Under the pieces are notes generated by a model. The model searched no databases, was not told where the DNA came from, and saw only the letters and a program-made list of their open reading frames with translations. 64,000 nucleotides of DNA, from assembly GCA_905236715.1 (NCBI GenBank), contig CAJOMQ010000004.1:5939-69938 (forward strand). Direction: 5' to 3'. Origin of the DNA: an uncultured Bacilli bacterium. GTDB lineage: Bacteria; Bacillota_I; Bacilli_A; RFN20; CAG-826. Position 1 is the stretch's first letter; every line of letters begins with the position of its first letter. A program made the translations under genes and the position numbers. Below are positions 1 to 64,000 of the stretch, one piece after another.

Positions 1-3000
1 AGCAAATGTAACCTTTCCATTTGTGCATGTATAGATATGTTCAATCCATGACAATAAGGATTCAAAGACATCAATAAATGAGAAATAGTTATAGAAAGTA
101 ATACAATAATACCAAATCGCAATATTATTCGTTAATGAACACCATTTCTCGATGGATGTTTTGGCATCACTGTTGACGGAATCGTAAATCGAATAAGCTT
201 CACGAGAATTACTAAGTGGGGCAATAACCACACCAACGTGTTCATTTAAAGTGATATTGCTTGGTGCTTTGAATAAATAGAAATAACCAAGAATATATAA
301 AGTAAATTCACGATTATTAACGCCATTTTGGGAATCGAGTTCCACAATCTTTTCCGCGACTTTATTTAAGAAATTAATAGCAGAACCCGCTCCATTATCA
401 GCATAAGTTGATCTAGCACTTTGACAAGCGGAACAAGAACATCCATTAAAATCAGTATCTTGTAATGAGAAAGTTAATTTCGTGTCATTTGGTTTATTAA
501 TCAAAGCATTACGCATATTAATAGCGGTTTGCTCCACCATTAAATTAAATTCACTACTATTACCATGCGCGGTATAACAAACGTCAACCGTGCCATCAGT
601 ACGGTACCAATTAGGATGTGATGATTGATATTGGTCTAAAGGTAACCACCAAATGGAATTGTGGAAGGTGACAACATTGCCATTACCATCAACTGGTCCA
701 TTAGTGAATTCATGAACAGTAGCAACACCATTAAAACCAAAGGTGTTGTAATTATAATCCGCACAATAATTGGGGCGATTTCTCGATTGGAAAGCCACAT
801 TAAATTCAAAATCAATATTTGGTAAGGTAGTTGGCATAGAACCATAATATGTTAAATTGTCATTTAATGCGGTCATACCAATCACTTGATTTAAGAATTC
901 AATCGCCGTGGCTAAATAGTCTTTAGAATCTTTGCACATCAAGATGATGGAATTATCCACTTTGACAAAGCGTGAATCATTCGTGGATAAAGATAATTGA
1001 TTTTCGATGTCTTTATTGCCCACAACGATTAAGTTTTTATCGGATGAATAATCAACTTTACCGACTTTATGAATAATCGTGCCACCAGTGTAATCACGAT
1101 AAAATTCAGGAGCATTACTATCTTTCTTCGTATATGTCACGCTTGTGCTTGTGGCTTTATATAAATGTTCGACGATTAAAGAAGCTGCTTTCACTGATTC
1201 AATATCATCTTTGTCACAAACAACAAGGTAGTCATTGGGGAAATTATGAGTAGATAGGCTATTAGGAGTTTCGGTAGTAATTAATGTCTCACCGAAATAT
1301 AAACCAGAAGAATCTCTATGGAAATAATCCCAAGATAAGATATCAGTTTGACATTCTCTTAATAATTCACCATGATATCCATTAGCGATATCATATGAAA
1401 GTGAGCTAGATGTGAGCATGGAAATACTTGATTCTCTCCTATCACACTTTCTAAAAAGTGGGAAATTAGCGTCTGGTAATAAGCAATAAACACCTTGATA
1501 AGCATACATCTCTTCAAATTGATTGCCTAAAAGGTGGAGAATACTTTCACTTCCTTTGGTTACTCTACTACCATCAACAAGACAATTTCTCACCGTCGCC
1601 ATGCCATTAAGTCTGGAACTTTGGCCATTATTAAATGCGCCGAAATAGGCTGTAGTAACATTGGAGGGAGAATATTTCACATAAATGTTTTCGCAAAGTC
1701 CTTCACCCCATCCGACAATAGTCGTGGTCCATAATGCAGTGATATTGACAAAGGCAGTATTTTTCAAAACGCCTGTTTTTGTTAATCGAGAAATAAAACC
1801 AGTAACACGGTCTGTTGATTCATTCCAACCAGGAACGAGAATGTTGATGTTGTTGATAGAATGACCACGGCCATCAAAAACACCTCTAAAGCCATATGCG
1901 GATTGGCCTGTTCCAACAGGAATATTGTGCATGAGAATGGGATAATCGCTATTGTTGAAATCAACATCATTTCCAAGAATGAAGTGACCATCATAAATGT
2001 TGTCATCAAGAGTGCCATTAACTGCGTCCGCTAAAGTGAGGAAACCACGGACATCATCAGGTGTTTTTAAAATCTTTGTGCATAATGTAACAGGAATGGG
2101 TGCCACAAAGACATCTTTATCCTTTCTGTAATTGATATAGATATTACCACCATCACCAAATACACCGCCAAATGCCGATGTATTAATAGTTCTAGTATTT
2201 CCTAAATAAGTTTCATTCCAATAGATTGATTCAATATCAATTTCAACAGGAATATCAAATGTATATGTTGATTCGCTTAAATCAATGTCAATCGGACTTT
2301 GATCGATACTTGCGGTATTATCGTTGTATTTTTTGATGAAATAATCAGAGGCATAAAGAGTTGTTGGCACCGGCCATGCTCCCGAAACAATGGAATCCGC
2401 CATGAAGCTTTCGGTTCCATTTAATTGATTAGAATTTAAGGTAGCGAATTGATTACCGCTGCAGGAAACTGTGCCATTAGGTGAAAATTCAAGATCAATA
2501 TAGTTGGTTAATATGGTACCTTTACCCACATTTCCATAAGTTGGGCCAGATGCACCATTAACAGGTGTCAGCATTCTCTTATTGTCACTATCGGCTTCGT
2601 TTCTGCCATTAGCGGAGAAACGCATATATAGTTTGCTATATTGTGTGAAATCAACTTTTGGTGTCACGAATCTCAAATATCCACCGACACCGATGAATTG
2701 CACAGCGGCTTTCGCATCTAATGCGCGATATTCACTAGCGCTATCAAACACCCAAGAATTAGTTGTGTCATAAACAGAACTAGTCCACTTTGCTTTGGTG
2801 GCAGCAAGCGTTTCTTCTAGATATTGTTGATTCCAAGCACCAACAGTCTCATATGAATATGTCTTGATGTAATGAGCACCACAAACGGTACAAGTTAAAA
2901 CATCAAGACCATCATTACCACCACTAGGAGGGTATGAATTTTCTTCATCGACGATGAAATTATGTTCTTGGACATTGGTCTTACTGGAACAATTGTTTTC

Positions 3001-3543
3001 CGTGCAATCATGCCAGTGATAATTTTCATCATAATTCCATTCACTTGCATATATGTGTGATTCAACAGTTTCCACTGAACATGAATATTCAAGTGTTATA
3101 GATTTTATATCTGATGCGGATTCCGCGACTATTTTAATATAATTACCATTTATTCTTATTTGTTCGTTTCTGGTGGGATGATATGTATAGCAATAATCAT
3201 TAGTGGAAAATCCTGATAATACAGCGATATCACCAGTAAAATCACCGACAAATGATTGTAAGCCTTTGGCCATATCTTTTTCGATGTAGCCATTTTCATA
3301 TAAACTGACATGGCCATTACTTATATTGGCTGCATTATGATATGAGAAAGTGGCATAGCCAATATTCTTTGTTCCTTCTCCCCCAATCAATGTTGGTTTA
3401 TTAGTGCTATCTAACGTTAAAGAATAGCTTGTCGCAGCATTCCTACGGATTGATATCATATTTTCATGAGAAAAAGTTGCAGCGGTGGTTGCAAAACTAA
3501 AAACCATTATTGATGAAATGGAAACAAGAATTTTTCTGTGCAT
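1..3543 (-). CDS. Large exported surface protein, N-terminus complete, C-terminus runs off the left window edge (>1180 aa)
   Basis: Missing from the ORF track only because its stop lies outside the window. The minus frame with codons 1-3 ... 3541-3543 showed no stop wherever I translated by hand (1-180, 421-480, 1861-1910, ~2350-3543). ATG at 3541-3543 gives MHRKILVSISSIMVFSFATTAATFS, which is signal-peptide-like. It contains GFRGVFDGRGH (1861-1893, same module as 3680..5767), a His/Cys module HWHDCTENNC...LTCTVCGAHY (~2878-3020) and GCSCSACQ (421-444). Confidence 0.7.
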   Translation of the reverse strand, partial: MHRKILVSISSIMVFSFATTAATFSHENMISIRRNAATSYSLTLDSTNKPTLIGGEGTKNIGYATFSYHNAANISNGHVSLYENGYIEKDMAKGLQSFVGDFTGDIAVLSGFSTNDYCYTYHPTRNEQIRINGNYIKIVAESASDIKSITLEYSCSVETVESHIYASEWNYDENYHWHDCTENNCSSKTNVQEHNFIVDEENSYPPSGGNDGLDVLTCTVCGAHYIKTYSYETVGAWNQQYLEETLAATKAKWTSSVYDTTNSWVFDSASEYRALDAKAAVQFIGVGGYLRFVTPKVDFTQYSKLYMRFSANGRNEADSDNKRMLTPVNGASGPTYGNVGKGTILTNYIDLEFSPNGTVSCSGNQFATLNSNQLNGTESFMADSIVSGAWPVPTTLYASDYFIKKYNDNTASIDQSPIDIDLSESTYTFDIPVEIDIESIYWNETYLGNTRTINTSAFGGVFGDGGNIYINYRKDKDVFVAPIPVTLCTKILKTPDDVRGFLTLADAVNGTLDDNIYDGHFILGNDVDFNNSDYPILMHNIPVGTGQSAYGFRGVFDGRGHSINNINILVPGWNESTDRVTGFISRLTKTGVLKNTAFVNITALWTTTIVGWGEGLCENIYVKYSPSNVTTAYFGAFNNGQSSRLNGMATVRNCLVDGSRVTKGSESILHLLGNQFEEMYAYQGVYCLLPDANFPLFRKCDRRESSISMLTSSSLSYDIANGYHGELLRECQTDILSWDYFHRDSSGLYFGETLITTETPNSLSTHNFPNDYLVVCDKDDIESVKAASLIVEHLYKATSTSVTYTKKDSNAPEFYRDYTGGTIIHKVGKVDYSSDKNLIVVGNKDIENQLSLSTNDSRFVKVDNSIILMCKDSKDYLATAIEFLNQVIGMTALNDNLTYYGSMPTTLPNIDFEFNVAFQSRNRPNYCADYNYNTFGFNGVATVHEFTNGPVDGNGNVVTFHNSIWWLPLDQYQSSHPNWYRTDGTVDVCYTAHGNSSEFNLMVEQTAINMRNALINKPNDTKLTFSLQDTDFNGCSCSACQSARSTYADNGAGSAINFLNKVAEKIVELDSQNGVNNREFTLYILGYFYLFKAPSNITLNEHVGVVIAPLSNSREAYSIYDSVNSDAKTSIEKWCSLTNNIAIWYYCITFYNYFSFIDVFESLLSWIEHIYTCTNGKVTFA

Positions 3544-3619
3544 TCTTGGTTTTTATTATATGCAGTATTCATAACCCACTTACGTGATAAGTATATTTTG
3601 CAATGAAAATAATTATTTT

Positions 3620-3661
3620 ATCGCAAAAGAAAAGGGGTCGCGCTAAAGCGCAATCCCCTCT
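3620..3661 (-). terminator. Rho-independent terminator downstream of 3680..5767
   Basis: GC-rich imperfect hairpin GGGGTCGCGC-taaa-GCGCAATCCCC (3634-3658). On the minus strand it is followed by a T-rich tail, TTTCTTTTGCG. Confidence 0.6.
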
Positions 3662-3679
3662 TTCAATGAAGGTCATTAA

Positions 3680-5767
3680 TTATATGTAGTTAATTGTCAC
3701 ACCATAAGGTATCGCATCTATACCCGCGATAACTCTTGTTGTTGCCGCCCCACTAGCGGTGTTCCATGTAATGTGATTGAATCTTGTTGATGCATTAATG
3801 TAATTTACAGGAAATAACGAAACATCAAATGAAGAAACATCGACACCATCTCTTGCTGGTGTATTTACATTAATGTTCATAAATTGCGCGTTATTAATGT
3901 AGTCTTTAGAAAGAATCCCTGTGCGACCCGTGTTAGAACCAGCAATTGTGGCCTCGACATCAATATTGTAAATTTTTATTTGATGTTGTGTGCTTGACCC
4001 TTGTGATCTTCCAATGAGACTTGAATAGTTATATCCGGTATAGCCTGTATTTTTAATGCGAAGATTTTTTAAAACACCTTCATTTTTAACGGCGGTGACA
4101 ATTCCGCATTGAGCATCACCAATATTTCCCGCTAGTTCATAACCACGACCATCAAACTCTCCATAGAAGCCATTCCCGGTCGTAGAATAGTCGCCAGAAC
4201 TTGTCTTACCAATGCCTGATGATGAGTAATCAACAATAATATTATTAGTCAAGGCATAATAACCATGCACTTCTGTTCCAAGATTATACCCTCTAATTTT
4301 TGCTAAATCAGAATTTTGAGAAATGTAATCTGTCACCAGTGTAACTGGTAAGGTAAATGTTTCTGAATTGCTATTGGTAATAGTAACTAGTCCTTGTCCA
4401 TGATCTTCGGGCTTAGCTTTTAACTCATCAGGTATGGCTAGATTATTCAAATTGTCACCCAAAGAATAAGTTGCTTCACCAACCGTAACATCAATAGATG
4501 AAATAGTACCAACTTCAACATCACCAACATCTAATGCAATAGCATTTGTTGAGTTGACAAAAATATCTTGTCTTTCTCTGGAAATAAGGGTGGATGAATT
4601 AGGAACAAATTGATATCCTTTTTGCACAACAGAAATATCATAGTTGCCATCTTTTACAGCGACAGGAGCAATAGAATCACCTTTATAAATGATATTGTCA
4701 TAGACATTAGTTAAATTGCTTCCAACCGTGCCAAATAGACAAGGAGAATTAGCACCCGTTGCGGCATTAATAGTTATATTTTCAAAGAGGTTTCTTTGTG
4801 AATATCTTAAAATGATACTTCCATAATTTTTGGAAGTTGAAGTAATTTGGTCAAAATTAAATGTGATGTTAGAAAAAATACTTTCATGTGCTTGCACAGC
4901 CATGGCTGTGTAGGCACTGCCTGTTAATTTAATCTTATCAAACGTTATATTGCGAATTTCGGCACCAGTCAAAAATCCGAACATTCCACCATTAAAATAG
5001 GATACTCCACCCCCGTCTATACTGTGACCTCTCCCATCAAGTATTCCGGAAAAACCGCGATCTGTCGCATCGGACCAGCTCAACGAAACATCTGGATAAT
5101 TAACATTTGTATCAATAGTCAAATCAGACGACAATAAGTAGTAACCATCTAAATATTCATCGGCTGCATAAGCGGTTCCAGCAGCTGATTTAAAAACGGT
5201 TCTAAAATTATAATAAGAATTAAATACTCTAGTTGCACCTATGGTGTCGGCGTAGAAAGATGGTCTAGTACCATTATTATCTAGCCATAATACTTTTTTA
5301 GTTTCTTTGACACCCGGTAATTCAGATGCTGCGGTATATTCGAAACCGCTCATCATCGATACTTCACCAAAGAATTGCCTTCCATCAGTGGTGTCGTAAA
5401 GAACAGACATAAATTTACCTGTAGATTCGTTGCTAGGAATGATCATTCGCGGATCCCAGCCATTTGTGGGAAATTCCGAAAAATCATAATCTTTTCCGCC
5501 TTCTTTAATTAAAGAGTCGGAAACACTGGGTTTACTAAATTGATACCCCCCCCCGCATTGAATCCAATATTCACGGACACCATAGCCATTTGGTGCACCA
5601 GTTGCTTCACCGGGTAATGACATATCGTAATGTACCCAAGTGCCAGCGGTCGCGGGGTTATATTGTGCAAAAGCGGGAACAGAATCAGATAATCCTGTTG
5701 CTAAACCCAGTGCTAAAGCGGCAACACTTGTTGCGCAAACACAGAAAGCAAAAGTTCTCTTTTTCAT
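3680..5767 (-). CDS. Secreted repeat (beta-helix / GLUG-like) surface protein
   Basis: 695 aa ORF with signal peptide MKKRTFAFCVCATSVAALALGLATGLSDSVPAFA. Two modules are present: GFSGILDGRGHSI...GGMFGFLTGAEIRNITF and GFYGEFDGRGYEL...CGIVTAVKNEGVLKNLRI. These resemble the F-x-G-x-FDG-x-G-x-x-I plus GLUG pattern of large Firmicute surface proteins. Confidence 0.7.
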   Translation of the reverse strand: MKKRTFAFCVCATSVAALALGLATGLSDSVPAFAQYNPATAGTWVHYDMSLPGEATGAPNGYGVREYWIQCGGGYQFSKPSVSDSLIKEGGKDYDFSEFPTNGWDPRMIIPSNESTGKFMSVLYDTTDGRQFFGEVSMMSGFEYTAASELPGVKETKKVLWLDNNGTRPSFYADTIGATRVFNSYYNFRTVFKSAAGTAYAADEYLDGYYLLSSDLTIDTNVNYPDVSLSWSDATDRGFSGILDGRGHSIDGGGVSYFNGGMFGFLTGAEIRNITFDKIKLTGSAYTAMAVQAHESIFSNITFNFDQITSTSKNYGSIILRYSQRNLFENITINAATGANSPCLFGTVGSNLTNVYDNIIYKGDSIAPVAVKDGNYDISVVQKGYQFVPNSSTLISRERQDIFVNSTNAIALDVGDVEVGTISSIDVTVGEATYSLGDNLNNLAIPDELKAKPEDHGQGLVTITNSNSETFTLPVTLVTDYISQNSDLAKIRGYNLGTEVHGYYALTNNIIVDYSSSGIGKTSSGDYSTTGNGFYGEFDGRGYELAGNIGDAQCGIVTAVKNEGVLKNLRIKNTGYTGYNYSSLIGRSQGSSTQHQIKIYNIDVEATIAGSNTGRTGILSKDYINNAQFMNINVNTPARDGVDVSSFDVSLFPVNYINASTRFNHITWNTASGAATTRVIAGIDAIPYGVTINYI

Positions 5768-6017
5768 AATAAAACCTCGAAAATTTATACTATAAGCTTG
5801 TCTATATCATATTTGAAAAAAAGATGGGCATTTATAAATAGAGGTGAAAATAGTAAAAAACACAATCATTTAGTGAATTTTTGAAATAATGTGATTTGTT
5901 ATGAATTTATGAAGATTTTTGCTTATTTCGAAAAAGTTGATTTTGAAATATTCTTTTTATTTTCATTAAATATATTTATTTTTTGATTTCAGAAAATAAT
6001 GTACCTATAATAAGGGT

Positions 6018-6800
6018 ATGTTCAATATCGTGGATGAAAAAACTAACTCTTATTGGCAGCTAAAATATGACGACAAAATCTTTAATGATTTGTTCTATCG
6101 TCATATGCACAGTAATTTTGAAATTCACCTCATCTTAAAAGGTGATGGTATTTTCGCGGTGAACGGAAATGAAATTGATGCGAGTGATTTGGATTTAATT
6201 ATTGTTCCACCACATACATATCATGTATTTGAAGTTAATAAGAAAGTTCCATATAAGAGAATGGTATTTAACTTCCCCGTCGATTATTACGATATCGATA
6301 TTTCCAAATTAGCGGAAAAGCCAGCGGTTCATAATTTATCAACCCATCACGAGATTGCGGAACTTTTCAAAAAGATTGAAGAATATTCGGAAACATTAAG
6401 TCCTGAATATTTTGAAAAGATGCTGCATTTATATGTGCAAATCATCTTAATCAAATTATTAAATACCACATTTAATGATGGCGAAAGTAAAAGCGCAAAT
6501 CATCTTACCGCGGCTGCTTTGGCCTATGTTGATGAACACATCTATTCTCCGCTTGATATTAAAACGATCGCTGATGCTTTATATATTTCGAAATCACATT
6601 TACAAAACACCTTCTTTAAATCAATGAAGATTGGCTTAAAAACATATATCATCCAAAAGAAGATGGATATGGCTCAGCAAATGATTAATAATGGAATGAG
6701 AGTGACAGAGGTGGCCACCAAACTCGGCTATCAAACTTATTCAACATTCTATAAATCATATGTGAAAATACATGGCGTTTCGCCGAATAAAGTGAAATAA
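6018..6800 (+). CDS. AraC family transcriptional regulator
   Basis: 260 aa with an N-terminal cupin-like half. The C-terminal double HTH reads DIKTIADALYISKSHLQNTFFKSMKIGLKTYIIQKKMDMAQQMINNGMRVTEVATKLGYQTYSTFYKSYVKIHGVSPNK, typical of AraC/XylS. Confidence 0.85.
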   Translation: MFNIVDEKTNSYWQLKYDDKIFNDLFYRHMHSNFEIHLILKGDGIFAVNGNEIDASDLDLIIVPPHTYHVFEVNKKVPYKRMVFNFPVDYYDIDISKLAEKPAVHNLSTHHEIAELFKKIEEYSETLSPEYFEKMLHLYVQIILIKLLNTTFNDGESKSANHLTAAALAYVDEHIYSPLDIKTIADALYISKSHLQNTFFKSMKIGLKTYIIQKKMDMAQQMINNGMRVTEVATKLGYQTYSTFYKSYVKIHGVSPNKVK

Positions 6801-6801
6801 A

Positions 6802-6830
6802 AGTTGCGGGTTCCGCAACTTTTAATTTTG
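6802..6830. terminator. Bidirectional rho-independent terminator between convergent araC-like and GH2-like genes
   Basis: Perfect 8-bp stem AGTTGCGG (6802-6809) / CCGCAACT (6813-6820) with a 3-nt loop. TTTAATTTTG follows on the plus strand and a T-rich run follows on the minus strand. Confidence 0.75.
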
Positions 6831-9180
6831 TTCGTCTTCTAATAGATATTCCCTGGAAGAAGTCCAATATTGTTTTGATTCCACGGGTTCATCATCTAAT
6901 TCCCAGAATTGGGTCATCATTCTTTCTTTGACTGGTTTCTTCGCACACTCGCGCATGTATTTTTCTAAATCATTATATTTAATATTATGTTTGGGATTAA
7001 AATCACCACTTTTAATATATTCGAATAAGAAATTAGCAAACGCTAAAGAGGATGGTTCGTCTTCATCAATACCAGTTAAATTAAAGCCACAGATAAGCAA
7101 AGGGGCATTATCCACTTTCATTTCAAATAAATAAGAGAAATTCCTCAATGTGCGATCTGGCATTAATTCTGGCAAATTAAATGATATTTTATAAGCATCA
7201 AAACGGTCACGATTACATTTATCAATACCAGTGACTAATGAAGATACTTTAATGGGGAAATCATCCAAAATGATTTTGTCCGCATCTTCACTGATGACGG
7301 AATAATTAAAGTCATAATATTTGGAAGTGGGGAAATGATATTTGTTTAATAATTCATCATTAATCAAGCCACCAAAATTAGTGCCACGATCCCAAATAAC
7401 GGGTTTAAATCTATTCCATGTCGCCTTAAAAGCGTATTCAGGATTTCCCATTTGTTTATCTAATAAATGTCTGGTCCATTTTTGACGATAAATTAAAATG
7501 GTTTTCTTTTTATTTTTTAAACTTTTTAAAGCGGTATTTATATCATCGGTGATGACATAATCTTTTTCGTTTGTGGTTACTAAATCACGGTATTTTAATT
7601 TGGAATAATGAGGATATAACCACAAATCCCAATTATTGACATATTTATTGTTATCAAAAGTGCAGGTGGCCACTAATTGGTATTTCTCACCGTATTGTAC
7701 TTTGGGTAATTTGATTTGGAAATGAGAAAGTCCACTATTACCGAGAGAGATAGATTCCACTACTTCTTTATGAACAATTATTTTCTTATCTCCACATTTT
7801 AAATAGCAGGTCACTCTCGCATTTTTAATATCTTTAAGATAATTTGACGCTGTTAAATTAATATTAACTGTGTCACCAGAATAATAATTTTTCTTTAAAT
7901 TAGTTAATAAAACAAAATCGTCATTAAATTTTAAAAATGATTTTGGTTTGACGGCATTTTCATCATCAAAGAAATCGACAATACCATTAGAATTTTCATA
8001 TTTATCAGTGTCGGCGAATTGTAAGAAATGGAAGCCTCCTAATAAGGGTGAACTCCGCACTTTTTCAAAAGCTTCTTTCCAACAAATGTATTGGAAATAT
8101 TTACTCGCTTTATACATCTTCAAATATGTTTGTTTATTATAATGTTTCTCTTTAATCAGTTTGATTTCTTCATCAATCCACCAGGGAAGAGAAACATTAT
8201 TATCTAAGCATTTTTGCTTTAAATCATAAAAATTCCTAAGCGCCGTATAATGACAAATTTCATGGGCGATTAAAGGAACTTGATATGGGGATTCACCTTC
8301 TTTTAATCCTTTTAAATCTTCTTCCGTTAAAGTGTGAATAGTTCTGGGATTAGAATACATCTCGCTATGTTTACCAAAGGGGAAGAAATAAGAAAGATGT
8401 TGCACATCTAAATCAATGTTGGGTCTATTGAATTTTCCCCAAGCACAAGAATCCACGAATAATCTATTTGGATCTTTATCTTTGATGAAATGGGCGATTT
8501 CTTCACTTCTTCGATTTTCATCTAATCCTTTAATTTCATTACCAATACAATAAATCGCTAAAGAGGGGTGATTATAAAAGGAATTAATGACATATTCCAC
8601 AAAAGAATTGGGGACCAAATCTTTTTTGGAAAATAGCATTTCTTCAAGGTTATTATAATTGTCATTTGGTTGTCTTAATTCGAGGTGCACTAAGATGCCT
8701 TCTAAATCCGCCGCGGTAAATAAGGCTTCATTAGGAACGACGGAATGGAATCTAATTAAATTAAAACCGAATTTTTTTGCTTCTTTGATATTCTTACGAT
8801 AAAATTCCACTTCTTGTAAATGCAAATTATTTTGGTGTTCATGCGCGGCAGCGCCACGGACATATCCTTTAACAAATATCGGGCGATTATTAATAAAGAT
8901 GAGACAATGTGCGGAAACCAAATGTCCCATCGATTTTTTCTTGATTAACCACCATTTGGTAATGATATAGATAAGGGGAATTGATATCCCATAAGATGGG
9001 GGAATTGATATGGAAATCAAAATCAATTGTGTTTCCACCTTTATTTTGATAATGATAATTAGTTTCTAAGACAGTAAAGGAAAATTCATTAATGTCACTT
9101 AATGATGAAACGTGGACACGGACATCGCCTGCGACATTAAAAGAATTAATCAAAATAATCGTCTTATTTTCACTAATCAT
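6822..9180 (-). pseudogene. Glycoside hydrolase family 2-like enzyme, split by a 1-nt frameshift near 8893-8925 (ORFs 8890..9180 and 6822..9038)
   Basis: The 96 aa ORF ends ...PILWDINSPYLYHYQMVVNQEKIDGTFGFRTLSHLY*, a GH2 sugar-binding-domain motif. The +1 frame continues CLIFINNRPIFVKGYVRGAAAHEH, then IYCIGNEIKG and PLIAHEICHY (TIM-barrel acid/base and nucleophile-like contexts). The first ~45 aa of the 738 aa ORF are out-of-frame read-through. Confidence 0.65.
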
Positions 9181-9187
9181 AAATTAT

Positions 9188-10735
9188 TTAACGAATTCTA
9201 TTTTCACTATCTTTATCAAAGAAATATAAATTATTTAAATCGAAGGTCACTTGTAATTTGTCGCCTTCTTTAACGCTCTTCTTACTACTAGTTTTTAAGG
9301 CCATACGTTTTTCACCCACTGTGAAATAAATAATTAATTCATGACCTAATAATTCATAGAAATCACAAGCGACATTCATTTTTGTGGATGGGTTAGTGTT
9401 ATTAACATCATCCGCAAGATAGATTTGTTCAGGTCTAGCGCCTAAAACAATTTGTTTTCCTTCATAAGCTTCTAATCTCTTTTGGTCATCTTTAGAAACT
9501 TTAAGGGAAAGTTTATCGTCAAAAACAATCTTTCCTTTGCTATAGGTGACATCGACGAAATTCATCGCGGGAGAACCAATAAAGCCACCGACAAAGATAT
9601 TATCGGGATCTTCATATACTTCTTTTGGTGTACCAATTTGTTTGATATGGCCATCTTTCATGATGACAATACGTGTGGCCATGGTCATCGCTTCAACTTG
9701 GTCATGGGTCACATATATTGTTGTGGCACCCACACGTTCATGAATTTTAATAATTTCACTTCTGGTTTGCGCTCTTAATTTAGCGTCTAAGTTAGATAAA
9801 GGTTCATCCATTAAGAAGACTTTGGGTTTTCTGACAATCGCTCTACCTAAAGCGACACGTTGTCTTTGTCCACCACTTAAAGCTGCGGGACGACGATACA
9901 AATATTTCACTAAATCAATACTTTCCGCGGCTTTTTGCACTTCAATATCAATTTCCTCTTTTGTGGGTCTTCTAAAAGCTTCAAGAGGTACTTCATTGTC
10001 TTGATAATATTGCAATTGTTCTTGCACCATTTTCGCGTGTGAATTAGCGATTTTTAATTCTTCACTCGCTTCATTTAAATCTTTTTTAATTTCATCATCA
10101 GGAGATGTTTCTAATTGGACATTATATTTTTTAATTTCGTTTTCTAAAGCTTCCACTTTCTTATTGGCTTTTGCCAATTCTTTAGTTTTTAATTTGATTT
10201 TGAATTCATCAATGCCAGTTTTTTGCACTTGTTTAGATTGGATTTCTTCTAAAAGAGAAAAATATTGTTTATATAATTCATCTCTTTGGACAAGTAATTC
10301 TTCGTTTTGTTGTTTGTTTTTATATTTACGATTAACTTTGGCAATTTGTTTTCTGATTTCTTTCTTTAAATCAAAAAGAGGTTGTAAAGTGGGATCTTCT
10401 AAATAGATGGGGCGAAAGGTTTTTCTTAATTTCAACGCAAAAGCCATATTGTCATAAACGGTCATATGCGGATATAAGGCATAGCTTTGGAAAACCATTG
10501 CGATATCTCTATCTTTTGGTTCGACATTATTGATTAAGCGATTATCGATATATAATTCACCACTAGAGATTTCTTCTAAACCTGCGACCATTCTTAACGT
10601 TGTGGATTTGCCACATCCAGAAGGACCGACAAAAACAATGAATTCTTGATCTTTCACTTCAAGGTTGAAATCATAAACGGCTTGCACGCCATTAGGGTAA
10701 ATCTTATTCAATCCAAAAAATTTAATATCTGCCAT
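9188..10735 (-). CDS. Sugar-type ABC transporter ATP-binding protein (MalK/MsmX/UgpC family) with a ~150 aa coiled-coil insertion
   Basis: Motifs present: Walker A GPSGCGKST, Q-loop FQSYALYPH, signature LSGGQRQR at aa 286-293, Walker B VFLMDEPLSNLD, H-loop YVTHD, and a C-terminal TOBE-like region. The signature motif lies ~150 aa later than in canonical MalK. Confidence 0.9.
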   Translation of the reverse strand: MADIKFFGLNKIYPNGVQAVYDFNLEVKDQEFIVFVGPSGCGKSTTLRMVAGLEEISSGELYIDNRLINNVEPKDRDIAMVFQSYALYPHMTVYDNMAFALKLRKTFRPIYLEDPTLQPLFDLKKEIRKQIAKVNRKYKNKQQNEELLVQRDELYKQYFSLLEEIQSKQVQKTGIDEFKIKLKTKELAKANKKVEALENEIKKYNVQLETSPDDEIKKDLNEASEELKIANSHAKMVQEQLQYYQDNEVPLEAFRRPTKEEIDIEVQKAAESIDLVKYLYRRPAALSGGQRQRVALGRAIVRKPKVFLMDEPLSNLDAKLRAQTRSEIIKIHERVGATTIYVTHDQVEAMTMATRIVIMKDGHIKQIGTPKEVYEDPDNIFVGGFIGSPAMNFVDVTYSKGKIVFDDKLSLKVSKDDQKRLEAYEGKQIVLGARPEQIYLADDVNNTNPSTKMNVACDFYELLGHELIIYFTVGEKRMALKTSSKKSVKEGDKLQVTFDLNNLYFFDKDSENRIR

Positions 10736-10750
10736 AAAACATTCCTCCCA

Positions 10751-11998
10751 TTATTGGTGTTTGATGTAAACTAATTCGCCATCTTTTAAGCGGCTTTCTT
10801 CCGCGGCAAAGGCCATGAGATGTGATTCCACTGATGCTTGTAAAGTGGTGCTGCCTGGTTGTACGGAAATTAAATTTTCATATAATTCCTTGATTAAACC
10901 AGCATCGCCTCCACCATGACCATCTTCTAAATCGGCTAAATTACCAATATCGATAATTTCCTTTGGTTTAGAAAATACCCCGATGGTGATTTGATTGCTC
11001 AATTCATCTAAATCAATTTGTCCATAAGTGCCATAGAATTTCAAGATTCTGCCACCACCTTTACAGTTGGCAAAAGCGGTCATTCTTAAATTCGCAGTGA
11101 CCCCATTTTCAAAGCGCATCATGGTGATTTCATTATCCACAACATCATTATCGCATTTGAATGCACATCTACCATAAGGACTGGTTTTTAGCGCTTCTAA
11201 TATTTTCTCTTTGGTGGTCTCTCTTTCATTGACCACGGTCATCTTCGCATTAAATCCTAATACGGTATATCCATAAACCGCAGAATATGGACAAGTATTG
11301 ACATATTTACAATCTAGACATCTATCCGCCGCCCCTTCTGGTTGATTTTCTTCTTTAAAGAATCTTAAATCACCAATCGAGGAAATAGATTTACATCTAC
11401 TACCAGAATACCAAGTTAATAAATCCATATCGTGACAGCATTTGGCTAAAATCATCGGAGAAGTTTCTTCTTTCTTTCGCCAACAACCTCTCACAAAGCT
11501 ATGGGATTGATGAAACCAACCGACATTTTCAATATCATCAATCATCACTAATTGACCGATGATACCACTATCGAGTAATTCTTTGACTTTCTTAAAGGGA
11601 GGGGCATATCTTAAGACATGGCAAACAAATATTTTGTGGCCATATTTCTTTTGTGCTTCCACTAAGTCTCGCACTTCATTTTCTAATCCCGAGATGGGTT
11701 TTTCACATAAAATGTCGTAGCCGAGTTTTAACGCTTTGATACAGTGACCGACATGGTCTCTATCTTGTGTGGAAACAATTAAAACATCGCTTCTTTTTTC
11801 TTTAAAGAAGTCTTCTTCGTTATCAAAACAAAGAGAGGGATCTAAATGAAAATCTCTTTGCACAAGATCAAGTCTTTCTTTATTGATATCACAGGCCGAG
11901 ACAATTTGATAACAATCAGGTAATTTGACCATCTCTTGGAGATATCCCACTCCACGATGGCCCAAGCCAATACAACTAACAGTAAATCTTTTTTTCAT
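10751..11998 (-). CDS. Gfo/Idh/MocA family oxidoreductase (long, Cys-rich form)
   Basis: N-terminal Rossmann motif VSCIGLGHRG plus EKPIS. Conserved blocks SPMILAKCCHDMDLLTWY, CLDCKYVNTCPY and GHGGGDAG. Paralogue of 20492..21739. Confidence 0.8.
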   Translation of the reverse strand: MKKRFTVSCIGLGHRGVGYLQEMVKLPDCYQIVSACDINKERLDLVQRDFHLDPSLCFDNEEDFFKEKRSDVLIVSTQDRDHVGHCIKALKLGYDILCEKPISGLENEVRDLVEAQKKYGHKIFVCHVLRYAPPFKKVKELLDSGIIGQLVMIDDIENVGWFHQSHSFVRGCWRKKEETSPMILAKCCHDMDLLTWYSGSRCKSISSIGDLRFFKEENQPEGAADRCLDCKYVNTCPYSAVYGYTVLGFNAKMTVVNERETTKEKILEALKTSPYGRCAFKCDNDVVDNEITMMRFENGVTANLRMTAFANCKGGGRILKFYGTYGQIDLDELSNQITIGVFSKPKEIIDIGNLADLEDGHGGGDAGLIKELYENLISVQPGSTTLQASVESHLMAFAAEESRLKDGELVYIKHQ

Positions 11999-12015
11999 TT
12001 TTATATCTCTATTTA

Positions 12016-13687
12016 TTAATCACTGAGAAGAATATTTCTAATCTTCGAAATATTTGTTGAACTCACTCCACAGACAGTGGTGAGATATTTTTCCACGGCT
12101 TTGGATAATTTATTAGAACTATCGCCATATTTTTCCATCATCGTGTTATATAACAAATCAAAGGCGACAAAATTAGCTGCGTCTTCTTGCATGATGCCAC
12201 TAGAAGTAAAAGCATAATCGCCATCAACATATTCAATTTCACTTCTCCATCTTTTATCGTAAAAAATGGAAGTTAATTCATAATCGCGGCAGATATCTTC
12301 ATAACCAACACCTAATAAACCTAAGATGAGGAAAGATAAAGTACCTGTACGATCCGCACCAGCGTTGCAGTGATAGGTAATTGGGTAATTAGATTCATTC
12401 GCTAAGAAATTGAAAAGGTTACCCATATTTTCATAGGCCCCATAATAACCATTTTTTCCTTCTGGAAGTACTTGTGTATATTGACCAATACCATATTTGA
12501 CAAAATTAATTCCGTCCACGGGATGTTGGCTGGTGGTATTGGTGTCTCTACGAAGATCTAGTTCCGTTTTCATTCCTAATTCTTTTAATCTGTAATCTAA
12601 TAAGGCCGAGGAACTCACTAACCAAGTTGCACTTCTATAGAGATATTCATAATTGACGGTTTTACCATCTTCTGTAGTATAACCACCGAGATCACGCATA
12701 TTGAGAATAGTATTATCGGTGTTAATGGCTCTTACACCTCCGGCAACAGTAAAGGAATCAGCTTTGCAGGTATAATTTTTACCGGCGAGGTGGTAATAAT
12801 AAGTTGTTCCGGGAACCAGATTACAAATATCCATAGATGTCACGTTTTTATTGTTAAACGGATAAGAAAGAACAATATTTTCAAAATTGGCATCTTTAGC
12901 AATTTCTAAAGTAAAGGGACCGGTGGCGTTATTAAAATTCCATGATAATTTAATCGGATTACTGCCATCAAAACGATAAGCAGTAGCGGTATATAAATAT
13001 CTTGCTGGATTATCGGTCTGTAAAAATTCACGAGCACGGGAATATAAAACATCAATTTCCGCACCATTATATTTATTGGTGAGACTTATTTCCGCACTGG
13101 CGGGAATAACGGGAACAGAATCAATGACTCTTTTATTTCCGTCAAATAATAAATCACAATATTCACAGGTATAATATTCTTCATAACCATCATCTTCATT
13201 AACAGGAGCCACTTTCTCGTGATAAATGTATTTGTGGTCGCCTAATGGACCATTTACATCCACGAAAGAATCTTCTTCAGTGGTGCCACTACTACTTTTA
13301 CCACAGATACAAGAAACATAATAAGAAGCATGGCTCACACAAGTGGCCGCTTCTTTTACGAATCTTTCTTCAGCGGCTTTTTCACTATATACATGTGGTT
13401 GACCTTCTCCATCCACATGACCGCATATTTCACAATATTTGACGTGATAATTGCGTTCAATGCGATAAGTATAGACATGATCACCAAGAGGTAATATCGA
13501 TTTCGTTTTTGTCTAAATCAAAATATTTGCCACATCCTTCACATTTGTAATAATCAGTGGAAGTGCCATGATATGTACAATTAGAAGGCGCTGCTTTCAC
13601 TAATGAATAGGTATGTCTATGACCACAGCCAAATAGAGGCAGTGTCATAACAGAAACCATAATGGCGATGGTTAATTTGTTTTTCAT
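12016..13687 (-). pseudogene. Lipoprotein with His/Cys repeat modules and a C-terminal protein-tyrosine phosphatase (CX5R) domain, split by a 1-nt frameshift (ORFs 13481..13687 and 12016..13416)
   Basis: The upstream ORF starts MKNKLTIAIMVSVMTLPLFGC (lipobox LFGC) and ends ...NEIDITSW*. The +1 frame reads (I)LPLGDHVYTYRIERNYHVKYCEICGHVDGEGQPHVY straight into the 466 aa ORF, whose listed M is a GVG-context GTG. The phosphatase signature is YHCNAGADRTGT. Confidence 0.7.
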
Positions 13688-13714
13688 AAAATAATTCTCC
13701 TTTATTTTTTTATG

Positions 13715-14806
13715 TTAAGTTAAGCTATAACTTAATTGTAAATCCTTTATACGCATAATTCTATTTAGAAACAATTTTATTGATGATAGATTATCGTAAA
13801 TATCATTCATCAATTTTATTTGTGTTCTAGTTCTTACTAAATTGTGTTCTGGATAAGCGGTATGGAAATAAACATCACCATCAAGATAGTCGGTGAGGAA
13901 TCGCACCACTAATTCGGCGGTTAATAAGAAGACAGAAAATGGTAATAATTCAATTTCTTTCTTACTTAAAACATCTTTCATTTCGCTTAGATATCCACGG
14001 GCATAAGCTTCAAAGACATCATAATTAACATGTACTTTTGTCAGGTCAGTGGTGTCTTCATATTGACCAGTAAATAAACTTCTTAAAGCATCACCAAAAT
14101 CATATAAATATGATCCTGGCATAATGGTGTCTAAATCAATAATAGCGCGCGCAGCGTTAGTCTTTTCATCAAATAAGATGTTGTTAATTTTCGGGTCGTT
14201 GTGAGTAACACCAAGAGGGATTTCGCCATTATTGATTGCATCAATTAAAAGAGAGTATAATTCCGCGTGTTTTTTCGCTTCTGCGATTTCATTTGGCACT
14301 TCTTTTACACGATGAGCGGCATCTAATTCAATTGATTTTAATAAAGCGTCATATCTAGCTTTCGTGTTATGGAAATTAGGAATGACTTCACAGAGTGTGT
14401 CCGCGGGAAATTCTTTTAAAGATTTATGTAATTTTCCGAAGGCTTTCGCAGTGTTATAAACCGCTTCTAAGTTGGTGACACCTTCATAGCAGATGACATT
14501 ATCGATGTATTTATAAATACGATAACAACCACTTTCATCACGATAGAAATATTGACCTTCTTTGGTTTTGATTAATTCTAATGTTTCTTCGTTTCGTGAC
14601 ATTAAAAAGCCTGTCACTTTTTGCATATTATCCATTAATCCATCGACATTTTTAAAAGCGACAGTATTAATTTTTTGTAAGACATATTTTTTCCCACTAA
14701 CGGTCGTTAATAAATATGTCACATTAATATGTCCATTTCCTAATGGAGCGGAATTTTCAATGGCTTCGTTAATTTCAAATTTTGATGCAACGTCATTAAT
14801 ATCCAT
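13715..14806 (-). CDS. N-acetylhexosamine 1-kinase (NahK)-like phosphotransferase (APH/choline-kinase fold)
   Basis: 363 aa. PLGNGHINVTYLLTT...KYVLQKINTVAFKNVDGLMDNMQKVTGFL and HNDPKINNILFD closely resemble the Bifidobacterium NahK/LnpB motifs as I recall them (GDGHINTTYLV, ILQ.MN, HNDTKLNN). Confidence 0.7.
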   Translation of the reverse strand: MDINDVASKFEINEAIENSAPLGNGHINVTYLLTTVSGKKYVLQKINTVAFKNVDGLMDNMQKVTGFLMSRNEETLELIKTKEGQYFYRDESGCYRIYKYIDNVICYEGVTNLEAVYNTAKAFGKLHKSLKEFPADTLCEVIPNFHNTKARYDALLKSIELDAAHRVKEVPNEIAEAKKHAELYSLLIDAINNGEIPLGVTHNDPKINNILFDEKTNAARAIIDLDTIMPGSYLYDFGDALRSLFTGQYEDTTDLTKVHVNYDVFEAYARGYLSEMKDVLSKKEIELLPFSVFLLTAELVVRFLTDYLDGDVYFHTAYPEHNLVRTRTQIKLMNDIYDNLSSIKLFLNRIMRIKDLQLSYSLT

Positions 14807-14817
14807 AAATTTATTTC

Positions 14818-15861
14818 CTATTTTCTATTTCTTTCAATCGCTTCAAATAAACCATTGATATAACTCGCCCCTAAAGCGCGGTCATATAATCCATATCCTG
14901 GTTTATTATCTTCTCCCCAAATGTTTCTCCCGTGGTCGGGTCTCACATATCCTTGGAAATCATTTTCCACTAAGACTTCAATGATTTTATATAAATCTAG
15001 GGAACCACATTTATCATTGTGGCCCGATTCCACAAAGGAATTAGAATCACCAACATATTTGATGTTTCTGGCGTGGAAGAAGTGAATTCTTTTTTGTTTG
15101 GCATATTTATCCACCATATGGATTAAATCATTATTTCTACCTGCACCTAGACTACCGGTACAAAATGTTAAACCATTTCTTGTAGAAGGAATTGCTTTAA
15201 ATAATTTATCGAAATCTTGTTCACTAGAAACAATTCTTGGTAAACCAAAGACATCCCAAGGTGGATCATCGGGGTGAATGGCCATATTGACATCATATTT
15301 TTCACAAACGGGAATAATCTTTTTCAAGAAATAAATTAAATTATCAAATAATTGTTCATGAGAAATATTTTGATATTCATTGAGTAATGATTGTAATTCA
15401 TCACTGCTATAAGATTCATCCCATCCGGGTAAATGTAAATTGTTAGGATCAAGGTTATCAAAATCTTCTTGGCTATAACTTAATGAATTACTGCCGTCAG
15501 CGTTAGTGTGGTGCATGTTAGTTCTCAGCCAATCAAAGACAGGCATGAAATTATAACAAACACATTTAACACCCACTTGAGCACAGTTAATGATATTTTG
15601 ACAATAATTATCGATTAAAACATCGCGGCTTGGTTTTCCTAATTTAATATCTTCATGGACTGGGATAGATTCAATAACTTCCATTTCTAAACCATTTTGA
15701 TGACATTGTGCTTTTAATTTTTCTAATGTCTCAATTGGCCAAATTTCCCCGACAGGCATGTCATAAACAGCGGTGACAACACCAGACATATTGGGGATTT
15801 GTTTAATATATGATAGAGGAATGGAATCTTTGGGACCAAACCAACGAAAAGTCATTTTCAT
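14818..15861 (-). CDS. uxuA: Mannonate dehydratase
   Basis: The N-terminus MKMTFRWFGPKDSIPLSYIKQIPNMSGVVTA is the characteristic UxuA start. 347 aa, inside a uxaC/kdgK/eda cluster. Confidence 0.9.
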   Translation of the reverse strand: MKMTFRWFGPKDSIPLSYIKQIPNMSGVVTAVYDMPVGEIWPIETLEKLKAQCHQNGLEMEVIESIPVHEDIKLGKPSRDVLIDNYCQNIINCAQVGVKCVCYNFMPVFDWLRTNMHHTNADGSNSLSYSQEDFDNLDPNNLHLPGWDESYSSDELQSLLNEYQNISHEQLFDNLIYFLKKIIPVCEKYDVNMAIHPDDPPWDVFGLPRIVSSEQDFDKLFKAIPSTRNGLTFCTGSLGAGRNNDLIHMVDKYAKQKRIHFFHARNIKYVGDSNSFVESGHNDKCGSLDLYKIIEVLVENDFQGYVRPDHGRNIWGEDNKPGYGLYDRALGASYINGLFEAIERNRK

Positions 15862-15863
15862 TT

Positions 15864-16700
15864 TTATACACCTGAATAAGAAGAGAAACCACCATCGATT
15901 GGTAAAATAACTCCCGTAATAAAGCTCGCCGCTTTTTCATCTAATAAAAATAAAGTAGCGCCCACTAATTCGTTGACTTCACCAAATCTTCCCATGGGAG
16001 TGGCATCTAAAATTTTATGGGTTCTCGCGGTCGGAGAGCCATCTTCATTCCAAAGTAATGTTTTATTTTGGGCGGTGGAGAAAAAGCCAGGAGCAATGGC
16101 GTTCACTCTAATTCCGACATGTGAGAAATGAACCGCTAACCATTTGGTAAAATTACTCACTGCGCTCTTTGCGCTACTATAGGCAGGAATTTTTGTTAAT
16201 GGTGTAAAAGCGTTCATACTGGAAATATTTAAAATGGAACATCCTTTTTTACCAATCATATCTTTAGCAAATTCTTGCGTTGGTAATAAAGTACCTAAAA
16301 TATTGAGGTCAAAGACAAAATTAAAACCTTCTTGGTCTAAATCAAAAAAGGTCTTCATTTCTTTGTTTAAATCATTTAATTCAAAATATTCATTATCCGT
16401 TGTGGCTTTGGGGTTATTTCCACCCGCCCCATTGATAAGGATATCGACTTTACCAAAATCTTGAAGAATTTGTTCGTGTACTTCAGAAAGACATTTTTTA
16501 TCTAAAACGTTGCATTTATAGGCTTTGGCGTGTTTAAGGGAATCCGCTAATTTATTAGCGTTTTCATATCCTAAATCTAAAATAGCGATTTTGGCATCGC
16601 AAGCATCTAATGCACGACATAATTCTGAACAAATGACTCCACTGCCACCGGTCACGACGACAAGTTTTTCTTTTAAGTCGATTTTAAAAGGTAATTCCAT
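15864..16700 (-). CDS. SDR-family oxidoreductase, probable fructuronate/mannonate reductase
   Basis: Motifs TGGSGVICS (TGxxxGxG), NGAGG and a YSSAK catalytic Y-x3-K. The likely start is the ATG at 16698-16700, preceded by an AAGGAAA RBS (the track start at 16736 is probably too long). It directly precedes uxuA. Confidence 0.75.
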   Translation of the reverse strand: MELPFKIDLKEKLVVVTGGSGVICSELCRALDACDAKIAILDLGYENANKLADSLKHAKAYKCNVLDKKCLSEVHEQILQDFGKVDILINGAGGNNPKATTDNEYFELNDLNKEMKTFFDLDQEGFNFVFDLNILGTLLPTQEFAKDMIGKKGCSILNISSMNAFTPLTKIPAYSSAKSAVSNFTKWLAVHFSHVGIRVNAIAPGFFSTAQNKTLLWNEDGSPTARTHKILDATPMGRFGEVNELVGATLFLLDEKAASFITGVILPIDGGFSSYSGV

Positions 16701-16802
16701 AATTAATGTTTCCTTTTCTTTTTTTAAATATAACACAATCTATCTAAGGGAAATGGGATAGGGATTAAAATACAAAATAATAGTGATTTATGATAATAAA
16801 AT

Positions 16803-17825
16803 TTATCGAGATACCCTACCAGAAGCATCTCCATTCATGAGATTTAATACTTCTTGTTCACTTACTTCATTAAAATCACCAGGGATAGTATGTTTCAATG
16901 CACTCGCAGCCACGGCAAATTCTAATGACTTTTGTAAATCATTGAAATTTAATAAACCATGTAATAATCCCACGGAGAAACTATCTCCCGCACCGACACG
17001 ATCAACGATGGGGTTGATATCATATCTTTTGGATTCATAAAATTTCTTACCATCATATAACATGGCTTTCCAACCATTATGTGAAGCGGAATATGATTCT
17101 CTTAATGTGGACGCGACAATCTTAAATCCAAAATCTTTCGCTAATCTTGCAAAAATATCTTTATATCCATCAAATTCGGTCTTTCCACTATTGATATCGG
17201 CATTTGGTTTATAGCCTAAACAAGCTTCGGCATCTTCTTCGTTACCAATACAAATATCAACGTATTTCATTAATGGTTTCATAACACTTTGGGCTTTTTC
17301 TTTGGACCACAATTTCTTACGGTAATTCAAATCACAAGACACTAAAACACCAAGTTTCTTGGCCGCTTTGCAGGCTTCTAAAACAATTTGCGCACAGTTA
17401 TCACTTAAAGCGGGAGTAATACCAGAGAAGTGAAATACATCAGCGTCCTTCAAAATCTCTTCAAAATCAAAATCAGAAGGATCCGCTAAAGAAATCGCAC
17501 TATTCGCACGGTCATAAATAACTTTACTAGGACGCATTGAGGAACCAGTTTCTAAATAATAGATACCAAGACGATCACCATCTTTTTTTACATATTTCAC
17601 ATTGACGTTCTCCGCTCTTAAAGCGCGTAACGCGGATTCACCAATATCATTATTCGGTACTTTAGAAACAAAATAAGCATCATGTCCATAATGGGCTAAA
17701 GAGACCGCGACATTGGCTTCTCCACCACCATAACAAACATCAAAATTTTTCGCTTGTGTGAATCTTGCGTTACCGCTTGTCGATAAGCGCAACATGATTT
17801 CACCAAGAGTGACAACTTTTCCCAT
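16803..17825 (-). CDS. kdgK: 2-dehydro-3-deoxygluconokinase (PfkB family)
   Basis: MGKVVTLGEIMLRLSTSGNARFTQAKNFDVCYGGGEANVAVSLAHYG is typical of KdgK, and a C-terminal VDRVGAGDSF motif is present. The start at 17825 sits 4 nt after the eda stop. Confidence 0.85.
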   Translation of the reverse strand: MGKVVTLGEIMLRLSTSGNARFTQAKNFDVCYGGGEANVAVSLAHYGHDAYFVSKVPNNDIGESALRALRAENVNVKYVKKDGDRLGIYYLETGSSMRPSKVIYDRANSAISLADPSDFDFEEILKDADVFHFSGITPALSDNCAQIVLEACKAAKKLGVLVSCDLNYRKKLWSKEKAQSVMKPLMKYVDICIGNEEDAEACLGYKPNADINSGKTEFDGYKDIFARLAKDFGFKIVASTLRESYSASHNGWKAMLYDGKKFYESKRYDINPIVDRVGAGDSFSVGLLHGLLNFNDLQKSLEFAVAASALKHTIPGDFNEVSEQEVLNLMNGDASGRVSR

Positions 17826-17829
17826 AAAA

Positions 17830-18429
17830 TTATTTTTCTCCTCTAGCAATTTTATTTGCTTCGATACAATTTGAAACAATATCGCCTTTAACTAGCCAAC
17901 TGCCACCAATGGCAAATATATAATCTTCTTTAATGAATTCACCTAAATTAGCGTTATCCACACCACCTGTGGGCATAAATTTCACTTGTGGGAAAGCACT
18001 GGAGAGGGCTTTAATGGCTTTTAATCCCCCAAAGACACCCGCCGGGAAGAACTTAAGATATGTTAATCCTAAGTTAATCGCATCCATAATTTCCGTGGGA
18101 GTGACAACTCCTGGTATATAAGGAATGTTTTTCTTTTTGCATAAAAGAGCGACTTCTTTATTTAATCCCGGTGACACAATAAATTTGGCACCAGCATTAA
18201 TCGCGGTTTTGGCTTGTTGTTTATTGATAATGGTGCCCGCACCAATAAGCATATTGGGATATTCTTTGATAGCGGTTTGTAAACATTGACTGGCCACCTC
18301 TGTACGGAAGCAAATTTCCGCGACATGCACACCGCCTTTGTTTAAAGCGTCAAGCGTGGGCTTCACTTCTTCAATCTTTTTAAATACCACCACGGGGACT
18401 AATTTATTTGCAAGTATCTCTTTATACAC
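17830..18429 (-). CDS. eda: KDPG / 4-hydroxy-2-oxoglutarate aldolase
   Basis: LVPVVVFKKIEEVKPTLDALNKGGVHVAEICFRT, GAGTI, AGAKFIVSPG and KFFPA match Eda. GTG start with an AAAGGAG RBS 10 nt upstream. Confidence 0.85.
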   Translation of the reverse strand: MYKEILANKLVPVVVFKKIEEVKPTLDALNKGGVHVAEICFRTEVASQCLQTAIKEYPNMLIGAGTIINKQQAKTAINAGAKFIVSPGLNKEVALLCKKKNIPYIPGVVTPTEIMDAINLGLTYLKFFPAGVFGGLKAIKALSSAFPQVKFMPTGGVDNANLGEFIKEDYIFAIGGSWLVKGDIVSNCIEANKIARGEK

Positions 18430-18515
18430 AGGAAGTTAACTCCTTTCATTGATTCATTAAAAATCTCGTTATTTTTATATTTCTTATAAACGAATACATT
18501 TGGTATGATTTTAAT

Positions 18516-19007
18516 ATGTCTTATTTATTAAATAATTTCAACGGAAAGATAGCAAATCCCAAGACAATAGTAAAAATAGAAAAGAAAGAGGAAAAAATTA
18601 TATTTAATTTTGCGGCTTTTGATTCTTGTTTATATTCCTATTCCAAGAAAAACAACACTAACTTGTGGAAGGCTTGTGTTTGTGAAGTGTTCCTTGATCT
18701 TGGGGATGATTTTTATTATGAATTTGAAGTCGCACCGAATGGAAAAACATTCATCGCCATAATCAAAAATAAAAAAGTAACCTTTATCAAACAAAATTTC
18801 TTTTCTTCTAAAGTCACAATTGATGGTGATAAATATGAGGTCACCATGGAAATTGATTTAGCGAAATTAAATAATCCCAAAATTATCAAATATAACTGTT
18901 TCCGCATTGAAACGAGGCCCAATGAAAAAGAGCAGATTTTGTCCGCTCTTAATCCCACTTTATGTGATACCTTCCACGTGAGGGAAAAATTTATAACTTT
19001 AGATTGA
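18516..19007 (+). CDS. Small hypothetical protein, possibly CBM9/DOMON-like carbohydrate-binding fold
   Basis: 163 aa. CEVFLDLGDDFYYEFEVAPNGKTF resembles the CBM9-like pattern (EvFld....YyEfevnp.G). It is the only plus-strand gene in the uronate cluster, and its 3' end overlaps uxaC convergently. Confidence 0.4.
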   Translation: MSYLLNNFNGKIANPKTIVKIEKKEEKIIFNFAAFDSCLYSYSKKNNTNLWKACVCEVFLDLGDDFYYEFEVAPNGKTFIAIIKNKKVTFIKQNFFSSKVTIDGDKYEVTMEIDLAKLNNPKIIKYNCFRIETRPNEKEQILSALNPTLCDTFHVREKFITLD

Positions 19008-20376
19008 AATAATTAACTGCGTTATCAAAGCTAATATCTTTAATAACTTTACCAATATGTTCTAAATTGTTTTCAATTTGGTGTTTTTCCACTAATTCAC
19101 CAAAATAATTGCATAATATTCTTCTAAAATATTGATGTCTGGAATAAGATAAGAAACTTCTTGAATCAGTTAACATACCAATAAATGTGGCAATGTGACC
19201 AGTGGCGGCGAGATTTCGCATTTGGGCATTGATGCCATCATAATTATCTAAATACCACCAGGCGGCACCATGTTGAATTTTGCCTTTTTGCGTTTCATCT
19301 TCAAAGCAACCAATTAAGGTGGTAATTTCGGCGTTCATTTTTGGATTTAAATTGAAGATAATCATCTTTGGTAAATGACCTTCACTATTTAATCTGTCCA
19401 TCAATTTAGATAATAAATGGATGCAATCATGATCACTCGCGATGGAATCAAAACCACTATCGGGGCCTAATTGTTTAAACATTTTTGTGTTGTTATTTCT
19501 TTTCGCACCGATATGTAATTCACTGGTGATGCCATATTTGCTATATAGACCGAAAAGGAAATAGGTGAAATATCCTTTATAAATACGAGCTTCTTTTTCG
19601 TTAATTGGTTCACCATTTAATCTTTTTTCAAACACTAATTTGGCATCGTAATAAGAAGGAACTTCATAAATAGACTCTAAAGCCATATCACTAGCTAAAC
19701 AGCCCACTTTAATGAAGTTTTGTAGTCTATTTTCTACTTCTTTTAATAATTCTTCAAAGTTCTTAATATCACCTAATTGATGGATGCTATCTAAATAATT
19801 ATTCGCATCGATATTTAAAATCTTATCCGCACGGAAAGCGGGTAATACTTTAAATGAAAAGTTCTTCTTTTTGATTTGGTTAAATATTTCTAAATCATCG
19901 CTAATTTCGTTAGTGGTAAAAATAGCTTTGACATTACTTATTTCAATGAGGTATTGCGGATTAATATGATGTGATTTGATATAGTCATTACAATAATCCC
20001 AAATCTTATCAGCGTTTTCTTCATTGATTTGTAAATCGCAGTGGAAATATTGTTTTAATTCTAATTGGCTCCAATGATAAAGGGGGTTACCAAATGCGGT
20101 TGATAAAACCTTACAATAGGTGACAAATTTTTCTTTATCAGAAGCGTTTCCCGTTATTAAATCTTCCTTCACACCATAATGACGCATTAATCTCCACTTG
20201 TAGTGGTCACCTTTGAGCCAAATTTCATAGATGTTACTAAATTCTTTGTTTTCGTAAATTTGATATTCAGATAAGTGACAATGGTAATCAAAAATGGGAC
20301 AATCTTTCGCGTATTTTTCATATAATTGCACCGCTACTTTGTTATCCAATAAGAAATCATTTTCAATATAACTCAT
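18991..20376 (-). CDS. uxaC: Glucuronate isomerase
   Basis: DFLLDNKVAVQLYEKYAKDCPIFDYHCHL and LKGDHYKWRLMRHYGV are UxaC hallmarks. 461 aa. Confidence 0.9.
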   Translation of the reverse strand: MSYIENDFLLDNKVAVQLYEKYAKDCPIFDYHCHLSEYQIYENKEFSNIYEIWLKGDHYKWRLMRHYGVKEDLITGNASDKEKFVTYCKVLSTAFGNPLYHWSQLELKQYFHCDLQINEENADKIWDYCNDYIKSHHINPQYLIEISNVKAIFTTNEISDDLEIFNQIKKKNFSFKVLPAFRADKILNIDANNYLDSIHQLGDIKNFEELLKEVENRLQNFIKVGCLASDMALESIYEVPSYYDAKLVFEKRLNGEPINEKEARIYKGYFTYFLFGLYSKYGITSELHIGAKRNNNTKMFKQLGPDSGFDSIASDHDCIHLLSKLMDRLNSEGHLPKMIIFNLNPKMNAEITTLIGCFEDETQKGKIQHGAAWWYLDNYDGINAQMRNLAATGHIATFIGMLTDSRSFLSYSRHQYFRRILCNYFGELVEKHQIENNLEHIGKVIKDISFDNAVNYFNLKL

Positions 20377-20491
20377 AATTAATCGCTTCTTTAAAATTAT
20401 AAAACTGCTACCTTAATTTATCACTTCTAAATTTCAGTTTATTTTTAATAATTGTTTTTAATATATTTTTCGTTATTCATGCACAAGATAT

Positions 20492-21739
20492 TTAATCTTG
20501 ATAATCGATATAGATTTTCTTGCCTTTTTCTAAGCGGCTATTTTCCGCTTCAATGCCCATGAGGTGGGATTGAATAGAAGCATCTAAGGAAGTGGCGTAT
20601 TTATCATTACCATTAATTAAATATTCATATAATGATTTGACAATACCAGCGTCGCCTCCACCATGGCCACTGGCAGCGTCAACCATCGTGGATATTTGTA
20701 AGGTTTCTCTTTTGCCATTAAATTCTCCGATTTCAATGGTGCCAAATCTTTCATCTAAATCGATTTCACCTTTGGTACCATAAACTCTTAATGTTCTGCC
20801 ACCACGAGAGGAAAACGCAGTCATTTTCAAATTAGCCTCGACACCATTAACAAAATGCATGGTGACTGTTTGATTATCAACGACATCATTATCACACGCA
20901 AATACACAGCGGCCATATGGGCCATTATCTAAAGCCTCTACTAAGGCTTCTTTCGTTATTGGGCGTACATCGGTAATAAAATTTTTGCCCCAGAAATTCG
21001 TATTGATATACATATCATAAGCATCATATGGACATTTACCTTGATATTTACAACCTTTACAACGGTCTAACGCTCCTTCGGGTTGATTTTCTTTTTTAAA
21101 ATAATTTAATTCACCTAAGGAGTAAATAGATTCACATTTATCACCAATAAACCAAGTTAATAAATCTAAGTCATGACAGCATTTCGCTAAAATCATGGGA
21201 GATGTTTCTTCACTTCTCCGCCAATTACCTCTCACATAACTATGGGCTTGATGTGAGAAACAGACATTTTCGGTTAAATCAATCATGATGGTTTTACCGA
21301 TTCTGCCTTCATCAATGAGTTCTTTAACTTTGGTAAATGCAGGAGCGTATCTTAAAACATGGCACACTAAGACTTTGCGACCTGTTCTTTTTTGTGTTTT
21401 TAACAAAGCAAATAATTCATCTCTATCCTTTGATATTGGCTTTTCTAACAATAAGTCATAGCCAACATTTAATCCTTTAATGCCTTGTCTGACATGATCT
21501 TGGTCTTGGGTCGCCACTACTAGCAAATCACTTCTTTTTTCTTTAAAGAATTCATCCTCATCATGAAAAACATTGGACTCAGATAAGTTATACATTTCCT
21601 TGCATTTATTCGCACGGAATGGATCAACATCACACACTGAAACAATTTCATATTTGTCAGGTAATTTTGACATTTCGTTTAAATAGGCTTGGCCACGTTG
21701 ACCAAATCCAATACATGACACGGTTATTTTTTTACCCAT
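20492..21739 (-). CDS. Gfo/Idh/MocA family oxidoreductase (paralogue of 10751..11998)
   Basis: Also 415 aa. Shared blocks: SPMILAKCCHDLDLLTWF, CKGCKYQGKCPY, GPYGRCVFACDNDVVDN, GHGGGDAG. Confidence 0.8.
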   Translation of the reverse strand: MGKKITVSCIGFGQRGQAYLNEMSKLPDKYEIVSVCDVDPFRANKCKEMYNLSESNVFHDEDEFFKEKRSDLLVVATQDQDHVRQGIKGLNVGYDLLLEKPISKDRDELFALLKTQKRTGRKVLVCHVLRYAPAFTKVKELIDEGRIGKTIMIDLTENVCFSHQAHSYVRGNWRRSEETSPMILAKCCHDLDLLTWFIGDKCESIYSLGELNYFKKENQPEGALDRCKGCKYQGKCPYDAYDMYINTNFWGKNFITDVRPITKEALVEALDNGPYGRCVFACDNDVVDNQTVTMHFVNGVEANLKMTAFSSRGGRTLRVYGTKGEIDLDERFGTIEIGEFNGKRETLQISTMVDAASGHGGGDAGIVKSLYEYLINGNDKYATSLDASIQSHLMGIEAENSRLEKGKKIYIDYQD

Positions 21740-21911
21740 AATGGCGGTTGCTCCTTATATTGCAGAACAATGGTTCTTTTTAAATGCATTATCATATTAT
21801 CATAACAAGTAATCATAAATCATAAATAAGGCGCATTTGAAAAAGGAAATATATATAAAGAAACATTTTCACTATTTTATTAATTCAAAGATGGTTTAAG
21901 AAAACAACATT

Positions 21912-23288
21912 TTAGGATTTTCTTATTAAATCAATCATATAGATAGGAAGTTGATAAATAGTATCGCTTTCTTTCAAAAGATTTGTTTCACCAAAGACAT
22001 AAGCGACTGGATATTTATGAAGTCTTAGTAAATTATTCAAGGCCGCATGATCATATGTTTGTGACTCTCCTGATTTTATTTCGATTGGCAGAACCTCGGC
22101 GTTTAAAGTAACTAAAAAATCAACCTCGCCGTGCGTTTTTGAATTGAAATAAAATAATTCTTCATCAAAACCGTGAGCGATTAATTCTTGCGCTGCAACA
22201 TTCTCATATGGAGAGCCATAATTAATCTCTTTTTCATTATTAAATAATTTTTCTCTGATATTAGCGTCGGTTAATTGTGACATCAATAAGCCAACATCAT
22301 TACTAAATAACTTCAAAGTTTTTCTTTCGACTGAAAGAGTTAAGGGAACAATGGGCTCATTAACATGATAGGTGGGAATAGCTACACCCGCGGCCTTAAG
22401 CCATAAAAACTCATCCTCAACCTTATTATGTTTGAGATATTTATTATCGAGAACTTGCGAAGTTATATATCTCATATTCTTATTGGATAATTGACCTGGA
22501 ATGGCGTCAAAAACATCACGAATGCGAAGTTTTAACGAATCATCATCGACATATGTTGTTATATCTTGTTTATATTTTTTGATAATTTGCTTTTGGGCTT
22601 CTTCCACTAGATAAAAGTTTTTCGTATCTAGGAAAGATTGGACAGCTTCTGGCATACCACCCACAATAACATATTCCCTAAATGTTTTTAGAAGCATCTT
22701 ATTAATCTCTTCATCGACTGGTTTTTTCTTATTAAAGCAATCTTTGATGTGCTTGATAACGGGATCGCCCACTCCTTTTGCCCATAAATATTCTTCAAAA
22801 TCTAACGGATACATTTTGATTTCATCCAAATATCCCGTTGGATTTAAAACGACATCCTTTATGCTCACACCTAATAGCGAACCACTTAAAATAAAGCGAT
22901 ATTTTCCATCTATAACAATCGCCTTCATAGCGGTGATGATGTCTTGTGATGTCGGTGGGAGCATCCCATTTTCTTTTAATTCATCTCTTCTTTTGTATAC
23001 TAGTTGTATTTCATCTAAAAAGATTACAGTTTTATGCGGCACCATTTTTTCACCCGCAATAAATGAAAGACGCAACAATAAATCCTCTGAATTGTCAAGC
23101 AACGCAAAAGCATCAATTAAATTTGGCATTTCGGAAAAATCTATCGCAATCACATTATCAAATTTATCTTTGATAAAATTTTTTATTGAATATGATTTTC
23201 CTATTTGACGGGCTCCAGTTACTAAAAGAGCTTGTTTTCTATTTTTTAACCAAAAATTTAATTTTTCTTCGACCTTTCTTTTTAGCAT
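21912..23288 (-). CDS. AAA-family ATPase of the AAA_14/DUF4143 type
   Basis: 458 aa. Walker A LLVTGARQIGKS, Walker B-like VIFLDEIQ, and a C-terminal region typical of DUF4143 proteins (recognition from memory). Confidence 0.65.
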   Translation of the reverse strand: MLKRKVEEKLNFWLKNRKQALLVTGARQIGKSYSIKNFIKDKFDNVIAIDFSEMPNLIDAFALLDNSEDLLLRLSFIAGEKMVPHKTVIFLDEIQLVYKRRDELKENGMLPPTSQDIITAMKAIVIDGKYRFILSGSLLGVSIKDVVLNPTGYLDEIKMYPLDFEEYLWAKGVGDPVIKHIKDCFNKKKPVDEEINKMLLKTFREYVIVGGMPEAVQSFLDTKNFYLVEEAQKQIIKKYKQDITTYVDDDSLKLRIRDVFDAIPGQLSNKNMRYITSQVLDNKYLKHNKVEDEFLWLKAAGVAIPTYHVNEPIVPLTLSVERKTLKLFSNDVGLLMSQLTDANIREKLFNNEKEINYGSPYENVAAQELIAHGFDEELFYFNSKTHGEVDFLVTLNAEVLPIEIKSGESQTYDHAALNNLLRLHKYPVAYVFGETNLLKESDTIYQLPIYMIDLIRKS

Positions 23289-23303
23289 ATATTATTTACC
23301 TCC

Positions 23304-23430
23304 GGGGAAAACTGCATACGATTTTTGCCATTATTTGGGGAAAACTGCTAGTAAAATTTGCCAAAATATGGGGAAAACTGCATATAAAATTTAGCAATTT
23401 TTGGGGAAAACTGCAAGATAAATAAAAAAG
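23304..23430. repeat. Four tandem 33-bp direct repeats (last one partial), core GGGGAAAACTGC
   Basis: Units start at 23304, 23337, 23370 and 23403: ggggaaaactgcatacgatttttgccattattt / ggggaaaactgctagtaaaatttgccaaaatat / ggggaaaactgcatataaaatttagcaattttt / ggggaaaactgcaagataaat... The array abuts the GGAGG RBS of 21912..23288. Confidence 0.9.
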
Positions 23431-23466
23431 TGAATGCACTTTGGCTCTATGAGCCAAGCTCATTCA
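23421..23466 (-). terminator. Rho-independent terminator downstream of 23521..23943
   Basis: Hairpin TGAATGCACTTTGGCTC-tat-GAGCCAAGCTCATTCA (23431-23466, a few mismatches). On the minus strand it is followed by CTTTTTTATTT. Confidence 0.7.
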
Positions 23467-23520
23467 ATTGACTTTATCTGCATTACCAAAACTTCTATAA
23501 AGGAACTTTTGCGTTTCGCA

Positions 23521-23943
23521 TTATAAGGTTTTAAATTTATATTTCACCGTGCAGTTTTTTAAAACCACACCATATTTTTCATTGACGGTAAGATAATTTC
23601 CAGAGATGACAATCGTATCGCCTTCTTTGATATTCCCATATTCATGTTCTGAATGGAGACAGCATAAAGCGTAACAAATACCATCTTTGCTATCAGATAA
23701 TTCAAAAGATGGAATGCCATGAACATCTAATCCTTTAAATATGACAACACCAAATATATCCATTCGATATCCAGAATAGATAGAAAAGGCCTTATTATAA
23801 TCTTTTGCAAATTCTTTGTTGACCACTTCCGCTGAAAGGGGTTCTTTTTGAGGAAGTGGTTTCATTTCTATTGTCATTGCTTTGGAAAGATATTCTTGTG
23901 TGGGTACACGATTTTCAAATTCTTTGATATATTCATAGGCCAT
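23521..23943 (-). CDS. Hypothetical protein, possibly OB-fold (tRNA_anti-like)
   Basis: 140 aa. The pattern AEVVNKEFAKDYNKAFSIYSGYRMDIFGVV...GDTIVISGNY...VVLKNCTV resembles tRNA_anti-like OB-fold proteins. Weak recognition only. Confidence 0.4.
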   Translation of the reverse strand: MAYEYIKEFENRVPTQEYLSKAMTIEMKPLPQKEPLSAEVVNKEFAKDYNKAFSIYSGYRMDIFGVVIFKGLDVHGIPSFELSDSKDGICYALCCLHSEHEYGNIKEGDTIVISGNYLTVNEKYGVVLKNCTVKYKFKTL

Positions 23944-23961
23944 ATTTATTCCCCATAATGA

Positions 23962-24549
23962 TTAATTTAATTTTTTGAATGTTCTAGAATTAACGGAATA
24001 ACGATCCTCTCCCCATTCCCAATCATCGTCAATATTGCCAATCTTGGCTTGAGGGTTTTCACCTTTATTTATTCTAATCTCTTCAGAGAACCAAATATCT
24101 CTAGTAAAGCAATAGGAAAAACCATCTAGCACCACGATTACGCCTTTAACATAATCGTATTCGCTTACAAAATTATTAGTTACTTTATCAAAAGCCTTAA
24201 CATTGTCTTCTATGATAATAATATCTTGAATGACTTCATTGATTGGATTTTCGATTTGTTTTGGATAATTATCAATTCCGTAATTATAATCAATCCCCAT
24301 ATCATTGGTTTTTTCAAACTTAAATACTGCTACAGCTTCGTCACCATAATCATCCCACATAAAATCAATTTCTTCGATGTCGTTAATTAATTCATATGTT
24401 CCGCCGTCAACAAAAAGGGTGACTCTTCTATATGAAGTGTTTGAAAAATCAAATTTATCATGTCTGACTTTTTCAAACTTTTTCCCAATAAGCGATTTGA
24501 ATAATTCAATTTCTTTTACATTAAATAATTTGTTAATTTTCTCTTGCAT
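23962..24549 (-). CDS. Hypothetical protein
   Basis: 195 aa acidic ORF, co-directional and 18 nt upstream of 23521..23943. No motif recognised. Confidence 0.5.
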   Translation of the reverse strand: MQEKINKLFNVKEIELFKSLIGKKFEKVRHDKFDFSNTSYRRVTLFVDGGTYELINDIEEIDFMWDDYGDEAVAVFKFEKTNDMGIDYNYGIDNYPKQIENPINEVIQDIIIIEDNVKAFDKVTNNFVSEYDYVKGVIVVLDGFSYCFTRDIWFSEEIRINKGENPQAKIGNIDDDWEWGEDRYSVNSRTFKKLN

Positions 24550-24569
24550 ACTATTTTTCCGTAAAAATA

Positions 24570-26036
24570 TTATTTAGTGGGTTTTCTTCTTAACAAAACA
24601 AAAAGATAAAAACCAAAAATTATTAAGGAAATAGAGGAACCAATAATATAGGCTACCCAAATAGGAATAAATATACCCAATGCAATATTGGGTTCACCAA
24701 AAATATAGGTAATAACAACATCTGTCATGATAAACGCAGGGATCGCGGTGAATAATGATTTATATTTGTTATTGCTTTCTTTTAATAAATAAATGGAAGA
24801 TACCCATAATGAAGCCGCCGCTAAAACTTGATTGCTCCAAGCAAACCATCGCCACAACAAATTAAAATTACCAACATCTAAGAAATTCCAAATACTAATT
24901 CCCACCACCGCGGCAAATATTGGAAGGGTTAATAGTAAACGATTCTTGATACTTTTTTGATCTATTTTTAACCATTCGGCAATAATCAAACGACAACTCC
25001 TTAAAGCGGTATCGCCACTAGTTATCGGACATATCACCACCCCGATAACCGCTAAAACAGTGCCAACTGGCCCTAGTAAGGTGGAAGATATTTGTTCAAC
25101 TGAAGTGGAACTACCTCCAATAGCGGATAAGGCTTCCCAACCATCCGCGGTATCAACTTTATAAAATGCCATTGCCGCGGCGGCCCATATTAAAGCAATG
25201 ATACCTTCCGCGACCATCGCTCCATAAAAGACTTGTCTTCCTTCTTTTTCGCTTTTGATACATTTAGCAATCATGGGGGATTGGGTAGCGTGAAAGCCAC
25301 TTACCGCCCCACAAGCGACCGTGGTTAACATAAATGGCCACCATGGTAATCCTCCATTAGACGCGGAAAAATCACGGAAATTATCAATGATTTCAATCAT
25401 GGGATATTCGTTATGCTGAAATATCACGCCACCGATGACCGCTAAGGCCATGACAATTAAAACAATACCGAAAACGGGGTATAAACGGCCAATAACTTTA
25501 TCAATGGGGACAATCGCACTCAAGACATAATAAGCGAGGATAATAATCATCCAAATCCACGCCATTACTTTTCCACCAGTTAGAGATTCTAATAAGGAAG
25601 AAGGAGAAACAACAAATACAGCGGTCACTAATATTAATAAAACAACGGAAAAGATACGCATCACTATTTCCATTATTTTTCCCATGTATTTCGCGGATAA
25701 TTTGACAATTGAATTACCGTTATTACGGCTTGATATCATGCCTGAGAAATAATCATGAACCGCACCGCCTAAGATGCAGCCAAAAACAATCCAAAGAAAG
25801 ACAATGGGGCCGAATAAAGCTCCACTAATGGCACCAAATATGGGACCAGTGCCGGCAATGTTTAGTAATTCAATTAAAAATGATTTCCATTTTGGTAAAG
25901 GAGTGATATCCACTCCATCGGGATTTTTCGTTGCGGGGGTCAAACGATAATCAGCCGCGAATATTTTTTCTGTCACACGTGAATAGATAAAATACCCACC
26001 AATTAATAAAGCGACAGCAATGAAAAATGTCCACAT
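24570..26036 (-). CDS. cstA: Carbon starvation protein A family transporter
   Basis: 488 aa polytopic protein. LNIAGTGPIFGAISGALFGPIVFLWIVFGCILGGAVHDY is the conserved CstA N-terminal block. Confidence 0.85.
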   Translation of the reverse strand: MWTFFIAVALLIGGYFIYSRVTEKIFAADYRLTPATKNPDGVDITPLPKWKSFLIELLNIAGTGPIFGAISGALFGPIVFLWIVFGCILGGAVHDYFSGMISSRNNGNSIVKLSAKYMGKIMEIVMRIFSVVLLILVTAVFVVSPSSLLESLTGGKVMAWIWMIIILAYYVLSAIVPIDKVIGRLYPVFGIVLIVMALAVIGGVIFQHNEYPMIEIIDNFRDFSASNGGLPWWPFMLTTVACGAVSGFHATQSPMIAKCIKSEKEGRQVFYGAMVAEGIIALIWAAAAMAFYKVDTADGWEALSAIGGSSTSVEQISSTLLGPVGTVLAVIGVVICPITSGDTALRSCRLIIAEWLKIDQKSIKNRLLLTLPIFAAVVGISIWNFLDVGNFNLLWRWFAWSNQVLAAASLWVSSIYLLKESNNKYKSLFTAIPAFIMTDVVITYIFGEPNIALGIFIPIWVAYIIGSSISLIIFGFYLFVLLRRKPTK

Positions 26037-26042
26037 ATATAA

Positions 26043-27923
26043 CTATCTAATTACTTTTCTTTTTTTAATGATGAAGATGATGGAAGCCACCATGATTAAA
26101 GATATCGCTAAGACAATAATGACAATACTGCCACTTTGTTGATTAAGACGATTATTAAAGATATTTTGACTATTATTATAGAAATCAGAATAAGCCGCTT
26201 CTCTTCTATTCATATAATCGACATAAGTAGAAGGATATTTAGAAAGAATATAATCATAACGATCCACTAAATCGTTAAGAGAACCTGATGCTTCTGCATT
26301 ATGTGTGTATGTTAAATTAGCAAGATATCCTTGGGCATCCACAGTCAAATCATCAAATGCATCTTTGGTATCTAGCCAATCTTGACTACTGAAATTTGTT
26401 TCCCCAATAGATTCACATTGTATCTTGTTGAAGAATGTCCTTTTAAAAGTATCTAATTCAGTATAGAAATCAGTTTTTGGCATTAATTTGAAGATGCTCA
26501 CCGCATTAGCGCTATTCGTAGAAACATTAAATTCATCAGTAGCATAGACAATATATCTATCACCATTTAAGACCGGCTTATTGTTGATAACAGAAAAGAT
26601 TTCTTTATCGCTCAATTCATTTTCTTCGACATAACATAATTTATTGTTATCGTCATATGAAACATATTTACTACTTGAATAGTTATATAAATATGGATTT
26701 GATTCGCCACCGACAATCACTCTTTTCACTTGGAATCTGGAACGAATGACATTGGTACCGGCACTGTTGGGAACATCAAGAATTTCTGTAGCGATATCCA
26801 TTGATAAACCTTCAGTAACACCGCCAATATAGCTATCGTTACCATTTAAAATATAAACACTGTAGCTACTGATAATATGACCGAAATAATATGTGCCACG
26901 ATAATCCAGCATGGAATAATTTAATAAATGATATTGAGTTGTATTTTCACTTTCTTGAATGATTTGAATATAAACACGATATCCTAATCCCAAATAAGTG
27001 AAACTCGCGATTGCATTATTACCAGAACCGGAAACAGAAACAGAGGAATAAAGATTCCTTTCATCATCATATTTTGAATGAACTGTGTATAAGGCATCCG
27101 CGGCTATATCGGTAGAAGTACTTATATCAAAATCACTAGCAAATAAATAAAGATTGAATTCTAATCCTGATAAATCAACAGTTTCCCCTTGATAAAATGT
27201 GGTTCGATTGGGCTCACTGATGTTATTAATATTAAAAACGTGTTGATGTTCATTTAGATTGATATATTTAAAAATTCTCACACCATAATCACCACTATGA
27301 CCGCCATACCAGAATCTTGATCTTGTTACACCACTTTCAAAAGTGATGCAGGTGTCATTTTCTTCACCACTTCTTTGCATATCAAAAAAGCCATCACCAT
27401 GCGTATTAGAAGTAATTTTCCACTGGGCATTTTCATTAGAGGTGCTATCGGTAAAATATAAATCACCATAGAGATAAACTTTACCTGTCTTATCATCCCA
27501 GGTGCCATCAGATTGTCGATAGCAGAGGTATTTGTTTTTGCAGATGACTTTATCCCAGTAATCACTATATGTATATGTAAATTGGAAAGTGAAATAATTT
27601 CCCACTTTACCAACATTAAGCACTTGATAATCATTTAATGAACCGGTGAAATAATGTTTATCACCCATGGCACTTTGACCACCATAGTCTCTGGCACATA
27701 AATAAATGGGGTTACCACCAAAATGATCTAAGGTGCCACCATATTGATTGGTGATAATAACTTTATCTCCTGCTTGTAAATCATCGATATTATCTATTCT
27801 TAAAAATAGATTGCTATCACTACTGGAACTTTTATTTATATCAAAAGCATTATTTGGTTTAGTTATTGGCGCCGCCATTATTGTGGCTGCTATAAATGTT
27901 TGGATAATTTTGCTTAATACCAT
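26043..27923 (-). CDS. Exported surface protein with C-terminal TM anchor (paralogue of 56891..58659)
   Basis: The ATG at 27923 is preceded by an AGGTG RBS. N-terminal signal MVLSKIIQTFIAATIMAAP. The C-terminus IVIIVLAISLIMVASIIFIIKKRKVIR is a TM helix plus a basic stop-transfer. It shares a DRYDYILSKY block with 56891..58659. Confidence 0.75.
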   Translation of the reverse strand: MVLSKIIQTFIAATIMAAPITKPNNAFDINKSSSSDSNLFLRIDNIDDLQAGDKVIITNQYGGTLDHFGGNPIYLCARDYGGQSAMGDKHYFTGSLNDYQVLNVGKVGNYFTFQFTYTYSDYWDKVICKNKYLCYRQSDGTWDDKTGKVYLYGDLYFTDSTSNENAQWKITSNTHGDGFFDMQRSGEENDTCITFESGVTRSRFWYGGHSGDYGVRIFKYINLNEHQHVFNINNISEPNRTTFYQGETVDLSGLEFNLYLFASDFDISTSTDIAADALYTVHSKYDDERNLYSSVSVSGSGNNAIASFTYLGLGYRVYIQIIQESENTTQYHLLNYSMLDYRGTYYFGHIISSYSVYILNGNDSYIGGVTEGLSMDIATEILDVPNSAGTNVIRSRFQVKRVIVGGESNPYLYNYSSSKYVSYDDNNKLCYVEENELSDKEIFSVINNKPVLNGDRYIVYATDEFNVSTNSANAVSIFKLMPKTDFYTELDTFKRTFFNKIQCESIGETNFSSQDWLDTKDAFDDLTVDAQGYLANLTYTHNAEASGSLNDLVDRYDYILSKYPSTYVDYMNRREAAYSDFYNNSQNIFNNRLNQQSGSIVIIVLAISLIMVASIIFIIKKRKVIR

Positions 27924-28110
27924 AATAATCACCTCGCCTCTTTACGCTGCTATATTATATATAAAAACATAAAAACTAACTATATTTTTATATTATTCAA
28001 AATTGTTTCTCATTTCACGCGCGGATAACTTTTTTATTATTTTCATTAAAAGGCTTGCATTATTCAAAGATGTATGGTTAACTACTTATGTAATTAGGTG
28101 AGGTGTCAAG

Positions 28111-28491
28111 ATGAATTGTTTGTCAGAATCATTACCCATTTATATCCGCATGGTAGAGGGAATTAAGGATGCGATATTGATGAATAAAATCAAGGAAGAT
28201 AGTCAATTACCTTCCACAACTTATTTAGCCAAAGAATATGCCATCAATATCGCCACTGTAAATAAAGCTATTAATGTCCTGGTTGATCAAGACTTAGTCT
28301 ATAAGAAACGTGGCATTGGCATGTTTATTAAAAAAGGAGCAGTCAATAAATTAAAGAAAGAAAGAAGAGAAACATTTAAAGAAAGATATGTTGCAGCGAC
28401 GCTTAGGGAAGCCAAAAAACTTAACTATTCCGTGGAAGAACTGCAAAAATTAGTGAAAGAAGCTTTCGAGGAAATGCAAAATGAAAAATAA
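28111..28491 (+). CDS. Short GntR-family (YhcF-like) transcriptional regulator
   Basis: 126 aa. The wHTH block QLPSTTYLAKEYAINIATVNKAINVLVDQDLVYKKRGIGMFI is present. RBS AGGTGAGGTG lies upstream. Confidence 0.8.
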   Translation: MNCLSESLPIYIRMVEGIKDAILMNKIKEDSQLPSTTYLAKEYAINIATVNKAINVLVDQDLVYKKRGIGMFIKKGAVNKLKKERRETFKERYVAATLREAKKLNYSVEELQKLVKEAFEEMQNEK

Positions 28492-31216
28492 TAAATCCTT
28501 ATTCTTATTAGCGGGACTTCTCGCGGTTACAGCCTTAACTGGTTGTAATAATAAAAAAGAAGAACCACAAGAAATCACTGATGAAATGATCACTAACATC
28601 ATTGAAGCATCAAATCCGGATGTGGAAGTCCATGTTGGTGAATATGAATCAATGATTAAAGATGAAACATTCTCTGAAGAAGATTATCATACCTTCACTT
28701 CTTCTAGTGTTCTTGATGCACCGAGAGATTATGTTATCACCGTTAATTACGATAATAGCGATAATCTTTCCGCCCAAAATGTCACTAACTTAATGAGTAA
28801 TATTGTTAATGCGAATGATCAAGCGAACATTATTACCATTACTGATAGAGGGGGAAATTATCAAAATAACTGTCATTTAACTCTATCTACTTCTGGTGAT
28901 TCATTTACCGTTACTAGACCTGGTGGATATGATTATGGCGAAGTTTATAAAATCGCGATTAACGATACTCCACACCTTATCTTTGATGGTAAAAGTAGTT
29001 CCATTAGAACGATTACTCTAGAAATCGAAGATGACCCCAGTGAACCTAGTGTCATTGAAGATAAAGTCTTGAAAGATGATATTGTTAATATTGATTTAGA
29101 TAAAGTTTCTAATAAACAAGTGGATACCGAAAAAGAAATCTATTCATTTGATTATGATGGTAATATCAATCTCAACAAAGGACAAATCTTCTACGCCACA
29201 AGAACCAGTGGTCCAAATAAATATTTAGATTTCTATGGCGAATACCAAGAAACCCAAGATATTGGTAATAAGAAGAGAATTATATATACCGCGCCTGATA
29301 TGGATCAAATATATAATTCATTCCATTTAAAAGATAATAAACCTTTAAATCTTGATGAATGTGATACCGAACTTCTTCTGACCCAAGAAGTCGCCACAGA
29401 ACAATTCAAAAAATCTTCTATCACCAGAGCTTTAGTTCGTACCGCCTTACCATACGCGAATAATGATTTAGAAATCGTTGGTGGTATGTTAAGTAACTTC
29501 AGAGTCAGATTTGACACTAACTATTACAACAATAGAGTTGGCTTTAAAATGATGGCGGGTATCTATGGTTATGAATTAGCCAATAAAACCTATTTAACAT
29601 TTGAATTAGGTTATGAAAAGGTCACCGATTATAATGTCGACTTTGATGTTGGTATTAAATATAAATGGATTTTACCTGTCGGTGTTGATTATAAGATCAA
29701 ATGTTTAGAAGAATGTGACAGTGCTTATTATGTCAAAGTGTATGTCACCCAATCTTGGGCGCCAGACGTCCCTGTGGGTCCCGATGATGAAAAAGATGCT
29801 GACTTCTTCAACACCCTCGCGGATAACATTGAAAAGATTGAAAATGGTATTGAGGTCTATGATGGTAGAGAAATGGGACCTTCTACTTCTGGTACCAGAA
29901 CTAGCTGGCCGATTATCCAAGTAGATTGCTATTATTTCGCTCCTGTGACATTCCGTTTAAAACTTGAAGTTTATATTGATATCGGTTTACAAGCGACTGG
30001 TTTATTCAAAAAACAAGTACACACGAATAGAGTGGATTTCTGCTTCACGAATGAAAGTGGCGCGGAAACCGATGAAGAAAATAAAACCGCGGAAACCAGT
30101 AACTGGATGGTCGCGGTCATCGGCGCCTTACATTTAGAAGTCGGTGTCAGAGCGACCTTCAACTTCTCGATTCTCGGTTTATATGACTATTTATTAGCGC
30201 AAGCTTATGCCGAAGGTTTCGTTAATGCTTCTGTTTCTGGTATGGCGGTAGCTAATATCACCACTAGAGAAATCGGCACTGATTTCACTGGCTATCTATG
30301 TCTTGACTTCGCTATCTCAGTGGGTGTTAGAGTGGGCTTATATTTCAAGATATTATGTTTTGATAAGAATATATCCAAATTACTCTTCTTCGATTACCTA
30401 TTCAGAATGTTAAATGAAAATGCTTTAGAGCATTGGTCCACATTATGTGAAGACACTGTCACTATTGATGATGGTCAAACCTTAAGCTTAGATCAAACTA
30501 ATGTCTTATGGGTGGAATATTTCGATAGTGTCACGATGCAATTAAGAGAAAAGAAATATGCCGCGGATGCGGAATATCATATCTTCTCTGGTTATATCGT
30601 TCCTGATTTTGTGAAAGATATGGGACAGGGAAAGATATTCACCTATAAATCAAATAATGAATCTTTATTAACCGTGGATAAAGATGGTGTCATTCACGTC
30701 AAAGATGGCACTCCTAATGAATTCACCACCACGATCAAGATTTCTGTCTCTAACTGGGCGGGTACCATTAGTGATAAAACGATTACCGTGAACTTCAAAG
30801 CTAACGATACCAAAGAATTATATTGTGGTGCCATGTATATCGGTAATTATCGACCTGGTTATGAAGTAGTTCTTCCCGAAGGTCCAAAAGAATATGGTAA
30901 ATGCTTCTTATATTACAATTATGGCGGTACCCATTATAACGTTGGTGATAAATTCGTGATGCCTAATGGCACCACTAATCTAGAACCAGTATATAGATTA
31001 TTAAAATACTTCACTGTCAGATTCTTTGATGGTCTTGGTAATTGTATTAGTGATAACCGCATTATGGAATTTGAAGCGGCCATTGAACCAAGTGAAAGAA
31101 TGAGAGATCGCTATATGATTTATGAAGGCAATTATGTCTTCTTAGGTTGGGATACGAAGTTCGACTATATCACTGGTGATCTTGATGTACACGCCATTTA
31201 TATGGAGGTCAAATAA
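28481..31216 (+). CDS. Large lipoprotein with C-terminal Listeria-Bacteroides-type repeat
   Basis: MKNNKSLFLLAGLLAVTALTGC (lipobox LTGC). 911 aa. The C-terminal YVFLGWDTKFDYITGDLDVHAIY matches the F-x-GW ... (Y/W) repeat pattern. It overlaps the GntR gene by 11 nt. Confidence 0.8.
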   Translation: MKNNKSLFLLAGLLAVTALTGCNNKKEEPQEITDEMITNIIEASNPDVEVHVGEYESMIKDETFSEEDYHTFTSSSVLDAPRDYVITVNYDNSDNLSAQNVTNLMSNIVNANDQANIITITDRGGNYQNNCHLTLSTSGDSFTVTRPGGYDYGEVYKIAINDTPHLIFDGKSSSIRTITLEIEDDPSEPSVIEDKVLKDDIVNIDLDKVSNKQVDTEKEIYSFDYDGNINLNKGQIFYATRTSGPNKYLDFYGEYQETQDIGNKKRIIYTAPDMDQIYNSFHLKDNKPLNLDECDTELLLTQEVATEQFKKSSITRALVRTALPYANNDLEIVGGMLSNFRVRFDTNYYNNRVGFKMMAGIYGYELANKTYLTFELGYEKVTDYNVDFDVGIKYKWILPVGVDYKIKCLEECDSAYYVKVYVTQSWAPDVPVGPDDEKDADFFNTLADNIEKIENGIEVYDGREMGPSTSGTRTSWPIIQVDCYYFAPVTFRLKLEVYIDIGLQATGLFKKQVHTNRVDFCFTNESGAETDEENKTAETSNWMVAVIGALHLEVGVRATFNFSILGLYDYLLAQAYAEGFVNASVSGMAVANITTREIGTDFTGYLCLDFAISVGVRVGLYFKILCFDKNISKLLFFDYLFRMLNENALEHWSTLCEDTVTIDDGQTLSLDQTNVLWVEYFDSVTMQLREKKYAADAEYHIFSGYIVPDFVKDMGQGKIFTYKSNNESLLTVDKDGVIHVKDGTPNEFTTTIKISVSNWAGTISDKTITVNFKANDTKELYCGAMYIGNYRPGYEVVLPEGPKEYGKCFLYYNYGGTHYNVGDKFVMPNGTTNLEPVYRLLKYFTVRFFDGLGNCISDNRIMEFEAAIEPSERMRDRYMIYEGNYVFLGWDTKFDYITGDLDVHAIYMEVK

Positions 31217-31217
31217 T

Positions 31218-32552
31218 ATGAAAAACATGAAATTATTGATGTTACTGCCTTCTTTACTTATGACGGGATTAGTCGGTTGTAATAATAAGAAATCGAATAA
31301 TGATAGACCCTATCAAGAAGATTTCACTTATGAAACACCACTATATATTCCCTTAGATGTTACTAAAGAAGGAACCACGATTGATAGATTAGAAGTATTA
31401 GGTTTATATAGACCAATCAAAGTCGCCGAATTTGACGACAATGATGTCCAAATCCGCGCGTGGTATAAAGATGGTACTTCCCATAATTTCGATTTTGATG
31501 TCGTTAATGTCCCACTAGAATTCCGACATTTATTAGGGGAGGTTGGTAATCATGAATTTGATATCGCCTTCGGTGGAGAAAAAGTTAATTTTAACTTCAC
31601 CATTGAAGAGAACCCTGACTTTAAAGGTTATACCTGCTATTTCTATGATAAAGATAAGAAATTAATGGATACCGAAGTTGTTGGTTATTATCAAGAGGCG
31701 ATATATAAAGGTCAAGAATTACCAGAAATTATTGATGATAACGATTATCAATATACTTTAATCGGTTGGGATCATAGCACCCAATATATCAATCAAGATA
31801 TGCAGTTTCTCGCTATCTATGACAAATTAGAAAAACGTCTAAGAGCCGCCAAACCATATAGCATGGGTTATCATACTTGCGCTGGATTAGTGACTTCTGA
31901 CGGTAATAGCGGGAAAGCCCTTATATATATCGGTAGAGTATATAGAGTGGCCACCCTCTATAGTGAAATCAAAGAATTAAATGGAGAAGATCTCAAATTT
32001 GATTTCTCTAATTACGTAGACTTTGGTCCATTCTATAACGATGTCAATGATAGCGTAGCTTCCTTAATCAAATTCCAATCCGACTTTGATTACAATTCCA
32101 AATTATATGGTAACGCTGCGGAAATCGTCTCATCCCCACGATTTGCGATGTCATTTGATTCCCGCTATAGCTTCAATGGAATGAAAGTCTATTTAGAAGA
32201 TGGTAATACCGCAGAACTACATAATAACGATCCATATGATTATTCCTATAATCGTATTAATGGTTATTTATTCAATGAAAGAACCGTTAGTAAAAGCGAA
32301 AAAGCGGGCTATTACCGTATGGCGTTATTGAATGATTATGATGTCTATTTATCCGCATCATTTAATAGATTAGAAAAAGGTATCTATGAAATTGGTGCTT
32401 ATAACGAATTCCTTATTTCACCAGTTAACTATTCCCTTAATCTCGTCATTCAACATAGTTATGACGGTATCTTCATGAATAACTTTGATAGCGAACTAGT
32501 TGTATCCACAAGAGGTTTATATAACGCAGCGAATGCGATTTATTGGAAATAG
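31218..32552 (+). CDS. Lipoprotein with Listeria-Bacteroides-type repeat
   Basis: The ATG at 31218 is preceded by GGAGG (31204-31208). MKNMKLLMLLPSLLMTGLVGC (lipobox LVGC). It contains YTLIGWDHSTQYINQDMQFLAIY. Confidence 0.8.
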   Translation: MKNMKLLMLLPSLLMTGLVGCNNKKSNNDRPYQEDFTYETPLYIPLDVTKEGTTIDRLEVLGLYRPIKVAEFDDNDVQIRAWYKDGTSHNFDFDVVNVPLEFRHLLGEVGNHEFDIAFGGEKVNFNFTIEENPDFKGYTCYFYDKDKKLMDTEVVGYYQEAIYKGQELPEIIDDNDYQYTLIGWDHSTQYINQDMQFLAIYDKLEKRLRAAKPYSMGYHTCAGLVTSDGNSGKALIYIGRVYRVATLYSEIKELNGEDLKFDFSNYVDFGPFYNDVNDSVASLIKFQSDFDYNSKLYGNAAEIVSSPRFAMSFDSRYSFNGMKVYLEDGNTAELHNNDPYDYSYNRINGYLFNERTVSKSEKAGYYRMALLNDYDVYLSASFNRLEKGIYEIGAYNEFLISPVNYSLNLVIQHSYDGIFMNNFDSELVVSTRGLYNAANAIYWK

Positions 32553-32625
32553 TACTAGATTTTAAAAAGATAAATCCCAAGTTCGTCAAAGTTATTTATT
32601 TGAAGCACTAGTTGCTCATTAAGAA

Positions 32626-32668
32626 AAAGACCACGAATCTTTTATAGGAACGTGGTCTTTTTATTTTG
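32626..32668 (+). terminator. Rho-independent terminator of the lipoprotein operon
   Basis: Perfect 10-bp stem AAAGACCACG (32626-32635) / CGTGGTCTTT (32651-32660), followed by TTATTTTGG. Confidence 0.8.
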
Positions 32669-32903
32669 GCGCATATATCTTTTCTAAATCCAAATCCTTT
32701 TTACAGTATGTACATCAGCAAATCTCTCTTAGAAAATAAGCTTACCGCCGAGGAAGAGTATAATAATTATACGAGGAATCGCAATTCTCCAAATGGGTAT
32801 TTATAAATCAAAGTTGATATTAATGGTTGCAAAATAACAATTAGGGGCGTAGTGATAGACGTAGTTGGTAATATTGGCGCAACATATGAGGAGAAGGATT
32901 AAA

Positions 32904-33230
32904 ATGAAACATACTGCTTTAACAAAAAAAGTAATTGAATTAATGTCTCAAAATAATAATGCATTATTAGAACAATTTAATGCTGCTACTTCTACCGAGG
33001 AATCAAACGACTCTGGTTATTATGTTGATTTCAAAGTTAATAACAATATTAGTCCATTATCAACCAGCAAATTGCCAAGCATTATTGGAAAAAACAAAGA
33101 TGGTAAAATAATTGTTGGGTTCGTCATGTTTGTAAAAGACGGATACGTAGATTGTTTTGAAGGATACACTTTTGGTGATGAGAAGTGGCCAAATTCTGAT
33201 GATGAGATATCAATAGAAATAGCAAAATGA
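32904..33230 (+). CDS. Small hypothetical protein
   Basis: The ATG at 32904 is preceded by a GAGGAGAAGG RBS. 108 aa: MKHTALTKKVIELMSQ...IVGFVMFVKDGYVDCFEGYTFGDEKWP. No family assigned. Confidence 0.55.
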   Translation: MKHTALTKKVIELMSQNNNALLEQFNAATSTEESNDSGYYVDFKVNNNISPLSTSKLPSIIGKNKDGKIIVGFVMFVKDGYVDCFEGYTFGDEKWPNSDDEISIEIAK

Positions 33231-33359
33231 CTTGATTGCTGAATTAATGAAGCTGTTGCATAACTGGCTTTTTAATTATAAAAAAGTTCCCACCATTTGC
33301 TAGGAGAATAGCGATGGGACCATGTATGAGGATAGCAGAAAGGAGGCTACAACAAGTTT

Positions 33360-33992
33360 TTATTCAAAATGTTTATCATGTATTTCGTTTACTGTTTCAG
33401 CGAATATCGACCTAGATTTCTTGTTTGAATCGAGATTATTTGATTTTTTGATTAAATATAAGTCTCTTACTTCTTGCCAATAGCCACATTCTTTAATATC
33501 GGCTATTCTTTCATTTAATCGATAGAATCCTTCTGGTTGAAATTCCCAAGAATATGATTGTTGATTTTTATTAAACCTAACATACTGCTGTCTTCCATCG
33601 CTACAATCATACACGATTGCAAAATCACAACTATGTAGAATTTTGGAATTTTTCTTATCTTTCACTTTAATAGTGATGACCCTAGAACTATCTTCTGCAT
33701 AATCATATTTAAATTTATTGCTATGCTTATTAAATCCGTTCATTAGTATCGTTTTAAGCTCTTCAGCTGAAAAGTCCTCATCTGGATCATTGACTCTGAT
33801 ATTCACATCAAAATCATAGCCAATATTCCCGTTAACTTCCCTAGTAATCATATTTCTTGATGCACTGCCAATAAAATCATATCTAAAAGTAAACTTTTCT
33901 CTTACTTCATCCTGCACCAAATGAATCAGTTCAATCAGTTCCTCTTTGACTGGTCCATATTCTTTCTTTGAAACATACTCAAATTCTTTCAT
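33360..33992 (-). CDS. Pol-beta superfamily nucleotidyltransferase (SMODS/OAS-like minimal NTase)
   Basis: The ATG at 33992 has a GGAGG RBS 7 nt upstream. 210 aa. Catalytic pattern FIGSASRNMITREVNGNIGYDFDVNI (G-S ... D-x-D) plus a third acidic site HSCDFAIVYD, followed by a helical C-terminal half. Confidence 0.65.
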   Translation of the reverse strand: MKEFEYVSKKEYGPVKEELIELIHLVQDEVREKFTFRYDFIGSASRNMITREVNGNIGYDFDVNIRVNDPDEDFSAEELKTILMNGFNKHSNKFKYDYAEDSSRVITIKVKDKKNSKILHSCDFAIVYDCSDGRQQYVRFNKNQQSYSWEFQPEGFYRLNERIADIKECGYWQEVRDLYLIKKSNNLDSNKKSRSIFAETVNEIHDKHFE

Positions 33993-34202
33993 GAAAATAC
34001 CTCCATAAAAATAGATATTCCCCAAACCAACCATCTAAAGTATATTGCTTTAAATCGTTATAGATTACAACAGGATTTACAAATGCGCAAGAGTAATTTT
34101 AAACGTTATATTTTCGCTTGCTCAACTAGCACCCCGCCACCTCTAAAAAGTACCAATCGCTTATTTTTGGGGATTGTCACAAATTATTGCTTGTCTATTT
34201 AC

Positions 34203-34228
34203 ATAAGAAAAGCGGCTCAATTGCCGCC
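34203..34228 (-). terminator. Weak rho-independent terminator after the helicase gene
   Basis: The minus strand reads GGGCGGC-AATTGA-GCCGC followed by TTTTCTTATG. The stem is only 5 bp. Confidence 0.45.
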
Positions 34229-34233
34229 CATAA

Positions 34234-37200
34234 TTAAAGATATTTTTTAACTATTTCTAATACCTGCTCACCATATTGAGCACAGTTGTTCTTACCAAAC
34301 CCATGAAGTTTCATTAGTTCTTCCATTGTCTTTGGTAGATTAATTACTACCTGAGCCAGTGCATTATCACTTAATACAACAAAAGCAAACACATTGAGTT
34401 CTTTAGCTTTAGCCATTCTCCATTTTTTCAAATCACGGAATAATTGAGTGTCTTCGATTTTCTTTCCAATAAACGAACTGACACTGCTGTCCATAATGAT
34501 TTGCGTTTTTAATTTTTCTGGTTTCTTCTCTTTTTGCGCAGAAACTTCCTCAACATCCTTTTCTAAGGACTTACGAGTGGCTTTATAGTAATTCACAATC
34601 AAATCATCAATAATTTCATAGATATGTGTAAGATTGACATTATTTAATGGAACTGACTTTAAATCATCTTTATGAGCAAAGTGGTAGCAAAATAACATCT
34701 TTTTATTGTCAATCCAAAACCAGTGCCATGATTTTCCATTTTTAATAAATGCGTTTTTATCATTGCCATTATACAAACGAATATAATCACTATATTTTTC
34801 ACAATACCTACAAATTGCGTCTATCAAGACACGGTTGCTTTCAACTAGTTTTTCGTCGGCCGCTTTCTTTTCCTCTTTTAAAACCTTCGCTTTTTCGATG
34901 GCTTCTGAAGTATTTATAGTTTCTTTTTCCTCGCCTTTGTATTTTAAACCAGTCCTATTGTTAACTTCTTCTAATGATCTCTTTTGAATCTCATCAGCTG
35001 GGTAAAGTTGATTGAATTGTTGTAAGGACATAGTTTCATTACAACCAGTACCATCATTTTTATAATTTGTGCATCCTAAGAAGAACGAATTTTCCTCTGT
35101 TTTCTTTTTAACAATTAAATAACCATCTAGACATGAACATTTCAACACTCTTAGTCTTCCGCCTTTGATGTCATTTGTCATAAAACCACACAATTCATGC
35201 TCGTTGGTGCAAACATAAAGAGGAATACCAATGTTATTGCCTTTAATTCTCTTAAGTGGGAACCCACAATCAGGGCAGTAATATACATGGTCTTTTTTAA
35301 GCGTTTCATTGAAAACACCCTTCACCACTACATTTTTATATCCCTTATCTAAAATTAATTCAGATACAAATTCAGATGGTTTAGTTTCGGGGGCAAGAAT
35401 AAAGACTCTGTTGCTAGTTCTTGTTAAAGCAACATAGAAAAGTCTTCTTTCTTCAGCATATTCAACACTATTATCACGTCTAATAACTAAATCCATGATT
35501 GGGTCATCTTCCTTCTTTGAGGGGAATCCCCATAAGTCATTCATACCATTAATAATGATGACATTATCATATGTTAAGCCTTTTGAACTGTGGGCGGTCA
35601 TAAAAGCAAGCCTCAACGTTGGATATTTTTTGCAAATTAATCTTTTTTCAGTTTCGCTATAATCAAATAAATTATAGGTTTCACGCTCTTCTTCGGTCAT
35701 ATTGTCATAATCAGATGTTTTATCTCTTCCAACAGACAAGCGTTCAGCATCAAAGTTATAACGACCAATCAAAAGAATTGGTTCTTTGCCTTTTTCTCTA
35801 TTTAAAATTTCTGGATTTTCAGAAACTAATCTATCAAGAATTGCTTGTAGAGCATTCGCCTTTTGATATGTTGCATTCTTTAAGTCTTGTTCTTTAATCT
35901 TTTTCTTATCGTCACAATAAGAATAAATGATTACAGGGTCTTCAAGATTCTTTGGTGACTTTAATTGCTTAACGTATTGGGTATTATTCTTAAGAATGAA
36001 TCTACCCGCTATATTAATTAGCTCTTGCGCATTTCTATATGTGTTATTGATATATAGTTGCTCACAGCCAAGCCTATCATTCTTAACGTTCTTTTTGAAT
36101 TCGGTGAAAAGAGTGATATCTGAACCACTAAAGGCATAAATTGATTGCCAGTCATCACCAACAGCCATTATCTTTGCATCACATATTTTAGATAGCTCTT
36201 TTGTTAAGTTATAACGTTGGTGCGAAATATCCTGATATTCATCGACAATGATATATTTGTATTTCAAAGATTCGTGATTTTCCTGCATTTCTCTGATAAT
36301 TTGGACAGAATCATTAATCATATCCGAGAAATCAATGGCGTTATTAATACGTAAGTCGTTTTGATAATTGTTATACGCGCCTTCACAGATATCCAAGAAA
36401 ACTTTATCTCTTTCATTCTTGGTTTTACTTCTAAGCGTTTTAAAATAACCAGGACCATAACCATTAGTTTTATATGCGCTGATGAAATCCTTGATGAAGA
36501 ACACCATACGATTAATATATTTGTTCGATTCGCTTGTCAAAATGGTTTGGAATATTTCCTCTTCTGACTTCTTATGAAGCTCAAATCCGTTCTTAACTAA
36601 TTCTTCTTCTAAATGAGAAATGATGTCTCTTCCATCGCTATAAGCACCAAAAGTTTTTAATAGCGTAGTGCCATGTTCTTTATGAAGAGCAACTTTATCC
36701 CTAATAGCTTTAATGTATCTATCTATTTCAGTTTGAGAACGAGAATCATTTGTTCCTTTATCCGAAACCATACCAAAATGTTCGAGATAAGCATCTTTGC
36801 TTCCTTGAAATAAATGGAAATCAGGTGTGTAAATCTTATGTGATCCTTTGATTTGGAACTTATAAGGATCTTCATAGACATAATCAATACCATTGATATA
36901 TAAGAAGTTTGCTATTTGCATTTCTTGATAAGAAGCCACGGCCTCATCACAAATTGTCTTATTTTTTTCATCACGCTTTTCAGCTATGGTTTTTACTCTA
37001 TCTTGAAGCTCGCTTCTCATGGTAATGAAATCCTTTTTGCTAACATAGGCAAAGAACTCATCAAGAGGCATATCAAATCTTGGCGGAAGATCTAAATAGC
37101 TAGCAAAAAATAGCAATATCTTATTTGTCATTGTTTTATCTACAAGGATTTTTCCTCTTAGATAATCACGTATACTAGAAAATAGAAATTGTTCTTCTTT

Positions 37201-37869
37201 GATGGTTTTTCTTTCTTCGTTCTTATAAATAATGGATGAACCCACCGAATGGAATGTGGATATATCACACGCTATTTTGAGTTTTTTATTAATTCTTTCC
37301 TTTAATTCATCAACAGCTTTGTTCGTGAAGGAAATAACAAGTATTTCATCTGGCGAAACATTTCTTTTGTCTACTAAGTATTTAACTTTGGCCGCAACAG
37401 TTGTTGTTTTACCAGCGCCAGCGCCAGCAACGACTAGAGTATTGTCTTCTTCTCTAACCACCACTTTTAACTGGTCGTTATCTAATCTCACGTTTGGATC
37501 AAACGCGTCTAGAATATGTGCAAAGTATTCTTTGTTGTCATTTATCTCTTTATCAGTATATGAGTCATTGTGGGCATTTCTAATGTCGTCATTTACGTAA
37601 AATGCCAAAAACTCATCAACATCGGCAGGATTAATAGACTTTTTATTGCAATACTCCAAAAGCATGCCGCTTGCTTTCATTGTGCTAAGCTCCTTGCTTA
37701 ATTCGGAGTAATTATCAAGAATGTCTAAGTATTCTTTTCTAGACAAAAAAGAAGAATGACAAATTCTAGAATTGATATCAAAAATTGCCCTAGTAACAAT
37801 GTCGTTCAAATATGATTTTGATTCTTTTTCAATTCTTTTCTTTTTAAAAAGCTTTGTAAATAATCCCAT
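34234..37869 (-). CDS. Giant UvrD/Rep/helicase IV-like SF1 helicase with an inserted nuclease-like module, two topoisomerase-type zinc ribbons and an HRDC-like C-terminus
   Basis: - **Helicase motifs:** AGAGAGKTTT (I), YIIVDEYQDIS (II), VGDDWQSIYAFSG (III), TAHSSKGLTYDNV (V), RRLFYVALTRT (VI).
- **Insert:** IANFLYINGIDYVYEDPYKF...IYTPDFHLFQGSKDAYLEHFG (PD..E-type).
- **Zinc ribbons:** YYCPDCGFPL...YVCTNEHELCGF and LKCSCLDGY...LGCTNYKNDGTGC.
- **C-terminus:** LFRDLKKWRMAKAKELNVFAFVVLSDNALAQVV...LMKLHGFGKNNCAQYGEQVL, resembling the RecQ HRDC region.
- **Start:** first ATG at 37869; the track start at 37893 is a TTG. Confidence 0.8.
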   Translation of the reverse strand: MGLFTKLFKKKRIEKESKSYLNDIVTRAIFDINSRICHSSFLSRKEYLDILDNYSELSKELSTMKASGMLLEYCNKKSINPADVDEFLAFYVNDDIRNAHNDSYTDKEINDNKEYFAHILDAFDPNVRLDNDQLKVVVREEDNTLVVAGAGAGKTTTVAAKVKYLVDKRNVSPDEILVISFTNKAVDELKERINKKLKIACDISTFHSVGSSIIYKNEERKTIKEEQFLFSSIRDYLRGKILVDKTMTNKILLFFASYLDLPPRFDMPLDEFFAYVSKKDFITMRSELQDRVKTIAEKRDEKNKTICDEAVASYQEMQIANFLYINGIDYVYEDPYKFQIKGSHKIYTPDFHLFQGSKDAYLEHFGMVSDKGTNDSRSQTEIDRYIKAIRDKVALHKEHGTTLLKTFGAYSDGRDIISHLEEELVKNGFELHKKSEEEIFQTILTSESNKYINRMVFFIKDFISAYKTNGYGPGYFKTLRSKTKNERDKVFLDICEGAYNNYQNDLRINNAIDFSDMINDSVQIIREMQENHESLKYKYIIVDEYQDISHQRYNLTKELSKICDAKIMAVGDDWQSIYAFSGSDITLFTEFKKNVKNDRLGCEQLYINNTYRNAQELINIAGRFILKNNTQYVKQLKSPKNLEDPVIIYSYCDDKKKIKEQDLKNATYQKANALQAILDRLVSENPEILNREKGKEPILLIGRYNFDAERLSVGRDKTSDYDNMTEEERETYNLFDYSETEKRLICKKYPTLRLAFMTAHSSKGLTYDNVIIINGMNDLWGFPSKKEDDPIMDLVIRRDNSVEYAEERRLFYVALTRTSNRVFILAPETKPSEFVSELILDKGYKNVVVKGVFNETLKKDHVYYCPDCGFPLKRIKGNNIGIPLYVCTNEHELCGFMTNDIKGGRLRVLKCSCLDGYLIVKKKTEENSFFLGCTNYKNDGTGCNETMSLQQFNQLYPADEIQKRSLEEVNNRTGLKYKGEEKETINTSEAIEKAKVLKEEKKAADEKLVESNRVLIDAICRYCEKYSDYIRLYNGNDKNAFIKNGKSWHWFWIDNKKMLFCYHFAHKDDLKSVPLNNVNLTHIYEIIDDLIVNYYKATRKSLEKDVEEVSAQKEKKPEKLKTQIIMDSSVSSFIGKKIEDTQLFRDLKKWRMAKAKELNVFAFVVLSDNALAQVVINLPKTMEELMKLHGFGKNNCAQYGEQVLEIVKKYL

Positions 37870-37915
37870 ACTGCAAGTATTATACGACAGCAATTCATAT
37901 TCGCGAAGTAATTCC

Positions 37916-38216
37916 CTAGTTTGAATTATAAAATATCGTTGAGCATTTTTTTACGCAACGCTTTTTCTTTGCATTATCAGGATGAACATAAAGATTCATT
38001 GTTGTTGTAATGTTCGCGTGACCTAATATAATGCTAACGGTTTTAGCACTGTTTTTAGACTAGATGCATCGGGCAGCAAAGCTATGTCTCAAACCATGGA
38101 ACTTCAAATAAGAAGTATTGAGTAGTTTTAAGACTTTCTTATAGTAATTCCTATATGTTCTTGGCTCAATTGGGTTTTCATCATTGCTAAGAACAAAGAA
38201 TTTACAATTAACAATT
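37916..38216 (-). pseudogene. Tyrosine recombinase (phage-type integrase) C-terminal remnant with an internal stop
   Basis: The minus-strand translation reads VNCKFFVLSNDENPIEPRTYRNYYKKVLKLLNTSYLKFHGLRHSFAARCI*SKNSAKTVSIILGHANITTTMNLYVHPDNAKKKR. It retains the catalytic-box motifs HGLRHSF and LGH...Y. There is a TAG at 38060-38062, and no N-terminal or core-binding part remains. Confidence 0.75.
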
Positions 38217-38375
38217 TACCTTTTGACATACCTAATAATTGCCAATGGATTAGATTTGAAAATGCGATAAACATTTAAACTCCAAAACTACCAATCTTTG
38301 ATTGGTAAAGGTAATATAGAGGCTATTAAAAATATACCAATTTATACTCAGAAACAAAGGAATAATACAACTTTT

Positions 38376-39287
38376 TTAATAATTTTCTATGTTAGAACCC
38401 TTTTTATAATTACATCTATGGCAAAGAGTCTGGAGATTATCAAATGTTGATTTACCACCTTTTGAGATTGGAAAAATGTGGTCAACTTCTAAGTCTTTTG
38501 TTCTTCTTCCACATTTTTTGCATCTATAATGATCTCTTTCATAGATAGCAAATCTCATCTTGTTGGTAACCTTACCACGTTCCACTCTACAAATAGCTTT
38601 CCATATGTCATTATTCAAATAAAAGTTACCGCGCTTCTGATTTATTTTGGTGATAATATCTTTGATTTCTTTTGGAGAAAATGTAGCGCTTTTAGAGGTT
38701 CTATACGCACCATTGATATTTGTTAATTTCAAACGAACATCAATTGAAAATTCTGTAGTGGGAGTTTTAAGATTCTTTCCCACTATTGTTTTTTCAAATT
38801 TATTTAATCTATTTATATTCCTAAGAAGTTCATCGGTATCATATTTTTCAAACACTAATGTGTCTTTGATTTCTTTTGAATATTGATTATATAAGTTCTT
38901 ATTTTCTAACGTGTCTTTTAAGGCCTTGTTAACTTGTTTTTGATAATATACCAATTCATAAGTTAAATAATCCCGACAAGAAATATCACCATACATATTT
39001 TCGTTATCATAAGAATGTTCCATATCGAAATTCTTTATGCTTTTAAATGCATATTTATTGTTAATTTCTTTCAGCTGTTTTAAAGCAATGCTATGAGCTT
39101 CAGCAAACTTTCTATATTTGCTTCTAACAATAGAAACAGGTAGGAAAATGCTAAGAAAAATAGCAATTGATATTAAGATAACAATTAGAAGCACTACTGC
39201 TGGATTGAAATTTGAATTTAATAGCACAAAAATCATAATTAAATTACATATGTTACAATTACAGAACAATATAATTATAGCACTCAA
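38376..39287 (-). CDS. Membrane-anchored HNH endonuclease
   Basis: The C-terminal HNH motif reads YERDHYRCKKCGRRTKDLEVDHIFPISKGGKSTFDNLQTLCHRCNYKKG. The N-terminal TM helix is AVVLLIVILISIAIFLSIFLPVSIV, followed by a ~190 aa middle region of unknown family. The track start at 39287 is a TTG, and the first ATG is at 39236. Confidence 0.8.
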   Translation of the reverse strand: MSAIIILFCNCNICNLIMIFVLLNSNFNPAVVLLIVILISIAIFLSIFLPVSIVRSKYRKFAEAHSIALKQLKEINNKYAFKSIKNFDMEHSYDNENMYGDISCRDYLTYELVYYQKQVNKALKDTLENKNLYNQYSKEIKDTLVFEKYDTDELLRNINRLNKFEKTIVGKNLKTPTTEFSIDVRLKLTNINGAYRTSKSATFSPKEIKDIITKINQKRGNFYLNNDIWKAICRVERGKVTNKMRFAIYERDHYRCKKCGRRTKDLEVDHIFPISKGGKSTFDNLQTLCHRCNYKKGSNIENY

Positions 39288-39330
39288 ATTCTATGTGAAA
39301 CATTTTGGGCTTAGAAAGCGAAATAAGGCA

Positions 39331-39364
39331 TAAAAAAAGAGGTCAACATTTTCGGTCAACCTCT
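39331..39364 (-). terminator. Possible rho-independent terminator overlapping the FtsK-like stop codon
   Basis: The minus strand reads AGAGGT-(15 nt loop)-ACCTCT followed by TTTTTTT (A-run at 39332-39338 on the plus strand). The stem is short and the loop long, so it is at best a partial terminator. Confidence 0.4.
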
Positions 39365-40336
39365 ATTTACATCAATAACTTTCGCTATCAATTCGTTTTC
39401 AGGGTAAGCAATTTTAAGTCTAGTCCATTGAACACCATTTTTGAAAATGCACTCGCCTACGTCTAGTTCTTCGCCACCTTTTCTATCAAGTATCACAACA
39501 CTATCTCTAACACTCGCAGTCTTTAACGATAATCTATAAGGCATATTGGCTTTGATTAAACCACTAACAATATCACACGAGGGTCTTTGAGTTGCCACAA
39601 TCAAGTGTATGCCACACGCTCTACCTTTTTGTGCAAGTCTAACAATGCTTTCTTCAACCTCAAACTTGCTAGTCAACATTAAGTCAGCAAGTTCATCAAT
39701 GATGATAAAGAGTTCAGTGTATTTAAGATTAGGTTTTCTATATCTTTCCTCCATTACCTCAACTGCTCTATTCAATACCCTTATCGCCTCTTTTGTGTTG
39801 TCAACAAATGTTGTTTTCCTAACTTGCCTAAAATGGTTAAGTTCAGTGCCTTTTGGGTCAATCAATAAGAATTGTGGTATCTTAAATCTATTTTTGCCAA
39901 AGTGGGCAATAATGTTGCAAATGATATTGTTAAGCAATACCGATTTACCACTTCCTGTTGTGCCTGCGATAAGTAAGTGTGGTATCTTGTCAAAGTCTAA
40001 ATGCACTTCATTGCCAAAGTTGTCAATACCTATGGTTATATCTCTACCATTGATGTATCTCGCTAATGAGATTTTATCTTGCTTGTAGGTGGTATCTAAA
40101 ATACCAAAGTGTGCTTCTTTCGTGTCAATTAGTTTCAAGTATGCGTGATGAAACACTGCGATTTTCTCTAAAAGTGATGAGATATATCTTTTATTGTAAT
40201 CGCTAATGTATTTCAAGTTATAAAGGTATGTGTTGCCTATTGGACTTGCATACCCCCTAACATACTCAACTTCTAAACCTAACTCGCAATAGTTGGTCGC
40301 AAATAATTTGCCAAAGTAATCTACCCTGTCAATCAT
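39356..40336 (-). CDS. Soluble FtsK/SpoIIIE-family DNA-translocase ATPase (motor domain only)
   Basis: 326 aa. Walker A LLIAGTTGSGKS, Walker B LFIIIDELADLM, and GIHLIVATQRPSCDIVSGLIKANMPYRLSLKTAS, typical of the FtsK beta domain. The N-terminal ~120 aa look like the FtsK alpha domain. There are no TM segments and no gamma domain. Confidence 0.8.
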   Translation of the reverse strand: MIDRVDYFGKLFATNYCELGLEVEYVRGYASPIGNTYLYNLKYISDYNKRYISSLLEKIAVFHHAYLKLIDTKEAHFGILDTTYKQDKISLARYINGRDITIGIDNFGNEVHLDFDKIPHLLIAGTTGSGKSVLLNNIICNIIAHFGKNRFKIPQFLLIDPKGTELNHFRQVRKTTFVDNTKEAIRVLNRAVEVMEERYRKPNLKYTELFIIIDELADLMLTSKFEVEESIVRLAQKGRACGIHLIVATQRPSCDIVSGLIKANMPYRLSLKTASVRDSVVILDRKGGEELDVGECIFKNGVQWTRLKIAYPENELIAKVIDVNRG

Positions 40337-40542
40337 AATTTTTATCTCGCTTTCACGATGGCGTGTAAAATATCGTCGCCATCTCTAAAATTTTTTCAAC
40401 AATACGAGTATCGTTAATTATATCATTTTTTGGCATGACATAAACTCGCACTCTTGCCATCAACAAATTCTAATCTTGCAGTTTCGTTGTCTTTCTTTTC
40501 TTTTTATGCAAGGTCGCTTAAAGTATATAATATCTTCTAAAA

Positions 40543-41379
40543 CTAGTAGCAGATTATCTCGTCTTCAACTACTTTAATGACTTCTTGTGGCAAGTCATCA
40601 ATTCTAAAGATATACACTTTATTCAATCTTGGATTAAATATTCCTATTTTTGTTATTTCTTTATAAATTGGTTGTCTGGAGTGTTGCCCCATAATCCAAT
40701 ACATTAAAAGTTGAAGAGTGTGTTTATTGGTTGGCTCAGAAACAGTTACTTTAAAATCCCATAATGTATCAGCTGTAAGAAAATCACCATCGCCAGTATC
40801 AACCGTTCCAGTGTAGCCACCCCATGTTCCTTTGCCGGTTTCAACCATTTTCCTATAATCGGATTCTTTGCCATTTACTGGTTCAAAAGTAAATCCATCT
40901 TGTACAATAGGACCATATTTCTTGATAAAAGCCAGGCTTCTTTGAACCATTGTTTTGATGTTATCTACAGTCTCCTTATCAGGATTCGTTTCTTTATATG
41001 TTTTAGCCATCATTGCAGCTGGGGTGTTTCTAAACCACACATCAAAAGTAACCAATTTACAGGCACTTATAATAGATTTATCATCCAATCCTTTAATATC
41101 GCTCAATAGCTTAACGGCAACAGTGAAGGCGTCTTTAAAACCTAATTCGCCAGCTAGTTTTGCTCCTCTAAGAGATATTCCAAAGGCATCCTCCGGTTCT
41201 GCACCATTTATCAATCTAGTTAAATAGTCTACAGCCATGCCGACAATAGAGGCATGTACATTCTCTTCTTGATTTAAAACCACACCATCGTTTTGCTGTT
41301 CAACCATCATATCGGATGGTTTAATAAAGCCACCACGTGGTTGCTTAATTTGATTAATTCTTGCTGTTACACTAGGCAT
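40543..41379 (-). CDS. Hypothetical PD-(D/E)xK-type nuclease
   Basis: 278 aa. Candidate catalytic core GDGDFLTADTLWDFKVT (D ... D-x-K). Its AGGAG RBS lies inside the last codons of hsdR, and the start is 2 nt after the hsdR stop. Confidence 0.5.
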   Translation of the reverse strand: MPSVTARINQIKQPRGGFIKPSDMMVEQQNDGVVLNQEENVHASIVGMAVDYLTRLINGAEPEDAFGISLRGAKLAGELGFKDAFTVAVKLLSDIKGLDDKSIISACKLVTFDVWFRNTPAAMMAKTYKETNPDKETVDNIKTMVQRSLAFIKKYGPIVQDGFTFEPVNGKESDYRKMVETGKGTWGGYTGTVDTGDGDFLTADTLWDFKVTVSEPTNKHTLQLLMYWIMGQHSRQPIYKEITKIGIFNPRLNKVYIFRIDDLPQEVIKVVEDEIICY

Positions 41380-41381
41380 AA

Positions 41382-44300
41382 TTATTCTCCTTCTATACTA
41401 TCTATAGTTTCTTCTTTGCCAGAAGATAATGTTCTATAAAGCTCTTTAGCCATTACATTCATAACTACTTTTTGGAACTCTCCATCATTGAGCAATCTAT
41501 TGAACGCTTCATCATTTTTCATAAAGCACTCAACCAACACTCTTTGGAATTCTGTTGGGAAGATGGATTTAATAAACATATTAATGTCATTGGTTTTGGC
41601 ATATTCTTTAAGTCTTGCCTTAACAACACTATCTTCGAGAAGCATCTTTGCAACACTTTCAATAGCAGCACTATCAGCGCTACCGACAGCAGAGCCAAAT
41701 TGTTCATTGATCTTTTCAATAATTCTTTGAAGCGTATTTAGTTTCTTAATTCTGGCACGTGGCTCTGCGCCTTTAGCGGGTTTAAAGCCTCCAGAATTAT
41801 CTTCTAATTCAATAGCGCCGTGGAATGTTTCTTTTAAATGAGCATATTCAAGAGAAATTTTATCGTCTAATTTAATCTTTGAACTTTCGGTTTTCGGAAG
41901 TAAGTGGACTAAATGAGCAACAAACAAATAGTCTTTAAACAAATCTTTATCAGAAATTCTCACTAATTGGGTAACAAATGCATAGCATCTTGTGAATTTC
42001 ATCATTGTATCTCTAGCAAGATAACGATGTTCTTCGTCAAGTTCCATATATCTATCCACCACAGGCTTCAAGATACTGGCAACTTTGCCAATGGCTGTAG
42101 AATCTTGTTTCTTTTTAGCGCCTTGGCTTGTCATAATTTCAATAAAGGCATCCACTTCTGCAGATGTAAATAAGCTTAATGCGGCCACTTTTCTTCTTAG
42201 GTCGTAGACACGATTAATGTCCATATCAGATTCAAGGGTGGTTTCTGTATAGAATGGTTCAAAAGATTTTTTGATTGTCTCTACTGTGTTTTCAAAATCT
42301 AAAATGAATGTATCTTCTTTATCTCTACAAACTCTATTTAAACGAGATAGTGTTTGAACCGCATTAACCCCCTTGAGCTTTTTATCAACATACATTGAAT
42401 GGAGGTATGGTTCGTCATAACCAGTTTGATATTTATTGGCAACAACTAAAATATTGAAATCATCACTATGGAAAGCTGCTCTTAATTTACGATCAGAAAC
42501 AATAAATTTGCCATCTCTGTCCCTATTCATTTTGACTTCGACATATTCATTATCATCGCCATCTAATTTAACTGTGCCAGAAAATGCAATCAAGGCATCT
42601 GTTCCTTGACATTCGGCCTTATGGTTCTTTATATATTCTTTAATTGCGAAATAGAATCTAACGGCATTTTCTCTAGAATCACAAATAACCATTGCTTTGC
42701 CGTGACCACCAATTTTTAAGTGGCCGTTGTGTAGGAAGTTATCCATGATCATTTCAACTTTTTGAGAAATAGTTAAATCATGTTCTTTATAGAATTTAAA
42801 TAAGGCACGCTTTGCACTTTGTTCAATAAGTTCCGGATTTTCTTCCGTCTTTTTAGCGATCTCAAAAGCTTGTTTGATGGTCATATAATCTTTTAAAACA
42901 TCAAGAATATATCCTTCTTCAATGGCTTGCTTCATGCTATACGTGTGGAATGGGTGCCTTGTTCCGTCATCCCATCTAGTGCCGAATGTTTGCAATGTTT
43001 TTCCAATCGGAGTTGCAGTAAATGCAAAGAATGATTGGTTGTTGTGGTGGCCTTGAGCAAGAATTTCTTGAACCAAATCATCGTTTTCATCTAGATCATT
43101 TGGATCTTCAATTCCCATCTCTTCTGCATACTTTTTCATTTCTGCGTCTAAATCAGTTAATGATTTTCTTAATGTTCTGGCAGCCTCACCACTTTGACCT
43201 TGATGTGCTTCGTCGATAATAATCGCAAAGTTTCTGCCTTTTATATCGTCGAAGTCTTTATAAGCGTGCAAGAATTTTTGAACAGTACAGATAATAATTT
43301 TCTTTTTATCATTAATGGCTTCAATTAGACCTCTGCTGCCTTTCTTTTGAGTAATGCACTCAATTAGGCCAGCCTTATGTTCAAAACTATTAATTGTGTC
43401 TTGAAGTTGACTATCAAGGACAATTCTATTTGTTACGACAATAACTGTATCAAAAACATTTTCCTCATCCTCTGTAAAAGCCGAAGCCAATCGATAAGCC
43501 ACCCAAGCAATTGAATTAGATTTGCCAGAACCAGCCGAGTGCTCAATCAAATAATTCTTACCGGCCCCGTTTTCTTTAACATCATCTAAAATTTTATGAA
43601 CAACATCATATTGATGGAATCTTGGAAAGATAATCTTTTTAATAATGGATTTTTTAATTTGCCCATTAACTTTTTCTTCTTTTTTCTCTTCCACCACTGT
43701 AATAAATCTGCGGATTAAATCCATCACAGAATCTTTTTGGAATACCCTCTGCCATAAATAAGCAGTTGGATATCCATGTGGATTTGATGGATTGCCCTTG
43801 CCACCAGCTTTGCCAGCGCCTTCACTACCTTGATTAAATGGTCTAAAGACAGTTTTTTCTCCACAAAGTTCAGTTGTCATCCAAGCTTCATATAAATCAA
43901 CAGCAAAATACGCAAAGAATCTTTGTTCAAATTTGAATATAGGTTCTTTGTAGTCTCTATCTTCTTTCCATTGTTCAATGGCGCATTCATAATCTTGACC
44001 TTTAAATTGATCTTTTAATTCAAAAGCAAAGACTGGAATACCATTAATGGAAATCACCATGTCAATTTCGTTATTGTTTTGTAATGAATAAGGAAATTGT
44101 CTAGTAATACCAATAATGTTCTTTGAATATAAATCATTAAGAAGAGCATTCATTGTTGAGTCTGGTTTGAAATAGCAGACATTTAATTTAATACCCATGT
44201 CTTCAAAACCGTTTTTAAGAACATCTAAAAGTCCTCTGGAAATAACTGAGTCGTTAAATCTTCTGATTAATTTCTTTTCAGCTTGATCGCCATAGTAACG

Positions 44301-44498
44301 TTGATATCTAGTCCATTCTCTTGCTTGTGTATTCTTGATAAATTCCACTAAAACGTTAGGGAATAGCATAGATTCTTTATCATATTCCGCTCTGTCTACT
44401 TTACGATACCCGCTACTCAGCAAATCCGCTTCGATATCAGATTCAAATTGGGTTTCAGATACATTCATAGCCATATATTCAAATTTGTCATTACTCAT
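41382..44498 (-). CDS. hsdR: Type I restriction endonuclease subunit R
   Basis: 1038 aa. N-terminal nuclease core IDMVISINGIPVFAFELKD. Helicase motifs HSAGSGKSNSIAW and IIIDEAHQGQSG, then QTLSRLNR. It sits in an operon with hsdM and hsdS. Confidence 0.9.
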   Translation of the reverse strand: MSNDKFEYMAMNVSETQFESDIEADLLSSGYRKVDRAEYDKESMLFPNVLVEFIKNTQAREWTRYQRYYGDQAEKKLIRRFNDSVISRGLLDVLKNGFEDMGIKLNVCYFKPDSTMNALLNDLYSKNIIGITRQFPYSLQNNNEIDMVISINGIPVFAFELKDQFKGQDYECAIEQWKEDRDYKEPIFKFEQRFFAYFAVDLYEAWMTTELCGEKTVFRPFNQGSEGAGKAGGKGNPSNPHGYPTAYLWQRVFQKDSVMDLIRRFITVVEEKKEEKVNGQIKKSIIKKIIFPRFHQYDVVHKILDDVKENGAGKNYLIEHSAGSGKSNSIAWVAYRLASAFTEDEENVFDTVIVVTNRIVLDSQLQDTINSFEHKAGLIECITQKKGSRGLIEAINDKKKIIICTVQKFLHAYKDFDDIKGRNFAIIIDEAHQGQSGEAARTLRKSLTDLDAEMKKYAEEMGIEDPNDLDENDDLVQEILAQGHHNNQSFFAFTATPIGKTLQTFGTRWDDGTRHPFHTYSMKQAIEEGYILDVLKDYMTIKQAFEIAKKTEENPELIEQSAKRALFKFYKEHDLTISQKVEMIMDNFLHNGHLKIGGHGKAMVICDSRENAVRFYFAIKEYIKNHKAECQGTDALIAFSGTVKLDGDDNEYVEVKMNRDRDGKFIVSDRKLRAAFHSDDFNILVVANKYQTGYDEPYLHSMYVDKKLKGVNAVQTLSRLNRVCRDKEDTFILDFENTVETIKKSFEPFYTETTLESDMDINRVYDLRRKVAALSLFTSAEVDAFIEIMTSQGAKKKQDSTAIGKVASILKPVVDRYMELDEEHRYLARDTMMKFTRCYAFVTQLVRISDKDLFKDYLFVAHLVHLLPKTESSKIKLDDKISLEYAHLKETFHGAIELEDNSGGFKPAKGAEPRARIKKLNTLQRIIEKINEQFGSAVGSADSAAIESVAKMLLEDSVVKARLKEYAKTNDINMFIKSIFPTEFQRVLVECFMKNDEAFNRLLNDGEFQKVVMNVMAKELYRTLSSGKEETIDSIEGE

Positions 44499-45528
44499 AT
44501 TTTGGTTCCTCCTTAATGAGATTATTCATTTCAGTCACTGTAATTTCATTGATTTCTCTTATTGTATTAAATAGTTTTTTGCTCACAAGCATTTGGTAAA
44601 GAAACACAACTTTAATATGGTAAAAATATTCCTGGCCGAAAGTATCTTCTACTGCCAGAAAAATATTTAAAGGTGATTTGTATTTAAACGAGAAAAAACA
44701 GCTTTTATTAGGAAGCATTATTTTATTTCCTTGAAGCTCGAACCATTTGCCATCATGAAATAGTTTCGTTAATTTTACTGATGATTTTTCGGAGTTTTCT
44801 AATTCGGCATAAACTTCTTGTTTAAATTCAAGTTCCAAATCTTCAGGAACACAAAGTTTTTTAATTGCATTACCTGCTGGTTCTTTATCTAGCATATTGA
44901 ATGTAAATAGCGGTTTTGCTTTTTTTAGTTCATCTTCTCTTCTAGCATTATCAGATTTCTTAATAGTTAGCATCACACCTAACAGTGTTAGCAATCCCCC
45001 AATTAAAGCCGCGACAATAGCAGTAACTATAGTTTGAAGACTTACATCAGGGATTTTGTATATTAAGAGAATAGATAATAAGAAGCTCAAAACAAAATCG
45101 CCAATAATTAGGAAGTTGGGGTAAGAAGATGAGTCTTTTCTTTTAATCAAAACAGACGCTATATCATAAACCATTTTAACTAAATAAAGACCAGCAAGAA
45201 TAAAGAAAGCTAATAGCCAATTCATAAACATACAAATAAACGCAAAATCGGCATACCAAATAGACAAAATAGCTACTACGATTTTGGTTGAGGCCGCTTT
45301 CTTTTGCTCTTCTGTAAAGCTGCCCTTTGATTCAGCGTTAATTTTAAAATTCACTAGTGCAACCGGACTAATAACAGCCACGCAAATAGCTATTACCCAA
45401 TAAGCTGTTAACTTATCAGGAAATATAAAATGCAATGGCAGAGTGACTCCGAGCGTAACAATTATTACCAAAAGCGTAAACAAGGAAGCGCTTGTTGCTT
45501 TAGATATTTTCTTTTTTTCTTTTTCCAT
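44491..45528 (-). CDS. Polytopic membrane protein (~6 TM) with a soluble C-terminal domain, unknown family
   Basis: 345 aa. Hydrophobic segments include LFTLLVIIVTLGVTLPLHFIF, YWVIAICVAVISPVALV, IVVAILSIWYADFAFICMF, WLLAFFILAGLYLV, FLIIGDFVLSFLLSILLIY and IVTAIVAALIGGLLTLLGVML, followed by a ~150 aa hydrophilic tail. It overlaps the hsdR start by 8 nt (ATGAGTAA). Confidence 0.7.
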   Translation of the reverse strand: MEKEKKKISKATSASLFTLLVIIVTLGVTLPLHFIFPDKLTAYWVIAICVAVISPVALVNFKINAESKGSFTEEQKKAASTKIVVAILSIWYADFAFICMFMNWLLAFFILAGLYLVKMVYDIASVLIKRKDSSSYPNFLIIGDFVLSFLLSILLIYKIPDVSLQTIVTAIVAALIGGLLTLLGVMLTIKKSDNARREDELKKAKPLFTFNMLDKEPAGNAIKKLCVPEDLELEFKQEVYAELENSEKSSVKLTKLFHDGKWFELQGNKIMLPNKSCFFSFKYKSPLNIFLAVEDTFGQEYFYHIKVVFLYQMLVSKKLFNTIREINEITVTEMNNLIKEEPKYE

Positions 45529-46098
45529 TTATTTCCGCCCTCCTTCATCAAAACCAAATGTTCTTCTGGTTCTAAAATCTGTATTTACCAAGTTGTAATT
45601 AAAGAAATTAAATTTATTCTTGTCTTCTTTATAACAAATCTCAGCTAATCGACATATTTTCCAACATAGATCTCTAACGTTTATTGTTAGTTTTTTGTTT
45701 ATTGCTTTATCGTTTCCATTTTCATCTTTGACAATTTCTACTTCAGAAGAACCAGTTATTATGCTTGAACCTTCATACTGTCTATAAAGGAGCTCAAAAT
45801 AGATTATCCCAAACTTCTTTCCATCAATATTCGGATTACCTTGATGGAGTATTGAGTTTCTCAACGAATAAACAAGTTCGCCACTTAAGTATGGCATTCC
45901 GATTCTAGCATGCTCTTCATCGTGTTCGTATTGGCCAATATATTTATCAAACCATTTGATGTATCTCTCACTTGGTTTTAAATTTGGGTAGAATGCTTTG
46001 CCACAAATATCTGGCAAAGTTAAAGCAAGTGAAAGACCAGCCATAACACAGCCACTATCTAAACATTGGTTTATTTCTTTAATCAATCTATCAACCAT
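45529..46098 (-). CDS. HEPN-like protein (R-x4-H motif)
   Basis: 189 aa starting from the ATG at 46098 (the track TTG is at 46104). The motif YSLRNSILHQG fits the HEPN R-x4-6-H signature. The start overlaps the hsdS stop (ATGGTTGA), and its TAA directly abuts the ATG of the membrane protein. Confidence 0.5.
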   Translation of the reverse strand: MVDRLIKEINQCLDSGCVMAGLSLALTLPDICGKAFYPNLKPSERYIKWFDKYIGQYEHDEEHARIGMPYLSGELVYSLRNSILHQGNPNIDGKKFGIIYFELLYRQYEGSSIITGSSEVEIVKDENGNDKAINKKLTINVRDLCWKICRLAEICYKEDKNKFNFFNYNLVNTDFRTRRTFGFDEGGRK

Positions 46099-47350
46099 TA
46101 GCAACTTCCTTTTTTCCTGTTACATATTCATAGATAAGCGATTTTTTATACTCATTTAAACCATCAATCTTCTTTTGTTTCAATGAAATTAATGAATCTA
46201 TCTCTGAGCACTTTTTATCTAAATACAAAACAATTTGTTCGGTCTCACAATCTGGCATAACCAAAAAAGATAAATTGCGGAATTTTTCTTTAGTAAAATG
46301 TGCTATTGTGGCTCCATTACAACTAACCTCAAAATAGCCGCTATACTTTGTGAACATTAAATAATATCTCAAAAAATGAAGATTGCCTTGTTTCGATCTT
46401 ACTCTGTGAAGTGCATTTTGTATGAAAACTTTTTCTCCGTCGAGATTATAGAATGCGGAACTCGCGACATCTCCACCCTCAACTACAAGCAAATCACCTT
46501 TTTTTACTTCGTACAGCATTTTTTCCTTTTCAGAAAACCACATTTTTTTTAAATCATCTACCTTTAAATTATTCCCGCCAACATTTGCGGCACATAGATA
46601 ATTTTCAAGAGTTTCATCATCGTTAATTTTGTTTGGTTGTAACATTTTGCCGAGTACAACATCATAGAAAAACATTACTTTTGAAACTTTCCACTTTTCT
46701 GGTATTTTCCCTATCCACTCAACGCCGCTATCCTTCATGGACACGCTTTTGTTAAGTCCTTTTGTTACAGCTTCTGTTATAACTGTATATTCCTTTAATT
46801 TGTCTATTTGCTTGTTTTGGTTATCAATCAGCATCTCAATTTCATCGTTTTTTGTGTTTAAATACCTTGAAATTTTTATTTGAACATCGACTGGTGGCAG
46901 AGGAAGCATTATACTTTTCATTTCTTGCCATCTGGTTGTCCACAAATCAGCAACTATACCATGTCCCCATCTATAAAACTCCTCCGCAAATCCATAATTT
47001 TTCAAGAGATAGTTCATGTAATCGTTATAAATCGCATCCACTGTTTTTGGGTATAAAATCATATTAATCAAAGAAACGGACCCATCTAAAGCGGAAACTC
47101 CGCATGACATTTTTCTGTCTGATCTCGAATTTATAGCAAAGTCACCAGCTTTAACAAGCTTTCTATCATCACTGGCATCGCTTTTGGCAACAGAATTCAT
47201 TTGAGGAATAACGCCACCTTTTGTCACTGAAAGTGGCGCATAAACAGTGTCACTAACTTTTTCATTGCGCAAGTTAAAAAGCTGTCCAATTTTATTGAGT
47301 TTCCAATTATTAGGAATATTGCCTATCCATTCAATTCCACTATATTTCAT
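46091..47350 (-). CDS. hsdS: Type I R-M specificity subunit (second copy)
   Basis: 419 aa with two target-recognition halves. The central and C-terminal conserved helices are KLKEYTVITEAVTKGL and LNEYKKSLIYEYVTGKKEV. RBS GAGGAGG. Confidence 0.85.
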   Translation of the reverse strand: MKYSGIEWIGNIPNNWKLNKIGQLFNLRNEKVSDTVYAPLSVTKGGVIPQMNSVAKSDASDDRKLVKAGDFAINSRSDRKMSCGVSALDGSVSLINMILYPKTVDAIYNDYMNYLLKNYGFAEEFYRWGHGIVADLWTTRWQEMKSIMLPLPPVDVQIKISRYLNTKNDEIEMLIDNQNKQIDKLKEYTVITEAVTKGLNKSVSMKDSGVEWIGKIPEKWKVSKVMFFYDVVLGKMLQPNKINDDETLENYLCAANVGGNNLKVDDLKKMWFSEKEKMLYEVKKGDLLVVEGGDVASSAFYNLDGEKVFIQNALHRVRSKQGNLHFLRYYLMFTKYSGYFEVSCNGATIAHFTKEKFRNLSFLVMPDCETEQIVLYLDKKCSEIDSLISLKQKKIDGLNEYKKSLIYEYVTGKKEVANG

Positions 47351-48590
47351 AGGCGACCTCCTCTTTGCCAGTTACATATTCATAAATAAGAGCTGTTTTA
47401 TATTCTTCTAATTTGTGTATCTTTTCCTTTTTAACAAGTATTAACTTATCCACCAAGTCACATTTGTTATTTATATACTCAACAATATTTTTTTGTTCAT
47501 CCATTGGTGGAACAACTATAGGAAGAGATGATAATTTATTCCATCTTAAATCACAGGTTCTAACTCGAATACCTGTAGATAAAGCAACAAAAATGTCGCG
47601 ATATGCCAAGGAACGCAAATAATACATCAGATATCGCTTATCATATATTGTATCTAAAACAATTAGAACGGGGCTTCCCTTTCCTCTCGAGTCTGAAATT
47701 CCGATTGCGCCAGCAAAGCCATCCATTCCGTGAACAACCAAATCACCAGGCTCTATTCCTTGGTAACCAATTTCTTTTTCTGAAAATGTAAATCCTTCTT
47801 CTCTTCGGTTAGACCTTAAAGTAACTTGTCCATCACGGAAACAAGTAACTACTTTATCATTTGCCTCAACATTTCTGTCCAAAAGTTTGAAAACGTATTT
47901 TCCATTCATTAAAACCCAATGAGCAGGAATTTCTCCTATCCACTCAATATTAGAATTCTTTTTTATGCAGTTTTTATCAAGACCATTAATAACAACGTCA
48001 TTGATGATAGCTTTCTTATAGCTAAAGAGTTTTGACAGTTGGTTGTTTTCAGATTCAATAATTGCCTCTATTTGTTTGATTTTTTTATCAAGATATATTC
48101 CGATAGCTATTTGCTCGCTTAAAAGCGGAACAGGGGTTCTAATAGACATAAACATGTCGCTTCCTATTGTGAATCTAATATTTTTGGAATACATTTTGTA
48201 ATATCTATTCGAAAAAACATACTGAAACCAAAAATCAATGAATCTCTTATTGACAAATTTATTGTTTGGCTCAACCACATCATACGCAGAAGTAATCATG
48301 CCACTTGTTTTTGATAAACCAGAAAACACCGCAGAAACATCTAGATCAAAAAGACAAAACACCATATCACCTGGTTTGACGGTTTGATAATTTTCATAAT
48401 TATCTGGTACTTTCCCACCGCTTGCATTGAAATCTTTTTCTTTTACTCCATTAGTAGTTAATGACAAAAGTTGATATTTTTGCCAGTTACTACCAACTTT
48501 TGAAGAACAGTACGAAAACAAATACTTATTAGGTACTTCTCTCCATGTGTCTGGAATTTCTGTGCAAAAAGGGATGTTTGTCTTTTTCAC
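47340..48590 (-). CDS. hsdS: Type I R-M specificity subunit (first copy)
   Basis: 416 aa. Conserved blocks PVPLLSEQIAIGIYLDKKIKQIE, IVVPPMDEQKNIVEYINNKCDLVD and LEEYKTALIYEYVTGKEEV. GTG start 3 nt after the hsdM stop, with a GGAG RBS. Confidence 0.85.
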   Translation of the reverse strand: MKKTNIPFCTEIPDTWREVPNKYLFSYCSSKVGSNWQKYQLLSLTTNGVKEKDFNASGGKVPDNYENYQTVKPGDMVFCLFDLDVSAVFSGLSKTSGMITSAYDVVEPNNKFVNKRFIDFWFQYVFSNRYYKMYSKNIRFTIGSDMFMSIRTPVPLLSEQIAIGIYLDKKIKQIEAIIESENNQLSKLFSYKKAIINDVVINGLDKNCIKKNSNIEWIGEIPAHWVLMNGKYVFKLLDRNVEANDKVVTCFRDGQVTLRSNRREEGFTFSEKEIGYQGIEPGDLVVHGMDGFAGAIGISDSRGKGSPVLIVLDTIYDKRYLMYYLRSLAYRDIFVALSTGIRVRTCDLRWNKLSSLPIVVPPMDEQKNIVEYINNKCDLVDKLILVKKEKIHKLEEYKTALIYEYVTGKEEVAYEI

Positions 48591-48593
48591 GAG

Positions 48594-50441
48594 CTATTCT
48601 CCTAGGATCTTTTTCATTAGTTCTTGTTCTTCTTCAGAAAGCTTTTTGAATTCTTCAAAAATTTCTTCGCTCTTTCTTGGTTCTACAAATTTATAGAAAA
48701 TGCGAGTGAAAGGAATTTCATAACCAATCTTGTTATGTTTTTCATCATAAACTGTCCCATCAGCATATGTGACGTTGCCATCTTTATCATGGTAATAGAA
48801 AGCGTGTTGATTAAATGGCAAAACGTTCTTTTGGATATATTCTTCAACATCATCAGTTAAAGGAATAATCTCACTGTCGGTTTTTCCTTTTTCGGGAACT
48901 TTGTTTCCTTTTTTCGTGATTTCCTTACCATTTGCATCTAATTCAGCAGTCTCAACTGTTAATTTGAGATAGCCAAAATAATTGTTGTCAAAGACTTTGG
49001 ATTCAACAGAAACAGAGATTCCATCTTCATTAACGTCAGTGTATTCTTTATCGGCCTCAAATTCGTTATATGCTTTCATGATTAATTCAACGCATTTATC
49101 AGAAAGATCAACTCTTTTTGAGCCAATATTTTTTCTTCTCTTTTTAAAGCATTTGGAAGCATCAATTAATTGAACCTTACCCAATCTATTCTCGGGTTTG
49201 TTCTTAGTAACAACCCAAATGTATGTGGCAATGCCTGTGTTGTAGAATAAATCATTAGGTAATTGAATGATTGCTTCAAGATAATCACTTTCGATGATAT
49301 ATCTTCTAATGTTGGATGGACCACTACCGGCATCACCATTAAATAGGGATGATCCGTTTTGAATAATAGCCATTCTTCCGGTATCTTTTAATTTCTTTAC
49401 ACCATTAAGCATAAAGAGCATTTGTCCATCACCAATAGCGGGTAATCCGGGTCCAAATCTACCTTCATAGCCAGATTTAGCTTCCTTTTCAACTGCTTCT
49501 TTTTCCTTCTTCCAGTCGATACCAAAAGGAGGATTAGAAATAATGTAGTCAAACGTATAGCCCTCAAATTGGTCATTGCTTAATGTATCACCAAATTTCA
49601 TATTTTCAGCATCTTTGCCTTTAATGAGCATATCAGCTTTGGCTATAGCAAATGTCTCTGGGTTAAATTCTTGTCCAAAACATTTAAGCTCAATGTTTTT
49701 GTTACTAACATTTAGATCGATGAGTTTTTCATCCAAGCAAGCAAGCATTTGAGATGTACCCATCGTCATGTCATAGGCTGTTTTATTGCAGCCATTATTG
49801 ATAATATTTTCTTTATCAGGAGCGACTAAAAGTTCGGTCATTAAATAGATAATATCTCTTGCAGTAAAGTGAGCCCCTGCTTGTTCATCATATGATTCAG
49901 AGAATTTTCTAACCAATTCTTCAAAAATATAACCCATATCAACCGAAGTAACCTTTTCAGGCGACATATCAGCTTTTTTAGAATTGAATTCTTGAATGAT
50001 GGTAAACAACAAATCGTTTTGAGACATTTTGGAAATCTCTTTATCGAATTCAAAATAGGCAATAATGTCCTTAACGTTATCGGAGAAACCTTGTAAATAA
50101 TCGGTAAAGTTTGCTGAAATATCATCAGGTTGGTCTAAAAGTTTTTCAAAATCAAATTTACTAACATTATAGAAATCTCTGCCAGCGGTTTTCTTTAAAA
50201 CACCATCGCGAGCCATGCCGGTAAGTCCCTTTTCATCGAGTTCTTTGACCTTTGCCAAAACGGCGGCCTTTGTGTTTTTAAGACTATCGTCAAATCTCTT
50301 AATTACCGTCATTGGCAAAATCACACGACCATATTCATGTGGCTTATATTCGCCATAAAGATGTGTAGCAATTTCCCAAATAAGATTTGCTTTTTCTTGA
50401 ACGTTCACGTTCGTTTGCTTTTGAATTTTGTTGGTTTCCAT
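48594..50441 (-). CDS. hsdM: Type I R-M N6-adenine DNA methyltransferase subunit M
   Basis: The HsdM N-terminal block is ANLIWEIATHLYGEYKPHEYGRVILPMTVIKRFD. The catalytic motif IV is IISNPPFGIDW. The ATG at 50441 has a GGAGAG RBS (the track TTG is at 50456). Confidence 0.9.
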   Translation of the reverse strand: METNKIQKQTNVNVQEKANLIWEIATHLYGEYKPHEYGRVILPMTVIKRFDDSLKNTKAAVLAKVKELDEKGLTGMARDGVLKKTAGRDFYNVSKFDFEKLLDQPDDISANFTDYLQGFSDNVKDIIAYFEFDKEISKMSQNDLLFTIIQEFNSKKADMSPEKVTSVDMGYIFEELVRKFSESYDEQAGAHFTARDIIYLMTELLVAPDKENIINNGCNKTAYDMTMGTSQMLACLDEKLIDLNVSNKNIELKCFGQEFNPETFAIAKADMLIKGKDAENMKFGDTLSNDQFEGYTFDYIISNPPFGIDWKKEKEAVEKEAKSGYEGRFGPGLPAIGDGQMLFMLNGVKKLKDTGRMAIIQNGSSLFNGDAGSGPSNIRRYIIESDYLEAIIQLPNDLFYNTGIATYIWVVTKNKPENRLGKVQLIDASKCFKKRRKNIGSKRVDLSDKCVELIMKAYNEFEADKEYTDVNEDGISVSVESKVFDNNYFGYLKLTVETAELDANGKEITKKGNKVPEKGKTDSEIIPLTDDVEEYIQKNVLPFNQHAFYYHDKDGNVTYADGTVYDEKHNKIGYEIPFTRIFYKFVEPRKSEEIFEEFKKLSEEEQELMKKILGE

Positions 50442-50458
50442 ATTAATTCTCTCCAATT

Positions 50459-52123
50459 CTATTTAATATTTCTGTTAACATAGTTAACCATTTCTTTTTC
50501 CATAATATCAAGTTCTCTTTTAGCGGACTCGTACTTGCTATTCATTATTTTGTAATGATTGGCAATTTCACGTTGTTTGTCTAATGGTGGAAGATCAAGT
50601 TTTATCTTAAGCAAGTTTTCAAACGATATTGTCACAATCGTTGAGCCTTTTTGAATATAAGATAGTGTCTTTCTTCCTTTGTTAGAACTTAGATATATTT
50701 TTAAGAATGTTCCATCAAGCTTATCTTTGTGAGGTCTGATAATAATCATTCCTCCAGTGACCACTATTTTCTTTTGTGGTTCGCTGTCGATAACTGCAAC
50801 TTTCACTCTTGTTGATTTAGACGTTATTACCACATCATCTTTTTGAAGAGTGAACTTGTCGTATTTTTTGTCGCCTCCGATATAAGCCAATTTAGCAAAA
50901 TTAATGAAGCCATTTTCGCCTATATCACTAGAAGTAAGGATTTGATATTCGCTCTCGCCTTCGTATAGTTCATCTTTGAAATTAGCAAGCGTCATATTAC
51001 TTCCTCTGATTACATCGGCAACCATATCAAGTTCAGGGAGACCTTTGTTGTCTTTTTCGTTATTGATAGATGACAAAGCCAGGTTGTAATGAATGCTTTC
51101 GACATTATTAATTGAATACTTGCGAACATCTTTGACATTATAGGCAATATATAAATCATTTGATGCTTCATCGGAGTTTAATCCTTTTCCTGGTAGATCG
51201 TTCAAAACTGATTCTCCGTCAACATATTTGAATGACTCATTGTTTTCCGAAAGAATAACAATCGAGAATTTTGTTGGGCTTTGAATAAAAGCGTTAGCAG
51301 GAAGAGAAATAATTCCTTCAATTAATTTATTTTCTAATAAGTATTTTCTAATAGATGTATCTGACGCTTTAAAAAGAACAGATTCAGGTAATAACGCCAG
51401 TATCTTACCTTTTTCTTTCATTCCTTCCATAGCTTTCAAAACAAAAAGCCATTCAGAAGAAGTTCTACTGTTAATTAAATCCTTATATTTATTTAAATTG
51501 GCATTTTGACCTTTGATTTTTAAACCAATAGGAGGAAATACATATCCTTTATCAAAAGAATTAAATTTAGAATCTGCATTAGCAGCTAAAATATCTTGGT
51601 TAAGAATCGTGTATTTTGAACCGCACATTTCTAAAACCATTCTAGAAAGATACACATCCTCAGTATTAATTTCGGTTCCTCTTAATTCATGTCTAATCAA
51701 TGAATCATCTAATGCGCAAGCGATGTATGCCAAAAACGCACCAGTGCCTGATCCAAAGTCGAAAACAATATCGGTATTATTAATTTCAAGTAGTTCCGCA
51801 ACAAGTTCCGAGAGATAAAAATTAGAGTTTTTGAAATGGCCATCGCCAAAGAAATGTTGGGTAGCGAAATCGAGAGCGTTAACTTTGAACGACTCAGCAT
51901 TATATTTTTTTGTTTTGTCTTTAATTTGTTTTGTAACAATGTCTCCGAGCCCATTATTACTAATTTTGTTTAGTGCGTATTTGTATAAGTCTTTATTCGG
52001 TTTACCAATAGTATCGCAATAAGAAATATATAGCGAACTAATTGCAACAGCTTTATCGCTCATTGTTAACGCGTATGCACCGATTTCTTCAAATAGCTTA
52101 GGTTTAATCTTCAATCCACTCAT
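50459..52123 (-). CDS. HsdM-like methyltransferase fold fused to a single HsdS-type TRD, with a degenerate catalytic motif IV
   Basis: 554 aa. The SAM motif is VFDFGSGTGAF. The position aligned with NPPFG reads GYVFPPIGLK. The post-motif region ILALLPESVLFKASDTSIRKYLLENKLIEGIISLPANAF is HsdM-like. The C-terminal half ends LDLPPLDKQREIANHYKIMNSKYE, the conserved HsdS helix. Confidence 0.7.
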   Translation of the reverse strand: MSGLKIKPKLFEEIGAYALTMSDKAVAISSLYISYCDTIGKPNKDLYKYALNKISNNGLGDIVTKQIKDKTKKYNAESFKVNALDFATQHFFGDGHFKNSNFYLSELVAELLEINNTDIVFDFGSGTGAFLAYIACALDDSLIRHELRGTEINTEDVYLSRMVLEMCGSKYTILNQDILAANADSKFNSFDKGYVFPPIGLKIKGQNANLNKYKDLINSRTSSEWLFVLKAMEGMKEKGKILALLPESVLFKASDTSIRKYLLENKLIEGIISLPANAFIQSPTKFSIVILSENNESFKYVDGESVLNDLPGKGLNSDEASNDLYIAYNVKDVRKYSINNVESIHYNLALSSINNEKDNKGLPELDMVADVIRGSNMTLANFKDELYEGESEYQILTSSDIGENGFINFAKLAYIGGDKKYDKFTLQKDDVVITSKSTRVKVAVIDSEPQKKIVVTGGMIIIRPHKDKLDGTFLKIYLSSNKGRKTLSYIQKGSTIVTISFENLLKIKLDLPPLDKQREIANHYKIMNSKYESAKRELDIMEKEMVNYVNRNIK

Positions 52124-52135
52124 TTTCCAATTTTG

Positions 52136-52238
52136 TCAAGTTTTATAAAACCTGCCCATTTCTCTCTTTCCACAATAAAATCATAAAACAACGAAATATT
52201 CGCCGTCAATAAAATATTTTCAAGTTTTATAAAACCTG
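52136..52238. promoter_or_regulatory. Two identical 19-bp direct repeats, each containing the 12-bp palindrome GTTTTATAAAAC, upstream of the R-M operon
   Basis: TCAAGTTTTATAAAACCTG occurs at 52136-52154 and again at 52220-52238, with an 84 bp centre-to-centre spacing. The proximal copy ends 13 nt from the ATG at 52123. Confidence 0.6.
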
Positions 52239-52313
52239 ATGTTTTGAAAATATTGATTTTTGGTATTCAAATAAAATTTGTTTTAAAAAAATAATGTTCA
52301 AAAAAAATTAAAA

Positions 52314-53975
52314 TTAATCTAAATAATATGACAAATAATCTTCTAATTCAGAAACAAATGTATCTTCACTACCGTCTAAACGAAGCTTTAATAATCGATA
52401 TTCAAGTTTGTTAACCGGTTGATAATCTACACCACTATTGTCTTCTGGCATTAATAGCCAAAGAGAATCAACAATCTTTGGCAGAAAGAAAGGATTATCA
52501 TCTGTGGAATATCTAAGTGATAAATATTCTCTTATTGTTTTTTGATAGTCGCCTTCAGTAATAGATTTATGCACGTATTCAGCTTTTCTACATTTTGCAT
52601 CAAATATCAAAAAACAAATCGGAACTTCTTTATACTTAAGGATTAAATAAAAGTCTGGAGAAATATGTCTAACTCCGCTGCTTATTGTATATACTTCATT
52701 TTTATTGACTATAGATACATCTTTTGCATCTATTTCATACATGATTTCAATTTCGTAATCATCTCTAACAAAATGTTTAATAATGTGGTCATAATCAATT
52801 TCATCAGTAATGCCATCGAATCCTAATTCTGTTACAGCCGCATCTAAAGACAATAAACAATATGCTTCAAATAATTTAGATGTCTGCTTAATAGGTGCTG
52901 TAAGTATTGAGTTGTAATTATTAGCAAAGTTAAAAGCAAATCCTTGATATAAAGGCAAATATAGTTTTCTTTCGATATTTAAATAATGAGAATGATAGAC
53001 AATTGATGAGTCTCTCTTAGAAAGTGGTTCTAGGGTTTTAAAAACATCGAGAACAAGTATTTTATTGATAAAGGCACCAATTATTCTGGAATCGTCTAAA
53101 AATCTATTTAAAATATTAATTCTTCTATTAAATGCATCAATCTGGTAAGCGGTGTGCTTTTTTCTCTTAGAAGGGTCTGGATTGGCATTAGACAAAATAT
53201 TATTCAATCGTGCGTTTGTTTTATTCAATTCAACATTTGCCTTTTTAATCAAATTATCCATTTGAATTGAACTAAAACGGAGCATGAACAGCAAGTAGCG
53301 ATTTAGTTCAAAGTCAGCGTATTGAACAACCTGAGAAGAAAAATAAGTGTCTTCGTTATGCGACCTCGCATTTTTGATAATTGATCTAGCAGATTGCTTC
53401 TTTAAAGTGGTGGTTTTATTAACAACACGTTTTTCTCTAAGGATAGGATTTTCACATATGTTTCTAAGTGAATTAAGAATATGGTTTTTGTTAGAAGAAA
53501 TAAGATTAAATAGCGTATATAGCGATCTATATGCAGAATTATAAATTCTTCTACCAGATAGATATTTCGAATCTTGGTCATATAAAAGATTTTCATCATA
53601 CTGTCCGATAGCGGTCACCATTTCTTTATACTGCGATTCGCTAGTTGAGGAAGTGTGTTCAATTTTGTATAAGAAAAGATTAGACTTGCTAGTTTGCTTA
53701 TTTTGGATTCTGATTCGATATTCCATTGGCGGATATGGATGGTCATTATCATTAATAACGGCAATATCTCCATATGAAAGTTTAATTTCTCCACCTTCTT
53801 CTAAATTTTCGATAAAAACATCGTAATTACCACTATCGTTTTTTATTTCAGCGGTATCATATTCTTTTATTGAAAAGAGAATATTTTTATTAGGTTTTTC
53901 AGGAATAGGAATCAAGAAATCTTTTTTGGACTCAAATCTATAACTACTTAAGATGATATTATCTTGTGAATCCAT
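52314..53975 (-). CDS. McrC-like / DUF2357-type PD-(D/E)xK nuclease subunit
   Basis: 553 aa. The C-terminal core ISPDFYLILKYKEVPICFLIFDAKCRK (PD ... D-A-K) is McrC-like. Its start overlaps the McrB-like stop by 17 nt. Confidence 0.65.
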   Translation of the reverse strand: MDSQDNIILSSYRFESKKDFLIPIPEKPNKNILFSIKEYDTAEIKNDSGNYDVFIENLEEGGEIKLSYGDIAVINDNDHPYPPMEYRIRIQNKQTSKSNLFLYKIEHTSSTSESQYKEMVTAIGQYDENLLYDQDSKYLSGRRIYNSAYRSLYTLFNLISSNKNHILNSLRNICENPILREKRVVNKTTTLKKQSARSIIKNARSHNEDTYFSSQVVQYADFELNRYLLFMLRFSSIQMDNLIKKANVELNKTNARLNNILSNANPDPSKRKKHTAYQIDAFNRRINILNRFLDDSRIIGAFINKILVLDVFKTLEPLSKRDSSIVYHSHYLNIERKLYLPLYQGFAFNFANNYNSILTAPIKQTSKLFEAYCLLSLDAAVTELGFDGITDEIDYDHIIKHFVRDDYEIEIMYEIDAKDVSIVNKNEVYTISSGVRHISPDFYLILKYKEVPICFLIFDAKCRKAEYVHKSITEGDYQKTIREYLSLRYSTDDNPFFLPKIVDSLWLLMPEDNSGVDYQPVNKLEYRLLKLRLDGSEDTFVSELEDYLSYYLD

Positions 53976-56193
53976 ACTTATTAATCTCTAGTATCTTTTG
54001 TTGGACAATTTTCTTAGTGTTAACAAACTCACTAACATCAGAATGGTCATTTAACACTTTGAGAATTCCTTTAGTGTCATCATCAGAAAGAATGTCATCC
54101 AATTCTTCTTTAGAACCGCTAAGTTTCTTAACAACAATTTGTGAAATCACAAAATCTAACGCCTCATTTCTAGATAATATTCCTTTTGAATTTTTAAGAT
54201 ATAAAGCCATCTTATTTAAACTTCTAAATGAAATACTTTTATTATAAATAGAGTCCGTTAATAAACTATTTAGATCGTTGATAAGTGCAAATTCTTTTTC
54301 GCTAAATTCTGTCGCGGAATTGCCAACCTTATTAACAGCTGTTGCAAATCTACTAAATGATATTTCAGGATAATTTTCCGATTGAGCTGTACCCATATCT
54401 TTTAAACTAGTAAATGATGGGGTTGCTAAATTAATAACAATGGCTCTGTCCAATAAACGGTCAGATATTTGCTTTGTTGTTTCATCAATGTTGACAGTAC
54501 CAACAAAAAGCACATTTTCGCCAATGTTTATTGAACTTGGATATCTTTCAGCGTTCTTAACATTTAGATTGTCAGCATAAAGATTTAACACTCGAGAATC
54601 TGGATCTTGTTCAAGAAGAGAAATAAAGGGGGCAAACCAGTGTTCTATTTGCGATAAATTCATTTCATCGAAAACAACCAGATGAATTTTATCTTTATGC
54701 TCGGCTGCATCTATTAAGAAACTAACAAGCCCAGTTTGAGATTCCATGTATTCAGCATTGAATGTGTTGCCTTCTTCGGAAATTGGTCTCACATATCCAA
54801 GAACATCTTCTGGTTCTAAATATGATGGACTAATAGGCACAAATAATAATGTGTTTCTAGCCACATCTAATCCAAGTGTATTTGCGTAAACCATAGGCAA
54901 TCTTGTTTTGCCAATACCACTAGGACCAGCTAATATCACTAGATTGGATGATTTAACAGCCACATGGAAATTTCTCAAATCACTTTCTTTGTAATATAGG
55001 TTTCTTGATTTAGCGTTTTCGCTAACGTTATTAATAAATTCATCTTCATTAAAAATGGTATTAGTTTTAGTTGACGCTTGGATAAACATGATGTTTTTAA
55101 CGTAAAGATCATCCGGTTCGCTCTCCCATATACTTGGAACAAATATGAATTTGTCAGAAGCTTCAGAGCCAACTTTAATATCCAATTTTCTAAATGGTTC
55201 TTTTGTTGATTGCTCATTATATTTCCAAAAAATGTTTCTACCATCAGTTGTTTCGCTTCTTGGAATATAATTGATTTCATAAATTGTGTCTTTAACGCGT
55301 ATATACTTCAAGTTTGAAGAGAGGCTATATGGGTAATTGTCTAGTATAAGGTCATTGTGTTTCGTAACGGTATTTTCAAATTCTTTTTTAGAAACGTTAT
55401 ATGATGGAACAAACGTAGAATTGTTGAAGTCTTCATAGGCAACGGGTTTATCAAGCAAATAAGCATTCAACTTATATTTGTCACCATCCTTTTGAACAAA
55501 CTTAGGCGTAAAGAATATGATTTTTTTGCAAAAGGCCTCAAACAAGCAATTAAATTTTTGATCGTTAGTGAAATAAGGAAACTCTTCACAATCATCTTCC
55601 GATAAAGCAATAGAAAGAACTTCTTGATTTAAGAAAAGCATAAATGAAGAATAGTCGCTTCTATAATCGACTTTATTCACGAATTCTTCTCTATTAATAT
55701 TTGAATTTTCACTTAAAATTGGGACAATTGGAGTAACAACAACAAAGCCTTTATCTGGGTGTATGCCTTCAGCTTTAACAACACCCATCAAAACTCTATC
55801 TTCTAAATCCGCTAGGGCCGTTTCAAAATCTATTTCGATTTTATCAACAACTGGCGAATCATTTTTTTCTGGTTCAATTTTTTCTAAAACCGGTTCTTTA
55901 ACTACTGGTTTTTCATCATTTCGAGTCTTTTCAACTTCCACAATCTTAATAGCTGGTTCTTTGTTTTTTAATTCAGTAACCTTTTCTTCTAGTGTAGAAA
56001 TCTTTTTATCTTTTTCTTTGATGACTTTAGCATTTTCAGCTTTCAGTTCTTTGATTTCTTTTTTATGCGTTGTTTCTGCTTCTTTGGCTTCTTGCTTGAG
56101 ACGTCTAATTTCTTCTTCTTTGTCTTTTAATGTTTTTTGCATTGCATCGGCAATGATCGTTTTCTTTTTCTTGAACTTGCTCTTCAGACACAC
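53959..56193 (-). CDS. McrB-like AAA+ (AAA_5) NTPase subunit with a K/E-rich coiled-coil N-terminus
   Basis: Walker A LVILAGPSGIGKTR. Walker B and the McrB-type block are HLVVFDEMNLSQIEHWFAPFISLLE. The N-terminal ~110 aa are lysine/glutamate-rich. The track start is a GTG directly after a stop, the first ATG is at 56142, and the true start is uncertain. Confidence 0.7.
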   Translation of the reverse strand: MCLKSKFKKKKTIIADAMQKTLKDKEEEIRRLKQEAKEAETTHKKEIKELKAENAKVIKEKDKKISTLEEKVTELKNKEPAIKIVEVEKTRNDEKPVVKEPVLEKIEPEKNDSPVVDKIEIDFETALADLEDRVLMGVVKAEGIHPDKGFVVVTPIVPILSENSNINREEFVNKVDYRSDYSSFMLFLNQEVLSIALSEDDCEEFPYFTNDQKFNCLFEAFCKKIIFFTPKFVQKDGDKYKLNAYLLDKPVAYEDFNNSTFVPSYNVSKKEFENTVTKHNDLILDNYPYSLSSNLKYIRVKDTIYEINYIPRSETTDGRNIFWKYNEQSTKEPFRKLDIKVGSEASDKFIFVPSIWESEPDDLYVKNIMFIQASTKTNTIFNEDEFINNVSENAKSRNLYYKESDLRNFHVAVKSSNLVILAGPSGIGKTRLPMVYANTLGLDVARNTLLFVPISPSYLEPEDVLGYVRPISEEGNTFNAEYMESQTGLVSFLIDAAEHKDKIHLVVFDEMNLSQIEHWFAPFISLLEQDPDSRVLNLYADNLNVKNAERYPSSINIGENVLFVGTVNIDETTKQISDRLLDRAIVINLATPSFTSLKDMGTAQSENYPEISFSRFATAVNKVGNSATEFSEKEFALINDLNSLLTDSIYNKSISFRSLNKMALYLKNSKGILSRNEALDFVISQIVVKKLSGSKEELDDILSDDDTKGILKVLNDHSDVSEFVNTKKIVQQKILEINKYGFTR

Positions 56194-56620
56194 CTAAATC
56201 AACTTCTAAGAAGTCAAAAAATTTAAATATTATTTTCTTTTCGTTTTCATCTACCCCAACCAGATACTCTGCGACTTTTTCTTCATCAAATTCTTTTTCA
56301 ACCGCAACAGCATCACTTAATTCTTTGTTTGCTTTAAATATTGTTTTAATGATTCTTGTTATAAAGTTGTTGTAATGGTTTTCATCAAGTTTTTCTAATA
56401 TTTGTCTTAGGAATTCTGATTTTAATTTTTTCTGTTTAAGGACCTCTTCTTCAAACACCTTTCCCATGCTTCTTGAGAGATTGCCCTTAATGTAATCTTT
56501 GTTTGATTGTAAGAACTTTTGAATATCTCCTTGGTAGTTCTTAAATACAAGTTCAACAAATTGCTTTTTTTGTTTTTCATCCATGCTTTGGACACTCTTA
56601 AATTGTGTAATTGTTTTCAT
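56105..56620 (-). CDS. Hypothetical protein upstream of and overlapping the McrB-like gene
   Basis: The ATG at 56620 has an AAGGAG RBS. 171 aa: MKTITQFKSVQSMDEKQKKQF... Its 3' end overlaps the McrB-like frame by 38-89 nt across A-rich runs. It may be a separate gene or a frameshifted N-terminal domain. Confidence 0.5.
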   Translation of the reverse strand: MKTITQFKSVQSMDEKQKKQFVELVFKNYQGDIQKFLQSNKDYIKGNLSRSMGKVFEEEVLKQKKLKSEFLRQILEKLDENHYNNFITRIIKTIFKANKELSDAVAVEKEFDEEKVAEYLVGVDENEKKIIFKFFDFLEVDLGVSEEQVQEKENDHCRCNAKNIKRQRRRN

Positions 56621-56890
56621 GTTTAAACTCCTTTTATTTTTGTGCAATTAAAAACGCTAAATTATCTCATAAAGAGGCTTCTCCTTTTTGAAATATTTTA
56701 GCGCAATCTAAACCTTATAAAAAGACTTATCGGATTACCGCTTTGCAAATTCTTTTGTAGTATTACATTCAAATAAGCAGTTTGCACCTTTTAGAACATC
56801 AACTACAAAAGATGGTATAGATTCGAGTGATTCAAAATCACCTGTAAACCCGTTATCTGACCTTAATCAAATACTTAGTCAACTCAATAT

Positions 56891-58659
56891 TTATTTATGT
56901 GTTCTTTTCTTTTTTAAAGCAACAAAGACAAATAAAGAAGTAATGGATATTGCGCTGACAAGGATGATGGATATAGTGATACCACTATTGGAGATGACAA
57001 TATCATTTAATTTATTAGATTGTGATGCACCAGTGGGTTGTAACGTACCAGCGGCTGCTCTACTAATAAAATCATTTAATTGATATTTAGAAACAATATA
57101 GTCATATCTTTCAATAGCTCTAGCGATGATATCACCACTAGTGGATCCACTTGTGTATGTTTTATTAATTAATTCCGCTTTTGCGAATTCAGATAAGGCA
57201 TTGAATTTATTTGTTTGTGCGTTCCAAATATCACTATTGATGTTATTAACTTGACCTTCTGGATCACACACCATTGTGGCGTTCAAAAAACCTTCCGAGA
57301 ATGTATTTAATTCATTTAATACATCATTAGATAAATCATATTTATATAAGAATACTGGTTCTTGTTCATCACTAGATTCAGGTCCTAATGAGAATTTGTA
57401 GGTAGTTATATTAAAATTAAGATATAAACCATCTTCACTTTTAATTCTGATACCACCTTGATTATATTCTAATTTGATTGTATTGGATTTCCCTTCGGTG
57501 AATTCAATACCATTAGTTAGATAAAGATAACGACCATAACAATTTTTCAAATACAAATTATTGCCCGTTTTTTCAACGACAAATTTTACATAATCTTCAT
57601 AAGAAGCTTGTTTGACTTTTACTTTTCCATTTGGTCCATCTAAAAGAGTAACAACTTCATCAATATCATCACCATCTAAGACGCGACCAGAGTCGCTTAC
57701 TAACATGTATTGACCACGATAATCCGCTAAAGGGGAAGTTACTTTTGAAGCATAATACTCCACTTCGGTAATGTTTAATGAAATGGTGAAATCAAACAAT
57801 TTCATAAAACTTATTTCTAAAGTTGAATTTTTCGTCGCGTATTTATTAAAAGTGAATAATCCTGGGTTATCGTTGTAATTATAAAAATTATTATGTTTTG
57901 CTGAATGGAAATCGATTGATAGTCCCGATAAATCGATTTCTTCCCCAGCAATATAATCAGTTTTAATTGGGTCAGTTACGACACTGATAATTTCTTCCGA
58001 TGATGTATATTCTCTATAAATCTCAACGCGATAAGCACCTTGAGCGCGGCAGAATCTTTGCCCATAAGTAAAGGTAAAACCTAAATCTCCACCTTTACTG
58101 ACATTGGTGAGATAGTTACCATTTACTGCATCATATCTAAATGACCAAAGTGCTTCATTAGTGCGATTAACATCAACACCCGTTTTATCACCATAGAAAG
58201 AAGCGATATTTGTAAAAGTGTTATCATCATAATAGGTTTTATCGTTATAGGCGAGATAGACTTTGCTCATGAATTGACCAGTGACACTCATACTGGTATA
58301 AAAAGCAAAATTATCATCAACTTTTTCCACACCAAAGACAGAGGCGGGAGAATTATTTAAGGTGACTAAACCTTTACCACTATTGATGACTCCTTCATTA
58401 GTGCCATATACAGCAGCGGGGTTACCCCATACATCACTGATGGCGTATCCATTTTCGGAAACGATAATATAACTACCACCTTCGACTATATCACTGGCAT
58501 CCGTGACACGATAAAATTTCCACTGGGAATTGGATAAAGACTAGAGGCGGATACTTCATTAACTTGTTTGTTATTGATATTTGATAGAAATAAAACAGAC
58601 GCACTGATTGTTGAGAGTGAGCCTAATAATATTGATAGAATGATATTTCTCTTCTTCAT
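56891..58659 (-). pseudogene. Exported, C-terminally TM-anchored surface protein (paralogue of 26043..27923) with a 1-nt frameshift near 58513-58521
   Basis: The ATG at 58659 gives MKKRNIILSILLGSLSTISASVLF...SASSLYPIPSGNFIVSRMPVI* (stop at 58486-58488). The main frame is open from 58540 and reads QWKFYRVTDASDIVEGGSYIIVSENG..., aligning with SNLFLRIDNIDDLQAGDKVIITNQYG of the paralogue. The C-terminal anchor is ISIILVSAISITSLFVFVALKKKRTHK. Confidence 0.7.
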
Positions 58660-58994
58660 ATGGATATTTATTCTCCTTTAAGGATGAAAATATTATAGAT
58701 AGTTTTAGTTATGATGATAATTATTTTTCAAATATATTTTCATTGAAAAACAACATTTTCATCAATACTAGGGTTTTTTCAACCTTAACTGAAAATTCAA
58801 ACAAGGTAAAATCTCGGTTATTTTGAATTTCCACCAAAAATTTATCACCCACTTTATCACCCACATGGTTAATTCTGTTGAATGGCATTTAGTCTCTTTT
58901 ATAAGTTGTTGCCTATTAATAGAAAAGTTCATTATTTTAGAAAAATATAGTCTTTCAATATCGGCAAGAATTAATCTCAATTATTGCTTCGCTA

Positions 58995-60059
58995 CTATAA
59001 ATTACTTTTATTCATCATATACATTGCGGTTACCGCTAAATCATACGCTCTTCTGGTTTTTGTTGCCTTTCCTAACGCGCTGATCTTTTTGTAATATGGG
59101 TTTCTAGGAATTTGAATGTTATCAAAAGAAATAGTTTTGGGTTCAACATCGTTATAAAGACAAGCGGCTAAAAACATCACTTTGGGAGCGTGCAACCTAG
59201 CAACTTCGCTGGAAAAGTTCTCGCCATAAATGTGTCCACTAATTCTTCTCATCCCTTCAAGAAAATTTGGATAGTCTTCATCTCCGTTTTCTCCTCTTAA
59301 CAAAATGGTTAAGGCGGAATTATAAGAATCTAATAGACATTCTTTATAATCAATTGACAAATTCCTAAATTTCAATTCATTTTCATTGACTGATAAATAA
59401 CTGTTTCTAACGATTTGGAAATCATTTATAAAATCAAACAATGTGGCCACATCATAAAATTGCTTAATGACTTCTAATCTTTTATCGTTTGATAAATCTG
59501 CATTAAAGAAATTAACACCAGTCGTATGTGGCGCAAAAGCATTTAACTTATCACCAATAATAGAATCAACGCTAGGCATTTTTACTTTTAACGATTCTCC
59601 GTTATTGATTAGTAAATCGTTCATTATTTCTTTTTCAACAAGTGATGGATATGGATTATTTTCATAAACAACATCTAAAAGAATCGATAACTCATCATCT
59701 TGATTTTGGATTGATTTGAAATAGAAACGGAAGTGCCTTTTTTCGATATTCTTATTGGTTTTTCTAACAGATTCTTCTTTTCTTAAGAATGGAAATATTG
59801 TTGATGCCTTAGCAATATAATCATCAACGTCATATCCAGGTTCCACCAAAATATCAATGTCTGTACTTAGTCTCATTGGTTTATCTAACAAAAGCATCAA
59901 CGAGCTGCCGCCTTTGAAAATAAAATCCATATCAACCTTACGCAAAGCTTCCAGTAATCCTAACGCAAAAATTGCTCTTTCTAAAATAGGAGGGTTAACG
60001 TTCCTACGATTCTTCAAAATGTCAAAATGTTCTTTTGTGAATGTTTGTTTATCAATCAT
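58995..60059 (-). CDS. AbiEii/AbiGii-family nucleotidyltransferase toxin
   Basis: 354 aa. FIFKGGSSLMLLLDKPMRLSTDIDILVE matches the AbiEii pattern (KGGTAL...R.S.DiD). Its start overlaps the upstream gene's stop (ATGATTGA). Confidence 0.8.
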   Translation of the reverse strand: MIDKQTFTKEHFDILKNRRNVNPPILERAIFALGLLEALRKVDMDFIFKGGSSLMLLLDKPMRLSTDIDILVEPGYDVDDYIAKASTIFPFLRKEESVRKTNKNIEKRHFRFYFKSIQNQDDELSILLDVVYENNPYPSLVEKEIMNDLLINNGESLKVKMPSVDSIIGDKLNAFAPHTTGVNFFNADLSNDKRLEVIKQFYDVATLFDFINDFQIVRNSYLSVNENELKFRNLSIDYKECLLDSYNSALTILLRGENGDEDYPNFLEGMRRISGHIYGENFSSEVARLHAPKVMFLAACLYNDVEPKTISFDNIQIPRNPYYKKISALGKATKTRRAYDLAVTAMYMMNKSNL

Positions 60060-60762
60060 GATATATGTACCTTCTGTCGATATTTTTTGCTAAATATGAA
60101 TAAAATTGATCGTAAATCTTCTTTCTTTTAGCGATATGATAAATTTTCTTTAGATTAATATTGTATGTTTTAAATATCTCATTAAGCATACTTATAAGTT
60201 CATTATCGCTATACAATGATTTAGCAATTTTGTTTGAATATAGTTCCACTATTAGTCTTTCAATAGAAATGTGGTGATCTTTTTCTATCAAAGATTTAAC
60301 TAATGGTTTAATAACAATTGTGTGTCTACCAAAATATTTGTAAAATTCAGTGACACTTGGATTAACTAACACATAGCTATATCCAGCATTTTTTAAATCT
60401 TCAGCGGCGAATTGCATTAAATCTTTATCAACCTCAACAAATGTGATGACATTATTAAGGAGATGATTCATCCATTTGTTAATGATATTAGTGTCCCACA
60501 ATGTATAATCGCTATAACCTTTGATGGTCGATTCTATATTGTCATCAGAAAGAAAATAAGAAAAAGAGACACTTATCTTTGTTGAATATGTATACGAATC
60601 TAGTTTAGTCAATATTCCTTGTTTCATTAATTCAGAAATTATTCGATAAAAATATGATCTGCTAATTCCGCCATAACATTTGTCAATCAAGTTAAGTAGT
60701 TCAGTCCTAGAAACGATTTCCTTGTTTTTGATTGCGTCAATTAATTCTTTTTTAATATCCAT
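60052..60762 (-). CDS. AbiEi-family antitoxin / transcriptional regulator
   Basis: 236 aa. The N-terminal wHTH-like block is IVSRTELLNLIDKCYGGISRSYFYRIISELMKQGILTKL. It lies immediately upstream of, and overlaps, the AbiEii gene. Confidence 0.7.
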   Translation of the reverse strand: MDIKKELIDAIKNKEIVSRTELLNLIDKCYGGISRSYFYRIISELMKQGILTKLDSYTYSTKISVSFSYFLSDDNIESTIKGYSDYTLWDTNIINKWMNHLLNNVITFVEVDKDLMQFAAEDLKNAGYSYVLVNPSVTEFYKYFGRHTIVIKPLVKSLIEKDHHISIERLIVELYSNKIAKSLYSDNELISMLNEIFKTYNINLKKIYHIAKRKKIYDQFYSYLAKNIDRRYIYHD

Positions 60763-60765
60763 GCA

Positions 60766-60804
60766 AATAGATTATATAAAAATAGATTAATTATATCAAT
60801 AGAC
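60766..60804. promoter_or_regulatory. Direct repeats AATAGATTA x2 plus AATAGAC upstream of the AbiEi gene (candidate operator)
   Basis: AATAGATTA occurs at 60766-60774 and 60781-60789, and AATAGAC at 60798-60804. The array starts 4 nt upstream of the AbiEi start codon region. Confidence 0.4.
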
Positions 60805-60870
60805 AAACTGCGAATTTTATATTTTTTCGCACTTTTTCTACTTTTTATCATGAGTATCTAGGATTTATAA

Positions 60871-61533
60871 TCACCATAGCTCCACTATTTCGTTATATAG
60901 ACATGTCTTCTTGTCATCTATTTGTCTATCAAAATGATAATGTCCAAAGAACCAATGTTTATAATTTACTACTTTGTCAATAAATGTTAATTGATCAGTG
61001 CATATATCTCTTCTAAATCCAAACGCTTTTATAACGGTATGTGTATCACAACAATGAGTAATAACATAATCAACTTTATTATTAACTTTTTCTAAATTGT
61101 TTAATGCGTTATCAATGTCATGATAAGTTATTTCTTCTTCTGGCCACCAAGAAACATAAGGGGTTCTATACATTTTATCGATTGATATAGCGCCTCCAAG
61201 ACAAAGGAAGGACTTTTTATCGATTGTCATTATTTCTCCTCTTAAAACGTGGAATATGTGTTTACCTATTTGATGCATTAATGCACCTTTATATTCCACA
61301 AGTGGCATATTATTTAACATTTCAAAATTTTCGTGATTGCCATCGATAAAAATAATCGTGCAGCCAATATCATTATATAAATCTAAAAAATATTGAAAGA
61401 TTTGAGGCGACCAACATATACCTGCATCTCCACATATAATGAGATAATCATCATAAGAAACATTCTTCTCTTTCAAAATGAGAAGCTTTTCATAATCAAT
61501 GTCTCCATGCGTGTCACCAGTAATATAAATCAT
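60871..61533 (-). CDS. Calcineurin-like metallophosphoesterase
   Basis: 220 aa. Motifs in order: GDTHGD, ICGDAG, IDGNHEN, ITHCC.TH, FFGHYH. Its start overlaps the upstream gene's stop by ATGA. Confidence 0.85.
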   Translation of the reverse strand: MIYITGDTHGDIDYEKLLILKEKNVSYDDYLIICGDAGICWSPQIFQYFLDLYNDIGCTIIFIDGNHENFEMLNNMPLVEYKGALMHQIGKHIFHVLRGEIMTIDKKSFLCLGGAISIDKMYRTPYVSWWPEEEITYHDIDNALNNLEKVNNKVDYVITHCCDTHTVIKAFGFRRDICTDQLTFIDKVVNYKHWFFGHYHFDRQIDDKKTCLYNEIVELW

Positions 61534-62780
61534 TGTTTTAATTCACCAATATATTTAGACATTTTGACGTCTTCCCACTTAACATAAGGGATAAGTTTAG
61601 GAAAATCCTCAATGTGAATAGAATCAAGATAATATTCGTTAAATACATGAGTGTATCCATAACACCAATTATCTTCGTTCTCGATAGCGAAAATAGCCGT
61701 GCCATCAAGTCTAGATTTAAATAGCTCTTTGCCTGAAAGCTTAACTTTTATATCGTTTTTTAATAAGGCATTATATATTTTTAGTATTTCTATTTGCGTA
61801 TGGTAATTGCTGCCAGAAAGAGTTAAATAATAGCCTTTATCATCTTTATCAATCCAAAGGTGGCCACGATAAAATGATCTCCCTCTTAATATTTCAAAGG
61901 CATGGTCTGGATGTTCTCCGTTTTCTTGAAACCATTCATCAAATTCTTCTTCGCTATCTAAGTTAATATTTTCAAGACCATGTGTTCTACCATCTGCCTT
62001 GCTATAAAATAGCTTTTTAGAATCTATATCTTTATCAATTTTATTATCAATTGCTAAATAACCGATTTTGCAAATATCGTAATATTTTCGTGAAGTCAGA
62101 CTAGCAAAATAAGTTATTTCTTCTTTTTCGGCATTATTAAAAACGTAATCTAAATCTATTCCTTTTAATCTCATTCGGTAACTTCTTTTCAAATTTGGAT
62201 AGATTTTCCAAGCGTCTTTATATTCAATAATCCCGCGCCTTTTTCCGTATCCGAAAGTTTTATCAAATATTCTTTGAAATTTATTGTTCTTGCAAAGCTT
62301 TATATGATTATTAACTACTTGTAATGCTGTTTTAAGCATTGTTGAATGAATCGCACCATGGAATGAATCATAGTTTTCATCAGATAAACAGAATATCTGC
62401 TCGTTATCTAGATAGAACGAGTAATAATTTTGTTCTCTATAAAACGAGTGTTGAAAATAAAATTCAAACCACTTGTATTTATTTGGGTAATTAAAATCCC
62501 AATTATTTCGGATATAATCACTCTCCTCAATTTCCTTATTCTTAAGATAATATTTATACGATTCATCATCTTCATATTTACCTTTTGGTGCTCGAAAATA
62601 CAAAAGATATATTTCAGCATCTTTGTCACTTGATATATTGGTGTAATTATTTTTTAATAACTCGAAAAATGATTTTATTTTCCTCATCGCTTCTTTGCTT
62701 GTGCTACCCGGGTTAAAATCATTGCTTCTAAAACGCCATTTGAAATCACTTATATTACTCTCTATTAGTTTCATTTTCAT
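61530..62780 (-). CDS. Hypothetical protein (416 aa), no recognised family
   Basis: Long ORF rich in aromatic residues. It is coupled at both ends to its neighbours: an ATGA overlap downstream and a 20-26 nt overlap upstream. Confidence 0.6.
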   Translation of the reverse strand: MKMKLIESNISDFKWRFRSNDFNPGSTSKEAMRKIKSFFELLKNNYTNISSDKDAEIYLLYFRAPKGKYEDDESYKYYLKNKEIEESDYIRNNWDFNYPNKYKWFEFYFQHSFYREQNYYSFYLDNEQIFCLSDENYDSFHGAIHSTMLKTALQVVNNHIKLCKNNKFQRIFDKTFGYGKRRGIIEYKDAWKIYPNLKRSYRMRLKGIDLDYVFNNAEKEEITYFASLTSRKYYDICKIGYLAIDNKIDKDIDSKKLFYSKADGRTHGLENINLDSEEEFDEWFQENGEHPDHAFEILRGRSFYRGHLWIDKDDKGYYLTLSGSNYHTQIEILKIYNALLKNDIKVKLSGKELFKSRLDGTAIFAIENEDNWCYGYTHVFNEYYLDSIHIEDFPKLIPYVKWEDVKMSKYIGELKQ

Positions 62781-62955
62781 TCCTCAACTTTCTAATACAT
62801 TCATCTGAATCAATAGGCCTATAATTAATTCTTTCCACTGATACACACATACAGTTAGGATATTCATCCATAAGTGTTTTATTCCAGTGTACGTGTTCAA
62901 AGAAATAAATATAGTTATGTGCGATAAGCTCATCATCATTGAATGGTTCATGCAT
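62755..62955 (-). CDS. Small hypothetical protein (66 aa)
   Basis: The ATG at 62953-62955 overlaps the TGA of the upstream gene (TGATG). Sequence MHEPFNDDELIAHNYIYFFEHVHWNKTLMDEYPNCMCVSVERINYRPIDSDECIRKL. Support comes from its position only. Confidence 0.45.
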   Translation of the reverse strand: MHEPFNDDELIAHNYIYFFEHVHWNKTLMDEYPNCMCVSVERINYRPIDSDECIRKLRNENETNRE

Positions 62956-63638
62956 CAATATCGCCTGTTGCTTTGATGATCATCGTTATTTGCCTCGACC
63001 TTTTCAATAAGAAAATACCTATTGATAGGTTCATATATGTGGTAATAATGTTTGACCATTTTCCCGTGATGCTCGTTGTTCTTGTCGAGACTGATTTTGT
63101 TATATAAAATCGTTTCTCCTTTTCTAGCCCCACATATATCCATAAAAAGGTAATTTGCATATTCATTACGGCTTAATAGTTTGTCTTTATTCAGTGCTTT
63201 TGCTTCTTTGTAGGTGTTAGATTCGATATCGTATCCAAATAATTCGCTGATCAGATATTGTGGTTTATCATCAAAGGCTGTGTTGCGTAAATATACATCA
63301 TAATTATATGGACGATAATAAGAATCTCCGTTATCACTTATCCAGGCTAATAACCATTTAATAAAGTTAATTGCGCCTTCTCTATTACCAAATTCATCAT
63401 CATCGCCACTATAAAAACACCTAGTAAGTTCGTCGCTTATGCACTCATCACATAATTGTTTTGCGGTTGATATCGCCCAACTTTTATTAACTTTTAACAT
63501 AAGAGGCAAATACTTTTTACATTTATCATAGCCGTCACCTGGCATGAGATGGTTGTTGCGTGTATAGCCATAACGCATCTCTCCAATTAAAAATTGATAT
63601 AAATCGTAGATTTCAACATTAACCATCTCTTTTTCCAT
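62955..63638 (-). CDS. Hypothetical protein (227 aa), no recognised family
   Basis: ORF MEKEMVNVEIYDLYQFLIGEMRYGYTRNNH... Its start lies 20 nt inside the 3' end of the upstream PLD-like gene. Confidence 0.6.
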   Translation of the reverse strand: MEKEMVNVEIYDLYQFLIGEMRYGYTRNNHLMPGDGYDKCKKYLPLMLKVNKSWAISTAKQLCDECISDELTRCFYSGDDDEFGNREGAINFIKWLLAWISDNGDSYYRPYNYDVYLRNTAFDDKPQYLISELFGYDIESNTYKEAKALNKDKLLSRNEYANYLFMDICGARKGETILYNKISLDKNNEHHGKMVKHYYHIYEPINRYFLIEKVEANNDDHQSNRRY

Positions 63639-64000
63639 TCTTGTTAATCCTTTCTAAAAAATCTTTTATTGAGAAATTGTCTTCTCTTTTCATAACAGAA
63701 AAAGCCTTCTTTCCCACATAATTAAGCGATGAACCTAACATATATGTTTCATTTTCATCGATGATGAGAAATCGATCGTGTACAGTATCGTTAGTGCATA
63801 CAGTGATATCGCCATATTGAGAAATAAATAAATCTATTTCTCCCTGGGTGAGTTTGGATTTGCTAGACCTAATAATAGTAATATCAACACCTTTATTCTT
63901 ACTTTTTAAAAACGATAAAGTTCGATTATCACAATATGAATCTATTAATACAATTGACTTTTTAGCTTTTTTAATAATCGAGGTGATAAAGTCATAGGCA
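63619..64000 (-). CDS. C-terminal part of a PLD-superfamily (HKD-variant) protein; the 5' end lies beyond the right window edge
   Basis: Hand translation of the open minus frame gives ...AYDFITSIIKKAKKSIVLIDSYCDNRTLSFLKSKNKGVDITIIRSS...TVHDRFLIIDENETYMLGSSLNYVGKKAFSVMK...*. The H-x-R-x4-D-x7-G-S-S-x-N pattern is an HKD motif with K replaced by R. The stop is at 63619-63621. It is not in the ORF track because it is edge-truncated. Confidence 0.6.
   Translation of the reverse strand, partial: AYDFITSIIKKAKKSIVLIDSYCDNRTLSFLKSKNKGVDITIIRSSKSKLTQGEIDLFISQYGDITVCTNDTVHDRFLIIDENETYMLGSSLNYVGKKAFSVMKREDNFSIKDFLERINKNGKRDG

What the first reader, a model, noticed from the sequence alone, without database searches (positions are those of the whole stretch)
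44491..46098. HEPN-like protein plus 6-TM protein wedged between hsdS and hsdR: PrrC-style embedded module with a membrane partner
Two extra genes sit inside the type I operon and are coupled at every junction. The hsdS stop overlaps the HEPN start (ATGGTTGA). The HEPN TAA directly abuts the ATG of the membrane protein. The membrane protein's stop overlaps the hsdR start (ATGAGTAA).

The 189 aa protein has SLRNSILHQG, an R-x4-H signature in the R-N-x-x-x-H form seen in Abi_2/AbiD-type HEPN proteins. The 345 aa protein has ~6 TM helices and a ~150 aa soluble tail with no motif I recognise.

As precedent, the HEPN anticodon nuclease PrrC lies between hsdS and hsdR of EcoprrI and is kept latent by the R-M complex, and Campylobacter type I loci carry embedded rlo genes. 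Here the PrrC ATPase part is absent and a polytopic membrane protein is present instead. This suggests a distinct back-up (abortive-infection-like) module triggered when the R-M system is inhibited.
Basis: partly seen in the sequence, partly recalled or inferred. Interest (0 to 1): 0.75.

Follow-up and report, generated by a model that had tools for sequence, protein, structure and literature searches.

The report
Two accessory genes inside restriction operon
A type I restriction-modification operon carries two extra uncharacterised genes, a small enzyme-like protein with a strictly conserved Arg-x4-His motif and a six-helix membrane protein; each also occurs alone inside many other restriction operons, so they look like separable candidate back-up phage-defence cassettes rather than one fixed pair.

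Summary
On the minus strand, a 189-aa gene (geneA, 45529-46098) and a 345-aa gene (geneB, 44491-45528) sit between hsdS and hsdR. All three junctions overlap or abut.

geneA belongs to a large unannotated family (2,529 clusters at 50% identity). D30, C32, W49, R80 and H85 are nearly invariant. The R-x4-H motif lies at the end of a helix, as in HEPN domains. No profile or fold search confirms a HEPN fold.

geneB has six transmembrane helices and a cytoplasmic beta-sandwich tail. The tail differs between relatives that share the membrane domain.

The two genes are not an obligate pair:
- geneB follows geneA in 3 of 80 geneA loci.
- geneA precedes geneB in 4 of 80 geneB loci. In 41 of the 80, geneB directly follows hsdS without geneA.
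- At least 12 geneB copies follow a type III res, or a type I hsdR-like gene, in other arrangements.
- geneA also occurs in prophages and defence islands without any R-M genes.
- In geneA's closest clade it is nearly always followed by a membrane protein, either geneB or an unrelated small 4-TM protein.

Best reading: these are separable accessory cassettes of the "defence genes embedded in R-M operons" kind. PrrC-style latency is possible but untested.

The parts
50459..52123 (-). First gene of the operon: 554-aa fusion of an N6-adenine methyltransferase domain with a single S-type target-recognition domain
   Evidence: Pfam N6_Mtase 9e-23 plus Methylase_S 6e-11. There is a 2-nt gap to the hsdM start. 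The same gene sits upstream of hsdM in related loci (L001, L003, L095, L163, L164).
48594..50456 (-). hsdM (620 aa)
   Evidence: Pfam HsdM_N 2e-24 and N6_Mtase 2e-58.
47340..48590 (-). hsdS-1 (416 aa)
   Evidence: Pfam Methylase_S. It is 29% identical over its full length to hsdS-2.
46091..47350 (-). hsdS-2 (419 aa); its stop overlaps the geneA start
   Evidence: Pfam Methylase_S. Junction ATGGTTGA.
45529..46098 (-). geneA: 189-aa soluble protein of an unannotated family; candidate HEPN-like enzyme (LPDxCGK ... LR[N/C]SxLHxG)
   Evidence: No Pfam, NCBIfam or PADLOC hit. It matches phrog_18591 (unknown function) at 2e-26. The family has 2,529 50%-cluster representatives. D30, C32, W49, R80 and H85 are nearly invariant. 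AF2 model pLDDT 87.
44491..45528 (-). geneB: 345-aa protein with six transmembrane helices and a cytoplasmic C-terminal beta-sandwich that varies between relatives; its stop overlaps the hsdR start
   Evidence: No family hit. 89 homologue clusters. Conserved TM domain with swapped C-terminal domains. AF2 pLDDT 83. Foldseek found nothing significant.
41382..44498 (-). hsdR (1038 aa)
   Evidence: Pfam HSDR_N, ResIII, SWI2_SNF2 and T1R_D3-like; TIGR00348 at 1.5e-61.
40543..41379 (-). 278-aa PADLOC candidate defence gene PDC-S61, 2 nt after the hsdR stop (probably the same transcript)
   Evidence: PADLOC PDLC05052 at 5e-108. The same gene follows hsdR in L164.

Best explanation
The operon is MS-fusion, hsdM, hsdS, hsdS, geneA, geneB, hsdR, PDC-S61. 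It is a type I R-M system that has picked up two separable accessory cassettes at its hsdS|hsdR junction. Both are co-transcribed with the R-M genes and probably translationally coupled to them.

Shown:
- Each family on its own is strongly, but not exclusively, linked to ATP-dependent R-M operons.
- Cassette content is mosaic relative to the HsdR backbone.

Inferred, geneA: it is a self-contained enzyme built around an active site of D30, C32, R80 and H85. It is most likely a metal-independent HEPN-like RNase that acts as a stand-alone abortive-infection or growth-arrest effector, comparable to small single-protein HEPN defences such as AbiV or ApeA.

Inferred, geneB: it is a membrane protein whose variable cytoplasmic beta-sandwich senses or binds a partner and whose conserved 6-TM domain is the output (membrane perturbation or localisation). 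It works beside the R subunit of type I or type III enzymes.

Inferred, both together: in this window they add second-line layers to the R-M system. In geneA's nearest clade a membrane partner (geneB or a small 4-TM protein) probably cooperates with it.
For: Coupling and real genes.

geneA family:
- 568 clusters at 90% identity and 2,529 at 50% identity.
- Invariant D30, C32, W49, R80 and H85; position 81 is N or C.
- The motif lies at the C-terminal end of helix 73-86, and D30-x3-K34 lies in an earlier helix. This matches the HEPN description in PMC3710099.
- The two HEPN entries 2hsb and AbiV 9bj7 appear, non-significantly, among the Foldseek hits. One family member weakly hits HEPN_Apea.

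geneA context:
- 55 of 80 genome loci have an R-M gene within 5 kb, and 45 of 80 have hsdM/hsdS-type genes there. The usual order is hsdS-geneA-hsdR with overlapping stops and starts.
- Other neighbours are defence genes: RhuM, ApeA, AbiEii, DUF4238, PIN, GmrSD.
- It also sits in a prophage moron position and in temperate phages.

geneB context:
- In 41 of 80 metagenome loci geneB directly follows hsdS without geneA; hsdR follows it where the contig extends that far.
- At least 12 more loci sit directly after a type III res or an hsdR-like gene.

Modularity:
- HsdR backbones 55-72% identical to the window's carry S-B, S-A-c, S-A-B or S-A, where c is the small 4-TM gene.
- In the geneA clade at or above 58% identity, geneA is followed by geneB or by an unrelated small 4-TM protein in nearly all loci.

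Precedent for defence genes embedded in R-M operons: bioRxiv 10.1101/2024.01.29.577857 and PMC11411939.
Against: - No significant sequence or fold match links geneA to any HEPN family or to any nuclease.
- The invariant Cys (C32) is not a HEPN feature.
- geneA has a near-neutral pI of 7.6, which is not typical of an RNA-binding toxin.
- No antitoxin or regulator is evident for a putative toxin.
- geneB matches no known effector.
- A defence role rests only on genomic association. Nothing here tests activity.
Confidence: 0.5

Rival explanations
1. PrrC-style guardian. geneA, geneB or both are held inactive by binding the HsdMSR complex. They are released when a phage anti-restriction protein (Ocr/ArdA/Stp-like) inhibits the enzyme, and then abort infection.
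For: The position between hsdS and hsdR is the same as for prrC. Translational coupling would favour co-assembly. geneB is almost always next to an R-subunit gene, whether type I or type III. PrrC and PARIS are precedents.
Against: geneA occurs without any R-M gene in 25 of 80 loci and in prophages, so it must be regulated autonomously there. There is no ABC ATPase or other regulatory domain. By contrast, PrrC is almost exclusively embedded in type I R-M. geneB C-terminal variant classes are shared between type I and type III neighbours, so no R-type-specific docking is apparent.
Confidence: 0.2
2. Obligate two-component module. geneA (sensor or nuclease) and a downstream membrane protein work only together, as TgvAB does or as membrane-sensor plus cytosolic-effector systems do.
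For: Close relatives keep the A-B pair. In the geneA clade at or above 58% identity, a TM protein (geneB or a small 4-TM protein) follows in nearly all embedded loci, usually with overlapping or closely spaced stop and start codons. A-B recurs in at least three geneA clades (80-92%, about 42%, and 37-40% identity), with a correspondingly diverged geneB.
Against: Most geneA genes (more than 60 of 80) have no TM neighbour, and hsdR often follows directly. Most geneB genes (about 70 of 80) have no geneA. The TM partners are non-homologous (hhalign probability 3%).
Confidence: 0.15
3. geneB is not a killer. It is an accessory of ATP-dependent restriction enzymes that tethers or regulates the R subunit at the membrane, for example at the DNA-entry site, or that controls restriction alleviation.
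For: About 60 of 80 geneB loci have the gene immediately before a type I hsdR, or immediately after a type III res or an hsdR-like gene. The soluble domain is cytoplasmic.
Against: No interaction evidence. The C-terminal domain is swapped among relatives irrespective of R type. That pattern looks more like arms-race variation against phage factors. Some copies lie near non-R-M genes such as an nSTAND NTPase.
Confidence: 0.12
4. Hitch-hiking selfish or unrelated genes. The cassettes are toxin-like addiction or mobile genes, or have a non-defence function, and simply exploit a permissive, co-transferred insertion site.
For: The junctions of these operons collect many different genes: RhuM, KAP NTPase, DUF4145, AbiJ-like, DUF4238, Fic. 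Embedding can benefit the embedded gene selfishly.
Against: Nearly all co-embedded families are known or candidate defence genes. Active-site-like residues are strictly conserved across 2,529 clusters, which argues for a selected enzymatic function.
Confidence: 0.08

Closest known systems
PrrC anticodon nuclease of EcoprrI (and RloC)
   Same: It is encoded between hsdS and hsdR of a type I operon. It is a HEPN-type R-x4-H nuclease and serves as a second-line defence (PMC3710099).
   Different: PrrC is about 400 aa with an N-terminal ABC ATPase and is almost exclusively embedded in type I R-M. geneA is 189 aa with no ATPase, shows no detectable homology, and lies outside R-M contexts in about 30% of loci. 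PrrC has no membrane partner.
Small stand-alone HEPN defence proteins (AbiV, ApeA)
   Same: AbiV is a protein of about 200 aa with a helical core, a beta hairpin and an RNxxx(x)H-type motif. These proteins are single-gene defences, some carried on prophages or in defence islands. ApeA motifs (RNSISH) resemble geneA's RNSILH.
   Different: No sequence similarity. Foldseek gives AbiV 9bj7 a TM-score of only 0.24-0.29. geneA places a three-stranded beta meander between the motif helix and the last helix, and has an invariant DxC motif. An RNA antitoxin like abiV2 was not looked for.
Defence genes embedded in R-M, BREX or Hma operons (TgvAB, Campylobacter rlo genes, HEC-01..09 and PDC families)
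   Same: Extra genes lie between core R-M genes, are co-transcribed with them, are often independently functional, and are also found elsewhere in defence islands. PDC-S61 follows hsdR in this same operon.
   Different: geneA and geneB match none of the 5,027 PADLOC v2 models. TgvAB is an obligate GmrSD-like pair, whereas A and B are separable.
Transmembrane effectors of abortive-infection systems (for example the 2TM/4TM effectors of CBASS and similar systems)
   Same: A polytopic membrane domain is joined to a cytoplasmic domain that could gate it. The gene sits next to a sensing or enzymatic defence component.
   Different: The only similarity is a sub-threshold PADLOC 2TM hit (E 0.058). 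There is no signal-binding domain such as SAVED or TIR. The specific adjacency to type I and type III R genes is not described for those effectors.

Membership tests
HEPN superfamily (RNase type) | Conserved R-x4-6-H motif | tested here: met
   R80 in 145/146 and H85 in 146/146 of 50%-cluster representatives; spacing is always 4.
HEPN superfamily (RNase type) | Polar residue (N, D or H) immediately after the Arg | tested here: inconclusive
   Position 81 is N in 59 and C in 84 of 146 members. The window protein has N.
HEPN superfamily (RNase type) | [quoted passage not shown] | tested here: met
   In the AF2 model the motif lies at the C-terminal end of helix 73-86, followed by GNP. D30-x3-K34 lies in helix 28-36 (D in 144/145, K/R in 114/146). 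The criterion is from PMC3710099. This rests on a model only.
HEPN superfamily (RNase type) | Four-helix up-and-down bundle superposable on solved HEPN domains | tested here: inconclusive
   Foldseek against the PDB gave nothing at E<=0.001. The best HEPN hit is 2hsb (E 1.5, probability 0.33, TM 0.33/0.45). AbiV 9bj7 ranks 36.
HEPN superfamily (RNase type) | Profile-level homology to an established HEPN family | tested here: not met
   No HEPN Pfam model is hit consistently by 146 members; there is one HEPN_Apea hit at 0.026. The PDB profile search returned no hits. hhalign against a 66-sequence DUF4145 alignment gave probability 0.1%. Comparison with small ApeA seeds gave nothing.
HEPN superfamily (RNase type) | Metal-independent RNA cleavage that depends on the R and H residues | not testable with these tools
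   Needs biochemistry.
PrrC/RloC anticodon nucleases | N-terminal ABC-type ATPase domain fused to the nuclease | tested here: not met
   The protein is 189 aa with no P-loop and no ATPase family hit.
PrrC/RloC anticodon nucleases | Encoded between hsdS and hsdR of a type I locus | tested here: met
PrrC/RloC anticodon nucleases | Kept latent by the R-M complex and activated by an anti-restriction factor | not testable with these tools
   Indirect evidence against this for geneA: 25 of 80 loci lack any R-M gene within 5 kb.
R-M-embedded defence candidates (guilt by embedding; PADLOC HEC/PDC) | Gene located between the core genes of an R-M, BREX or DISARM operon, with homologues also in other defence contexts | tested here: met
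   geneA. geneB.
R-M-embedded defence candidates (guilt by embedding; PADLOC HEC/PDC) | Match to an existing HEC or PDC model | tested here: not met
   There is no PADLOC v2.0.0 hit for geneA. geneB has only a sub-threshold 2TM hit at E 0.058.
Obligate two-gene system (A+B) | Consistent co-occurrence of the two families | tested here: not met
   geneB follows geneA in 3 of 80 geneA loci. geneA precedes geneB in 4 of 80 geneB loci, with one more in reversed order. The pair is kept only among close relatives and in a few clades.

The most novel reading that the evidence does not exclude
geneB defines a previously unrecognised class of membrane partner for ATP-dependent restriction enzymes, both type I HsdR and type III Res. 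It would couple restriction status or phage entry at the membrane to a membrane-level response. geneA would be a new HEPN-like enzyme family that, in one clade, has become dependent on interchangeable membrane partners (geneB or a 4-TM protein). Together they would form a new R-M-coupled enzyme-plus-membrane abortive-infection system.
Probability: 0.2. Interest if true: 0.8.

Novelty: new variant of a known kind. Interest (0 to 1): 0.55.

Why it matters
Defence genes embedded in R-M operons are a recognised and productive source of new anti-phage systems. These two families are in none of the four family libraries searched here (Pfam, NCBIfam, PADLOC, PHROGs), except that geneA matches a PHROG of unknown function.

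geneA is large enough to deserve a name and a biochemical test: thousands of sequence clusters, mostly from gut and rumen Bacillota, plus some phages. Its invariant D/C/R/H site gives clean mutants to make.

geneB is the more unusual lead. A polytopic membrane protein that tracks the motor/nuclease subunit of two different R-M types would bear on an old question: whether, and how, restriction enzymes are organised at the membrane or linked to abortive responses.

If neither gene has a phenotype, the locus is simply one more decorated type I operon.

Tried and rejected
- Pfam, NCBIfam and PADLOC gave no hit for geneA or geneB. PHROGs gave only an unknown-function family for geneA.
- PDB sequence searches with a single sequence and with two profiles found nothing relevant.
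- Foldseek against PDB and BFVD for geneA returned only two uncharacterised phage proteins. Foldseek against PDB for geneB returned only weak generic beta-sandwich or helical hits.
- Pfam on 10 longer proteins carrying the geneA domain found no informative fusion, apart from one DUF2971.
- hhalign of the geneA profile against ApeA seeds, 4 DUF4145 sequences and a 66-sequence DUF4145 alignment gave no similarity.
- The third homologue search, seeded with an ApeA HEPN domain to build a comparison profile, returned nothing and was wasted.
- A Cys3-His zinc site (C32, H85, C145, C149) was considered and rejected as a family feature. C149 is present in only 85 of 146 members and C145 in 121 of 146.
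- The small 4-TM partner was tested as a possible truncated geneB. It is not one (hhalign probability 3%).
- geneB C-terminal variants were tested for tracking the type of neighbouring R subunit. The two main variant classes each occur with both type I and type III.
- There is no compositional anomaly across the cassette and no flanking repeats suggesting a mobile cassette.
- Source names for homologues are all "hypothetical protein" or absent.
Full report
**1. Observation**

The finding's coordinates are right, and all genes lie on the minus strand. In transcription order the operon is:

| Gene | Coordinates | Note |
|---|---|---|
| M+S fusion | 50459-52123 | 554 aa, N6_Mtase plus one S-type recognition domain |
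| hsdM | 48594-50456 | |
| hsdS-1 | 47340-48590 | |
| hsdS-2 | 46091-47350 | |
| geneA | 45529-46098 | 189 aa |
| geneB | 44491-45528 | 345 aa |
| hsdR | 41382-44498 | |
| PDC-S61 | 40543-41379 | starts 2 nt after the hsdR stop |

AGGAGG ribosome-binding sites lie inside the preceding genes. GC content is uniform across the region, and no repeats flank the two genes.

**2. geneA**

*Family size and conservation.* No curated library recognises geneA apart from an unknown-function PHROG. The family is nonetheless large: 568 clusters at 90% identity and 2,529 representatives at 50% identity with E<=1e-3. Conservation across 146 representatives that are 30-52% identical to the window protein:

| Residue | Conserved in |
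|---|---|
| D30 | 144/145 |
| C32 | 145/145 |
| W49 | 145/145 |
| R80 | 145/146 |
| H85 | 146/146 |
| Position 81 | N in 59, C in 84 |

*Structure model.* The AlphaFold model is confident (pLDDT 87, pTM 0.81).
- It has a helical N-terminal part.
- R80-H85 lies at the C-terminal end of helix 73-86, followed by a GNP turn.
- A three-stranded beta meander spans residues 98-140, followed by a long helix at 141-158.

*What does not support HEPN.*
- Foldseek against the PDB gives nothing significant. The entry with the highest probability is the HEPN protein 2hsb (E 1.5, TM 0.33/0.45), and AbiV (9bj7) ranks 36.
- BFVD returns only two uncharacterised phage proteins.
- Scanning all 146 members against Pfam gives no recurrent family.
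- PDB profile searches are empty.
- hhalign against a 66-sequence DUF4145 (HEPN) alignment, built from a viral-contig scan, gives probability 0.1%.

I therefore call geneA "HEPN-like by motif and motif placement, fold unconfirmed", at roughly even odds. The invariant Cys and the near-neutral pI are not typical of HEPN.

**3. geneB**

- An alignment of 39 homologues shows a well-conserved membrane domain of about 200 aa. Invariant residues are W44, Y157, G177, G178, T181 and P206.
- The C-terminal domain of about 140 aa is replaced by unrelated sequences in close relatives. Clustering gives at least four variant classes.
- The model (pLDDT 83) has six long helices and an all-beta domain at 208-329.
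- Loop charges place both termini, and so the beta domain, in the cytoplasm.
- Foldseek finds nothing significant.

**4. Are the genes a pair?**

*From geneA's side* (80 loci from one genome per species):
- 45 loci have hsdM/hsdS-type genes, 35 have hsdR-like genes and 7 have a type ISP-like fusion enzyme within 5 kb. The union is 55 of 80.
- The typical order is hsdM-(x)-hsdS-geneA-hsdR with overlapping stops and starts.
- geneB follows geneA in only 3 loci.
- 25 loci have no R-M gene nearby. Their neighbours are other defence genes.
- geneA also sits between the integrase and the lysis genes of a Lentilactobacillus phage-plasmid, and in Erysipelothrix and Acinetobacter phages.

*From geneB's side* (80 metagenome loci):
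- In 41 loci geneB directly follows hsdS with no geneA; hsdR follows it where the contig extends that far.
- 4 loci are A-B-hsdR, and one has the order B-A.
- Of the 26 other loci, at least 12 place geneB immediately after a type III res (Mod N6_N4_Mtase plus ResIII) or an hsdR-like gene.

*Relative to the backbone.* HsdR proteins 55-72% identical to the window's are preceded by S-B, S-A-(small 4-TM), S-A-B or S-A. The cassettes are therefore gained and lost independently.

*Against a purely independent picture:*
- Close relatives keep A-B together.
- In the geneA clade at or above 58% identity, geneA is followed in nearly every embedded locus by a membrane protein. This is either geneB (two C-terminal variants) or an unrelated 139-149-aa 4-TM protein (hhalign probability 3%).
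- A-B also recurs in more distant geneA clades (L113/114, L053, L071, L076).

The pair is facultative but recurrent.

**5. Mechanism**

What is shown:
- co-transcription-compatible packing of the genes;
- strong R-M association of both families;
- separability of the two genes;
- enzyme-like conservation in geneA;
- a conserved membrane domain with a swappable cytoplasmic domain in geneB.

What is inferred:
- geneA is an autonomous, probably RNA-targeting, effector.
- geneB is a membrane module that works beside an R subunit.
- Both provide second-line defence, in the sense of the published "guilt by embedding" observations, PrrC and TgvAB.

A PrrC-style latency model is possible, more so for geneB than for geneA. 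geneA's frequent R-M-free contexts argue that it does not need an R-M complex.

**6. Comparison and novelty**

The kind, accessory defence genes embedded in R-M operons, is known. These two families match no PADLOC model, carry no source name other than "hypothetical protein", and did not come up in the paper searches run here. geneA fails the PrrC membership test because it has no ATPase. Its membership of HEPN is unproven. The association of geneB with both type I and type III R genes was not mentioned in the papers I read.

I rate this a new variant of a known kind, with moderate interest.

**7. Context**

The window is a defence island:

| Feature | Coordinates |
|---|---|
| AbiEi/AbiEii | 58995-60762 |
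| PDC-M26A | 53959-56193 |
| FtsK-like ATPase plus TM-HNH pair | 38376-40336 |
| UvrD/HRDC helicase | 34234-37893 |

Noticed in passing
window 46091-48590 (-): Two complete, divergent hsdS genes lie in tandem (29% identical over full length) and overlap by 11 nt. Relative L164 also has two, while L163 has one. There are no long inverted repeats and no recombinase in the operon, so this does not look like a shufflon.
   Followed up: partly
window 50459-52123 (-): A 554-aa fusion of an N6-adenine methyltransferase with a single S-type recognition domain sits directly upstream of hsdM, with a 2-nt gap. It has weak MAD2/MAD5 hits and recurs upstream of hsdM in related loci (L001, L003, L095, L128, L163, L164). 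It may be a second, R-independent methyltransferase in the same operon.
   Followed up: partly
window 40543-41379 (-): A 278-aa protein matches the PADLOC candidate PDC-S61 (5e-108), with a weaker hit to a DRT-associated PD-(D/E)XK model. It starts 2 nt after the hsdR stop, so the operon carries a third accessory gene. The same gene follows hsdR in L164.
   Followed up: no
window 38376-40336 (-): An FtsK/SpoIIIE-type ATPase (326 aa, with SspH- and mad8-like PADLOC hits) is followed by a 303-aa protein with N-terminal TM segments and a C-terminal HNH nuclease. A terminator-like hairpin lies at 39364-39338. This may be a separate two-gene defence module.
   Followed up: no
window 53959-56193, 58995-60762, 34234-37893: The surroundings are a defence island: PDC-M26A, an AbiEi/AbiEii pair, and a 1219-aa UvrD-type helicase with an HRDC domain (GajB-like hits). 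Several large ORFs have no family match (52314-53975, 56891-58330, 28481-32552, 26043-27932).
   Followed up: partly
L001 10573-10992, L002 3112-3549, L003 9649-10083, L167 5570-6001, L171 5567-5989: A conserved small 4-TM protein family (139-149 aa) sits between geneA and hsdR, in most cases with overlapping stop and start. It occupies the slot that geneB occupies in the window and is not homologous to geneB.
   Followed up: partly
L101, L107, L117-L120, L123, L130 (about 1484-7113): geneB homologues lie about 10 nt downstream of a type III R-M pair (567-aa N6_N4_Mtase Mod plus 870-aa ResIII Res). The membrane protein therefore tracks R subunits of two different R-M types.
   Followed up: partly
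L150-L160 (e.g. L150 5953-6504 and 6564-7193): In one group of type I operons, the geneB-like region is consistently split into two adjacent ORFs (about 183 and 209 aa) between hsdS and hsdR. This is either a conserved two-gene version or a shared frameshift.
   Followed up: no
L169 1874-2563; L171 1244-3730; L054 4066-4962; L013 10574-11488: In related operons the hsdM|hsdS and hsdS|hsdR junctions also hold DUF4145 (HEPN), RhuM plus a KAP NTPase, an AbiJ-N-terminal-domain protein, and DUF4238. These junctions are general collecting points for accessory defence genes.
   Followed up: partly
L126-L140 (e.g. L140 5683-5937): A conserved 84-89-aa ORF with no Pfam match lies immediately upstream of the 319-aa geneB variant in 8 loci that lack hsd genes. 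It may be a small partner or regulator.
   Followed up: no
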